Of a DNA stretch of 64,000 nucleotides, positions 1 through 64,000 are shown piece after piece. Under the pieces are notes generated by a model. That model did no database searches. It was not told the DNA's origin and saw only the letters and a list, made by a program, of their open reading frames with translations. The position numbers were made by a program, and so were the translations under genes. Origin of the DNA: Lytechinus pictus (Eukaryota); assembly GCF_037042905.1 (NCBI RefSeq), contig NC_087245.1:26104001-26168000 (forward strand). The letters are read 5' to 3'. How positions within the stretch are numbered: position 1 is the stretch's first letter; every line of letters begins with the position of its first letter.

Positions 1-26
1 CGTTATGGCAGCCGATGCTAATAACT
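1..26 (+). CDS. LRP1: LRP1 exon, 5'-truncated; end of YWTD propeller (VMAADANN-C)
   Basis: Ends at donor GTGAGT (27); the final T joins GT of the next exon to make Cys. Confidence 0.8.
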
Positions 27-2087
27 GTGAGTAACTCTGTACATGTATTGTGTGTGTGTGTTTTGAGTTTTTGACAGACATGTGAGCGTTTCATGAAAGG
101 AGTTGTTGGACGTTTTATCCGACAAATCCCATTTTAACTGGCAGTCACAAGCACAGTGGTCCAAGCACAGTAACAGCGGTCCTTGGCCAATCAACATCAA
201 GGAAAGTTGTCACTTGTTGGACGACATTGTTGATGAAACGCTCTGGGACTGACATTAACATCCGAAAGATGTGACCAGCTCAAACCTCGAACCTCTGCTT
301 CAGTTTGTAACTTCCCCAATGTAGCTTGGATAACAGGCGTATGCCACAATGCCAAGTGGTTGGGCAATTAAAATATTGCTTTTGAATATAACACAAATGT
401 ATGCCTCCCTTTCATAAAAATGGCAAAAATTCTCACTTTAGAGTTCTGAGTAAAAAATGTTTATCCCCCGAGAGTTTCTTTACTGATTGACTATCTTTTG
501 TGTTCAAATGAAAGTGATCTGTTTTGTCATCCATGAGTGAGCATACATGGAAGTCTAATTGTCATGTAAAAAATAAATCACTTTGTTATTTTGGGGATAA
601 AGTTTTGTCACAATCTTTTACTGGTGAACATTTGGCTTTAGACCCAGTCACATGTTCTTGAAGGAAATTTCCAATATATGAATTTTGAATTGCTAAAGTG
701 ATTAAGATTATTGAGAGAGAAGACAAAACAAAATGATTTTACTGCAAAAAACTTCTGTAGATAGTTCCACAAACACAATTATGATATCTTAGATCCCGTA
801 AAACAAAGGTTAGCAATTAATGGTATGCTTGATTTTCACGATCGATCGATTGTACATTGTAGTCAATGCAATCAATCGTAGAAAAATGTTCTACGATCAT
901 TGCTAAGCTTTGTGTTACGGATCCCTGGTTGAGTTAGCAAACATCTGTTTATGATCAGGGCCCATTCTTAGAAAGAGTTACAATTGATCCAATCAATCGT
1001 AACTCTATGGAAAGCCATCAGTGTCATGATATTTTATACATGAAATTGCAAAATGTCTTTTGTAAACAAAGGAGAACACACTAAATTGTCAAGAAATCAA
1101 TGAATTTATGGATATACATTCATATCTAGAAATTTTTTTGAACATACATGCATTTTTCTATGTTGACTTTGCTTGCTTTCCATAGTTACGATTGATTGGA
1201 TCAATCGTAACTCTTTGTAAGATGGGGCCCAGGTTATGCCATGCCATGATGATTAATGTGTTTCTTTGTTTGTCTGTCACCAGGTTTCCAATGGCCTTGT
1301 CATGATGATAACGGTGGATGCGATGGTACTTGTCTGACTAATGTAACAGGTCATGTGGTATGTACCTGTCCAGAAGGAAAGCAAGTAGACGAGAGAACTC
1401 GGTGCATAGGTAAAGATAATATCATCTACACTTTATTGATTTTTATTTTGTAATTCTGGCATTGTTTGTGAATAATGAATGAAGTACACAATATTTGCAC
1501 AAACCATTTTGCTGTCTATGAAATATGGTATTTAAATATGTTAGTTTGTCTTATGGAAGATGAAATGTATCGTCTCAAGACAAAACTGTCTTTTATCTTT
1601 TTTTACTGTGCTTTATTCAGAATCGCCAAATAAGCATGGCCATGTTAGGGTTAAATAGACTTATTCTTCATTTGCAAACTGTATTGAGATGTCGTCTGCA
1701 CTACATTCAAAACTTTCATGGAGTTCATTGTTGTTTGATAATTGACCTCTTAATGTGGAGGATTATGGCCCAGTGGATTAATCTCCAGACTTTGAAACAG
1801 TGGGTTATGTGTTCAAATCCCAGCCATGGCATAATTTTTCCTTGGCAAAAATTGATACCCAAGTTGCTGCACTCTATCCAGATGAGGGAAATGGGTTGGG
1901 TACCTGTCAGGAACTTATTCCTTGAAACGCAGTGCGCGTAACAGCTGCTCTGCTTGAGCCGAGGTAATTACGCTGCTTTACTGTAGAGTGCTTTAGGGAC
2001 TTCTGATAAAGTAAATGTTAAATGCTATATAGGTTGTTATTGTTGTTATTATGATTATTATTATTGTTGTTGGTTTATGATTATTAT

Positions 2088-2125
<38 letters not shown>

Positions 2126-5100
2126 TTATTGTTATTATCATCATCATCGTCATTATCATCATCATCATTGTCATTATCATCATCATCATCATCATCATCA
2201 TTATCATCATCATCATTATTATCATTCAAATTATTATTATTATACAGATGTTGAAACTAATTGTCAAGTTGGAGAGTTCACCTGTACTGATGGAACATGT
2301 AGTAGATATGAAGACACGTGTGATGGTATAAATCAGTGCGCAGACGGGTCAGATGAAGATTCCAGATACTGCAGTAAGTCAAATTGTATTATTATTTTCA
2401 CACAAAACGGCTGTTGAATCAAGTTTTCAAAGGAAAAGAAAACACAACCCCTGCTGTTCCAGAGCCCGTAACATAAAGCTTAACAATTGATCATTGGCAA
2501 GGGTGTGAGCGTTCAGATTTTTTGTTTTGATTTTCAGCTTAATTTCAGCTTATGTTTGGCTTTCCTCTGTACAAAAAGTATGGGAGCTCTTTCTATTTCA
2601 GACCTTTTCAACACTCTGCTTTTTTCAGATCTTTTATTGTGACCACTCACACCCCTGCATTGGGCTGATTTTTGTTTACAATTGATCATACACAATAATC
2701 AGTACAATCAATTTTTAGAAATCAGCTCCATGATCAATCGCTAAGCTTCATGTTACAAGGGCCCAGGGGAGCGTTTCATCAACATTTTTGTCTTACAAGT
2801 TGTCAGATCTGACATCTCTCATAGAATTGGATTGGCTTAGAGGCACTGTTACTGTGGTAACTGTCTGATAAAGTGGGATTTGTCGGATAAAATGTCCGAC
2901 AAGTCCTTTCATGAAACGCTCCCCAGGATGCAAAATAAAAATTGATTACTCAGTTGCTGATTCTATCATAAATGCAATCCTGTAGGAATGAAAGACAGGA
3001 ACGACCAGAGATTTGTAAGTCAAATGGTCAGTTATTTATTTGTTGTTTATCAAGATATCTATAATTTGCCACAAGGGCACCACCATACACTTTCAGAATT
3101 CTTCTTGTTGGTATGGTCTATGTCTCGTACGTGCAGAGGATGTCCGTTGGGTGCTCTTACTGTCTTTGGCATGGTGTATGGTGAACCTTGATTATTTGCT
3201 CAAGTTTTAGGTAGTTACTTACCTCTATTTTGTATAAAAAAGTTCAGGTATTGTAACTTATTCACTGTTACAGTTACAGTGTACAATAAAATCTCTCATT
3301 CTGTCCTAAGCAACCTTTTCTACTTTCAGCATTGTTAATTCATCATTTTGATAAAAAGAAATGCAAACTACACCCCAATACCTGACTTGTACTCTACCCA
3401 TTCAGTCATCTCTCTTTGTGATTGGGACACGTTGAAACATTTTTTTTTCTATTATATAAATATTGATACCAGCTTTTGACAAAGTCATGAAATGAGCCTG
3501 CCTTGATTTTAATTTCTGAATGCAGGTCATCGGGTCTGTCGTGAGGACCATATGAGATGTAATAATGGTCGATGTGTTCTAGCTGACCGTCGCTGTGATG
3601 GCAAAGACGACTGTGGTGATAATAGCGATGAACTCAATTGTGGTAAGCTCGTTGATACTACTATCATTAATATGATTTCAAATCTGAAGCAATTCATGAT
3701 TGTACCATTTTAGAGTTTTTCTCTCTTTGGGTTCATTCATTGAATTAAATTTCCTAGGCTAAAATCACATATAAGATCACAAAATGAAATGCGAAGACAA
3801 AACTTTGTAATTTTTGGGAGATTATTCAGTCATGCTGTTTCCCTCTCTTTTTATTAAGTGTTCCCATCATGCATTGCTGATCAGTCAGTTTGACCCAGGA
3901 AGTAATGGTCAACCTTGGAATATGTGTTTGAATCCCAAGAAAAAAAATCATGGCTGAGATCTCTGTTTCTTACAATCATGGACCTATTACAAATGGACAT
4001 TCAACAAATCCCCCTTTGAAACATGTCCGGTCACCGCTAACTCCTTTTATCAACAAAGCGCGAACAGCTGATGCTCGTCAAGCCAATCGTAAATGATGCT
4101 GTCACTGACGGACAGCATACATCAATTGTGTGCTGCTCCCACACATTGCAATGTTGTTCATTCACTTCAAGAAGCAGTTCACACAGCAGCTACGCCAGCG
4201 CTATCAAAATGACCGCAGAAACAAGAAAACAGCCTTGTATTTCCATAATAATTTTAATGTACATTGCAAATAACCACACACAGAATTCATTGTTATCACT
4301 GTGCAGATCAGAATTTGTCAAGTTTACGTTGCACATGTATTATAGAATGTGTGGTGACAGGCAGGAGTAGAGAGTAGATATGATATGATACAGGTGACTC
4401 TTCCTGTGTTGAATCTCTATGGACCATAGAAATCTTTTTAACTTTATAGGAAAATAATTTTGGTTGATATTAACATATCTCTTGCATAATCTGAAATGAT
4501 GCTTCGAGCTGGACGATTACTCGACACGTAGAAGGTTGACTTGTGCAGAGCCTTCTGTATTTATAAGTTGTAAAGAAGGATGGTTTTGCTTGTAGATTTT
4601 ACATCATATCAATTGAAGCAAATCTTTTGTAAAAGTTCATTTTTATCTGTTGTTTGATATTGAACATGAAGTGTAATCTATATTTATTTTCAGGTTGTAA
4701 AGAGAATCAATTTCAGTGTAGGAGCGGTGAATGCGTACCATTAAGCGGTAAATGTGACCATCGACTAGACTGCCAGAACGATGGGTCAGATGAAGACAAA
4801 GAAGAATGCCGTAAGTAACTGTCAATTTCTACATTATGATTCTCTCTTTTCAGATGATTTTTAAATGTTTGCATGGGGGTACAGATTATGAAGAAGAGGA
4901 ATACGGCCATGTGGTTGGTTCTGAAAGTGGTATGAACAGAAGCTGACTAGATAGTGAAAGAGATTGAGTGGGAATCGAAAGGCAAGAAAGAGATAGATTA
5001 GAGAGGAGAATAATATTTCGTGGGATGAGGTAGAGTCCTTAATTAGACTAAACCATACAAGATGTGATGAACAGGGCCGCGTCTTACAAAGATTAACGGT

Positions 5101-8100
5101 TGATCCGATCGATCGTAACTATGGAAATCCATCAGTGTCATAATTTTTTTATACAGGAAATTTGCAAAATGTCCTTTGTAAACAAAGGAGAACACCCCAA
5201 ATTGTCAAGAAATCAATGAATTTATGGATATGCATTCATATCTAGAAATTGTTTTGAACAAACATGCATTTTATTAATATGTTGACTTTTTTCCATAGTT
5301 GCAATTGATTGGATCAATCGCAACTCTTTGTAAGATGGGCCCCAGATGGGTCTAGGGGTCTCAGCAGTGATGATCAGACGAGACAAGATTAATTTTATGT
5401 ATTATATTAGATCAAAGACTCTTATCATACTGTACGTACTATTCTTAACATTTTGAATCATTTGTTTTGTAGTTAAGGATTACAGCTCCAAAGGTAGAAA
5501 TTTCTCATATGATTATTTATTTTAAAGTTTTTTGGGCAATCATTCACGTTAGGGCGGAGGCCTGCCTGTATGCCATATAGGTACCACACATAAATCTGTT
5601 TGGATCGAAAGCTTTCTGAGGACAAAAAAACTCCTCAATTTAAGACACTTGAGGTTAGGTGACTTGAGGTCATGTTTCAGGTGTGCATTTCCATTGCTGG
5701 GTAATGGGTATATACATGTACAGTCCGACCTCTCTTATCCGGACACGTTGGGACCAGCACCAATCCGGATAAGGGATTTATCCGGATCTGGGAGACCCAA
5801 TATTAAATACACGCAGCTGCCTCCGCAATAGAAGCTGCACGTAGTCTATTTAGTGGGCATACACAGACAGTATTCACTGCAGTGTCAGTGCAAATTATAG
5901 GCGGTATTTTTACGGAAATAAAATCGATTGGTGGCCAAAACTGTTGGATAATTTACCTGCTCAAATGATTGAGGTATAAATCGAGCATACTTCGAAAGAA
6001 AGAGAATGAATGACTCGATGAAACTAAGTTTTACAATAAGATCATCGCGGCGGCTATCGCAGCTTCGCAATGTCAGCCATTGTTACACTGACTGTAGGCT
6101 TAAACATGATAGATGGCGCTGTCCGTATTGAGGCCTAGCGTTAGCTAGTGAGACATGTGTTGTTTTTCCCGGGAAACAAAAAGAGAACGTGATGAAATGT
6201 TTACATTGCGCCCCATTTTCCTGGAAAATTATCCTGCCTAAGTTCTTTCGGTGATTTGGGTGAGATATTTTCATGAAAAATAATGTTGTTTTAGGTAGAC
6301 TATATTGAAAAATATATGTAATCAAAGGGAGTTTGCCTATAGGATTGAGTTAAGATTGCCATCTCAATTTACTCACGTATTAAATCTCGGCAAATGTGCG
6401 TCCGGATAATAGAGAGATCCGGATAAGGGGAGGCCGGATAAGAGAGGTCGGACTGTATATGTGTATTTAATTCATCCAAAGGTCTTCCCATCTCTTTGAA
6501 TGGACAAAGTTATCATCTGTAACAGTGGAGAGCAGAGCAGAGATTATTCCTTCAGTTTCAATTACCACCATAGATTCAAATACTTATTTGAGGAATACAT
6601 TTAGATGTCATATTGTGACCATGTTTGAGCCAGGGGAATAATTCTTCAATTGATTATTGATTATCATTCATTTCATGGTTTTTTTTTATATATAAAACAG
6701 CTGAAGTAGACTGTGCAGAATGGGGTAAAAAGACGTTCTTATTACTACCTAATGGTACTACCTTTGTGAACTGTCCAAACGTCTCAGTTTGTATCTTCCA
6801 TTCTTGGATATGTGATGGAGTTAATGACTGTGGTGATGGTAGTGATGAAAGAAATTGCAGCTCAGGTCAGTATATACATGTATTTTTCAATGCCCTGTGA
6901 ACATTGTGCAACTATAATTGAATGTCTTTCAAATATTCTCAACAAGGATAGATTTATTTAGTCTTTGTATGATCCGTGGAGCGCTGTGGCCCAGTGGATT
7001 AGTCTTCGGACTTTGAATCAGAGGGTCGTGGGTTCAAATCCCAGCCATGGCGTATTTCCCTCAGCAAGGAATTCATTCACTGTTTGCTGCACTCTACCTA
7101 GGTGATGTAAATGGGTACGGACAGGAAGAAATTCCTCAAAAAGCCGTGTGCGCCTCAATCGGTTGCCTAGCTTAGCCGGGGTAATAATAATAGCAGGGAC
7201 TTTTTTAAAGCGCCACGAGCACCGAAAGGTGGACCTGTGCGCTATGTAAGTAGCCACCATGATTATTATTATGTAAGAAAATACTCTGATTTTGAACAGA
7301 CAGGACTTTATACATATATCATTTTCTTTACGTAACATTTAAAGTGTTTTCTCTACATCTGTTCCATGAAATTTTGTACAATTTATTGTGTGTATCTTAA
7401 TTTTAATGTGGCTGATAATGCTTTTAAACTGATTGAATTACTTTTTACCGCAAACTGGATTGCCCTCATTGCCTTCCTGTAAATCCTTGAAGAAATATAT
7501 GTATTTCTTTGTCATGAATGTGAAAGATTTCTGTTTTTATTATTTCAGATTCCCCAACAAGGGCACAATGTGAAGAAGGTCAATTTCAATGTCGTAATGG
7601 CCGATGTATCCAGCAGTCCTGGGTATGTGACAGAGAGAATGATTGTGGCGATAACTTTGATGAAGAGCAAGAAGAATGTTGTAAGTTAAAACTTTGGGTA
7701 ATGCTTCATTTTTATTGATTTAACATTTGTCATTATTAAAAAGGTTGAAGAATGTAGTTGTAGCAAGGGTTATTTCTTGAGAAAGTCTTTAAAATAGTGG
7801 TCACGGTATTATCATTGATCTAGATCTGGTACATTAACATAAACTTAACTTTGTGAAATCATGAAATCTTAGCTGAAACCAAAATTGAATAACTCTGAAA
7901 ACCACTATAACAGAAAAGCATATGTGGAACGTTATAATATTGCATGAAAAAGACCTGACGTCTAAATGAAATGCTGTGTTTATTTTGCTAATTTCTCTAC
8001 AATTATACATTTTTTTCAGGGCATTGTTTTAAAAAATTGATATGTATATTTATATATCAGGGATGCCACTTTTTCGTCTTTATACGGAATTCCGGCTTTT

Positions 8101-11100
8101 CCCCTGCTACATGTATCTGTCTTATTTCCGTATTTCCGACTTTTCCTGTTTTCTGTCTATTAAAAAAAATTGGAAAGTCCTCCTTTTTTCCCCTCTCTCT
8201 CTCAATTGCGATGCATGTCGATCGACCGAGTGAGAGATATTTGCTATTATACAGTATATAGTTTATAAACGCGCGCACTACCCACTACGTTCATTGAGTT
8301 ATGCTTTTATCAAAGCTTTCCGATTAGAATTTTCGATATCCTGGCCAATCAATACGAGCGACAAGTTCCGAACGCACGCACATAGACAAGCGCAAAGCAG
8401 CGGCACAAATCGCGATATATATGATTGGTAAATACGTCTGTAAGGATGACAACGTCATCCAAGATGGCAACTTACGATGACTAACAAAAGGATCGAGGAT
8501 GACTGTGTTTTGAACATCATTTGAGAGGACTTAGCGGTAACTGCGGTCTAAGGTACGATGATTCTGAATTTTATATATTTTCTCGTAAATTTGGATGTAA
8601 TTATTTCTTTATAATGTGACATTTTGTGTACAAAAAAAAACATCTGAAAATCGGGTTTCCGCCGAATGTTAGATCTAACGTTACTGCTGATAGGTTGTCT
8701 TTACATATGGGCCAACAACTCTTCAGTCTATGTATTGGTGAGTGGAGCCAACGCGGTTTAGTGGAACAACCAAAATACAGAGACTGAAGCTTTTGGTCTA
8801 GCATTCTAGGAGCAACACACAACTACCGTCAGTTTTTCAAACCTTGACTTCAAAGTCATTGATCACAACAAGATAAGAAGCCACTTGGAAAAACCACACC
8901 CTCAAACAAACAAGGGGGTCATGCCCCAATTCACTGTTCTTGGACACTGTCCCTGCCCGCGATAAATTTCAGTGTTTTTTTAGGACACCTAGTGGCATCA
9001 CTGATATGTACATGCTCACTTGGGTGGTCATTTTATTGGATTATGTTCGGGTTCATTTTGAGAATGTTACCACAACTGGCATTTATCTTTAAACTTGACT
9101 CTGAATTTGAAGAAGTAGATGGATAAAAGCATGTTATTCTCTGTCAAACTGACTGATACTTAGATATACTTTTGTTGTAGCTTTTACCTGTCTGCCTGAT
9201 CACCAGCAAAGTGCAAGTGGTCATTCCTTTATTCTTCATCAAACTGACCAATACTTTGATACACTTTTCTTACAGCTTCTACGTGTCCACCTGACCATCA
9301 CCAATGTGCCAATGGTCAGTGCATTCATAAGTCTTGGGTCTGTGACAGGGATAATGATTGTGGAGATAACAGTGATGAGAATGAAACTCTACACCATTGT
9401 TGTAAGTATGCAACTATTATTTTCAGAACTCAGGGTTGTAATTATTAAATATTCCCCATATCAACTAATATTTAAACATACATTTAGGTGAATGTTTTAT
9501 ATCAGTGTTTGTGCCGAATTCTGTTCAATTTATATCAAATCAGCAGAAGGGTTTATATTAAACTCTTTAAAAAAGTAAAACAGTAGCATTAACATGTATT
9601 CATGTAAATGAGCATAAATGCATACATGTAGAAGTGTGTTTTTGTTATAAATAAATTTATATTATTTCATTATTCGTATTTCATGTATTGAATTACATGT
9701 TTATGAAGATTTGTAGATTTCTATTTCTAATTAATCATAATGAAAAGATGTTATATTTAAATTGAATCAATTAATGCAAACTATTATTCTTCTTTATTGA
9801 ATTTTGTTACTGGTATATAGTAAGATACAAAGTTTTGTAGTCAGAAGATGAAATACAATGATATGAACCCATTTTATATTTTGCATTTTTTAGCAAACCA
9901 TAACTGTACCGGTGATATGTTCCGCTGCACCAACCAACGCCGATGTATATCTAGATCGTGGGTTTGCGATGGTGAAGATGATTGCGGAGATGGTCAGGAT
10001 GAAGAGGGTTGCCGTAAGCTTACACCACACTTTTTCATTTTGGCCCTGATTTTACAAAGAAGCATGATTGATCTGATCACACACAACTTGGGAAGCGAGT
10101 AATATCAATGTCCAGAATGCATTTCTTGCTCATGGTGTTTTCTAACTTATACTCATGCTTGCATCATTTGCCTTGACAATTCGGGCGAGTGTTTTCTTCA
10201 ACATTTGTCATCTGCTAGTGTGTCAGATCTGACATTTTTCTGTGATTTTGATTTGCTGAGAGGCATTGTTACTATGATAGCTGTCAGATAAAACAGGACT
10301 TGTCGGATATAACATTCTGCAAGTCCTTTCATGAAACGCTCACCTGTATGCCCCTCCTTGTTTCCAAACGGATGTTCTGTACATTTTCCAGATGGAGAAT
10401 TATGACATTGATAGATTTCCATCGTTGCAATTGATCAGATCAATCACAGCTGCTCGTGAAACCAGTTACTGATGTAAGGGGATCGTAAGGTTTGAATAAA
10501 AATAGGTCTAACTATGCTATTAATGAAACAACCCATTAAAGGCCCATTGGTGTTTTCTTTTTTTCTGAATAAGGTATGAGCACAAGTGTAATGATTATAT
10601 AAATAGAAAATGCATTTGATGATTAAGTTTAGGTACAGTTTAATAATCACTGAAGTTGATTTACAGAAAAATCAAGGCGGCATAGTTACAGGGGATTTTA
10701 TTTCAAACAAAGTCATGGAAATATTAGTTTTTTCGTATCCACTAAAATGAAGCATGGTGAATCATTGTGGTTTGATGCTTAGCAGACATGGTTATGATAT
10801 TCCTTTGTCTCTGTTGTTATATAGATATAAATCTATGTAGAGATGGTGAGTTCTTTTGTGCCAACGGCCGGTGTATTCAGAGGTCCTGGGCTTGTGATCA
10901 CGATGACGATTGTGGAGACGGGTCAGACGAGCCTGAAGATGAATGTGGTATGTTATTATACTTATTATAATATCCATGTATCTTATTCTAAGATTGTTAT
11001 CACTGGTGGGTCCAAACTGCATCATGTGCCACAGTGCGTTTCCGTCTATCGTCTCAGGATTTTGACTTGCTTCCAATTTCTTCTACCAAACCCTGTTATA

Positions 11101-14100
11101 GAAAGTGTAGCCCCTGAGGGCGGGGCCACAAGTTGTGTTGCTATGCGCATGGCTAACTTGCTCCAGCAACTGGCTGGTGCTGCTCAGTTATGTATGGTCA
11201 GCCTTCGGTCAACAGGGGCCGCGGAACGGTTTTCAAAGTGGGGGGGCTGACCATGCAAAAAATCACAATCATATGGTAATTTTTACGTTTTTGTACACGG
11301 TTTTGGAAAAAAGTGGTGGGGCTGAAGCCCCGCCAGCCCCCCGCTTCCGCAGCCCCTGGTCAATATTTGTATACTATTGAATCCTGCAAAGTCATGTATG
11401 GATGTAACAAAAGAAATCCGTAGATGGCAAAAAGATGACATTGGCACATACATCATGTACATACAAAGAATAGAACACCATTTGTCATTATGAAGAACAT
11501 TGATTACATGATGATCTATAGTGCTATATGATTGATGGAAGTACATAATTATTAAATTAGTTAAATTCAATTGTTTTTTAATTTCCACTTTCAATTTTTC
11601 ATATCTACAATTATTATACAGAACATAACTAATTATTAAAGAGAACATAACTAACAAAAATTGAGTATTGCACTTTCACAAGTGCATGAGTTGCGTTAAA
11701 TATACCTGTATGTATACATACATGTGTGAACCATGAAAAACATGTAAGGAAAATAATTAAAAGAGATAACAGTATTATATACCTTCTTATTATTCACCCT
11801 TGATTCCCACTCTCTCTTTTTATTGGATATCATGGAGCTTTTGGTTGATAATTTTGGTTAAAGATTTTTGAGGAATGGGTTATTAGGGAGGGCAGCTTAG
11901 TAAAGTTATGGTATGTATTTATCATGTCCACAACTGTTTTTATCCATATTTTTTTTTTACTTGCGTGTTTAACGGATTGGTGAGTTATTAAAATTAGCTT
12001 ATTTTTGCTCAATATATGAAAGGCTTAGCTTCAGCCCTTGTGCTCATTGGTCAATATGTTCACCATTTGATTTGATTTAATTATTTTTCCTCCCGTTATG
12101 ATGTGATGTATGTGGTCAATTTTATACACCGGAAATTGCATGAATAACACTGATTACTAGATTAAGTAGCACACACATGTCTTTATAAAAGGATTATTTT
12201 ATTCACCTGACCTCAAGTCTTAATGCCATTTATTGTTTGTTAAATTTCTGATGAGACAATTACAATTTCATGTAATATTCTTGTACACAATGTAGTCTTT
12301 TACTATTTGTTTTTTTTTTCTACTGTTTTATATCATTTTCTTGTCATATCAATCAGCATTCATCTTGTCTAATTTAGTGTGTGATTATTGTTATGCAATG
12401 TATTGCAAAGGACCATTCTTATTCCCAGCAAACACTATTAAATGGTACTCTGCACTGAAGGAGTGTATTGCTCCCAGGTTCCTATTGTTTTGCTTACATG
12501 TGGAGCAAGTGCATATGTGTGTCTCGCCGTGTTAGTTCCATTGTCATACGTGAACCTTTTTATTTGTTCTTCACAATCCAGAGTCCAGAGATGTATTCTT
12601 GCATTTCACAATCTTTTGCGCCCTTATTGTGGCATCACTACTGTGCATTCATCATGAGAAATGTGTTGACAATGGTGTACTCGACACAGAAATCACTGTA
12701 TTTCTCTCTTTTATAATTGAATCCAAAGCATTCCAGGGATCTCACTGCTACATTTATTTCTTCTGATTAATTCCTATTCTTCCCTGCGACTGGAATTCCA
12801 GTCAGTCAATGTTCATTGAATAAATCAATTTTCTTTCTTGGTACTTGCTATCTACATGTTGGTAAAAGTTGTTGACCCGCAGTTGGAAAAGTTGTCCTCT
12901 CATGATCATGAATGTTTGTGGTGCCTTTATTATGAAATGCTGAAGTAAGAATAAACGATCGATGCATTTTTGGTAATGTGCTCAGAGGTGCAATGAGTAG
13001 GATTTATCCTATTTAGTAGGATGTCTAAGGGGAAAATGACACTAAATCTGATTTTTCCCCCAGAGATAAGTTTTTGAAACTTGTAAGAATGATGATTTTT
13101 TTTTTTGGGGGGGGGTATGTTTTTCAAAATTTGAAAGAAAAATAGGATTTTAGGCTTGAAAATAAGATAAAGAGAAATAAAGAATAGGATATTTTCACAA
13201 TTAGGTTTGGCAGCTCTGTGTGCTGCATATTGCTTAACATGACGTGCATTGGTTTGATATTGGTTTGTATGGAATCTTATTATTTTCTAAAGAATTTCCA
13301 GCATGTCTTGATGATCAGCACAGATGTAGCAATGGTCGTTGTATTCCTAAGGACTGGGTCTGTGACGGGGATAAAGATTGTCATGATGATTCCGATGAAA
13401 ATAATTGCGACTGTAAGTATATCACTTTATTTAATGTGAATACAGGGCTCCGTTGCACAAAGCTTTAAAGGGATGGTCCGGGCTGAAAGTATGTATACAC
13501 TGTAGCTTAATAAATAGAGTAGAATTTACTCAGCAAAATGCCGAAAATTTCATCAAAGTTAGATAACAAATAACAAAGTTATTGAATTTTAAAGTTTGGC
13601 AATATTTTGTGAAAACAGTTGTCATGAATATTCATTAGGTGGGCTGATGATGTCACATCTCCACTTGTTCTTTTGTATTTTATTATATGAAATTAGTTTG
13701 ATTCAAATTTTTTCCTCCAAGAACTAGAAAAATTGGATTGACAACTGATTTAGTGCATTAGATATTTATTGCTGCAACTTATTTCATTATAAGGGAGACA
13801 TATTATTCACACAAGTATGAATTAATGAAAAAATTATGATTTTAGGTAATAACATAAGAAAACGGAAAGTGGAGATGTGACATCATCAGCCCACCTAATG
13901 AATATTCATGACGACTGTTTTCACAAAATATTGCTTAACTTTAAACTTCAATAACTTTATTATTTGTTATCCGATTTTGATAATATTTTCAGCATTTTAC
14001 TCAGTGATTTCTACTCTATGTATTAAAATACCAATATTTTCAGACCGGATCATCCCTTTAATAGCGATGGTTGTACAATTCGGTGGCTTCACAATATCGT

Positions 14101-17100
14101 GCGCCATCTATCGGTTGCAGCGGATGGGCCAATTCTAACTTCGGGGTCGACATCACGCACAGGCGCAGGCAGCGCACAGTGCTAGTTTTATTGCAATGTG
14201 ACTGTTATGCTTCAAAAATAAAATGCAGCAAAAGCTGGTGAAGAATGAACCAAAAACGGTCTATAATTTGCAAAGAAATATGCGGCAAATTTCTCTACCA
14301 CCTCCTGAACCCTGGTAAACAGCATGATTTTATGCAAGCCGGCCGAGCCGCGTCGGCCAGTGCAGCATAATCGAAACACCAGCAGCAGATGTTGACTTTT
14401 TCCCATGAGGCATTGCGAATTTTAGCCTGTACGCTGCAACCGGCAGGTGGCGCACCATATTTTGCATCCACCAAATTAATGTTTGTTTCTGATAGTACAG
14501 TTTCAGTCAGTGCAATTAGTCATAGGACGTTGTTTAACTATCATTTCTCAATTTGTGTTACAGAGCCCAGGGTCTCGTAACACAAAGGTTAGCGATTAAT
14601 CGTACGCTTGATTTTCATGATTGACTGTACATAGTAGTCAATGCAATCACTCGTAAAGACATTCTTTTACAATGATTGCTGAGCTTTGTGTAAAGGGGCG
14701 CCTGATTAGATTATCATGAATTTATTCAATCATAATGAATTCAGCAAGATCCCTTTTTCTGGAGATATCATTAATGTTGTGTATTATAGTATTTCATGAA
14801 ATTTAGCACTTTTTATGATTTAATAATCACAATTCTACACAAATGCAATTTTCATGCTTGCATATTGTACTGTAGTTTAAAATAGAGGTGAGCTATTTTT
14901 CTGATACCATTAATTCTGTGTCTGTCTTTCCAAAATTTTTTTGTAACCTACAAGAGAATAGGCTGATGCTTTTAAAAGCTAAGAATATGATTTGCTTTAA
15001 TACAAATACCATAAAAGCACCATTCTGTCTGCCCTGGCCCTATAAATGATCAAAAGATCTCTCCTTAACCCTAACTAGGCCGGGCTTTTTTGGCTGTTGT
15101 GTGGCCGGGGGGGGGGTTGATTCAACCCCCCCCTGAGATCTCGGCCGCCGATCGCGCGAGCGCCGCAAAAATTTGCACGCTGGTAGTGTGCGATGTAATC
15201 TACAAGGCTGTATGGTAAAATTTTCCAAAATAATGAGATTTTATTTTATATGAATTAATTATGCTAATTTATGCATAAATCATACTTTTTGCTCTAATTC
15301 ACTAAATAAAGCTCCCGGAATGCTAATTTTTGGTAAAAATATTCTTTGTAGCATTCTTAACAATGGCAATTGAAAAAAACTTCGGTTTGGAAATCAATTT
15401 CTTATGTATTTTATTGTTTTATGAATTTCTTATGTATTTCTTTGTTTTTCAACCTTTTGTTTTTCTTTGTTTTTTTCACCAGATTTATTGCACAACCTTT
15501 TTTAAGCATAATTATGCTAAAATCAATTGCTTTCAGCTGTTAAAAGTAAAAATAATCATATCTTTATGAATAAGATGAGAAAACTCAATTTGCATTGACT
15601 TTGTACACAAAGTCACGTTTTGGAACAATTTTTGGTCTGACATGCACTTACAAAATGTTGCGTAATTTCGGAACTGCGTACCCAGGCGTCGTAAATTTGG
15701 TCTCAAAAGATGCGCGAGACTTAAAAGTATAAACTCTGCAAGTGGCGCGGTCAACAAATTTCGCGCGGCGGAATGATCGCAGAAAATGTTGAGGGGGGGG
15801 TTGATTCAACCCCCCCCCGGCCATTTTAGGGTTAAAGATGATTTCTTCATAATGGCAAGCATTCTTGTGTAACCCTATGGCATTTATATGAGCAATTGTT
15901 ATTCAAATAGTTTTATACCATTACACAATCAGAAAATCAGTGTTCTCCTCCATTCTAGCAGAGTTACTAAAAAAACATCAAGGGAGCGAGAATTGTACAT
16001 GTGTAGAATTGATACATGTATATGCATTAGTAGCGTCAAAGTCAAGAAACCAGCAATTTCATGAAATTTTGAAAATAATTTTCTTATCAAGTTTAATTTG
16101 TGATTAGTTCAGCTTGCCTTTGTTATTCATTGTCACTTTAACATAGAAGGCAAAATAGTAACTATAATTTAGTATTATTTTATAGGCATTTTGCACAGTG
16201 AAAACATCATATGAATTTCAAATGTTTGTAGTTATTGGTGCATCAGGCTGGGGCAGTCTGGGTATGGAAAGGGCTAAGTTAACAACCAAGGCCCGCAGGC
16301 CATCCTTCCCGAAACCACCCTGATGAAACCAAAACGGATTACAAAGCACAGTGCAGATACATGTATCAGTAGACTATCGAGCACAACTCTAAATATAAAT
16401 AATACTGTATATCAAAAAGAGAGAACGTCACAGAGTAGGCATAGGCTGATCACACACAGGGTGTTGCAAGAAAATATTTGCAATCAATCGCAAATATTCT
16501 GTTGCAATTTTACAATTAATAGATCAATGTTAGCTGTAGCAAATCAGATTACACTTCTTGTTTCAAGAAGCAGACCAGCAATCAATCACAAATTTACAAT
16601 TAATCACAAGAGATATGATTGATTCCGACACCGAAAATAGCCTTGCAATTGATCACAAGTTTCTTGCAATGCCCCATAAGTCACTGAATCTCATATGCTC
16701 ATTGTACTCACCACACTTAACATATCAACCTTACCCCTTTCAATGCATTGATAGCCTCACCAGCTCCACCGAATAACTGCACAAAGAATAACTTATTTCA
16801 GTGTGGTAATGGAAAGTGTGTCCCTCAATCAGCCAGATGTAATACCAGTGATGATTGTGGTGACAACTCGGATGAAATTGATTGCAGTAAGTTCTAGATT
16901 ACACTCATTTCTCTCTTGTTGGATATAATGTACAGTGTAAGCTTTAAAACGTATTCTAATGGACCTCTATCTTAATTTCATCCCTTTACCCTCCCCCAAA
17001 AAAAGTACAGAGTCATATTTTACACCGATTTTTCTCCTATATTGAATATGGTGTACAGTAAATTCCACGCTTATAAGACTTATTTCAATGGACCTCCTAC

Positions 17101-20100
17101 ATGCATCTTATTTTTCATGCCCTTACTTAAGAAATTATCTTATCTTACGAATTGCCCAAATACACAAAGGATTTTTTTTTTTTGGGGGGGGGGTGAGGGA
17201 TGAATGTGATTAAATTTCAGCTATTGATTTATAGTTTTTTTTAGCGTTAAAAGAATGAGATTCAATATGATATTTGGTACTGTGGTAGTAAATTCACTGT
17301 CCCCATTGAAAATCAGATCATATTTTTCTGTGTGTATTCCACTTTTTGATCACATATGTGTCATTGCCAGGCCCAGTCTTACAAAGAGTTAACGATTGAT
17401 CCAATCAACCTGAATGATATGGAAATCCATCAATGTAATAATTTTTGTACAGGAAATTTGAACAATGTCCTTTGAAAGCAAAGAGAAGTCCAGTCACTTA
17501 ATTTTCAAGAAAACAACGAATGTATGAATATGCATAATATCTAGAAAATATTTTGAACAAACATGAATTCTAGATGTTGACGTTGCTGGCTTTCCATGTT
17601 TGTAGTTGTTCTGATCAATCGCAACTCTACGTAAGACGGGACCCAGAAGATATTGCAAAAGTGTCTCCATACTGTACCTCTTTGGGTTAGGAAGATTTAT
17701 TTATCAGGTCTTTTGTTGATTTACAATGATAATTTGATGTTTGAAAGTAATGTTTTGTTTGTGTACAACAGAATGTGAGGTAGACTATCCATGTTCTCAG
17801 AGGTGCGTGGATTTGAACGCTTACTTCTGGTGTTACTGCGTCGAAGGCTTCACGCTTCTAGACGACCAGGTCACCTGTGCTTTACAACCAGACCGTAAGA
17901 TTTTTACAGAATTTTATTTAGTCTCACTACAAATGATAATTAATTTTTCAAATCAATGGCCCTTGAAAACAAAATGAAAAACAAAACTGAAAAGTTTGAA
18001 AGTCTTGACGTTTAAGAGAAACATGCAGCAGCTTGGCATCTGCTGTAAGATATAACAAAAAAAGAAATCTGTTCCAGTTACTATGATGAAAGGTGACACT
18101 TCTGAAGGAAGAAGGGGTTATTGGCTCAAGCATTTTAGGGACCTTCTAGGCTCACCAGTTCAGGTCAGTGATACAGGTCAGTGTCACCTGTAGCTGGAAG
18201 GCGAAAGCGAATTAAATCACTCTGACTTGCGGGTCTCTCCTCTTGATATAATCGGTTGCTGGTGCACAGGCAGACCACTACACCATGGTTTCCCCACTAG
18301 TCTTAAAATAAATGATGCAGTGGTTTCTTAACATGCAAAGGCAGTGATTGTCCTCTTCATGAGGTCTATTTTTAACATCCTATCCAAGGGACAGAATGTT
18401 TTCATCATAACGTGGTAATATCCCAAGTGACACGTGATACGTTTTGTTTTCTTTCTATCCAGAACCTAAACCCTACCTACTGTTTTCGAATCGATACCAG
18501 CTTCGCACAGTTGGCGTCGATGGCTCCAACTACACTACACTTCAGGTTAATGTCACCAATGCAGTGGCATTAGATTATGACTGGGAGGAACGGATGATAT
18601 ATTGGTCTGATGTCACTCAACAGAACAGCAAGATCAGTCGTGCTAATATCACTCATGGAACTACGGAGGTAAAAGATCTATAATTCTATTCACTATTCAA
18701 TTGATTGTTATTTTCATTTTTTTTTTCCTTTTTTAAAATCTTTTTTATTTTATCTTTATTACTTTTTTTTTCATTTTTGTTTTTCTGTAATTTTCAGTAT
18801 TTTTCTTTTTCAAAAATTTCTTAAAGGGGAAGGAACTTGATTCAGAGGAGCTCTAGCCAACATTGAATATTTTACCTTTATGGTGCCATGTACAATATGA
18901 TAGCCTTGATACAAACACCCTTTCATAGAATGAAGTGGCTCTGACATAGTGGCTCTCTTCTGATTTGCCATAATGTGTTTCATAGAAATGGTGCACATTA
19001 ATTTTATCAAGTTTAGATAATGATATATATATAATGATAGTAATGTGACGTATAAATTCACTCTGTTGAAAGGCGCACAGAGAATAAGTTAGTAATTAGA
19101 AAGAATTTGAGAAAATTATTTAAAGACTTGTAGGAGTTCAGCAGTTGAACAGTTTTCAGAAAGGCTACATGCATTTCACATAATAGGTCATGCCCGAGCG
19201 AAGGATCTGTCCTCTCAAGTTTGTGGAACTTTTGGAATGACAAGATAACCAGGGCCCTGTTGCATAAAAGTTACTGTTATGGTAACTTTGCCATCCAATG
19301 GTAACAATGCCAATTAGCCAATCAAAATCAAGGATTTCAGGGAAGTTACTATTAGATGGCAAAGTTACTATAATAATAACTTTAATGCATCGGGCCTAGA
19401 TTAATGGCCTTAGAGACCTATATTATTTGATAATCGATATTCAGAGATATAAAAAACAATCCAACAGGCAATCTAAATCAAAACTTGTGGTGATAAATAG
19501 TTTGAAAAATAAAAATGAATAACAATAAAACTGGGATTTCTGGAAGCGAGCTCCCGAGGTCTGTTTTACAGGGGAAAGTTTAAAATACCTGACTTGGCAC
19601 ATCTAGGACCTAACCTGGTTGGTTCTTTTATTGTTTACATTTTATTATTCAATCAGACGACAATGTTATGTCATGTATCAAAAATTGGAGATCGAAGTGT
19701 CATAATTTTGGACTCGTATCTCAAATTGATTTCTGACAATTATCAACATTAAGATTCATTACTTATTATTACTTATTATTTTGCCAGTCAACTATGCATA
19801 TACTCCAACCGAATACTCCACAACCTATGATTAATCTCAATCACTGCTAATATTGTTAGCATGGTAATAGGTGTCGCGATCATGTTTTGTAAGGTATCCG
19901 ACCTGCCAACTACCAACATAAATGTTTAGGAATCGATTTCTTGCACGGCACCTATGCCCTAGAACAATACATTTTTAAAACCTGTTTGTTTTTCACAAAC
20001 AAATGAATAATAATATCATTAACTATTCAAATTGATACGTAAGTTTGATTAGAAGAATAAACTCCAATGTATCTTTGCAAGCTGTGCTGTAAACTACATC

Positions 20101-23100
20101 CCCGACCTCGACCACCACTATGCTGATAATCAAGTATTATCATGATTATTGAATTAAGGCAATTTACTGCCTACAAATCCTTTTTGAGCTCCTTGTCTCA
20201 GTTACAGTGTTTGACAGAAATAGAACTCTTTATCAATTGTAATGATAAAATTTATTAATCAAACAAAATTTGAAAACATGAAATTTCATTTAATCTAAAC
20301 CATGGTTATCAAGTTTATAAATCTTTCAGGAAGCTTTTCTTTTCAAGTATGCTTACATCTAAATTCATTACAGCCTTTTTATGGACTTCCAATTCGGGAT
20401 AATATCCTTTTACTTGGCACACCAAATTACAAAGAAGTTCGATTCAAATTCATTGTACCATTGTTGAATGTTAAATCTTTTTTTGGACAATCATAAATTA
20501 TATCTTCTTATTTTGACGTCAATAATTCTGCTATTCTCTGCTGACAGCAATTACGACCAGCGTGCTCAAACGCTGAATGAACCATCCAAATTTCACTTTC
20601 AAGAGTTGTCATGAAAGTTATTTTGTATGATGAGAAAAGTATTTGAACATCACTACTTTGTTCCCTTCAAGTATGAATTCATTTTTGTTGATTGCTTTTT
20701 CTAAAGTACTCTTCTCAGGTTAAAGGTGCACAAAGAGTACTTTCTAGTATTCACCAATTGGAACCCCCTAAAAACATCTAGTAACCTTGTCTCAGATTAA
20801 AAACTGAATTACAGTTTTTACACTTTACACCATCTGACCATGATGCCTCAGTAATTGTACCTCGTTTCCTCAATAATTAATTACCTCCTTCACCACTTAA
20901 CCTTTTGATTTGATCATAGAGAAATATTTTGACTTTTGATATCTGAAGCAAGATATTATTATTTTCATCCTACGATAAATCTTCCAACATTAGTTATTCT
21001 TATCTTAACGTCGATTATGATATATGGCTCTTCCAGTGAGACCATTTTCGCCTCTACTGCTGATGTTGAAAGCCTTAAAATGATATAAAATTATTTGAAA
21101 ATATTTCACATTTATATCAATGGATTATATAGAAGTATGATATGTACTTGATTGGAGATAATTTGCAAGATGAATCGGATGAGGAATATTTCAATGATTA
21201 ATTTCCTCGGATTGTTCATTGAGATACGATTGATTAATAATTATATATGTGGGCCATCCTGGGAAAATGGGTATTATAGGTGAAATTTTGGATTTTGTTT
21301 TTTTTATGTTTTCTGGTACATGGACACATGTACAATGTGTATACAAAATATTAGAGTCTAATTCATATTTAAATTAGAGATATGGCCAATTGAATCAGGG
21401 GTACCCCCCCCTGCCTGGCTGTATCGGTCGTCATGGTAGTCGGGCTTATTATTCATCTTTTCATGATAGGGAAATGTTGGTTCTTTTGTAACGCCCAACA
21501 TACCTGGCATAGGCGAGGTGATCTTTTGTAGTGCAGACATAATTTTTATATATACACAGCTAGGCGAATACAATAAAACAAATTATTCTACATATTCAAC
21601 CGCACGCACACTAGAACCCACACCCACACACTCACATTACATGCAAAAAAAACCTTATGGAGACTATTTGTCATACTATATATAGTTCGTCATAGCGCGT
21701 AGTTTTAACATGAGAGGAGGTTCCCAGATCCAATGACCAGGGGAAGATGGGGTTGGGTTATTCATCTGATTTTTTTGTTGTTGGGGGGGGGGAGGGGCAG
21801 CTTATCATTTTTTGGGGGTTGCCCACCCCCACAGGCGCCGCAGAACATTTTTTTTGAAAATGGGAGGGGCTGTCCATGCAAAAAAAAATCACAATCAAAT
21901 GGTAATTTTTTACATGTTTATACATGCGTTCTGTGGAAAAAAAAGTGGGGCCAAAGCCCCTGCCCACCTCCATCCTAGATTTGTCCCTGCCCTTACCCCC
22001 CCCCCCCCCCTCAAAAAAAAAAAGACACCGCCATGCTGTTTGTCCATACTTCACTTTCTCGCAAAGTAAAATCTCAAAAAAATCATGCTTAAGCTTTGGA
22101 AAATAACCACAAACAAAATTCAATTTTGCAAAACCAATTTTTTTCGGTGGCAATAACACAATAGTGAAAAGCTGATGCGAGCTACATTTCATAAAGATTT
22201 AATATGACAGCAACTCTTGATGAAATATCAACTTTCATTGAACTAGCGAATCAGGAAGCAGAAGGTTCACTGTTTTCATGGTAGTTTTCATTCGAGCAAG
22301 TGATCATATCCATATTTAATGAAATGGGCCACATTTGGTTTCTTTTTAGGGATGGGGTAGTCATGAAAATATATTTCACAAATTGCTGCCCAATTATCTA
22401 GATCACTGAAGGATTTTTTTTTAGGTCACTTCGTTTGAAAAGAAGAATAAAACTGTGCATAAAAACTTGGCTCCACATATTAATACGACAGGTATTATAA
22501 CTAACAAATACTCACAAATACATAGTCATCTTTTCTCTGTTACACTCTGTACACGTGTGTAATGATATGCGTTGTAAACATCTTATGCTTGAATAAAAAA
22601 GATTATATCAGAGTTTAATTCTTGATATGGAAGAGACTACATACATTTACTCTCTTCTATGCAGCAGTATTAGCAAAACTCAGGAATGTGCATCGCTCTC
22701 CACTGTCCAAATTTGCACTAAAAATGATATAAAACACGATAATCTCTCCTTAGTGTGTGTGTTTAACATTATCACAAACTTCTTAATACAGCAGCAAACT
22801 TACCACATTTCAATTTTCTACAATGACATCCTTCTAATGACTTAGCAAACGTTACAAATTAAGTTTAATTTTTTTATCGAAAAACTTCAGAGTTTGTTCA
22901 TTCAAAGTAAAACATGTATTCATTGTTCAATTTCCTCTCCTACCGGGGAGGCCGCGAGGTGCCTTGTCCTCATCTAAGATCTTTCCATATATCATATTCC
23001 CTCTATTTGGAAAATCCAGTTGATAGCTTATCTGGGAGTATCTGAGAGACTATGTCAGCAGGGTTCACCAAAGGGGATAATTTTCTTCCTCTGCATTGTT

Positions 23101-26100
23101 TGCTTTCTTCATGTTCCAGTCTTAAAAATGCCACGTTCCGATGACTCAAATCTACATGTTTGATGAATGCAATTGAAAAGTTCACCGATATTAATGTGTT
23201 ATAAAAACAGTCACATTACATTCTCATTTCTTCATGATTCATGGACATTTATCAACAACATGATATTTAAAATACATTAACTGTTCACTCTTTGGCTTTA
23301 TTTAAATGTTACTTGTATTTCTAATAAAGGTGGAAGTACTCCCTGATGTCATATTTTTCTACCAAAAATAATAAGAGTTAACTATTGTTGGGTAAAAAAA
23401 TCCCTCCAAAATTCATGAGATGTTCATATTTAAATGTTTAATTTGATCACTTGCAAAAAGCTTTCTCTGCATGAGCCTTTATCCAAATTCTATATATTTT
23501 TTTCATTTTTTATTGTTTTTATCATTTTATATTTTTTTATATTTTCCATAATTCTAGATTTCATGTACTAATAGTGGTAAAATAAATTTTAAAACAATAT
23601 CTTATAAAACGGCAATTAATTCGTGGAAAATCGGTTACAACTGACATGATAAAGTCAAAACTGGCACACTATTTTCATATAGAATATGGATAAAGCATGG
23701 AAAGCTACCTGAAGCTGTGGTAATGGTGAATCCCATATCAGATACTTAAAGTACTTCTTGAAGGGCTGCTGTCAGCTGTATGTTGGTTCTGAGATGTCTT
23801 GTACTCACTGCACTAATACAGTTGCTCTGTACATCCCGTGCCTTTAACATGTTTAACACAACGAAAGAAAACAAGGCCAATTAGTTAACACATTTTCAGA
23901 GTTAAAGTTTATTTAAAAAAAAAAATACTTAAGAAAAAAAAACTATAAAAAAAAACAATTAAAACTATAATTTTTTTTATTTTCAAAAATATGTCTTTTC
24001 ATTTTTTTTTTAATATTAAATGATTTTGTGTAGAAGGTTAGCGAACCTCATGTAATGTAGCTCGACCAGATTGTAGAAAAAATAAGAAATACCCCCACAC
24101 CCGCCCCCAAAATATATTGTTATTTTTGAATAAATTTCTTTCTGTTTTCTAGTTATAATTTCGATATCATTTGCACAGCTTTGGTGAAGCTCATACCAAA
24201 TAGACCCCACCCCCTCCGAAAAAAACCAAATTTGAAATCAGAAGTCCGACAAATAAGAATTTGTTAGAAGAGGGGATTTGAAAAATGTCCATAATTAACC
24301 GATTTAAAAGGGTACTCCGAGCTGAAAATAATTTCATCAAATGTAAGCAAATGCTGCAAATTTCATCAAAATCTGATAACAACTAGATCTAAAAGGGTTT
24401 TTCATGCATTATAAAAACAGTTATATGCACGTCTTAATAAATATTCGTTAGATGGGCTGATGATGACACCCCACTTTAACTTTTCTTATAACAAAACATG
24501 AAATCATACTTATTTTATTTGGTCATACGTGTGTGAATGATATGTCACCTTTTTGCATTAATTAATATCTAGTCTTGGAGGGGGGGGGGGGGATAGAACA
24601 AACATGATTTCATGTAACAAGGTGAGACATCTTTGCATCAGTTTGTCAAGTAAATTCATAAAAACATGCATAGAACTGTTTCACCGAAATCCATATCTTT
24701 ATAAATTATTATAGCTCTTTTACTCCTTGTCCAATTTTGATTTTTTTTATATACATTTTTTACAAACTTGTTGCATGTGATAGATTTAACTTAAATGGTT
24801 ACAAGTATGTAACGAAGGCCTATCTAAGTACGTGCAGATCTAGATCTAGTTGATAGCCTAGGCATACATAAGTTAGATCTTAAAAAGGCCGTCAAAGTCC
24901 CGGACAAATACCGCGAATCGCTGCAGCAGTCGCATGTAATTTGACGTTTAAAGTCGTTCCTAAAAAAGCTCTCTCTCGATCGATCCACATAAACACGCAA
25001 CACAAAATTCACATTCACGTGTTTAGTTGCCATGTTCCTCGCATCGCAATTATCAATGAAATTAACAAAACAACTCAATCTGCAACATAATTTAACTTAC
25101 CTTCATGGATTTCAGCCAAGGGAATTAAATTCAATCAACATGTATCCGAACCCGCCACCAAATATATCGAGCCGATATCCACAGTTCTGAAAAATAAAAA
25201 TGCGCCTGACATTTTTTTTTATTTCCCGCGGGTTGTTTGTTTTGTTTTTCCTCGCGACGCGCGCCAGACAAAAGTTTGATGACACGCGTATTTAAATGAC
25301 GTCCTAGCGCATTTATTGTCTCTCACCAATAGTCTGGTTTTTGCGCGACGCCACACATATATAATCATTGGCTGATTCAGTGTTCCTTCATTACATTTTC
25401 ATAATGTCAATTCATTCTGAAGTGTTATAAATCTTTCTAATTTGGCAAGTGGCAACATCGTATGTCCATGTTGAGATAATATGATCTTTACGAGATCATT
25501 ATGGGAGATAACTTTCAAATTGTTTGAAATTGACTTCTGATATGTGGCTTTGAACATGCTATCCTCTGAAGACTTATACGAATGTTACGTAATAGAATTC
25601 GTAAATTATACAAATAGTATGAAGTATAATTAGAATTCTATTAGTAATAATGAAGTATAAGTCGAGGAGGATCCCACCCTGCATCAAAACAATTTTATTC
25701 CCTCCCGATTATACAGAAGTCAATTTTGAGATGCAGACCTTATTTTGTGGGAATACAGCGCCATCTATCTAGAAATAATCTATTCCGATGCACATTGTTA
25801 TTATTATTATCCCCGACTTAAGCACGAGCTGCCATTTAGCGCTCAGTGCAATCAAGGAGTTGATCCTGTCGGGTACCCATTCACCTCAACTGGGTTGAGT
25901 GCAGCACATGGTGGGTATATTTATTGGAGAAGGAAAACACATCATACCTGGAATTCGAACCCACGTCCGTCTGATTGAAAGACGAGAGTCGTAACCACTA
26001 GACCACGGCGCCCCATTAAAACACATACAACAAATCTATACGAACCAAATGATTATTTGGTGTGTACATCTTGAAAAATTACTTAAGTGGATTGGAAAGC

Positions 26101-29100
26101 AATCCTGTTTTTAGTTGTTTACATACAAGATCTTTTTGTTTTGTATGACCTTAGCCGTCTTTGAAAAGATGGTTCCTATTCATTGGTAAGGGCCTTTTAT
26201 ACAGAACTGGCCCTGTGTGGAATTTTGATTGCTTTGAATTGCATTGTGTGAATTTCACTGCCTAACACCTGGGAAATGCATCAGCATTCCCATTTCCCAG
26301 GTGTTAGGCAGTGAAATTCACACAATGGGATTCAAAGCAATCAAAATTCCACACAGGACCAGTTCTCTATAAAAGGCCTTAACCAATGAATAGGAACCAT
26401 CTTTTCAAAGACGGCTAAGATCATACAAAAACACAAAGATCTTGTAAAGAACTAAAAACAGGATTGCTTTCCAATCCACTTAAGTAATTTTTCAAGATGT
26501 ACACACCAAATAATCATTTTGTTTGTACAAATTTGTTGTATGTGTTTGAATGGGGCGCCGTGGTCTAGTGGTTACGACTCTCGTCTTTCAATCAGACGGA
26601 CATGGGTTCAAATTCCAGGCATGATATGTTTTCCTTCTGCAATAAATATGCCCACCATGTGCTGCACTCAACCCAGGTGAGGAGAATGGGTACCGACAGG
26701 ATCAACTCCTTGATTGCACTGAGCGCTAAGAGGCAGCTCGTGCTTAAGTCGGGGATAATAATACTAACAATGTGCCTCGGAATAGATTATTTCTAGATAG
26801 ATGGCGCTATATTCCCACAAAATAAGTTCTGCATTTCAAAATTGACTTCTGTATAATCGGGAGGGAATAAAATTGTTTTGATGCAGTCATGCAGGGTGGG
26901 ATCCTCCTCGACTTATACTTCATTATTACTAATAGAATTCTAATTATACTTCATACTATTTGTATAATTTACGAATTCTATTACGTAACATTCGTATAAG
27001 TCTTCAGAGGATAGCATGTTCAAAGCCACATATCAGAAGTCAATTTCAAACAATTTGAAAGTTATCTCCCCTAATGATCTCATAAAGATCATATTACCTC
27101 AACGTGGTCATACGATGTTGCCACTTGCCAAACTAGAAATATTTATAACACTTCAGAATGAATTGACATTATGAAAATGTAATTAAGGAACACTGAATCA
27201 GCCAATGATTATATTTATATAATTATTAATAAATTGTTTCTCAATGAAGGCGAGGAAATTAATCAGTGAAATATTCCTCATCGATTCATCTTGCAAATGA
27301 TCTCCGATCAATCAAGTACATATCATACTTCTATATAATCCATTGATATAAATGTGAAATATTTTTAAATAATTTTTATATCATTTTAAGGTTTTCTACA
27401 TCAGCAGTAGAGGCGAAAATGGCCTCACTGGAAGAGCCATATATAATAATCGACGTTTAAGATAAGAATAACTAATGTTGGAAGATGCATCGTACTATAT
27501 AAGGATGAAAATAATATCTTGCTTCAGATATCAAAAGTCAAGATATTTCTCTATGATCAAATCAAAAGTTTAGTGGTGAAGGAGGTAGTTAATTATTGAT
27601 GAAACGCGGAACAATTACTGAGGCATCATGGTCAGATGGTATAAAATGTAAAAACTAATTCAGTTTTTGATCTGAGACAAGGTTACTAAATATTTTTAGG
27701 GGGTTCCAATGGGTGAATACTAGACAGTAATCTTTGTCATGTTTGTGCACCTTTAACCTAAGAAGAGTAGTTTAGAAAAAGCAATCAACAAAGAAGAATT
27801 CATAATTGAAGAGAACAAAGTAGTGATGTTCAAATACTTTTCTCATCGTACAAAATAACTTTCATGACAACTCTTGAAAGTGAAATTTGGATGGTTCATT
27901 CAGCGTTTGAGCACGCTGGACGTAATTGCTGTCAGCAGAGAAGAGCAGAATTATTGACGTCAAAATAAGAAGATATAATTTATGATTGCCCCAAAAAGAT
28001 TAACATTCAACAATTTGGTACAATGAAATTGAATCAAACTTCCTTGTAATTTGGTGTGCCAAGTATAAGGATATTCTCCCGAATTGGAAGTCCATAAAAG
28101 GCTGTAATGAATTTAGATGTAAGAATACTTGAAAAGAAAAGCTTCCTGAAAGATTTATAAACTTGATAACCATGGTTTAGATTAAATGAAATTTCATGTT
28201 TTCAAATTTTGTTCGACTAATGAATTTTATCATTACAATTGATAAAGAGTTATATTGCTGTCAAATACTGTAATTGAGACAAGGAGTTCAACAAGGATTT
28301 GTAGGCAGTAAATTGCCTTAATTCAATCATGGGTAGGTCCATGATTCAATAATACTTGATTATCAGCATAGTGGTGGTCGAGGGTGTAGTTTACAGCACA
28401 GCTTGCAAAATTGGAGTTTATTCTTCTAATCAAACTTACGTATCAATTTGAATAGTTAATGATATTGGTATTCATTTGTTTGTGAAAAACAAACGTGTTT
28501 TAAAAAAATTATTGTTCTAGGGCATAGGTGCCGTGCAAGAAATTGATTCCTAAACATTTATGTTGGTAGTTAGCAGGTCAGATACCTTACAAAACATGAT
28601 CGCGACACCTATAAACATGCTAACGATATTAGCAGTGATTGAGATCAATCATAGGTTGTGGAGTATCCGGTTTGAGTATAAGCATAATTGACTGGCACAA
28701 TAAGTAATGAATCTTAATGTTGATAATTGTCAGAAATTAATTTGAGATACAAGTCCAAAATGATGACACTTCGATCTCCAATTTTTTATACATGACATAA
28801 CATAGTCGTCTGATTGAATGATGTAAATAGTAAAAGAACCAACCAGGTTAGGTCCTAGATGTGCCAAGTCGGGTGTTTTTAACTTTCCCCTGTAAAACAG
28901 ACCTCGAGAGCTCGCTTCCAGAAATCCCAGTTTTATTGTTATTCATTTTTTTTTTTTTTTTTTTTTCAAACTATTTATCAACACAATTTCATTTTTTTTG
29001 TGTGTGTATTTCCCTCGTGATCGAGGAGTTAGTAATGAAAAAACTCAATTTCAGCGATACAAATGTACAAATCAAAGCAGCATCCTCTAGGGATCATAAT

Positions 29101-32100
29101 GGCTTATACAATATTTTATATCAGATGACTGATTGTTAACATTCATGAAAAGTTCTCTTGGGAATCCATGTATTATATAAAGTTACTTTAAATATAGTTA
29201 AGTCTTCTTGGTAGCATATTGTATAATTTTGCATGGCACAACGTTGATGGTTCATGGTTGATAGTCTTGTACAAGATGAGTACAGGGTGGAAGAAATTTC
29301 AACTTTGATTAAACAATGGATCTCTGTCCAGTGTTTTTACCAATACCAAAATTGTCGGAGTGCATGTCTGCATACATTCTAAACTTTTGAAAGGTTTAAA
29401 GGTTACTTGATCCAACTTGTTGTACACTTCGGGAATTTGGAATACTCTTAGTATCAACGGCTTGCGTTGGAAAGGATAATTAGGTGCTTTGTCAAGTTAG
29501 AAATCCGATCTGTTTAAATCTTCCTTGTTCAATCTTTTTAATTAAAATCTTCTTTGTTCAATGAATAGATAACAAGAATACATGTACATGTATATAGGTC
29601 CATGGTCTGACAAATCTTCAATGTAGGTTGTCAAGGACAACATGAATGAATGGGAAGGTCTATCAGCAAAATAATGTTCAGGCTTGGGCATGTAGCCTAT
29701 TTACAAAGTCTGGTGAAAATGTACTAGCTACCTCTTTTAATATAAGAATATAGTAATGAGCTATTCATTTAGGCGCCTTGCACGGATGAACTACTAGTTG
29801 GAACAATTTTGCGTGTATTATATATTGTTGTCTGGTAAACCTCAGACAATGAGATTTGCATCTTGGCAAATAAAATTTATTTCAACATGAAGTTCCTTCC
29901 AGATCCATAATCATTTAATGAAGCATTTTTTATCATGCTTTTTTCCTTTGAGGAATGTAAAGCTTCATATTACAAGCAACAAATGGATGATAGTTGAATT
30001 TCGTGACAAAACTTGGCTTTTCCCAGCTTAAAAGCAATTCAAATGACTATGAATTTGCCACTAACCAATCGGGTTATGCGAATATGTAAAATGGCACAGT
30101 AGTAAGTCTATGCATTATCCACGCGAGTTGTGAGATATCTAGCGATAATATCGCTGTTGTGAAGCTCTTGGTACAACTGTTTAATTTGTTTAAAATTTAA
30201 CACAAGAGCATATCGATCATCGTTTTATAAGCAGTGTTGTGCAAAATGCAGCGTTGTGCAAAATGCCTTTTGTGTACAATGTACTCTAGGTTATAAAGAG
30301 AGGCCTGTGCCAGTCCATGTTATAGCGATGTCAGTTTATACTCCAAATCGATGCTTTTTAAACATGTTTAAACGAAAATGGTTCTTGTAAAAGATTCCTA
30401 TGAGGGATAATTCAAAATGTAGGCATAACAATTTTTATACATATAGATACACATGTTCATAATGTCCGGGAATGTCACCCATTATTATGATATGGCGAAA
30501 GATTCATGCCAATCTATGGCAAAGGAATGGTAGCATCTATAGAGTAAGAAACTCTCCATCTTTGGGATGGTGAAAACAAAATCGACTGTCAGAGCAGTAT
30601 TAACTAATACAAGTAAATCCAGTACACAGTTGGCCATGACCATCAGTATTATCGGTGCTCCGGTGTCGTATTGAATTCTTCTGTACACAATCCGATTGGA
30701 ATATAGGCGTATATACTGTAGTAATTACTCGACAACAATTTTAAGAAGGGTTAAATTAAATCCCTTGGTCCAGCACAGTTGCTGTTATTGGTTGGTATAC
30801 TAACCACACATTAGAACGAGTATTGTAGAAAATTTGGCAATGCCAAGTAAGAAAAAGTTGGAAGCAATTTTATTATTCGGATAAATTGAAGTCAAAATAA
30901 GGCTGTAATAAGGGTAAGGCTCGCAATCCAAATCAATGACATGGTTCGATGTCATATCAGCATACGGCTTAATTCGATAAACCAAAGAGTTTACAGAGTA
31001 AATCATTATAATGATGTGAAGGTGTGCTGAATCAGCGAAATTTCTAGAAGAAAAGATAGGGCAGCGCCCTAATGAAGAAACAGTGTAGGGCAGCCCCCTG
31101 ATGTAGAAAGGTATGGCTCACATACCAAAAATATGGGTGGAGGAGCCCTCCTGCCCAAGTCAGCATGACTTGCATGCCTTAAAATATCAGAGACTGCCAT
31201 GATAGCTGCCGCTTTTACTCAACTCCAGGCGGCTTTCCATGCCTGCTCCCCAACGGAGAGCAGGGCTGAAGGAGACCATAGGCTCATGTCTCCTCAATAC
31301 TCACCATGAAGATAAAGATGTGTAGTCACTGCCGTCACACTTGAAAAAGATGGTTCCTATTCATTGGTTAGGGCCTTTTATAGAGAACTGGTCCTGTGCG
31401 GAATTACATTTTTTAATAATATGAATTTTATTGGATTTTTTTTCTAGGTATTACATGATCTTGGTGTATTGAATCCTGATGGTATTGCTGTAGATTGGGC
31501 TGGAAGGAACCTGTATTGGTGTGATAAAGGGTTAAATGTCATTGAAGTATCAAGGCTTAATGGAAGCTATCGCAAGACATTGATCAAAGAGAACCTGGAT
31601 GAACCTAGAGCCATTGCTCTCGATATCATTAGAGGGTAAGTATGCATCATGTATTGTGCTGAAACGACGTCACAAACAACTCGTTTGGCATTTGATACCT
31701 TTCCGTATATCTCTATAGACTATTATGAAAAACATCCACAACCCAGTTTTAGCAAGGGGTTGGTCTAAGGGGTTCCATGACATTGCGACAATTGCTCCGA
31801 TGGAAAATCAGCAAGTTAAAGCCAAACATAAAATCTAACCTCCAAATACTGAATATGGTCATGATGATTTTGAAATGAACAAAAATAAAATTAATGATGT
31901 AACACTTCAACACTCTGCTATGTTTTAAGAGATATATCTCTAGTTATTATTGGTTATACTCATGCTGATGTTTATTTTTTTAATTAAAAAATATTTGTTT
32001 GTACTATTCTAAAATTGTATGCTTAGAATAATTTTCTGAAAGCCCTTTATTTGTTGAAGTTAAAAGTTGTAATATGCCTTGTTCTGTTTCTCTCTTAATA

Positions 32101-35100
32101 TGAAATCAGTTCATCAATATCTGTTCAGATATCAACCTCAGCTTAGATGTTATATTGATTATACATGTACATAATTTTGTATTGTAAACAGTGTCTTGTT
32201 TTGGACTGACTGGGGATCTTCACCATACATTGGAAGAGCAAGTGAGTTTAGTTGTTTATTCATTCATTATATTTTCTTTGATTTACACTTTTTGAATCAT
32301 TCATTTAAATCCCAGCTTAAAACTGAATACCTGTTTAATTATAAGAATAATGAATAAAATTGCAAATCCTTTTTTTCATATGAATAGATTTGTTGATATA
32401 AATCATTAGTAAGTCTGCCCACCTTCCTGCTTTGAAATTTCAAGTCGCATCGATAATCCCTTTCTCATGTGATATTTAAGACATCACTGCATTGGTCAGA
32501 TCATGACCATGGGACGTGCTTTACTGTGTACTAATCAATGAGAGTTTGTGTTAAATATCATGTGCATATTGGCACTTAAATCATGAATTTATGTCAGACA
32601 TAACTCTTTGTGATCCCCCCCCCCCCCGTATACATGTAACATCAGTCCCTTTTATAGCAATTGAGCCATTCCCTTAGTTTGATTTCTGTAATTTTATTTA
32701 TGTATCTCTAAAGGATAGAGATGGTTAGTGTAAAATGGTATTTATCTTTATCCTACTTGTAGGTCTTGATGGACGCCACTTCACAAGATTGGTAACGGAG
32801 AAGATTCAGTGGCCCAATGCTCTAACGGTCGATTACACGACCGATAGAATTTATTGGGGAGATGCACGGGAGGATAGGATAGAGTCTGTCTCTTGGAATG
32901 GAACAAATAGGTAAGAGTGTTACCTGCATTTGTTTCACTCTTTTACTTTTATAAAGAGGAGTTCATCCTTGTCATAGTACATAATAGATAGCAGATGCTG
33001 TTCTACTGTCTGTCTTATTTGAGAAACTTGCCTCTTTTTTTTTTTTTACTGCAAATTGATATTTTAGACCGGATTTATAAAACAAATAATGCACAGATTT
33101 GATGTTAGTGTTGATGTAGGCATCTCCAGTATTCCATTGTTATGTAAAAGCAAATGATGGAGTGTTTCGTGCTTGTCTCACAATGGAACTACTCTTTAGT
33201 GCACTGTAATGCCAATTATTCACATACAACTGTGCATTGTTTTTATCGTACCACATACATGTATAATATGGATAATTAATGATAGTTTCTAATTTACGTT
33301 TGTTGCAGACATACTGTGGTAGGATCTAACGTCCCGCATATCTTTGCCATGAGCATGTTTGGCGATTACATCTACTGGACCGACTGGGACCAACGTAGGG
33401 TCAAGAGGGCTCACAAGTTCACTGGTCAAGATCAGTTAGACCTGGTCCTAGTGGTACATAGACCAATGGATATTCAAGTCCTTCATCCTCTTCGTCAACC
33501 CCGAAGTAAGTATTCAACCCTTACTGCAATGGTCTTACAATAGGAGGGGATGTTTCAGGAGGTATTTGCTGTAGGGGTATCTGTCTATTAATCTCACTTT
33601 CCTCTTAACATAGTTTAAGGACCAATATAAAATCATGGTTCAAAGTTATCTTCAAGGGACTTTTTTAAGGAAGATGAATGCCTTTATAAATGGTGCTTAT
33701 GTATTAACCATGGCATAATGCCTTGCAGAGTACCTGTTGACATTGAGTAAAATGGCCTCATTATATGAAATGTTGGTACGTATATATTGTACCCATTGAA
33801 TGTACATGTGTATATTACATCGGCATGTCCATTTATTATGTTTCTCTCTATAGTTTTTAAATAATATCTTGTCTCTTTCACACTGGCATGTAAACAGTAA
33901 ATATTTCCATTTGATTGGCAATAAAATCTTATGCTAAATACTGTACATAGATGAGTCCATTGTGATATCCCAAGTATGTGCTGTGAAAGCATGTTAGTAT
34001 TCTGGTACCCATTTCACAAAACTTATTATCACAACAGATTTGCAATAACACTAAAAAGCTACTGAAATCATTTGCTTTGATTGGCTGATGGTAAACTTTT
34101 TATAAAAATTGTGCGTTTGTTATGATATCAAGTCTTTACGAAACGGGACCCTGATAATTTATTTGTTTTGTTTTTTCTTTCAGTTGAGAACAATCCTTGT
34201 GGTAAGAGCAACGGCGGCTGTTCAAACCTGTGTCTTCTGAATCAAGACGGCGGAAGGACGTGTGCGTGTCCTAATAATTTCTACCTTGCTTCCGATGGAA
34301 GGACATGTGTATCGAACTGTACTGGAAGTCAGTTTGTGTGTGGGAATGATAAGTGTATTCCGTCGTGGTGGCATTGCGATCAAGAGGATGACTGTGGTGA
34401 CGGATCGGATGAACCTGATAACTGCCGTAAGATCTCGTCATTTATTATTGTATGATGATAATGATATATATTAATAGTCACTTTCTAACAGCTCTACTGA
34501 GCTATTGGGGATTCCCTGTGGTTGTAACCTTATTGCAACTACAAAATGAGGCTCAGCAGCCAATCATGATAAAGGTTTCCATTGTAGATGCAATAATGTC
34601 AAAGTTACAATAGTTTAAGTTTTTATGAAACAGGCCCCTGATATATGGGTAATTGAAAATAGATATGCATTCAAATTTAATTTGAAATTGTTCACCGATG
34701 GTGTGTTCCTGACTTCCAAAGGGAAGCTATTAATCTTTGTTTTATTTGTTTTGTTCAGAAATATTGAATATTTAAAGCAAAATATTTCTTGATCTGTGTA
34801 AATTTTCAGATCAGATCGACCAAAATTCTGTTGTCAGTCTCCATTGTCTTGAAAATAAATAAATTAAGATTAATTGCCATATTTTCATTAGATTTGTGGG
34901 TCACTAGGTTCTAAAAAAACTGTAATATGCTGTGTGGATTAAAGTTAAACTTTAGACAAAAAAAATTTACCTGATAAATGATCATTTAAGAAGCCTTACG
35001 TGAAATGCCTAATCCTAATTTTAGAATCCTAAAACAACATTTTACCTGATAAAGGATCATTCTCGAATCCTAATGTTATTCATTCTGCTACCACCATTCA

Positions 35101-38100
35101 ATTCTGTATTATCAAGCACATCACTTTTATTCTATACCCAGTCCCACGTACAGCATTTTTTGTTTGTTTTTGTGAATGTAGGTCCATTCTATTGCACACC
35201 TGGTCAGTTTCAGTGTCAGAATGCATCTGAAGCTGATAATGAATGTATCAATCCTGCATTCATATGTGATGGTGAGAAGGACTGCAGAGATGGATCAGAT
35301 GAAATGCGCTGCTGTAAGTTGATATCACCTTCTGTTTTCTACCTCATAATCCTAATTGAAACTCTTAAATGATCAAACTACGACGTACATCCTTGCTGGT
35401 GTTATAGCTACATTGGTCAGGCCTAGCCAGCACTCATCATGATAAGCAATGTTTTGACCAACACAAATTTCAAATGAATTATTTTAAACACAACTACTTG
35501 GAAAGAAGAATTGATTTTCTTTCTCCCATCTTGTTTTATTTGCAAAATTTACAACAAGCACTTTTTTTTCTTATCAATGATTTGACAATGTCAGATAGCT
35601 ATGGTATTATGATTGCTCATTAGTTTGGCTTTAAGGCAACTATCACAGACTACAAACAACTTTGTATTACCATGAAGTAGTAACCACTAACACCATAAAC
35701 TGAATGATTATGACTTTGCAAAACTGTCCCAACACATTCAAAGATGAAGTCTGTTTGCCCCCTCCCCCTTCATGTCATATATGTTACACTCAAAGACACT
35801 CAATAACCTTATGTGAATGATGTTAATAATTTGATTGCTATTGCAGTTTTACCAGTACACTGGTTTACCTGCACTGGCATGTTCTTTTCTTGTTCATATG
35901 GAAATTCATATGCATATAAAGAATGGATGAGTGATTATTCTGTTGTATTTTTTTTTCTGTGTTTGTACATACAGTGAATCATACATGTCTGCAGAATCAG
36001 ATCAAATGTGAGAGAAGCAACATATGCATTCCCAAATCCTTCCAGTGTGATGGCATCAATCATTGTGAACATGGGGAAGATGAAGCTATGTGTGGTACGT
36101 ATTTACAGCTTGATTGTATCATACAGTATATACATAATTAAAGAGATTTTTAGTCATGTTATTAAGTTACAATTGTTCATCATTTGTTGACACTTAATGT
36201 TTTCTTGCTGTGTTGACATAGTAGGGCCCCCGGGGTAGGGCCAAAGCCGATTTATAGCAAGATAACATATCTCCATTAATAAATAGCTCTTTCAAGCTTC
36301 CCTAACACTTACATGTATCTGAAGCCTAATGTGATAGGTAATTGACTTTTACTTGGATAGTACTTCACATTGACGGAGCTGCCAAGTAGTACTGATTTTT
36401 GTCTCACCTGCATAGCAGAGTGAGACTATAGGCGCCGCTTTTCCGACGGCGACGGCGGCGGCGGCGGCGGCGGCGGCGACGGCGGCGTCAACACCAAATC
36501 TTAACCTGAGGTTAAGTTTTTGAAATGACAGCATAACTTAGAAAGTATATGGACCTAGTTCATGAAACTTGGCCATAAGGTTAATCAAGTATTACTGAAC
36601 ATCCTGTTTGAGTTTCATGTCACATGACCAAGGTCAAAGGTCATTTAGGGTCAATGAACTTAGACCATGTTGGGGGAATCAACATCAAAATCTTAACCTA
36701 AGGTTAAGTTTTTGAAATGTCATCATAACTTAGAAAATATATGGACCTAGTTCATGAAACTTATACATAAGGTTAATCAAGTATCACTGAACATCCTGCA
36801 TGAGTTTCACGTCACATGACCAAGGTCAAAGGTCATTTAGGGTCAATGAACTTTGGCCGAATTGGGGGTATCTGTTGAATTACCATCATAACTTTGAAAG
36901 TTTATGGATCTGATTCATGAAACTTGGACATAATAGTAATCAAGTATTACTGAACATCCTGTGCAAGTTTCAGGTCACATGATCAAGGTCAAAGGTCATT
37001 TAGGGTCAATGAACTTTGGCCAAATTGGGGTATATGTTGAATTACAGCCATAAATTTGAAAGTGTGTTGGTCTAGTTCATAAAACTTGGACATAAGAGTA
37101 ATCAAGTATCACTGAACATCCTGTGCGAGTTTCAGGTCACATGATCAAGGTCAAAGGTCATGTAAGGTCAAAGAACTTTGGCCACGGTGGGGGTATTTGT
37201 TGAATTGCCATCATATCTCTATAAGTGTATTGGTCTAGTTCATAAAACGTGGAAATACGAGTAACCAAGTATCACTGAACATCTTGTGCAAGTTATAGTA
37301 GTTTTCAAAATCAGCACTGCTGCTATATTGAATCGCGTGATGCAGGTGAGACAGCCAGAGGCATTTCACTTGTTAGTATTTAGTACTGAAAAATTAAAAG
37401 AATACTAATGATAATCGCTAGAGGGTATTCATTTGTCTCGCAATCTACTATGGTCAACAAGGAAATTCGTGATCACTCTCGCAAAAAGTGTTCACTAGCT
37501 TTCTAGGAAATTTGTGATCACTCTAGCAAAAAGTGCTCACTAGCTTACAAGTTCACGAGCTTTCGAGTGCCGCTGCAACTCTTTATCAAGTGACGAAAAT
37601 ACTAATGATTTCAGGCAAAATACTGATTTTTAAAGTTTCAGTTTTATGTGTTGTCCGATGGTATTTTCTTGGAAATGCCGATTTCCTTAGCAAAGTACTG
37701 AATTTTAGCTATAAAATACTCGGATGTTCTTGTTTAGGTTGGCAGCTATGCGCTGACATGGTTGTCCAGGCTAGTACAATGCATTTGAACTTACATAAAC
37801 AACAAGTTGAATCGATTTTGTCTTATTATTTAGATCAAGTTCAGTGCCGAGATGATCAGTTTCGGTGTAATGCAACAGGTCGTTGCATACCTGAAGTATG
37901 GCGTTGTGATGGTGAAGATGATTGTGAGGACCGATCGGATGAGTTGGGGACATGCCGTGAGTTCTGACACGTTATTGCTATTGAACCTGTATATAATGAC
38001 CATCAATGTTAGACATGAATTGTGTTTACTGAAATCAAACTTAATGACAACCCATCTTGGCCAAGAATAGAGTATTACGATTATAATCATACCTTCATAA

Positions 38101-41100
38101 AGATCATCCATTTTAGAGAATTCTTAGCCTTAACCATGATTAAACCAGGTGGGTGTTTCATAAAGCTGTTCGTAAAGTTACGCACAACTTTACGCACGAC
38201 TGGAACATTTTCTTTGGTCATAAGTCAATTATACAGGGATATCATTTAGCACAAGAAAGGATCACCAGTCGTGCGTAAAGTCATTCGTATCTTACGAACA
38301 GCTTTATGAAACACCCACCTGTATATAAAGACATCTAAGGGAGACAAGAATAGCAGTTTTTATGAGCAGGTTACCTTTATAGACAGATTCCTGATATACA
38401 TTGTACATGTTCAAATATGGAAACTCTTCATCTTTAAGTTTTCAAGTGGTCATTCTGTACAAGTGGTGGCATGTTTGATTGTATTTGGAATACAGATGTA
38501 CATGTTCAGAGTCATGGGTGAAATTTAACCCCTAATTAAAGTTTGAAATTCATAAAAGTGGGTTAGGTTTACCCATCAGTTGAAGTGTGTTAAAGCATGA
38601 ATTGTGATAATGTGAAATATGAAAAGGGTTTTAGTATCAACAGATTTATGAATCTTCCCATCAAGAAAGGGTTTTGGACCACTGTCTAGTGAATTTTTAT
38701 ATGCAATTAAGATATTTCTGCTTGCTCTTAGATGTTGTTTTTCAATTAACTCCTCATGCAGTAAATCGTTCATGTCCTGTGAATGAGTTTGCCTGTCATG
38801 GTAACGGTCGTTGCATACCACAGAGATGGCAGTGCGATGGTGAGCGAGATTGTGCTGATGGCTCAGATGAAAAACCTCAAGATTGTTGTAAGTTATCATG
38901 AACACCTTTGCCACATCTCACAAACAGTTTCAATTGATTCAATCCATCTCAACTATTAAAAGCCAGTGATCCCAACATATAGAATACATATACAGTGTAT
39001 TAATATTCATAAATATGATGTACATGTATACTTCTAATGGAGGTAGAATATCTCTATCTGTATGTACATGTGCATTCATCATTGTATTTGCAACTCAGTG
39101 TGCTCCTCATTTGCAAAAGGATGTTGTGTACATGTACTTTTGCTTAATAAAGAATTATGACATTTACAACGATAGTTGATAGTATTTGGATTAATTACAA
39201 CTCTTGGTAATATACTGCCCATGGCTATCATTATAAGCACAGTATGAAACGGCTGCTTTTCAGAAAAAGTTTACTTTTCATTTTGGTTCATGTACACAGG
39301 GTATATTAGCTCTATTCTCTTTTTCAGTGAAATAGTGATCAAATATGCCAAGGATTTTTTTTCATTAGATGACAGAAACAAGTTAAGTTGAGAAGATACA
39401 GCACTATTGTTGTCATGTGATATAAAAACTTTGGTGCCATGTTTTGGTGTGATATCTACGGAGATTTGTAAAGGTGTTTTTTTTTTCATGAGTTAGTAAG
39501 TGAAGGTATCATCCACTACAGAGCATTGATATACTATTGTACATGTAAAGAATATACATGTAAGTGCCATGTCCCAAGCCTCTCAGTGAACATTTGAATT
39601 TACTACACATTTTCCCCATTAGGAAGAAAATTAAGTGCGCACTATGCACAGACAGGCACCATTATACATCCGTTTTCTGTACCTTTTAATGATTTCTTTT
39701 GTAACTGCTTGTGAACAGTGAGTAAAAGTAATATGAACATCTCAAGCAACACTTCTATGAGTCGTCAAAATTCTTGCTACTATTAGAGTACAGCACGTAA
39801 TTTGTTTCTTATTTCAATGTTGTGTTAATGTTTTTGGTTAATCTTCATGTGACTTTTTTGTTTAAAAAAAACCCTTTTTTTTCTGTTAAATGCATTAGCC
39901 AATCGTTCCTGCCCTGGAGATTTGTTCCGCTGCAAGAATTATAACTGTATCCCTATTCTATGGAGATGTGATGGAGACAACGATTGTGGAGACGACTCGG
40001 ATGAAGATGGCTGCAGTAAGTCAACTTTTATCAAATTTTGTCATAAACTTTCATCAAATAATAAATATGATAGAGATTCTTGAAATGTGAACGTTGCACA
40101 AACACAAACAGACTTGCCAACTGTTCACTTTTTGCAAAATTTCCTAATATTTAACTTGCTTAAATGCATGTAGTTTGTTATTTTCTGAATTCAAATTATG
40201 CACATATATATTGTAGGGAATCAAAATAATCTTTTCCTACCCAAGTACTTTCTTCCATCTGTCAAAACAGTTTTCATTTTTTTAAATACTTTTATCCCTT
40301 ACAAATAATTGAAATATTAGATAAGTAATATGTACATCTGTAAACATATTGTATTCCTGTTATGTGTGTCGCACAAATCTTTGTTTTCAGATACGTCATG
40401 TGAGAAGGATGCATTCCGTTGTGATGATGGTCAATGCATCACCAAGAATCTGACGTGTAATGGTAAACCAGATTGCCAGGATGGATCAGATGAACAACAA
40501 GCCCTTTGTCGTAAGTAATCTCTCTATTCAGCTCGTGCACAGGGGTTGCTCCTTCTACATTTCCGTCAATCAGGGGAGCGTTTCATGAAAGGACTTGTCA
40601 GATGTTTTATACCACAAGTCCCATTTTATCCAACAGTTACTATACTAACAGTGCCTTTCAGCCAATCAGAATCAAGGAAAGATGTCAAAAATGTTGGTGA
40701 AACAGTCCCCAGATTATATATTTATAACATTATCATGTTGGCGTCTAAGCATGACATTAAGTCATACTTAAAGAAGGAACAAACTGCCACCACTGTGTGT
40801 TGTTTTCTCATTCACCGTGTGTTATAAATGGCTAGTCTTGAAATGTTCCTTTTGAGATAACTTTTATTTTAAGCAGGTATATCTGCATTTATTAATAAAT
40901 CAAAATTGCAAATTTATAACAATGATATAACATCAGACATACATAATGATCAAATTACAAAGGTGACAATTGTATAGTAGTTAAGTAGATATAGCTTGAA
41001 ATAATAGCAGCCAGGGGAAAAGAGAAGGCTACATGAAAACCATAATAGAAATACCGGGTCTTTATTATTTAAAAGTGATGTCACTTATATTGCTTAAAAT

Positions 41101-44100
41101 ATAATAAAAGAAAAGGAGCAAGATGAAGTGTGTGCAAGTGAGTGCGTGTGCAGGTGAGAATTTATAAGTATTTTGATAAAAGGTACCTCTTGAGTGAAGC
41201 TTTAAATGATATAAGAGATGCAGCTTGTTTGATACCATTCGGTAGGTTGTTCCAAACATCTGGGCCGTGATGCCGTATTTTAGTAATACAGTGGATAAAT
41301 AAGCATATAAGTTTACTTGTGAAGAGAAGCTTAAGTGTGTTTTGGGGAAAAGGGTACCTGTTTTGATGCATTGTAAGTTGGTCACATAATTATTGCGATA
41401 TGAATGTATTCAGTATTGAATAAATATGGCCAGATATGAGTAGTTGGGGACTTGAGGTGGGGCTATTTAAGGCTGTTGGTTTGTAAGCTCTTTAAGATTT
41501 TGTGAAACACCCCCCTGTGTGCAGATAGAACCGGAACTATTTTTCAACTCTCAGGTACATGTATGTCTAAAAAGTTCCCTAAATATAATTCCTGATTACT
41601 GATCAGTATGCATGAACATTTGTATTGATTAGATATAGAATTAAAGCTACTTTAAACTTTTCAATCCACCATTTGTCTGTGTATTTGGTTTTACAGAGGA
41701 AGACTGTGCCGAGACTGAATTTAAGTGTCGCGATGGTCGTTGTATTTGGTGGCGCTGGAATTGTGATGGTGATCCGGATTGTAATGATGAATCAGATGAG
41801 GAGGGTTGTAAGTACTTTACTTTTTTTTTTTACTTGCATCACATTTCATTGCTTTATTGTAAAATAAAAATGATTATGATGGGGGGCCCCCATGTCTGCG
41901 CACCTAAACCTGAATTTTGTTTTATTCCACAGAAAATTTCAGTTGATAATGTTTCTCATATTCTTATGAGTAAGTGTTCCAAAAATCTCATTAAAAAATA
42001 TGGGAGAAATATGTGATTTTCTTGGAGAAAAATCTCAGCCAGTCATTTTTAGATTGAACAAAAATGTGGTGCCCCATGTTTGCGCACCTATTTACTCTGC
42101 ACACGATTCAGGGATTTTGATGAAAAAGGCTGCATTTTGAGGCTGTCTCGTGAAATATTTTCCCACCATTTTGAGTCGGATTTTTTTATGAATATCTGTC
42201 TATGTTGCATGTGTAAAGTTTATGGTCATTGCGTATCTTCTTTCACTACAGTCGCACAGATACATGTGTGCGCAGACATGGGGACTGCGCAGACATGGGG
42301 ACTGCGCAGACTTGGGGGAAGTTAACATATATTGCTTTGGTTGTCTCAGAATGTGATAAAGAAATATTGCACAAATTGTAAATTGATTCAATATTGACCA
42401 AAGAAGTGGAATGTTCCTGGTATCCCATGATAAAAGCTATTCAATATATTTATTTTCATAGTTAATGATCAGTATTAATTTTTAACAATATTGCATAGCC
42501 AGTTTTGTTTGTAGATGTGCATGTTTTATTGGAATTAGCCTATTGTGTTAAGAGTTTGTGTCATGTTTCTTTTCATTTAGGTGAGAATGTTTCATGTCTT
42601 CAAGATGAGTTTCATTGTACTAACAACAAATGTAAGCCTTTAATGTGGAGATGCGACGGAGAAGATGATTGTGGAGATAACTCTGATGAAGATCCTCAAC
42701 TCTGTGGTAAGGAACTTATTTCCATTTATTTTACAAAATCTGTTACCACACATATGTATCATAATATAAAGAAATAAAAACTCAGAATTGAGTCATGTTG
42801 AATTCAGTTCAAATTTTCAATTTCTAACTCCTATAGATTGATCGTTTAAATTAAAGTTACAAACTTTGAATTTCAATCCAATATTGTAAGAAACAGCAAT
42901 GTCCATCATGGTTTGTTCTTACCTTGTGTTATAGATGGAGATATGTGTTAGGGACAGCATAAAAAATATTCATACCAGCTGGCTGAGGGCTGTCCAAGAT
43001 CACAATGCCAGCCAGGACTTGACTTCGCAATCACATTACATTAATGATTTAAAAAAAAAAAACATGTAATACATTACAATTTATCTTTGTTATTACGCTT
43101 AGGGTGCCATTATGATTGTTATTGTTTTTTTTTTCTTGTTTTCAGCACGCCTAAGTTGTCCTGTTACCAAGTATCGATGTTCTAATCACATCTGCATCAA
43201 TCAGCGCTTTGTATGTGATGGTATCAACAACTGCGGAGACAATAGTGATGAGTTGTTTTGTAAGAATCCTTTTCTTTCTTATTCAAAGTGATCAATACAC
43301 CTCATCATTTCTTATCAAATCAGAAACAAGTTTCATAGAACACAAATATCTTTCATATTCATGGTGATAGCAAAAGTAGACTTCTCTAGGGTAAATCTTA
43401 TGTGCCTCAACTGCATATTGATCAGTGAGATTGTGTGTTAAATATTACATGTGTGTCAGTGTGTTAGCATGACTTAAAATTACATTTGTATCTTTTTTAA
43501 CACCTCCTTCAGATTGTGTGTTGATAAATACTAAATTACCAAGTCTACTTGCTAATAGAGTGAGGTTTTTAAAAACAAAGAATTAAAAATGGTCCTTGAT
43601 GATTTATTTATGTATGTCATTGTACTTTCCATCTGGAATAATATTCTTTGAGAAGGAAACCAGCAATTGGATATTTAAGCGACCATAACAATAATTCACC
43701 AGGTACATATGAGTACATGTTTTATTATATTGCATGACTGCATTTTCCTTTTGTTAATTTTTTACAATTTTATACTTTAATAGACACATGTCTATTTTCA
43801 TATCAGTGAGGTACATGTACATATATATTTTGCACATCATCTTACAAGAAAAGAATGCGAAAAACATCCTTCACATTAATGATAATGTGTAGCATTTATG
43901 AGGAGGCACTGATCATCTAGTTGCTTATTGAACGGCAAACTATATTATTCGATTGTTATTTTAATTTCAGGTACTCCGACTGATCCTCCTTTGTGTACTG
44001 CCAACCAATTCAAATGTAAGAATCACCGTTGTATAGATGTCAATTTGCTCTGTAATGGAGTGGATAATTGCCAGGATCGTTCAGATGAAGCAGACTGCAC

Positions 44101-47100
44101 CAAAAGTAAATCTCATCTTCTTGACTCTGAATTTTATATAATATTACACTTTCTGAAACATGTTTATCTACATTTATAATTTGGTATTATTGTGACAAGC
44201 TTGGGTTGTTGATTTTCAAGGGCATGTCCACCCCAACAAAAATAGATTTGTATGAAAAGAGATATTGAAACTTAATGCTCGAAATCTCATCCAAATCGGA
44301 TCTGAAATGATGATGTCATCCACTGACTGCTTCTTTTGTTTATTTTATGAAATGTTTTACATTATTTCATTTTGTTATGTAGGATTTCCATTTTTGCAGC
44401 CTATTTTAATTCGATGAAGATGCTTCTTCATTATCAAATCGGTAAAAAAAATAAAAAAATTTGAATTTCATATCTAAAAATATATAAAACATTGAGCATG
44501 TGGCATCATAGGCTCTCATTTGCATATCACTTGTGACCATTTAAGTTTTGATTTTAAAATTTCATTTGTTTTCTTAACATACGATTTGGATTAAAAAAAT
44601 TAATTGTTCTGCTTGTTTAATATCCTCTTAAAGGGGTAGCTGGCAGGAATATGATAATTCTTTCATTGTCATGCTTTTGTTCCCTGTAAAAGGCTTTCCC
44701 TGAAAAAAAGCCAGGGTAATACCCAAAGTCCATTTGAAAGCACATAGACGTTAAATGGTATATGTAGTATACGAGAACTGAGTATGATATTTACGTGACG
44801 AACTTGATTTGATTGTATCTATCTTTTAGATCCTTCATGTCACAGTGGAGCCATTCAGTGTGCTCATCAGTGTTCTTATGTAGGTGGGGTGCATTACTGT
44901 ACCTGTCATCCAGGATATGAGCTACTCGCTGATGGGGTATCATGTGCAGGTATGTGAAGAGTTCTATTGCTTTTCTTTTTTTTCTTTTCAGTTTATAGGC
45001 GCTGCTTTTCCGACGGCGGTGGCATCATCATCAACATTGAAATCTTAACCAAGGTTAAGTTTTTGAAATGTCATCATAACTTAGAAAGTATATGGACCTA
45101 GTTCATGAAACATGCGCAAAAGGATAATCAAGTATTATTGAACATCCTGCCTGAGTTTCAAGTCACATGACCAAGGTCAAAGGTCATTTAGGGTCAATGA
45201 ACTTAGACCATGTTGGGGGAATCAATATCGAAATCTTTGTTTTTTTAATGTTTATTATATTATGTTCAATTGTGAAACTGAAATCAATAAATCAATCAAA
45301 TCATGGTGCTGTTGGTTTACCGAGGGGTTCTCAGACTGATTGTTGCCATCTTGCGCCATAATTTGTCCAATATGAATCTTAAGCCTGCTAGATTGGTTTG
45401 AATTCATGAAGGTTGGTCGCCTTTTGCTCATGGGATAAAGTTAACTAATCTGAATAAGATTAGCACAATCAAATAGGCACTATACCTTTTTGTTTATGGG
45501 TTTTAACAGAACCCAGCCATCTTTAATGCCAGTAGTTGACCTTGACAGGGAAAGAGATTAGTTAGAATTATTCCAAACTATTATTATTAATGATATATTT
45601 TTATTTTTATGTATTTTTACCCTTGTGTAAGGGTAATTTTTCTTTCATTTTCTCCATGAGTGATTGTTTAAATACATTTCAGTATTTTTTTTTTTTCATT
45701 GATATGAAGCAATGAAGGATGCCTTAAATTCTTGAATTTATTTGTTTAAAATAATTTCAGATGTGAATGAATGCGCTGAGTTTGGTACGTGTACCCAGAC
45801 CTGTGAGAACCTGAATGGATCTTATAGCTGCTCCTGTGTTAAAGGCTATAAACAGCTTAGGATCAATGGATCAATTCATTGTGAAGCAATAGGTCAGTAT
45901 ATATTGATACAATTATTAATTGATAGCTTGCCCTACCTGCACTAGTACAGTATCTCTATATCTCTATGTATTGGCCAATCATGATTATAATAATAGTAAT
46001 ACATAAGACTTGTATAAAGCACCTATAAACACCTATAGATTACATATTGAGTTTATAGCTTTGGTATTTTCAGTATGGCAAGGCTTAGTCTACACTATCT
46101 CCTACAGATAAATTGCTTTGTTTCTGTTTTTACCATTGTATAAGGCTTGCATTTAGATTGGATTGACTTGATGAAACAGTACTTTTCATGTAATTTTTTT
46201 TGGTTGAATTTTGGTGGTGACTCTTATGTATTGCTCTAAATATGCAAATGTGTTGATTGTATTGTTGATTATATCAATTTTGTTTGAATTTCACTTTTTA
46301 TGTATTAAATCCATGACAGTTAATCTTTAATCTACAAGTAGTGTGCTGCAGTCATACCAATGAAACCAACTCCAAGCTTATCAATAGTATGGCATAGGAA
46401 ATAGTTTATTAGATTTGGCTAGTCTGGTGTCTTTTACCGTGTTATCACTTAGCCCTAGCTCGCGGATCAGACTCGCCTCACGAGTCAACCTCGGCTCATG
46501 GGGTCTTCTCCCTCGCGCTCACATTTAGCACCAGGTCGTGGAGCAGACTTGCCTCACGGGTCTGCTCCGCCAATTACCCACATTCCCCTGCGATAAACAA
46601 ATTCTGGCGCGTGCTTGCCTTGAAAATTAATCTTAATTAATTAAGACTGAAAACTGCATAAATTCGAGTGTACTCTGGACGGACTGCGTGCGTAGAAAAA
46701 CAAAACTCGAACAAAGCGCGCGAGATACACCAGAAGTTCGCAATATCCGTTCACATTGGGGGGAAAAGGCGAGCCAGACTCTCCACGCAGATCTGACTCG
46801 CGACCTGGGCTTAGTGAGAAAGCAGTATTTTTTGCCATTGTTAACGTTGGCATAAAGGTTTGATGGCATGGATATTTTTTTTTAATTTGCTCCCTCTCCT
46901 ATACTTTTGTTCAAACAGTCTTAACATTCTGATTTTTTTCTCAATTTTTTTTTTTCTGTCTAAAAACTCAGGTGGTCCTCCTGTTCTATACATAGCTGAA
47001 GAAGGCAGACTTCGTCACATGAATACATCAGGTCCACCGTCACCTTACCAAACAGATGCAAGTGTAGACGCTGGGACAAGAATAATCTCTATGGATATGC

Positions 47101-50100
47101 ATTACAGTGAGAAGAAAGTCTTCATCCTATCGGGCTACAATACGTCGGGGTATCGTCTATATCAAATACCACTTCATAATGATGCAGCAAGGAAGAAGAG
47201 AGACACGGAAGAAGAAGATCCAATTGTTGAGGTATTTTCCAAGACTGCTTCTGTCAGTAATTATCTGTTCCTGTCCTGAAAGAGACAGGGTAGCATTGCA
47301 AACATTAGAAAGAAAAAAAATTATAAAAATTTTGATGAAATATGTAATACATGTATATGGATGGCTCTATATATAAGAAGAAAAAAACATGAAGGAGACA
47401 GAAAGATGGAGGATGTTGGAAAGGTTACAATAAGCAACATTGAGAATATTTCCTCACCATGGAAAGAAAAATCTATACCTGGACAGCCTCTCTAGACGTT
47501 TCAACTCCCCACCCCCAAGAAAAGAAGGATTTATAATTATGCATGTCTAAAAGTTTTCATACTGCTTATCCACAGAAAATACATTTCTTCATCGTGTGAT
47601 ATGGATTTTATTTTGTTTATTTTTGTAGCTGTTTGAGTTGGACCAACCAGAGGGCATTGCCGTTGACTGGATCAGTGACATGATATACTGGACGGATAGC
47701 TCGGTTCATTCATTAGAGGTGGCCAATCTGGATGGTTCACTAAGAAAAACATTGATATCAAATGCAAGAACACATCCACAGTCCATTGTTGTGCATCCAA
47801 AGAAAGGGTAAAGGTTTTTTCATCAACTCTTCTCTTGGGTGGAAGTAAGGGGTTTCAAAACTTTTTTTCAGGGTACCTTTTCACAGATGGTAATGTAGAT
47901 GCAAAGGTGTTTTTATTATAGACTTCGATGGACGATGAGCCTTTGTGCAATCTGTATTGGAACATGTTTCTACTTCAATCATTTTCCACCTAATTTCCTG
48001 TTTCTGATAAAATGTTCTCGCCATATCAATTACATAGCTACAAAATTTGCATGTTGCAGATTTACCACGAATGATGAAGCCAACGCCCCCCCTCCCCCAT
48101 CTCATTGACCCAAATTCACAATGTTGGCTTCACTTGTACTATTGTACAAAACCATGGACTATGCAGATTTTCTTGTAGTATAATGTCATTTGGCAAAAGC
48201 ATGCAATTATAATTGGACCTTTCTTACTGTATGTGATGAAATTGCATAATTATGTATACAAACTCTGCGTAGTCCTTGGGTTTTTTCCCATGGTACAATT
48301 GAAACTATCTTTGTGAATTAGGGTTATTTCTTCTTTACACAAGAAAAATGGGTAATCGGTTAGTGATGCTATTGCTGACTACAATCTTCCAGCCTTCTAC
48401 AAACAGAGTTAATCAGGCCATAAGAGATCCAAGCATAGTCTGGAGTCATTTTCACAACATAGGGAAAGATGTTTAGTGGAATAATTCTCAACAAATGTGC
48501 CACATTCTATTTTGATTTCTTTAAAAATTACTTCCTCTTGCAGTGTGCTGTTCTTCAGTAACTGGGGAAAGAGACCCGCTATTAACAAGGCACACATGGA
48601 CGGGACTCACCTAGAAACGATAGTAGAGGAGAATCTAGCCCAGCCGACAAGCATTGCTATTGATTATGTAAGCGAGAGACTGTATTGGGCGGACAGCAAG
48701 ATGAGACTGATTGAGAGCTCTGATTTGGATGGCGGAGACCGAGTTCCAGTGGTTACGTTCCCTCATAGTGAGTAGTATGCAAATAGTACACATCATTGAG
48801 GACGTTAGAAAGAATTACAATCGTGAGTTATCTTTGGAAGAGTTCTAGCATGCCTGAGGCATTACAGAGGGCATTTGGACCATTTCAAAGCTAATTAAGA
48901 AGTATGGGTAACTATTCGAATGCCGATGAAAAATGATGTGTATTGTATGTTTTGTGAGATATTAATGTGTTATTTGATAGACCATCCTCATCTGTTAAAC
49001 CATGACTAGTCATAGGCAATTGTCATGGAGGCGCGGTAGCTCAGTCGGTAGAGCGGGGGATTCGTATTGCGGTGACCCTGGTTCGATTCCCACTTGGTGC
49101 GCTAGTGCCCTTTGGTAAGGCATTAATCCTCAGCAGCACCAGGTCCTTCGGAGAGGACCTTAAGCCGTCGGTCCTCTGGTTGCTTGCTTACAAGCATTCA
49201 TGCTTTCTTAGCAATCAGGTAAAAAATCACCACCACCTATGTTAGCTATAATAAATGACTAGTGACATGATAACTTTCAGTCAATCATTTAGTAATGATC
49301 CATATCACCACTTTATAATGATTTTACACTTTATACTTTTCTCCTTTTTGTTAAACAATTTTTGTGTCTGCAATGTCCACAATGTTTTACAGACGTAATA
49401 TGATAATAAGCTAGAATTTGATGGCTAGGTTAATGATATGAATGTATAGATATCTTTCTGACATATTAAGTGCTACCTAAAAGTAGATGATTATTGATGT
49501 TAGTCATTCAACATTCTGAATATTGTATGAGTGTGTTCTTTTGTGCTTAAGACATATTAACGAGAAGTTGTTGTGTTGTTTAAACAGTTAAAGTATTATT
49601 GTTTGTTGCTTTCAGCTGGTGGTTCCCCTTTCTCCATTGATATCTTTGAGGATCGTATCTACGGCTCCACCAAGAATCCTTACCAACTCTTCAGAGTAGG
49701 AAAGTTTGGTCATCAGAGTACTGATAGAAAGAGACTCACTTATCTTACTCAACAAAGACCAAAAACATCCATGGTAAAAATTGTCCATCAACAAAAACAG
49801 GACACAGGTATTGTATTACTTCAGAAAATTATAAATCTACTTTCAAAGAACCCAGTTGACACAGTCACATCTGAATGTTGATTTAGTAATTACAATCAAG
49901 AATAAAGATATCAGTATAAAAAAAAAGAAACTACTAAAGAAAATAACTAGGTTTTTATATACCCAATATGTGGATTAGTCTTTCATTATCTTATTTGATT
50001 CATGTTAAACAAATTTGAGAATGCAAATCACAATAATATGACTTACATGTAATTTCTGGAAAAAATAATGTGACAAGTAATTTCTGTTGTTACTGGAGTT

Positions 50101-53100
50101 TCTGAACTTTCATGAACCAAGTAGACAAAGTGGAAGTTTAGATCATCCGGCCATTGTAGTAAATGACAGTAACCCCTAGGGAATTTATACACCAAGTAAT
50201 GGTTGGACGAAATGGTGATTAGACCTGATTGAGAGTAGACCATGTGGGTTTAGCTATGATGGTGTTAGACAGGTCCCTGGTAGTGCCTTGGTTCCCAGAT
50301 GCTGGAGTTACAATTGACAGTTGCATTGGTCTCCATTACTTAGACCCTTTTCTCATTACTGCCCTAAAACTGGTTTACTGAAAACTAGCTTAACATGTAA
50401 TGGGAACGGTCAAAGTGGTTTTGGAAGCGATCTTCCAAACCAGTTCGAAAAACCACCTTGCGATGTAGTTTTCAATATCCATTTGTCTCGTTAAACTGGT
50501 TTTTATTAGTGTAAGTGAGAACACAACCGTTCTTCTTGAAGTGATCTTTGCACATTTTGAGCATGCTACTCCACACACAGCGTGTAGAATGTCTACGCTG
50601 TGAATTCGAATTTTGCTCCCATAGCAACAAGATCACTTTACGTGAAGTGAGTTTGAAAACCACTTTCGGGTGATCAAATGGGAATGCCAGCAAAGAGATC
50701 TTCTAAACTCTATTTCCTGAACCAGTTTCCAGTAAACTAGTATTAGAAAGTACAATGAGGACGATGTCTAATAGACAGTATGAAGAGATGTTCTGTTTAT
50801 GAACCAAATATTCATATGATTAAGTTTGAAAAAGTTATTAGAAGAAGTGGAAAGTTAGTCCATCTGCGGGTTATATTGAATGACAATAGGCCGAAGTGAT
50901 GGTTGGACCAATAGGTAATTAGACCAAGTGATAGTAGACCAAGTGGTTTTAGCCATGATAGTGTAGACAACCTGAGAATGAAATCATTTGCTTGTAAACC
51001 AAGTGAATACAAAGCCAATGGAACAGGGTGAGGAAATGACTCTGGTGATGTATGTATTTTTCAGGTATCGTCAATCCGTGTGATAACCAGACATACTCTT
51101 CCAATCAGCTATGTCTGCTAACTCCATTTGGTCCCTCGTCTGTTTGTAAGGAAGGCTATGAGCATGATGGGATATCAGGTTGCATACCAGTACAAGGTAA
51201 AACTATATGAAACAAATTTTTAATTCATGTCTTTGTATGCCTCTGCCCAACTATGGCGGTTGCTGGAGGGATCATGTTTTGGGGTCTTCCGTTGGTCTCG
51301 ATCTCGCATTGACTAAAGAGATGTTTGTTGAATCAACTTCAAACTTGGTCATAGTTCGTCCCGACTCGATCGCTAATCCAGTGTAAATCCCCTCATCTCC
51401 CCTCCTGAGATGAGATGAGGGGATTGACACTGGGGATCGAGTCAAGAGGCCCTCTATGTTAGCTTTGGGAAAGAAAACTTCTATACATCAACATCCAATC
51501 TGGAAAGTATGCATGATTTGATATAGGGACGATGATCTGATTAGTTTTTTGAGTATCAAGGTACATGTATGAGGTCACACTTTTCACTGTCGAATGGTTA
51601 CAGAAAATGGGGGGGGGGATGATTCAAGATGCAGTCGAGAATCTATTGAATTTAATTTCCTATGAATTGTCTTTCAACAATCTATATTCTCATGTTATAC
51701 ATGTATATGGGATAAAAACATCTAAAAGCTGAAGTTCATGTATATATTTTTTTCACCCTAGATAACTCTCCTTGTGCCAGCCATGTTTGTGCTAATAATG
51801 GAAACTGTGTTGAAGTCAATGGAAGAGCAAAGTGCAGGTATGATGTTTTATTTAGCCATGAACTCCTTCCTGTATGATCCGTTTGTTTGGTGGGGATGGG
51901 GGTGGAATATTGATTGAAATCGGTAAAGTTTATTTGTTTATTCCCTTTTGTAAGTCTTCTTTCTATTCTTTGTATCTGAAAAAAAAATGGGTGAGAGACA
52001 GCTTTCACCTTTCATGTAATCTACATGTAAAGTTGAACTTAACCATAAGTCTCTAGAAATGTAATAAATCAATTAATCCAAAACTGTATTTTGTTCAGGG
52101 ATAATTAATTGTTAGACTTATTGTGTGTGTTTTTTTTTTTTTTAGATGTCAAGTTCCATACAGTGGGGAGCATTGTGAGCGTAATCGGTGCCATTCCCGT
52201 TGTCAAAATAATGGAACGTGTACGTATGAATCTCCTGGAATGTTACACTGTGCTTGTACTCCGCGATGGAAAGGGCCATTTTGCACGGAGGACAGGTGCC
52301 GTACGTACTGCAATGGTCGTGGCCAATGCTTTGAGAATGGTAACACATTAGCATGTCGGTAAGTATCTTGTAGCTTAATTTCACTCATTCAGTCTAAATT
52401 CAAATGAAGCAGTCTTATATAAATCAAGAATCCAAACTAACACTACAGCGAAGATAAGATCTGCATGACTTCAATGTTTTGATATGTTATGATATGATGC
52501 ACTCATCATCATTTGATCTTCACAGTAAGTTTAGATTCAAAATTTATAAATCTATATAATTATATAACTCATCAAATATAATTATATAACTCAATCAACT
52601 TCCTTGTTCACTATTCCATTCATTATTTTACCTAGGCCAATTTTCATTGTCATGTATAATAGGATGAGAGAATGATGATAAATAATGGCATTTGCAAATC
52701 AAATTTATTTTTGTGTGCTCGTCTTGTCAAGAATATTATCCAGAAACAATAATTGTTCCATAGAGTGGTGATCGATAGAATGATCATATCTGATTCATGT
52801 TTGATTTCATTCTTGAACAGATGCCATCAACGATAGAGTGGTGATCAATGCAATGATCATACATGTATCTGTGATTCATATTTAATTTTATTCTTGAACA
52901 GATGTCATCAACGATGGAATGGTGGTCAGTGCAATGATCATATCTGTGATTCATATTTGATTTCATTCTTTAACAGATGTCATCAACCATAGAGTGGTGA
53001 TCAATATAATGATCGCAATGAGTCATATTTGTTTTCATTCTTGAACAGATTTCATCAACCATGGAGTGGTGATCAGGGCAATGATCATATCTGTGATTCG

Positions 53101-56100
53101 TAGTTGATTTCATTCTTTTCATTCATGAACAGATGCCATCAACTGTGGAATGGTGATCAATGCAGTGATCATATCTGCGATTCATTTTTTATTTCATTCT
53201 TTTCATTTATGAACAGATGCCATCAACTGTGACGTGGTGATCACATACATGTATATATGATTTATATTTGATATTAGTATTGATTTCATGAACAGATGTC
53301 ATCAACCATGGAAGGATTATCAATGCAATGATCATATCTGTGATTCATATTTAATTTCATTCTTATCATTCATGAACAGATGTCATCAACCATGGAGTGG
53401 TGATCAATGCAATGATCACATCTGTGACTCATATTGCCGTAATGGAGGAACATGTTCAATAGATGATAATGGTAACCCGCAGTGCTTATGTCCTAAAGAA
53501 TTCACTGGTACCCAGTGCGATGGTGACGACTGTCATGAATTCTGTTCTCCGGGCAGCAAGTGTCAACAAATAGGTCAGAGACAACTCTTTTCCTTCTCTT
53601 CATGTATTTGATCATGCTATTTCTGTATATGAAAATCAGAATTATTTATTTCTAAAGCACTTAAATGTGAATTGCAATTTGAGAGATCTAAGCCATTTGG
53701 CAGTTGTTTCTGCTCATTAACAAACATTGAATGCAACGCCACTTTGGAATTAAGCAAGCACAATCTGATATAGCACCATATGTTATATGTGTGAGAATAT
53801 TTTTGTGATGTATTGAACGAATGACACAATGTTGTTGCTTCAATATTTAGTATTCATTAATTTGATTGTTTGTCAGAAATACATAATTTTATAACAATTT
53901 GGAAGGATATTTCTAACAGGCATGTAATGCACTCTGTAATAATTGTGTATTATCTTTTATAGTTTAGTAATCAAAAGAAGCAAGTCATTATTATAAGTTG
54001 CGTACATTCTGCACCCTAGCCTAGTTAACCCCCTGGTTTGATTCCTTACCAATTCTTTGTTAATTTACCAGGTACGACTATTCAGTGTATTTGTTCTTCG
54101 GCTCGTTATACTGGTCAGCGATGTGAAGAGGATAGATGTCATGATTGCAGTAAACTCAATCAATCATGCGCTGTCTTGACCGATAGTGTTGAATGCAGGT
54201 ATAGTATATATTTCGGTTTATTTGCAATTTGTCTAATGCCAATTCGTCCAATTGCCAACTCTCTACAATAGTTTGGTCTACCATCAGTTTGTCCACTCAC
54301 CACATGGTCTACTTCCATTTAGTCTAATGCTATTCCGTTTGATAACCAGTTGGTCCAATAACCATTTAGTCCATATACCATTTGGTCTAATTGGACTAAG
54401 TGTTAAATTGTGCAAAATGACTGAAAATGAAATGGATATTAGACCAAACGGTTATGAGACGAAATGGTCAAAGACAAAATGGTGATTAGACGAAGTGATG
54501 ATTGGACCAAATGGTTAATGGACGAAATGGTCGTTAGACGAAATGTTGAAGGATGAAATGGCATGAGACTAAATGAAAGTAGACCATGTGGTGAGTGGAC
54601 GAGTTGGCTATTTACTCTTATTTCCTTATTCAAATATTAGGTAAAGTAAATTAAAATAAATTAAAAGTGGTTTGACAAATGAGAATATGTGGTCAAAATG
54701 ATAATGAAGAAACAGATCTGCAGTTTAAGATATGACAAACATGCACAGCACTGAAAATTCATCAAAATACATGTACATGTTAGATGTAAAATAAGAAATT
54801 TATGGCACTTAAAAATTTTAAAAATTTATGACACAATTTATGACACTAAATTTTTCACAAAACAATCATTTAATATGTACATCTTGGCTTGTATGGAAAA
54901 TGAGGGAACAAATAATGTCACACACTCATTATTTTCTTTGCATTTGACATAAGATATTTCAATATTGTATGGGTTTTTGTGATAAAGAAGCTTTCCCCTA
55001 ATTCACTAAATAACTGAATACTGATTACCCAACTTGTTCCATGAAGAATCAAGCTACCAAGTTTTACATTATTGGAGGAAACTGGTGATATTTGATATTT
55101 CCATTAATAAAATAAAAAAGATATTAATGTAGTGAGTGAGTTAAATATTTGCCACCCTAATTCGCATACTGCGAATGATGTGTCTATCACTTTTTTGTGA
55201 AAATAAGTAAAAATTGAAAATATCTTTACTTTATTTTCGTTTATATCTGACTTTGATGAATATGAAGTACCGGTAATGTGTTGGTTTGATTTTTTTTGTA
55301 TTCATTTATTCAAATAACTCTTTGTTTCGGAAGGGGGGGATTTACTTGACCTTTAACTCTATGCTCAGCTTTTGTAATGATGTGAGCTGTTTTTTATTAG
55401 AGATGTTATATTTGTTGTTAACAGAGATCATGGTGATGGGCATCCAAGCACAAACTCACAGTCATCACAAGGTAAGGCTTTTGTTTTGAGAAGAGGATAA
55501 ATGACAGGTGAAGTGCTGCCAATGGCAGATCCAGCGGAGTTGAATACAATAAAATAATCAGGGGTCTGTGATGTTTTTACACAATAGTCGGCCCATCAAA
55601 CTGTTGTGACTAATCTGGTTTTATCTGCCCCATAGCAAACTTACATGTATGTGTTGCTGATTGTAATTACGATGATGATGATGATGATGATGATGATAAT
55701 GATGAAGAATAAGGATGATGATGATGATGAAGATGAAGATGATTGTGGTGATGATAACTGAGATGATGATTGCGATGATGGTGATGATGAAGAACATGAT
55801 GATGATGAAAAACATGATGATTGCAATGATAATGATGGTGATTGTGATGTAATGATCTCCATGATCATGATGGTGATGAATTTGATAAATGTCAATGTTG
55901 GTAATAATTTCTTTCTATTACCTTACCTCATCAAACAATATGTAACTTGTAAGTGCAAGTACTAGGTGCTATTTTCATGTAACAGGTTATGGCATACCAA
56001 CTTTTACAGATACTGCTGTACAATGAAGGAATTGATACCATATTCACTTTACTTGTGAGAGTAATGATATTCATTTTTATTTTTCTCTTTATAGTGGCAG

Positions 56101-57321
56101 TGGCAGCTGTAGTGCCCATCCTCATCATCTTATTCATTCTTGTGGTTCTTGTTTTAATATACTTAAAACGAAGACAAAGGTAAGTCTTTTATATGTATTT
56201 GAACATGAATGGAAATCTATTTCACATTTATTCAGTCTTATAATTATAATAAATTACAAGATTCTTTAAATAGAGGAAGGAGAGGTTAAATAATGAAGAT
56301 TATCATTCATTTGATCTGAGTTCAACAACAGGAAAATTATGTATCAACTGTCCAAACTTACTGTTACTAAATTGCACAATATTTTGACACGTAGAATTTT
56401 AGTAATTATAAGTTTAGATTATTGATTCATAATTTTCCATTTGTTTTATAGGGTTTTATAGATTTAAATCAATTTGTCATGTTATTTATGTCTATATGAT
56501 ATAGCTTCTTCCATTGACTAATGAAGAATTAGAAAGTTAATGGCATCAGTAATCCAAAGACTTAGTTTGTGATATTTGTTTATTGTTTAATTTGTGTTAT
56601 AAGTACTTCATGAACAATGGGATTCCTTGTAATGTTCTATACTTTAAGGTCAACGAGCGGTTTTGCTCATCGTCGAATAGAAAGCGAGGAGGATATGGAG
56701 TTTGGAAACCCAACATTCAAATACTCGCGTCAGTTGAATGAAGAAGATGAAGGGGAAGCAATGGATGCCCCATTCACATTACGTGATCACAAGGTAATAC
56801 CATCATACTAGATCTATCTCTTCTCAATGCAATATATCTTACTGGCTTTCAGGATCACCTGCTAACCCTAATATGTATTTGTATATGTTGTGCATGAAGA
56901 TTGCTTACATTTCTCCTGTTTGTAAATATGTATATGGTACAAAAATATTATTTATACTTATACATGATATAAGCTGTTGTTACAATCTATTCCAGGAGTA
57001 GTGGGAGAGTGAATGTGCATTAAATGTATTGCCTTTTTTTATCTTATTCTTCTTTCTCGGGGGGGTGGGGGGGGGACTAAGAAATTGTCAAAACATCGCA
57101 CATTACTTCACCTGAAGAAAGTCAATGAATATATCTTGCATTGATACATTTGGATCTTCATTTCATTTTGTTTGCAGGCAAGAACCAACCTTACAAACCC
57201 GATGTACAGCTCGTATCTCAACCAAAGAGGCTCTGAACTCAGCTTAGAAAACAAAAAGTTTGTTGACCTACCAGAGCGAGATACAGAGAGACTTCTTCAG
57301 GATGATGGAGACGATGACTGA
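1..57321 (+). CDS. LRP1: LRP1-like receptor, 3' half of a multi-exon gene (44 exons in window; 5' part lies upstream)
   Basis: Exons join in frame via GT-AG sites. Order: propeller-EGF-10 LDLa-EGF-propeller-EGF-11 LDLa-2 EGF-propeller with RKKR-EGF run-TM-tail. The 10+11 clusters, furin site, juxtamembrane EGF run and tail ([21 protein letters not shown]) match recalled LRP1 architecture rather than LRP2. Confidence 0.93.
84..243. mobile_element. MITE, GGGAGCGTTTCAT-terminus family (degenerate)
   Basis: Inverted ends GAGCGTTTCAT...ATGAAACGCTC; related copies at 2767, ~10185, ~40574, ~58710. Confidence 0.7.
792..925. mobile_element. MITE, GGGxCCCGTAACACAAAG family
   Basis: Inverted ends; similar copies at ~2462..2763 and ~14570..14702. 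Confidence 0.7.
959..1229. mobile_element. ~270 bp MITE with CAG target duplication (PIF/Harbinger-like)
   Basis: Long imperfect TIRs with CAG on both flanks; copies at 5075..5342 and ~17370..17644. Confidence 0.8.
1284..1409 (+). CDS. LRP1: LRP1 exon, EGF domain
   Basis: [50 protein letters not shown]. Confidence 0.92.
1755..2034 (+). mobile_element. tRNA-derived SINE
   Basis: A box TGGCCCAGTGG, B box GTTCAAATCC, body shared with the 6976 and 62372 copies, TTA-type tail. Confidence 0.8.
2035..2244. repeat. Compound trinucleotide microsatellite (TTA/TAG/ATC)
   Basis: Directly visible; runs from the SINE tail up to the exon acceptor. Confidence 0.95.
2248..2373 (+). CDS. LRP1: LRP1 exon, LDLa repeat 1 of cluster III
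   Basis: [50 protein letters not shown]. Confidence 0.92.
2767..2923. mobile_element. MITE with CAG target duplication
   Basis: GGGAGCGTTTCAT...ATGAAACGCTCCC flanked by CAG/CAG; abuts the preceding MITE. Confidence 0.8.
3526..3642 (+). CDS. LRP1: LRP1 exon, LDLa III-2
   Basis: [47 protein letters not shown]. Confidence 0.93.
4694..4810 (+). CDS. LRP1: LRP1 exon, LDLa III-3
   Basis: [47 protein letters not shown]. Confidence 0.93.
5075..5342. mobile_element. MITE, same family as 959..1229
   Basis: High similarity along its length; CAG flanks. Confidence 0.8.
5721..6455. mobile_element. Non-autonomous Tc1/mariner-superfamily (pogo-like) element
   Basis: Perfect TIR CAGTCCGACCTCTCTTATCCGG, TA duplication, subterminal CCGGATAA repeats. 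Confidence 0.85.
6701..6865 (+). CDS. LRP1: LRP1 exon, LDLa III-4 (long C1-C2 loop)
   Basis: [63 protein letters not shown]. An extended loop at this position is recalled for LRP1. Confidence 0.92.
6976..7270 (+). mobile_element. tRNA-derived SINE
   Basis: A/B boxes, conserved body, ATT tail. Confidence 0.85.
7549..7680 (+). CDS. LRP1: LRP1 exon, LDLa III-5
   Basis: [52 protein letters not shown]. Confidence 0.93.
8058..9003. mobile_element. Non-autonomous DNA transposon, hAT-like termini
   Basis: CAGGGATGCCACT...AGTGGCATCACTG; CpG-richer interior; target duplication not clean. Confidence 0.65.
9276..9401 (+). CDS. LRP1: LRP1 exon, LDLa III-6
   Basis: [50 protein letters not shown]. Confidence 0.93.
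9894..10013 (+). CDS. LRP1: LRP1 exon, LDLa III-7
   Basis: [48 protein letters not shown]. Confidence 0.93.
10825..10947 (+). CDS. LRP1: LRP1 exon, LDLa III-8
   Basis: [49 protein letters not shown]. Confidence 0.92.
11213..11358. mobile_element. GC-rich MITE with 5-bp GTCAA target duplication
   Basis: CAGGGGCCGCGGAA...TTCCGCAGCCCCTG; GTCAA on both sides; related fragment near 21860..21965. Confidence 0.8.
13293..13412 (+). CDS. LRP1: LRP1 exon, LDLa III-9
   Basis: AAG acceptor (an in-frame CAG lies 9 nt downstream)/[45 protein letters not shown]. Confidence 0.88.
13469..14057. mobile_element. Non-autonomous TTAA element with long TIRs (Kolobok-like)
   Basis: TTAA|AGGGATGGTCCGGGCTGAAA...TTTCAGACCGGATCATCCCT|TTAA with long mirrored arms. 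Confidence 0.8.
14077..14477. mobile_element. MITE with ~45 bp imperfect TIRs
   Basis: GGTGGCTTCACAATATCGTGCGCCATCTATCGGTTGCAGCG mirrored at 14432..14477. Confidence 0.7.
15069..15831. mobile_element. Non-autonomous piggyBac-like element
   Basis: TTAA|CCCTAA...TTAGGG|TTAA; subterminal palindromes G(n)TTGATTCAAC(n) at both ends. Confidence 0.85.
16458..16675. mobile_element. MITE
   Basis: GGGTGTTGCAAGAAA...TTTCTTGCAATGCCCC. Confidence 0.65.
16755..16886 (+). CDS. LRP1: LRP1 exon, LDLa III-10
   Basis: [52 protein letters not shown]. Confidence 0.88.
17370..17644. mobile_element. MITE, same family as 959..1229
   Basis: Shared TIRs and interior. Confidence 0.75.
17772..17894 (+). CDS. LRP1: LRP1 exon, EGF domain
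   Basis: [49 protein letters not shown]. Confidence 0.92.
18463..18668 (+). CDS. LRP1: LRP1 exon, YWTD propeller start
   Basis: [23 protein letters not shown]...[19 protein letters not shown]...HGTTE. Confidence 0.93.
19252..19396. mobile_element. MITE
   Basis: GGCCCTGTTGCATAAAAGTTAC...AACTTTAATGCATCGGGCC, near-palindromic. Confidence 0.7.
21248..25357 (-). mobile_element. 4.1 kb inserted element with TGTG...CACA ends in a TA run; superfamily unassigned
   Basis: Absent from the opposite palindrome arm; TATATA on both flanks; CpG-rich right end; decayed exon-like segments on the minus strand. Confidence 0.72.
25795..26015 (-). mobile_element. tRNA-derived SINE in the left palindrome arm
   Basis: Reverse complement of 26552..26770; A/B boxes. 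Confidence 0.8.
26552..26770 (+). mobile_element. tRNA-derived SINE in the right palindrome arm
   Basis: GGGGCGCCGTGGTCTAGTGG...GGTTCAAATTCC plus SINE body. Confidence 0.8.
27550..28330 (+). mobile_element. Heavily decayed LINE ORF2-like (reverse transcriptase) remnant; mirrored at ~20150..20920 minus
   Basis: Broken peptides [16 protein letters not shown] and LRQGVQQG appear in the order expected for non-LTR RT motifs; many stops and frameshifts. Confidence 0.4.
31448..31635 (+). CDS. LRP1: LRP1 exon, YWTD propeller
   Basis: [37 protein letters not shown]...[13 protein letters not shown]. Confidence 0.94.
32192..32241 (+). CDS. LRP1: LRP1 50-nt exon, YWTD propeller
   Basis: [25 protein letters not shown]; phases fit both neighbours. 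Confidence 0.9.
32763..32910 (+). CDS. LRP1: LRP1 exon, YWTD propeller
   Basis: [58 protein letters not shown]. Confidence 0.93.
33309..33505 (+). CDS. LRP1: LRP1 exon, YWTD propeller end
   Basis: [35 protein letters not shown]...[16 protein letters not shown]. Confidence 0.94.
34184..34426 (+). CDS. LRP1: LRP1 exon, EGF plus LDLa IV-1
   Basis: [25 protein letters not shown]...[43 protein letters not shown]. Confidence 0.95.
35182..35313 (+). CDS. LRP1: LRP1 exon, LDLa IV-2
   Basis: [52 protein letters not shown]. Confidence 0.93.
35975..36094 (+). CDS. LRP1: LRP1 exon, LDLa IV-3
   Basis: [48 protein letters not shown]. Confidence 0.93.
36396..37374 (+). mobile_element. Non-autonomous Helentron-like (HINE/DINE-type) element with internal tandem repeats
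   Basis: Sub-terminal IRs GTCTCACCTGCAT/ATGCAGGTGAGAC, 5' hairpin, (GGC)n tract, about five 160-190 bp units containing AAGGTCAAAGGTCA, T-rich flanks. Confidence 0.75.
37834..37956 (+). CDS. LRP1: LRP1 exon, LDLa IV-4
   Basis: [49 protein letters not shown]. Confidence 0.93.
38146..38321. mobile_element. MITE with perfect ~29 bp TIRs
   Basis: CAGGTGGGTGTTTCATAAAGCTGTTCGTAA mirrored at the 3' end. Confidence 0.85.
38762..38887 (+). CDS. LRP1: LRP1 exon, LDLa IV-5
   Basis: [50 protein letters not shown]. Confidence 0.93.
39899..40015 (+). CDS. LRP1: LRP1 exon, LDLa IV-6
   Basis: [47 protein letters not shown]. Confidence 0.93.
40391..40510 (+). CDS. LRP1: LRP1 exon, LDLa IV-7
   Basis: [48 protein letters not shown]. 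Confidence 0.93.
41100..41430 (-). mobile_element. CR1/L2-type LINE 3' fragment
   Basis: [37 protein letters not shown] fits the typical C-terminal WN-LP...FK motif of CR1/L2 ORF2. Confidence 0.75.
41697..41807 (+). CDS. LRP1: LRP1 exon, LDLa IV-8
   Basis: [45 protein letters not shown], last Cys codon split by the intron. Confidence 0.92.
41886..42319. mobile_element. Non-autonomous DNA element with repeated subterminal motif
   Basis: CCCCCATGTCTGCGCA at the left end; three TGCGCAGAC(A/T)TGGGG copies at the right end. Confidence 0.7.
42581..42706 (+). CDS. LRP1: LRP1 exon, LDLa IV-9
   Basis: [50 protein letters not shown]. Confidence 0.94.
43146..43259 (+). CDS. LRP1: LRP1 exon, LDLa IV-10
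   Basis: [46 protein letters not shown], last Cys codon split. Confidence 0.92.
43971..44105 (+). CDS. LRP1: LRP1 exon, LDLa IV-11
   Basis: [53 protein letters not shown]. Confidence 0.91.
44830..44949 (+). CDS. LRP1: LRP1 exon, EGF domain
   Basis: [48 protein letters not shown]. Confidence 0.92.
44995..45235 (+). mobile_element. Truncated copy of the Helentron-like element at 36396
   Basis: Closely similar to ~36430..36700. Confidence 0.8.
45761..45892 (+). CDS. LRP1: LRP1 exon, calcium-binding EGF
   Basis: [53 protein letters not shown]. Confidence 0.93.
46452..46810. mobile_element. PIF/Harbinger-like MITE, TTA duplication
   Basis: TTA|GCCCTAGCTCGCG...CGCGACCTGGGC|TTA. Confidence 0.7.
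46972..47231 (+). CDS. LRP1: LRP1 exon, last propeller start with furin site RKKR (47190..47201)
   Basis: [23 protein letters not shown]...[19 protein letters not shown]. The R-X-K-R motif sits at the alpha/beta chain cleavage position of LRP1. Confidence 0.9.
47629..47807 (+). CDS. LRP1: LRP1 exon, YWTD propeller
   Basis: [34 protein letters not shown]...[12 protein letters not shown]. Confidence 0.93.
48544..48767 (+). CDS. LRP1: LRP1 exon, YWTD propeller
   Basis: [29 protein letters not shown]...ERLYWADSK...VVTFPH. Confidence 0.93.
49027..49235 (+). mobile_element. tRNA-derived SINE, second family
   Basis: A box TAGCTCAGTCGG, B box GGTTCGATTCC, followed by a non-tRNA body. Confidence 0.75.
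49616..49807 (+). CDS. LRP1: LRP1 exon, propeller end
   Basis: [27 protein letters not shown]...[11 protein letters not shown]. Confidence 0.91.
51065..51196 (+). CDS. LRP1: LRP1 exon, atypical four-cysteine EGF
   Basis: [52 protein letters not shown]. Confidence 0.88.
51762..51837 (+). CDS. LRP1: LRP1 exon, EGF (first part)
   Basis: [34 protein letters not shown]. Confidence 0.9.
52146..52358 (+). CDS. LRP1: LRP1 exon, tandem EGFs
   Basis: [34 protein letters not shown]...[13 protein letters not shown]. Confidence 0.93.
52758..53434 (+). repeat. Minisatellite of 72-84 bp units made of splice acceptor plus exon start
   Basis: AACAG|AT copies with AG ending at 52820, 52901, 52976, 53048, 53132, 53216, 53295, 53379. 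Confidence 0.92.
53380..53573 (+). CDS. LRP1: LRP1 exon, tandem EGFs (acceptor is the last copy of a tandem array)
   Basis: [34 protein letters not shown]...[10 protein letters not shown]. Confidence 0.88.
54072..54198 (+). CDS. LRP1: LRP1 exon, EGF end plus truncated EGF
   Basis: [51 protein letters not shown]. Confidence 0.9.
54250..54610. mobile_element. Foldback-like element with short internal repeats
   Basis: CCACTCACCACATGGTCTACTT mirrored at ~54577..54598; TTGGTCTA-type subrepeats; related fragments near 50190 and 50890. Confidence 0.65.
55425..55471 (+). CDS. LRP1: LRP1 47-nt exon, juxtamembrane linker
   Basis: [24 protein letters not shown]; supplies the required phase 2 to phase 1 bridge to the TM exon. 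Confidence 0.78.
55670..55880. repeat. Degenerate (GAT)n microsatellite
   Basis: Directly visible. Confidence 0.95.
56095..56179 (+). CDS. LRP1: LRP1 exon, transmembrane helix and stop-transfer
   Basis: [37 protein letters not shown]. Confidence 0.92.
56649..56793 (+). CDS. LRP1: LRP1 exon, cytoplasmic tail with proximal NPTF
   Basis: [57 protein letters not shown]. Confidence 0.91.
57178..57321 (+). CDS. LRP1: LRP1 terminal coding exon with NPMY and dileucine motif
   Basis: CAG acceptor; [47 protein letters not shown] then TGA. Confidence 0.92.
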   Translation, partial: ARTNLTNPMYSSYLNQRGSELSLENKKFVDLPERDTERLLQDDGDDD

Positions 57322-60300
57322 AGCCCGATAGGGGGCGTCGTTTAACTCAGCTGAAATACAAACAACTCTCCCGCTCTCCGCAATGCCACCAAGACTTTCA
57401 GTTCAATGCGAATTGAGCTATTTTTTTAATTTTTGCATTGCATTCTGACGAATGGGATCTTCATTGCTATGTTTTTCATTGATGTGTTATCCCAAGGGGA
57501 GTGTTTCACAAAGGGAAAAGCCGATTTAAAGTTATGCTTAAGAAACAATGTGCATATGGTATTTATTGCATGATTTCATTGTTTATTACTTGGTAGAGCG
57601 TGTCCCGTGATCATGATCTCAACGATGCGGTGATAGAGTCTCTATGACACAGAAATGTAAGTGTGATTTTTAGTCACACTTGAACCTATGTGAAACACCT
57701 CCGGGCTTCAGAGATGGTATTATTGTTAATCCAAAGTCAATATTACAGTATTTGCATGTAAAACTCTACTTAAATTTTGTACTATATATATGAAATCAAC
57801 AGCAACGTATTCATTAAATGTACACCAAAGAAGTGTGCATTTGATTTTCTGCTAAAGCATTTAAAAAAATGATTTTTATTCATAAGTTATTATGCCAATA
57901 TCATATTATATTATAGTGTAAGATGTATCAATATAAGCTTTAAGGATTACTAATAAAAACTAAAAAGAATGATATGTATCAAATAGTGGATGATTCATAA
58001 GAATAATTTTTAATTTTCATTCAAATGCAGACCTCTAGACACAGTAAGAAATCTCTTTTTTATTATGGAAATGTGGCTGTGGTAACAGCTTTATGTTTAT
58101 ATTTTTTAAAAATATACGGGTAGACTTATATTTTTACATTACTTTTATTTAAAAAAGAAAGATGGGAAATTTATGCTTATACACTGGTTTTCGAGTCTTT
58201 TTTATGAATTTGAATATGTAGGTCTAAGGTTTGATTGTTTCCATGCCTGTTTCTGAAAACATTTTGCAATTTTAAAATTCAAAATTATTCTTATTTTCTT
58301 GGAGAATGAAGCCATACTTCTACGCCCTTTATCACAAGCAGAAAAATCTAAATACGCATTTCAATGAAAGTTTAAAGAAAAAACAAAGTAATATCCAGGT
58401 ATAAATATTTATTTGTTGCCACAGCGGGTGCTATTGATCGTTCGAAATCAAGTCATGGTCTGTAATGTATTCTGTGGAGATTGCTGGAGCCCTACGCAAG
58501 GACATGTTTGCTTTAACGGTTCAAATACACTTTTGTGAAATAGCACTAATTTATACTTTCAGTTTCAGTTGTCGAACCCTACATTGACAAATAAAAATCC
58601 ATTATTTCTGTATAATATATGAAAATTTTTTTTTCCAATTCCAGAGATCCATTTATTTAAACACAAAATTCTGATTGTTAATAATGCACTGAAACCTGGA
58701 ATAAAATTTTGGGGAGTGTTTCATTAAAAAGGAATTGTCGGATGTTTCATCCCGCAAGTCCCATTTTATCTGACATTTACCAAGCTAACACGGCTTCGTA
58801 GCCAATCAAAATCAAGGAAAATTGACAGATCTGACAACTTGTTGGACAAAAATGTTGATGAAATGCTGCCCTGAGCTGACTCCAGTTTTTAAAGCATCAA
58901 AACTTATATTTTAGTTCCGCCTATTTTTCTTCCAACTTTTGACTTATTGATTCTAATATTTTCTGCTTCGGATAGCGGGTATAGACGTCTGTGGTTTCAT
59001 TCTCTTTTTAACATCATGGATCGTGCTAAAAAATGGAAGAGATTCAATAATGTTTTTGAATTAGTCATTTTAATTTTTTTAATTTGAGGCACGTCAAGGT
59101 AGTCTAAGTCAAATTATGCTCCCAAAGAGGACAAAATCTTGCCTGGAACTTTTTTCCTGTTTTTATAAAAAAAATCATGCTTACTTGAAATTCAGCATTA
59201 TTAATCACTAAAAGTACTCAAATTGTCCTTAATCATCAAGTCACAGTACTTTATTTTACTATAAAAATATATTGACTTGCAGTTGAAATATACCTTTTAA
59301 AAAAGTTGCATTTACCTTCACAATGCTTCATTGTACTAATAATATTTTGATCAGTAGCTCTATGTACCTTATTCAGCATCTTGAACTTTTCATTTAATTG
59401 AGCTTATTATATTGTATTCAACTTACCTACATCTTTTACTCTTCTAAAGAATTCAATATTAATCACCTTGTCTGTACTCAGTACAAAAATATAAGTCATT
59501 ATTGTTATAGTGACAGAACAGCTACTCATGCTTCACTTTTATTAGTATTCACTGGAGTACTCTTTCATTTTTATAAGTAATATACTTTAAAAGTACTCCA
59601 CACTTTAGCTATCTGTCTGGCATGGCTAATCTTTTCTTCTTTCAATTGCATTCTTCTATTCTGAATGCTATGCTGACAGCAAATGTATATATTTTATGGT
59701 GCTTTATTCGTCCTCTATTTATGTATTATATACACTTTTTGTAATCCGCACTTCCATATCATCACAGATCACCAGCATTCTAGTCACAACCAAATTATCA
59801 AACTTTCTTTTTAAATAAAAGGTATAAAATTGTGGCTTCTGTGCAAGAAGCACAGTATTTTTAAAGTTTGCTTCAAACCAAGTAATTGCATTTGTTCAGG
59901 AAATTGTGTATCTTGACTTTTCATGAAAAAAGTCCCTATGATTTCCAAAGGATCAGTTAAATCATATGATGGTCCTTGCCATTAATTTTCAGAAATGTTC
60001 AGATGACAAAGCATCAGGCAACGTGAGTAAATTGAACCCAAATATTTCTAGATTGAAGGGATATATTTCCCAAATCTTGGTCGCTTCCTTTTGGAAATTG
60101 GGGAATATTTTTTTCATGAAAGATTGGGTTACATACATGTGATTCTAATGCGATTATGTGATGTTCTTGAGTAAGCTGCATTTAAGCATACTTTCATAAT
60201 GAGAGATATACCCTTATGCCGTGCAGTGTGTTGAGGAATTTTACAATGCATGGAAATGTAAAACTAAGGGAGATTCTCTCATTACTCTGTCTTAAAGAAG

Positions 60301-61021
60301 AGAAAGATGCGAGGATGTGTAAATATCACTGATTTTACTATTATGTATTTATTAACATTATTTCTGCTGAAGGAAATTTTATTAGAGTTTTAACCATTTT
60401 TTCTGGATCATGACTTGCTTTCATCTATAGCGTCAACGAAGCTTGGGGTCAGAGTATTTTGCTAATCTTTGCATATACCTTCATTTTCTGGCAAGACTAT
60501 CTCTAGACTTGGAGAGGTCTTGTGAGAGGAAGAAATGATGCTTCCTTATATTTACTACAGCAACGTAGAAAAAAATGCCTGATTTTGTACTTTATTGTTC
60601 ATATTTATACAGAGGTTATATTTTCTGCATTTTTATTGTGTTTCTCCTGATGATAAGCTTTTTTATGTGCATAAACTTCTAAAATGGAGGAATGGAAACT
60701 GTGTTTTGGAACAACGAAAGTATTGTTGATGAGAAGATATTAACAAGTATGTCATGAACATGTTACATGTAAATGTATGTAAGAAAAGTATGTATCTATC
60801 ACCCTCAGTATATTATTTCCTGTACATGTATGTATATTGTATCTAACTGAAATGCAAGCATTCAATTGAAATGTGTATTTCAGAATTTTGAAATTAATAT
60901 GCAAAATTATGAAGTTTGATAATTACTGTACTACTCATCATGGTACTGTATGGAGATGCTTGGTTTGAATGTTTTGGAATGGAACTAAAGAATCTGCTTT
61001 TAGAGGGGGAGTGGTAGTTAA

Positions 61022-61605
61022 AGGAGAATGAAACCCTTGAAACCAGCTGAATCCATATCAAAGAGAAAAATCAAAGAAACATATTGTTGAAAGTTTGAGG
61101 AAGATTGAATGAATAATAAGAAAGTTATGAGCATTTGAATATTGAGATCACTAATGCCATGTAGATCCTCCCATTGGCAATGCGACCAAGATCTGTGATG
61201 TCACACACGTACAACTCCCTCATTACTTTAGTACTTATTTCACTTATATTCTCACTTTTATAGAGTCTATCACAAGGTGAGGTGTTCTCTTTATGAGAGG
61301 ACAAGTACAGAGGTTTCACAACATTATATCATTGATGAATCGTTTGTCATATGATTAGAATGAGCAAAAAGAGATGTTTTGGGGTATATTTTCAGTGTCC
61401 AAAAGGGGAGAGTTGTTCATCTGTGACATCATAGATCTTGGTCGCATTGCCAATGGGAGGATCTCCATAGCATTAGTGATCTCAACATTCAAATGCTCAT
61501 AACTCTTCTATTGCTAGTCCTATTTTACTCAAACTTTTGTTGATCTTATTCTTTGATTTTTCTGCTTTCACAAAAGCTAACTTGCTCCAAGAGTTTCATT
61601 CTCCT
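61022..61605. mobile_element. Non-autonomous TTAA element with long TIRs (Kolobok-like)
   Basis: TTAA|AGGAGAATGAAAC...GTTTCATTCTCCT|TTAA with ~180 bp mirrored arms. Confidence 0.82.
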
Positions 61606-62074
61606 TTAAACAAGGGATTAACAGAGAGCTAACAGTGCATGTGTGGTTTCTCCTTTGTATGGAGGGGGGGGGGGGGCAGGGCGGGGTTAACTAAATACCT
61701 TTCAGGAGGTCACACAAGGTCAAAGTTGCCTAGTCTTGGTAGGTAGTGTGGCATCATTCTACAGACAGGACTAGATAACTACATGTAGCTGACTGGCTTT
61801 GAATTCATGAACTACATGTAGTCAATGAAGCTCTACAAAGGCCTTGGAAACAGCTTGTAACTTTTGTCTATGCCAGACCAGTTAACATGTAGGCAACTGC
61901 AACTGTAACCAAGATAAATAATCACTTCCCTAGTGATGTGAATATAGATCCCAAATGTATCTTTTCTCAACTTCGGAAAGAAAACTACATGAAAATGGCC
62001 TCAGATATGATAGCTTCTCTCGTCACTTTCACCAAATAGCAGTTATTTGCTCATCATGATACCCAATTCCACTA

Positions 62075-62372
62075 TTATAATAATAATATGTCCATTTATA
62101 TAGCCCAGTTACTATGTGCATATACTCAACTGCGCTTTGATACTTGGTATCATATTATTTATTACCCCGGCTGTAGCTAAGCCGCCATAATAATAGGCTC
62201 TAAAGCGTTCAAGGAATAAATCCTACCGGGTACCCATTCACCTCACCTGGGTCGAGTGCAGCACAATGTTGATAAATTTCTTGCTGAAGGAAATTACGCC
62301 ATGGCTGGTATTCGAACCCACGACCCTCTGTTTCAAAGTCCAGAGACTAATCCACTGGGCCACAACGCTCCA
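62075..62372 (-). mobile_element. tRNA-derived SINE
   Basis: Reverse complement of the 6976 family. Confidence 0.85.
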
Positions 62373-64000
62373 CGTAGCATTTAATAAACACATGTATGTG
62401 ATTGTACATAGATACATGTAATGATGCATATTTCATGAAATGACAAAAGGTGTTATGAGAATGCATTTACCCATTGCTTGATATAATTTGGTTTTCAGTG
62501 CAAATTGTTTTTATGACATGCACCTTTAATCCAGCTATATGAATAAGGTACAAACTAATTTTTGAGGTATGAGGTTTAGGGCTGGAATTGCATCTTTGGA
62601 TAGTGATAGTTAAGGTTGAATTTAATATATGATAATCATATCCCATTATTACACATGTTTAATCTAAATTACGCAAACACACACACTCACTCAAAAGGCT
62701 GGATATATATATTTTTTAATATTAAGATGTTTTAGCACTGTTTATGTGGGAAGTTATTAAAAGTAGAATTTTGCACAAGTTTGGCGATGTATTATCAGTA
62801 ATGATATAAACTTATGACATTGTATTGATGTTACCCAGTGTTGTTATGATGTTATATCTTGCTGCAAATTGATTAAGAAATTAAGATACTTTTATTCTTG
62901 TAAATTAATTACCCCAAAACTCTACACTTAGGTTTTAAGAATGAAACCTGGTCAAATGACATGAAAGGTGGCTCTTATCCTATATGATAATTTTTTTTAT
63001 CTAGATCTATGTTTTTGCTCCTTTTAATACAATGGCGACTTTCTCAAACTGTAAAGAACATATATTTATATGACATTTTTTGAAGTCAATATCTGCTTCA
63101 TTTAATAATTTAATTGAATATTATAAAATCAATCCTTTTACACAAAGAATAAGAAAGAAAATAATCTCACTAATCTTCGTTAGATCTTAAGTTTGTGAGA
63201 GTTATTTTCTTCGATTTTAATGGGTGTCTTTCATACTGAGCTAATGAGAGAGAAATAAGAGCTATTCCTAAATGTTACAAATTATAAAACTGTAATTTTG
63301 AGTTCTATATTTTTTGTTATGTATATTTCTATATTATATTTTGTATGATGTAATCACTTGATTTACCATAAATTACTATAATTTCTTTAATTTTTGCAGG
63401 TGTAACACCCAGAATACAATTCTTTCAGTCGCAGCAAATGCTTGTAAATAATAAAATTAATGAAAGTACTACATAAAGATTGAATATGATTCAGCATCCA
63501 TTATTTGAGTGTTTGTTGTCTCCCCTCCCCCTTTCAATACCGGTATTATAGTCCTGTAAAATAACGTTCTCTTTATATTTTTTTCACTTTTGCAATTTAC
63601 ATGCATGAATATTGAACGAAAGCCACTCATTTTGAGCAGGCTAATATGAGCGAGAGTGTATAGATGAGTGTAGGGTGTATTTTCTCCAACGTTGTACCTA
63701 ATTTATAGGATCTTTCCTCTTGAATGTGAACCGTCAAAAAAACGTAGATAAAAGATTTTTAAATCATTTTTTCCATCAGCATATTTGTAGATTAAAGTAT
63801 CATAATTATTATTATCATCATAATTAATATAATTTGATTGCAAATTGAAAGAAATTTACTTTTACTTTGTTAAAATACGACGACCTTGGGTACCTCATCT
63901 ATCAAGATCACCAGTCGTGCTCAAGCTTGACCCAATAACATCTTTATGTATCACCATTCTCTAACTCTTAACATGAAATGTGTACCTAAGTTATTTCTAA

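Follow-up and report, generated by a model that had tools for sequence, protein, structure and literature searches.

DIRS1-like retrotransposons of animals are described as elements of about 5 kb with ATT...ATT ends and no true target duplication, inverted termini that have conserved and divergent parts and a right extension, and two internal complementary regions near the 3' end that overlap by three nucleotides, AAT (Piednoel et al. 2011, PMC3266345). In Dictyostelium, DIRS-1 elements insert into other copies of DIRS-1 (Cappello et al. 1984, as referred to in PMC5633606 and PMC7192593); there such self-insertion is the rule, builds up clusters at centromeres and shows no apparent preference of site. 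The specificity of the DIRS recombinase was called experimentally unstudied in 2020 (PMC7192593). Long palindromes in mice are stabilised by central deletions, most of them asymmetric (PMC8701086). In animals, ADAR's usual substrate is inverted repeat copies carried by the same pre-mRNA; for a sea urchin, hyper-editing has been tabulated (PMC5625713).

The locus described here lies in a 64,000-nt stretch of Lytechinus pictus DNA (the window) and shares traits with all of these systems. Both of its inverted copies belong to a DIRS1-type family whose intact members have the ends, the length, the inverted termini and the internal regions given above for animals. The window's copies differ from the animal elements of PMC3266345 in having no gag, RT/RH or YR frame, in their non-coding body with a SINE, and in the loss of their ends. 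As in Dictyostelium, a tyrosine-recombinase (YR) retrotransposon lies in or against its own copy, whereas here the arrangement is end to end, in a gene intron, and tail to tail at only 1 of about 24 loci. The mouse transgene palindrome (PMC8701086) likewise has inverted copies, a small central deletion and a short remaining spacer, but the present one is natural, its arms were 4-5% different from the start, and its deletion is symmetric with filler. No end-to-end DIRS pair in an animal was described in the titles and abstract openings matched by a narrow search of the open-access literature. The features of the locus are as follows.

18463..18668, plus strand: upstream exon, opening a YWTD propeller, of a receptor gene of the LRP1/LRP2 class
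18669..31447, plus strand: host intron, 12,779 nt, GT/AG sites, about 93% made of three insertions
19482..21248, plus strand: left copy (subfamily B), outer part, 5' 2.5 kb missing; 95-99% to L039-L043 and L046
21249..25358, no strand assigned: unrelated non-coding mobile element inside the left copy, 4,110 nt, TGTG...CACA ends, TATA on both sides
25359..26278, plus strand: left copy, inner part, the element's 3' end without its terminal 78-79 nt; 8 changes in 913 nt from L046
25556..25672, plus strand: internal complementary region of the left copy (inverted circle-junction copy)
26164..26278, plus strand: 3' inverted terminal repeat of the left copy, conserved 115-nt core
26279..26290, no strand assigned: loop, 12 nt, read as filler at a symmetric deletion
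26291..26405, minus strand: 3' inverted terminal repeat of the right copy, conserved core
26291..31405, minus strand: right copy (subfamily A), near full length, without its 3' terminal 79 nt and 5' terminal 95 nt; 98-99% to L031-L034
26551..26766, plus strand: tRNA-like SINE carried by the DIRS1-type family, mirror copy at about 25805-26015; 75-86% matches elsewhere
26901..27017, minus strand: the right copy's internal complementary region; against intact sisters, 77 nt match at the 3' terminus and 44 nt at the 5' terminus, with AAT as the overlap
31345..31405, minus strand: remnant of the 5' inverted terminal repeat of the right copy, with a TATA-like motif; stops 42 nt before the 3' splice site
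31448..31635, plus strand: downstream exon, same YWTD propeller

The host gene is, judging by its sequence, an LRP1/LRP2-class receptor. The name LRP1 was given on motifs and is presumptive; the top solved-structure matches of the protein were LRP2 and LRP4, with no LRP1 chain among the matches listed. A 12.8 kb intron splitting a YWTD propeller had been claimed from the sequence before, and this was borne out: the intron starts with GT at 18669 and ends with AG at 31447, the flanking exons are consecutive and keep the reading frame, and Pfam Ldl_recept_b was found in both, clearly downstream (E 4e-16) and weakly upstream (E 1e-4). Through transposon traffic the intron has grown from perhaps less than 1 kb to its present length.

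The earlier note had also reported a giant palindrome with a 12-bp loop in this intron, and self-BLAST recovered it as two inverted blocks, both with E=0. One pairs 25359-27214 with itself (94.0%, 28 gap positions) and the other pairs 19475-21247 with 27216-28994 (90.0%, 94 gap positions). The arms are thus 19482-21248 plus 25359-26278 on the left and 26291-28994 on the right; the innermost parts, 26139-26278 and 26291-26430, are 12 nt apart, and the inverted region takes up 9.5 kb, or 74% of the intron. Two parts of the layout were absent from that note: the left arm is interrupted by the 4,110-nt element, which has about 19 other near-full-length copies at 94-97%, and the right arm is no more than the initial 2.7 kb of an element running on to 31405.

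The sequence of each arm identifies it as one copy of a DIRS1-type retrotransposon that is dispersed, non-coding and 5.3 kb long. Thirteen other copies span query positions 92-2900 at 91-99%. The hallmarks of the family are ATT termini, terminal repeats in inverted orientation and, internally, a copy of the circle junction. Relatives that code for RT and YR have ends 86-91% similar to those of the family. Inverted termini of about 155 nt, 86-96% alike, were found in the 17 loci with both ends visible (20 loci were fetched), and of these 17 intact copies, 15 have 116-nt terminal cores with 1-3 base differences and the other 2 have cores with indels. The window copies keep the terminal-repeat cores alone, their outer parts being gone, and two further loci with a single inverted terminal repeat are fragments. 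The internal complementary region (44 + 77 nt, overlap AAT) lies about 0.6 kb inside the 3' core. All 17 complete copies share AAT at start and end with no longer target duplication, a comparison to which the window copies, their ends lost, do not contribute. Termini and junction copy agree at 92-100%, and within any one copy the two cores vary together; these are indirect hints of a possible movement via RNA, cDNA and a circle.

No gag, RT/RNase H or tyrosine recombinase frame was found in the family, in which the longest stop-free frame is 105 aa, and tblastn of the family element with 52 long frames from YR loci and 77 from all loci gave no match. In two coding relatives, L091 and L090, RVT_1 and Phage_integrase domains were identified; their junction copies are 88-91% alike to that of the family and one terminus is 84-86% alike. 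Since reverse transcriptase and recombinase occur in relatives with similar termini and are absent from the family itself, the family is taken to be non-autonomous. L091 does not have the family's 3' end and is therefore not established as the true helper. A Penelope inverted-repeat origin was considered first and was dropped once the DIRS termini and junction copy had been found. As for the LINE sequence claimed in the stem, a putative LINE or Penelope-like remnant, scraps resembling the G..MG and FM..LE RT motifs can be seen by eye, in order; in tblastn, 17 frames from GIY-YIG loci matched the stem no better than a reversed control did. The SINE that had been noted inside the stem could be seen again, with an A/B-box-like, tRNA-like head judged by eye in each arm, while ARAGORN returned no tRNA genes (0) there.

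The two arms were then compared with each other and with the other copies. Between the arms, 37 of 911 inner sites and 92 of 1689 outer sites differ. The right arm has 3-7 changes per approximately 915 nt from L031-L034 and the left arm 8-9 changes from L046, L039 and L040, so that the arms are not each other's closest relatives, as in-place duplication or fold-back would make them. All 40 inner diagnostic columns follow subfamily, and at these 40 columns no gene conversion between the inner arms was found. At 126 of the 128 outer columns the right arm carries the A state; the left arm carries the B state at 116 and the A state at 11, for which an ancestral state and conversion are both possible. 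Trees were built from 20 loci (L031-L050), with L045, L048, L049 and L050 excluded from both as interrupted or partial and L044 and L046 additionally excluded from the outer tree. An AU test rejected a single clade for the two arms (p=1e-117 inner, 4e-6 outer). Both end branches of the inner tree are 0.0033, and insertion order is weakly resolved. The arms are accordingly assigned to different subfamilies, A (right) and B (left). The earlier description of a head-to-head duplication thus fails, because the differences between the arms go back to two subfamilies into which the dispersed element divides. The great age claimed for the structure fails as well: each arm lies close to its own sisters and the structure is therefore young, and since the right copy has 37 mismatches in 5,115 nt from one sister, the palindrome is not much older than that.

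The centre and the outer ends were both found to be damaged. The 3' terminal 78-79 nt are gone from both copies, with filler in their place, while this 79-nt terminus is intact in all 18 other loci displayed. The 12 loop bases are absent from an intact copy and from the rest of the intron, though they partially echo adjacent bases. The central deletion took the same length from each side to within 2 nt, and its limits lie 1-2 nt from the point where complementarity to the junction copy stops. The centre looks like a repair scar, and because of this resemblance the stability of the palindrome needs no special explanation. The 5' loss of the right copy falls at ATTC, a microhomology to the very start of the element and one of 5 such sites in 200 nt. 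The palindrome does not behave as a single mobile unit with a target duplication: the paired form was seen at no other locus, and its outer ends are truncations.

Taken together, the palindrome is very probably a by-product of two independent insertions of this non-autonomous DIRS1-type (tyrosine-recombinase) family into one intron, in opposing orientations and 3' end towards 3' end. The sequences show the family and the structure of its termini, the division into two subfamilies, the nesting of the 4.1-kb element and the loss of ends. The subfamily-B copy would have come first, later gaining the 4.1-kb insert and losing its 5' half. A subfamily-A copy, moved by a coding DIRS1 relative, would then have recombined into an AAT at or very near the resident 3' end, producing a near-perfect palindrome. 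A central break may next have been repaired with 78-79 nt lost on each side and 12 nt of filler added, and the 5' 95 nt of the right copy may have been removed between two ATTC microhomologies. No selected function is needed for the palindrome. The original distance between the copies has been erased, so a landing at the resident's 3' end is plausible but unproven. The account of two insertions leaves the symmetry of the central deletion, and its coincidence with the junction-copy limit, to chance.

How the second copy came to lie there could be explained by self-targeting, in which the recombinase put it into the first copy's 3' terminus, which resembles the circle junction. We consider this quite possible, if short of probable. 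Targets read A-N-AAT-T, position -2 being A in 16 of 17 flanks and position +1 being T in 13 (one insertion is common to two of the 17), and two such sites are among the five AATs of the 79-nt terminus, one sharing 10 nt with the junction; however, the motif is common, with 234 occurrences when a single strand of the 64-kb window is counted. That two of 24 copies should lie tail to tail within 1 kb by chance has a probability of about 2e-4, but the locus was chosen because it is palindromic, the genome has many families, and a census of 42 matches found an adjacent outward-facing pair at none of the 23 other loci. Dictyostelium DIRS-1 does enter its own copies (PMC5633606 and PMC7192593, citing earlier work), though without apparent sequence preference (PMC5633606). 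An inverted YR gene pair on C6, the sole such pair checked, was taken up as a second case and proved to be an inverted duplication with 13-kb arms at 99.8%. Inverted partial relatives on C19 are 22 kb apart and not joined.

Another possible explanation, which we hold only tentatively, is that the second copy entered an ordinary AAT some distance off and a later deletion took the spacer and both ends. Target sites are short and common, and other deletions in both copies indicate a deletion-prone locus. Against this, a rare neighbouring insertion is required (a 0.7% probability that some two of the 24 copies fall within 10 kb), as well as a deletion symmetric to within 2 nt.

It is improbable that the right copy is an unfinished linear cDNA, its ends not yet rebuilt from the junction copy, that was end-joined at a break in the resident's terminus. 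It is missing exactly the 3' part templated by the junction copy and most of the 5' repeat, and for DIRS-1 transcripts without both ends and mainly linear single-stranded cDNA have been described (PMC7192593). This would, however, leave the resident's loss of the same 78-79 nt unexplained; the 5' loss on an ATTC microhomology fits later deletion, and the ends are finished in 17 of 17 other complete copies.

That the assembly wrongly joined two real copies at the terminal repeat common to them is very improbable. Palindromes are hard to sequence (PMC8701086), but the arms are not identical, the loop's bases were found neither in an intact copy nor elsewhere in the intron, and the exons are consecutive and in frame, with the upstream exon region single-copy within the assembly. 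A fold-back artefact is likewise unlikely, because the arms are 4-5% apart and correspond to two distinct, real subfamilies. The weakest reading, that of the earlier note, is an old in-place inverted duplication kept because the hairpin would regulate the receptor gene or bring about silencing of repeats; despite the very stable predicted hairpin it is scarcely credible, given that the arms fall in two subfamilies, each less than about 1% from dispersed sisters, and that the right arm runs 2.4 kb further into the remaining element.

The proposal that a kilobase-scale hairpin can form agrees with the prediction. The inner 1,856 nt are predicted to fold as a single hairpin (MFE -1518 kcal/mol, 95% of bases paired) with 14 perfect runs of at least 21 bp. 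The pre-mRNA probably forms it, with ADAR editing as a passive by-product. A search of sequencing runs listed 23, with none containing half of the query words and no RNA run among the holders, which speaks neither for nor against this; three raw rRNA-depleted RNA runs (X21-X23) carry the species label. As in the ADAR substrates of PMC5625713, two inverted copies of one mobile element share a transcript, but here the stem is unusually long, the loop is short and the hairpin is a prediction. An Rfam scan of 15000-33000 gave 8 matches, all below gathering score; seven were miRNA models on the hairpin tip, and the miRNA reading was rejected as chance by shape.

These results turn a palindrome claimed to be old, stable and functional into young transposon traffic, and they caution against dating a palindrome by the differences between its arms where each arm is a copy of some dispersed element. 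The remaining interest is modest. The locus offers a natural, probably polymorphic, 0.9-kb near-perfect hairpin for following ADAR or small-RNA responses, and a testable hint of DIRS insertion at the element's own end. We regard it as doubtful that an animal DIRS recombinase landed on the resident terminus, or that a cDNA with unrebuilt ends was captured there. If true, the locus would capture, at the level of sequence, DIRS self-targeting in an organism other than Dictyostelium, in which a kilobase palindrome was built in a host gene and its hairpin RNA could silence the whole family and its SINE cargo.

Self-comparison of the window bore out the giant intronic palindrome around a 12-nt loop claimed in the earlier note. 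The claim that the intron splits a YWTD propeller also stood, since the exons on both sides are in frame and encode an LDL-receptor-related YWTD propeller. The host gene is putatively LRP1; the solved-structure matches did not include an LRP1 chain. The features, in forward-strand coordinates, are as follows.

18669-31447: host intron, 12,779 nt, enclosing the palindrome
19475-21247 and 27216-28994: outer inverted block pair, 90% match
25359-27214: inner inverted block pair, 94% match
26279-26290: loop between the arms, 12 nt
21249-25358: separate non-coding element, 4,110 nt, interrupting the left arm; some 19 further copies are nearly full length and match at 94-97%

The only terminal feature of the 4.1-kb element is its TGTG...CACA ends, which are flanked on both sides by TATA at the window locus. 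Its targets are AT-rich, and the duplications differ between copies (TATA, TA, TTA, AT). The window also holds a second, smaller and more diverged palindrome (13465-14061, about 600 nt, 75%), a palindromic miniature element of about 145 nt (19250-19396, an 80-87% match to 39/39 other loci scored), and diverged tandem arrays at 36488-37294 (unit about 190 nt; partial copy at 45030-45237) and 52758-53435 (unit about 75 nt).

The right arm is a dispersed repeat. Among 40 of 3,283 candidates scored, it matched 13 other genome places at 91-99% over query positions 92-2900, and in all 13 the first matched base was the one next to the loop. It runs on to 31405 as one portion of a roughly 5.3-kb element. 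An intact copy carries inverted termini some 155 nt long, made up of a 115-nt core and an outer 42 nt at one end or 79 nt at the other, and an internal segment, the junction copy, that is the inverted join of both element ends overlapping at AAT. All 17 complete copies start and end with AAT and none has a longer duplication; A precedes at -2 in 16/17 and T follows at +1 in 13/17. This combination of inverted termini, junction copy and AAT ends is given for DIRS1-like retrotransposons in PMC3266345 and PMC6681497. The junction copy also occurs, at 86-91%, in 4 of the 30 tyrosine-recombinase (YR) loci fetched; L091 encodes RT and YR in a single 952-aa frame and L090 in separate frames. On sequence, we assign the arm family to the non-autonomous DIRS1-type elements because it has this structure, its longest frame is 105 aa, and coding RT and YR relatives share its junction copy. 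The 5' end of the DIRS1-type element L091:3337-8300 (G000:C6 near 21.26 Mb) and its junction copy match those of the arm family at 86-88%; the 3' end of L091 appears to be truncated or replaced. A 2.7-kb short relative, L052:1081-3749, has a terminus at each end, the junction copy and the remnant of a broken YR, and is likely an intermediate between coding and non-coding forms. Two family copies, L043 and L048 (G000:C8), have flanks in common and represent a single insertion that was duplicated afterwards.

The earlier note had read the palindrome as an old head-to-head duplication, and neither part of that reading held. The right inner arm differs from its subfamily A sisters L031-L034 at 3-7 positions per roughly 915 nt, and the left from its subfamily B sisters L046, L039 and L040 at 8-9 in the inner region, whereas the arms differ from each other at 37/911 inner and 92/1689 outer sites. 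Each arm carried its own subfamily's state in 40/40 inner separating columns. At the 128 outer ones, the right arm was in the A state in 126; the left arm showed B in 116 and A in 11. Trees of 18 and 16 rows placed each arm in a different group with strong support, and a single clade for both was rejected by the AU test (p=1e-117 inner, 4e-6 outer). Over 5,115 nt, the whole right copy has 37 mismatches to L031. By these comparisons the arms are neither a duplication nor old, and the age of the younger copy is the upper limit on that of the palindrome.

The best supported explanation, which we hold with considerable confidence, is that two element copies would have inserted tail to tail and that a central deletion would have followed the second insertion. 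The last 78-79 nt at the 3' end are missing from both copies in the window, whereas 18/18 other loci compared keep them. The loop bases were not found in an intact copy or elsewhere in the intron; they partly repeat neighbouring sequence and may be filler of the kind left at a repaired break. At its 5' end, the left copy is missing 2.5 kb. The right copy lacks its first 95 nt, with a break on an ATTC common to the element's first bases and 42 nt ahead of the 3' splice site. According to PMC8701086, long palindromes in mice are also stabilised by central deletions, but theirs are mostly asymmetric and that of the window is symmetric. The deletion terminates 1-2 nt from where junction-copy complementarity stops, which the proposed explanation does not account for.

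How the second copy came to lie beside the first is less certain. Insertion into the resident copy's own terminus is a tentative first choice: the probability of chance adjacency within 1 kb is low (about 2e-4), the lost terminus contains two consensus target sites, one with 10 nt common to the junction, the deletion is symmetric, and PMC5633606 and PMC7192593 describe Dictyostelium DIRS-1 inserting into its own copies. However, this is one case, selected post hoc, and the target motif is common. Of the 42 terminal-core matches in a census, 34 made up 17 normal inward pairs and 6 were single; the window's two were the only cores facing outward side by side, and neither the census nor the inverted YR pair L106-L108 yielded a second example. 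A chance insertion nearby is only slightly less plausible, while capture of unfinished cDNA is improbable. The origin of the palindrome is ordinary, namely two inverted copies of a known element type forming a known kind of palindrome.

Other paired arrangements were seen in the genome. L106-L108 (G000:C6:24733320-24760999) is an inverted duplication whose arms, at least 13 kb long and matching at 99.8%, flank a 3.5-kb spacer; a coding YR retrotransposon lies in each arm. L092 and L093, 1.9 Mb apart on G000:C8, are 100% identical over 9,981 nt, reflecting an assembly repeat or a recent duplication. Two GIY-YIG frames at L121 and L122 (G000:C8:37400803-37402023) are oppositely oriented with 0.7 kb between them; the pair is probably an inverted Penelope-type arrangement.

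Folding prediction gave a single hairpin for the inner 1,856 nt (-1518 kcal/mol, 95% paired), with 14 perfect runs of at least 21 bp, the longest 182. Transcript starts inside the intron from the element cores are possible, since DIRS-1 terminal repeats work as promoters according to PMC5633606 and each window core has a TATA-like motif. Duplexes of inverted copies are described as a standard ADAR substrate, with hyper-editing tabulated for a sea urchin, in PMC5625713. A selected role for the palindrome is unlikely because the structure is so young. Provided the allele is transcribed, the predicted hairpin would likely be edited by ADAR, and it may possibly give rise to small RNAs.

Follow-up and report, generated by a model that had tools for sequence, protein, structure and literature searches.

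A probable 'mirage' minisatellite of repeated splice acceptors ahead of an EGF exon in Lytechinus pictus LRP1

Minisatellites called 'mirages' are known from amphioxus, and Canestro et al. 2002 is reportedly an earlier source on them. In published accounts they occur in the globins BflGb6 and BflGb9, in Adh3, in troponin C and in PGBD5 (Ebner et al. 2010, PMC3087553; PMC3902484), and splicing across the acceptor mirage of BflGb6 is described as normal (PMC3087553). A 37-bp VNTR in intron 7 of human F7 is reported as a case in which position beats sequence in splice-site choice (Borensztajn et al. 2006, PMC1557585). Human segmental duplications, too, are described as carrying internal tandem repeats where exon and intron meet (De Grassi and Ciccarelli 2009, PMC2812944).

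An array of the amphioxus kind is described here from Lytechinus pictus LRP1, to which the RefSeq protein XP_063955134.1 maps exactly. The window is the whole stretch analysed, 64,000 nt of contig NC_087245.1. The features shared with mirages are: i) tandem units; ii) a span across an intron/exon boundary; iii) intronic copies that keep their AG; and iv) splicing at the authentic site, as seen at low depth with NMD not blocked. With a probability of roughly 0.7, the array is a mirage minisatellite with seven upstream acceptors that go unused in the sampled RNA, exon definition being the likely cause and neutral decay the likely fate of the copies.

The repeat array and its host gene

The features, in window coordinates, are as follows.

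9134..9323 (+): second mirage, one 95-nt decoy copy (AG ends 9180, 76% alike) ahead of the LDLa exon at 9276; TRF, alignment
52146..52358 (+): upstream LRP1 EGF exon, donor after 52358 (GTAAGT); exact protein map, RNA depth and joint
52359..53379 (+): GT..AG intron of 1021 nt that hosts the array; RNA joint in 15+17+8 reads and contig X3, protein map
52758..52820 (+): unit 0, acceptor-less exon bases 11-56, then part of the intron end and decoy acceptor 1 (AG ends 52820)
52821..52901 (+): unit 1 of 81 nt, ending in decoy acceptor 2; its exon copy has TAG as codon 5 plus a 6-nt insertion
52902..52976 (+): unit 2, 75 nt, exon copy with a gained donor-like site after 52924; decoy acceptor 3
52977..53048 (+): unit 3 of 72 nt, ending in decoy acceptor 4; TAG within its exon copy
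53049..53132 (+): unit 4 of 84 nt, ending in decoy acceptor 5; TAG as codon 18 of its exon copy
53133..53216 (+): unit 5, 84 nt; decoy acceptor 6
53217..53295 (+): unit 6, 79 nt, most decayed (78% to exon), TGA and frameshift; decoy acceptor 7
53296..53379 (+): unit 7, 84 nt, potential in-frame stop-free extension, RNA use not seen; used acceptor at its end
53380..53573 (+): real EGF exon, 194 nt, duplicated part the first 56 nt (53380-53435); XP_063955134.1 map, RNA

The eight units (63-84 nt each, of minisatellite size) run head to tail, a full unit being made up of 19-28 nt of intron end and the opening 56 nt of the 53380 exon. The boundary spanned was fixed by RNA and the RefSeq protein map, and the exon is colinear with two other urchin LRP1 proteins (Strongylocentrotus-labelled and Diadema). 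TRF and sequence inspection place the G of the eight acceptors at 52820, 52901, 52976, 53048, 53132, 53216, 53295 and 53379, with AG-to-AG distances of 81, 75, 72, 84, 84, 79 and 84 nt. The first-pass annotation had claimed eight tandem splice acceptors at these spacings, and they are present at 52820-53379; the count is right but includes the real acceptor, leaving seven decoys. AG is kept in all seven full decoys. The GAACAG given as part of the unit holds in general, but copy 3 reads TAACAG. The repeat does start at 52758, as had been proposed, but its first stretch (52758-52801, exon bases 11-56) is a partial ninth unit without an acceptor of its own or any retained AG, 73 nt ahead of the next unit. 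No further acceptor was found upstream of 52758 (alignment P=0.70).

The similarity is far above chance (local alignment score 96 vs a maximum of 39 in 200 shuffles), and by this score the array boundary ranked first among the 84 exon boundaries tested. Neither an exact-pattern search of metagenome contigs (0 matches) nor a look-alike search of other genomes brought up an orthologous intron. The chance that the array is an assembly artefact is close to nil. RNA depth in the intron is 0, which such an artefact would fit, but pairwise unit identity is 0.71-0.91, the 9-29% divergence comes with distinct indels and no identical pairs, unlike mis-assembly of one sequence, and a further mirage, more decayed, lies in the same gene. 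Within the window, exon edges were not significantly enriched in long tandem repeats (2/5, P=0.14 in a rough estimate).

Two other classes were rejected. Tandem exon duplication, as cassette or mutually exclusive exons, does not describe an array that copies 56 of 194 nt, has no native donor and carries stops in most copies. A recursive splice site is defined by an AG followed directly by GT, and AG is followed by AT at all eight acceptors.

Acceptor use in RNA and the reading frame

The RNA sample consisted of three raw-read runs and one contig set under the same species label (4 of 23 listed runs). The three runs come from one study, with about 6% of each read; the libraries were rRNA-depleted, NMD was not blocked, and junctions were listed from 3 reads upward. 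Junction reads were counted from donor 52358, as the first-pass annotation had suggested, and 40 of the 40 listed lead to 53380 (15, 17 and 8 in the three runs). Contig X3 carries the same joint. No other joint from this donor is among those listed, which leaves the remaining acceptors below about 7%. Among 227 aligned reads, depth over the decoys is 0 in 11 bins from 52372 to 53295, and the reads show no inserted letters at the 52358-53380 joint. The bin 53296-53379 has depths of 0.19, 0.25 and 0.11, which is what a single shared base would give in about 16, 21 and 9 reads; five junction reads with a 14-nt overhang match copies 3, 7 and 8 equally. The bypassing of seven decoys by the spliceosome, as first proposed, agrees with these reads. 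The accompanying suggestion of variant or NMD-targeted isoforms is unsupported at this depth, at which stop-bearing forms could hide via NMD. With a single joint from donor 52358 and the bound given above (NMD not blocked), the array was not classed as an alternative 3' splice site or as NMD-coupled splicing.

The penultimate acceptor (53295/53296) would add 84 nt, in frame and without a stop, and thus the 28 residues that had been predicted. The six acceptors upstream of it meet in-frame stops after 4, 29, 4, 17, 32 and 4 codons, respectively, the penultimate decoy alone being in frame. Since the extended form is not an NMD target it would have been visible in the reads, where it is found in 0 of ~46 (95% upper bound 6-7%). 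An LRP1 isoform confined to certain tissues or stages, its membrane-proximal EGF stalk longer by 28 residues, is highly improbable, even though the frame is open and unit 7 keeps 89% identity with the start of the exon. The insertion is absent from contig X3, from the RefSeq protein and from both orthologues (Strongylocentrotus-labelled and Diadema), unit 7 has second-position changes, the context after one of its three cysteines is replaced by intron-derived residues, and an in-frame unit length is a one-in-three chance event. Selection for 3n spacing was likewise rejected: the spacing descends from a 75/84-nt unit and gives no selection signal, as multiples of three make up 3 of the 6 changes in length (P=0.32) and the second LRP1 mirage measures 95 nt.

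The donor-like site in unit 2 scores 9.2, compared with 5.1-11.1 for 26 true donors, and could close a frameshifting 23-nt pseudo-exon (52902-52924). The decoys, or this pseudo-exon, might be used at a regulated rate with NMD destroying the products, so that the array tunes the LRP1 level. Early stops from 6 of 7 decoys, an AG in every decoy with a score at least that of the used site, and the strong donor-like site would suit this arrangement, whose RNAs NMD could conceal. It is nevertheless decidedly unlikely: depth is 0 over the decoys in rRNA-depleted libraries and over the pseudo-exon, and the joint carries no insertion from either. The penultimate decoy, immune to NMD by its in-frame product, is likewise unused, so that NMD cannot explain its silence, and decoy splice signals show no excess conservation. 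A broader conjecture is that this sea urchin's mirage arrays serve as nurseries of new regulatory exons, unit 2 holding a poison micro-exon, allele-specific copy number tuning LRP1 via NMD-coupled splicing in unsampled tissues or stages, and a splicing-linked bias promoting duplication at exon edges; this is a long shot.

Choice of acceptor and decay of the copies

Site strength was rejected as the deciding feature. In an acceptor matrix trained on 42 other acceptors of LRP1 alone, with 17 of the 42 boundaries inferred, the used site scores -0.1 and the decoys 1.9-7.1, making the used site the weakest of the eight. It is not singled out by branch-like motifs or by predicted RNA accessibility (0.58 unpaired vs 0.29-0.58 for the decoys). 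The last copy alone is followed by the 138 nt of unduplicated exon that precede donor 53573, giving a 194-nt exon; splicing to a decoy would require an exon of 278-753 nt, a size that none of the 42 exons mapped in the window (47-260 nt) reaches. Because the weakest-scoring site is the one used, the acceptor is likely chosen by position, i.e. by exon definition.

The last acceptor of a neutral mirage might also win by its own sequence, through a branch point, enhancers in the unduplicated exon or silencers in the decoys. Among the eight, YTAAY lies at -26 in the used site alone (copy 2 has it at -17), decoy 7 has the poorest pyrimidine count (10/20) and an extra AG close upstream at 53277, and the unduplicated 138 nt are richer in GC than the units (0.46 vs 0.30-0.37) and contain 4 GAR triplets. 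For human acceptors an upstream preference is reported to persist, merely reduced under exon definition, the exon-centred proximity rule being clear for donors (PMC9225289), so that distance alone may not suffice. Choice by sequence is still unlikely, as the used site scores lowest of the eight. At true LRP1 acceptors YTAAY shows no enrichment (5/42 vs 99/885, P=0.80), and YTRAY, which is enriched (17/42 vs 187/885, P=0.006), also precedes decoys 1, 5 and 7.

The decoys likely decay neutrally, without protein constraint. Distinct changes in the copies number 3, 15 and 14 at codon positions 1, 2 and 3, and stops lie inside four exon copies and unit 0. The decoy AGs show no excess conservation (44% of columns are invariant; P is about 0.19 for two sites), nor does the longest invariant run in the unit alignment stand out (P=0.09). 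The unit tree is star-like (support 0.47-0.80), with the shortest branch leading to the used copy (0.016 vs 0.069-0.349, at weak node support). At exon bases 40 and 49, T is common to most decoys, against C in the reference exon.

Under exon definition with neutral decay, an initial duplication of about 75-84 nt would have spanned the intron/exon boundary, and the first duplicate may then have expanded through slippage or unequal exchange. The downstream donor would pair with the nearest acceptor, leaving seven decoys silent. Arrays that disturb LRP1 splicing would likely be purged, so that the one seen would be a tolerated survivor.

Comparison with known systems

No published report of echinoderm mirages was found in the literature searched, whose coverage left out most subscription journals, and the LRP1 array adds to the case for them. 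Taken alone the array is of small importance, since the kind is named in amphioxus and has a human donor-side counterpart. Its worth lies in the natural test of acceptor choice that it offers, in which eight near-identical acceptors compete and the weakest-scoring wins.

The human segmental-duplication repeats also lie in tandem at exon-intron boundaries, but as described they often give alternative transcripts or new introns, neither of which is seen in LRP1. The F7 VNTR, in its published account, is likewise a boundary-spanning minisatellite with several pseudo splice sites, of which only the site adjoining the full exon is used; it lies on the donor side, with identical pseudo-sites, known polymorphism and experimental proof, whereas the LRP1 array lies on the acceptor side, has diverged copies and is known from sequence and RNA reads. 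The array matches the amphioxus mirages, a kind already described. On the published descriptions, both repeat the intron 3' end with the 5' part of the next exon head to tail before the real exon, have copies of comparable likeness (71-91% in LRP1, 81-100% reported for BflGb6), keep AG in many copies, have an atypical outermost unit and give normally spliced mRNA (for LRP1, in the reads sampled). They differ in host (echinoderm vs cephalochordate) and in unit length (72-84 nt vs 150-160 reported for BflGb6 and 10-72 for Adh3). Length polymorphism and somatic instability are reported for amphioxus. The lack of identical unit pairs in LRP1 may point to little recent homogenisation.

LRP1 and the copied exon boundary

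The window carries, on the + strand, the 3' part of a sea urchin LRP1 gene. One of two candidate proteins, the LRP1-like protein of Lytechinus pictus (XP_063955134.1), matches exon 53381-53572 at 100% and maps exactly to 27 exon pieces and 26 GT..AG introns (33349-57318). Upstream, 17 exons at 1284-33505 were placed using P0002, a full-length urchin LRP1 of 4582 aa whose label begins 'Str'; the refined chain is stop-free in one frame and matches P0002 residues about 2561-3334, a continuity suggesting that the RefSeq annotation, which starts at 33349, is probably truncated or split. The intron at 18669-31447 spans 12.8 kb; the gene's other introns are far shorter (308-3336 nt).

The repeat unit in intron 52359-53379 consists of the intron's final 19-28 nt and the initial 56 nt of the exon beginning at 53380. 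The eight acceptors end at 52820, 52901, 52976, 53048, 53132, 53216, 53295 and 53379, with spacings of 81, 75, 72, 84, 84, 79 and 84 nt. If splicing used the acceptor before 53296, the transcript would gain 84 in-frame nt with no stop; the six acceptors further upstream lead to in-frame stops after 4, 29, 4, 17, 32 and 4 codons. The first-pass annotation had described these acceptors, their spacings, the in-frame, stop-free penultimate site and the stops in several upstream copies correctly. Two further features belong to the same kind of structure, a mirage, i.e., a minisatellite copying an intron/exon boundary:

From 52758, + strand: partial ninth unit, beginning at exon base 11, without acceptor
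9134-9323, + strand: second acceptor mirage, one 95-nt unit, 76% alike, before the LDLa exon at 9276

Alignment finds no acceptor-like sequence upstream of the partial unit at 52758 (P=0.70). A short perfect inverted repeat with 6-nt arms (52744-52757) lies exactly at the array's 5' edge, at the point where the first unit lacks an acceptor.

The 84 exon boundaries were each aligned to their own introns and compared with shuffles. The array boundary (53380) scored 96 versus a shuffle maximum of 39, a second boundary, 9276, scored 66 versus 36, and the others scored 30 or less. At 9134-9323 the 95-nt unit duplicates the acceptor together with 48 nt from the start of the LDLa exon. Its decoy AG at 9179-9180 is intact and scores 5.2 versus 8.4 for the real acceptor; judged from sequence, use of decoy 9180 would frameshift. 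Since 95 nt is not a multiple of three, frame preservation is not a rule.

The window also holds an intronic tandem array at 36488-37294 (163/192-nt periods), unrelated to exon edges, and three interspersed elements, each about 245 nt long and alike at their ends (976-1220, 5092-5333 and 17388-17634), which resemble MITEs. By eye, 49028-49220 resembles a tRNA-derived SINE; ARAGORN found no tRNA there.

Acceptor use and choice

RNA was mapped over 51700-54219 in 84-nt bins in register with the last unit, using four of 23 listed runs: three raw stranded, rRNA-depleted runs (about 6% of each read; 58, 92 and 77 reads placed) and one contig set. Joints were listed from 3 reads upwards, and all but one of the loose-end rows were covered. 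The array had been suggested to produce variant or NMD-targeted isoforms; when junction reads from donor 52358 to each AG were counted, with NMD not blocked, the sole joint listed led to 53380 (15, 17 and 8 reads in the raw runs, plus the contig). The decoy region 52372-53295 had depth 0 in 11/11 bins. Bin 53296-53379 showed depths of 0.19, 0.25 and 0.11, by our own arithmetic equivalent to a single base from some 16, 21 and 9 reads, and this base is a G fitting either side of the joint. No inserted letters were listed at joints in the RNA examined, and an insertion at the 52358/53380 junction is absent from XP_063955134.1 and two orthologues (P0002 and the Diadema LRP1, P0003). With NMD active, 0 of 40-46 reads place the other acceptors below 6-7% at 95% confidence. 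Five reads with a 14-nt overhang in the RNA run X23 fit copies 3, 7 and 8 equally. Depth was zero in every intron over 51700-54219, and the reads inform on exons, not on pre-mRNA or array alleles; the RNA animals show 28 listed exonic differences from the reference. Because the in-frame decoy (53296) is silent too, NMD alone cannot account for decoy silence.

A position matrix built from the 42 other acceptors of the gene and checked by leave-one-out scored the used site at -0.1 and decoys 1-7, 5' to 3', at 1.9, 6.2, 7.1, 2.4, 2.2, 4.1 and 2.2. Among the true acceptors (median 8.2) 2/42 fell below the used site, and a 25-site matrix left the order unchanged. The used site scores lowest of the eight, and thus intrinsic strength does not explain the choice. 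It has a YTAAY motif at -26; YTAAY is not enriched at the gene's true acceptors (5/42 vs 99/885), and YTRAY, which is, occurs before decoys 1, 5 and 7 too. Predicted accessibility does not separate the used site from the decoys.

The distinguishing feature of the used acceptor is its position next to the full exon and donor 53573. The rest of the exon and this donor follow the last copy only, making an exon of 194 nt; an exon starting at a decoy would have to be 278-753 nt long, and the 42 exons in the window reach 260 nt at most. At 1021 and 498 nt, the introns on either side are both longer than the roughly 250 nt beyond which splicing in human tests shifts to exon definition (PMC9225289); the same paper reports that splice sites closest across the exon are favoured. 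In the human F7 gene, position prevails over identical pseudo-donors (PMC1557585). From these observations we infer a positional mechanism of acceptor choice. Against a purely positional rule counts the upstream bias of human acceptors, which persists and is only reduced by exon definition (PMC9225289).

Decay of the copies and latent sites

Identity to the real exon is 78-91% in the exon-derived parts, and stops occur in several copies. Distinct changes number 3, 15 and 14 at codon positions 1, 2 and 3; second positions are therefore altered as often as third ones. The branch of the used copy is the shortest (0.016 vs 0.069-0.349 for the others), on weak node support. Because 44% of 75 columns are invariant among the seven decoys, neither the intact decoy AGs (P about 0.19) nor a longest run of 7 invariant columns (P=0.09) is remarkable. 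Selection for spacings in multiples of three was considered and rejected: the spacings are not independent, being descended from a 75/84-nt unit, and 3/6 length changes are multiples of three (P=0.32). Exon base 49 is T in 7/8 exon-derived array pieces, and in the real exon the same base (53428) is a synonymous C/T polymorphism, with T in 11/16, 9/21 and 13/13 RNA reads; T appears to be the older state.

In unit 2, two A-to-G changes created a strong donor-like site after 52924, scoring 9.2 (true donors 5.1-11.1). With the acceptor to 52902 or 52821 it gives predicted frameshifting pseudo-exons of 23 or 104 nt, neither supported by a read in the RNA examined; unit 2 (52902-52930) may hold a latent 23-nt poison micro-exon. 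Another donor-like site (53438, score 6.2), its use unseen in the reads, lies three bases beyond the stretch of the real exon that the units copy.

Relation to lancelet mirages

Mirages were described in amphioxus by Ebner et al. 2010 (PMC3087553), and part of a paper on PGBD5 gives further lancelet cases (PMC3902484). Literature searching, with poor coverage of subscription journals, found no paper on echinoderm mirages; one search gave only the lancelet PGBD5 paper. Four of the six defining features of a mirage are seen in the LRP1 array, which is real and well explained as a tolerated mirage of this known kind.
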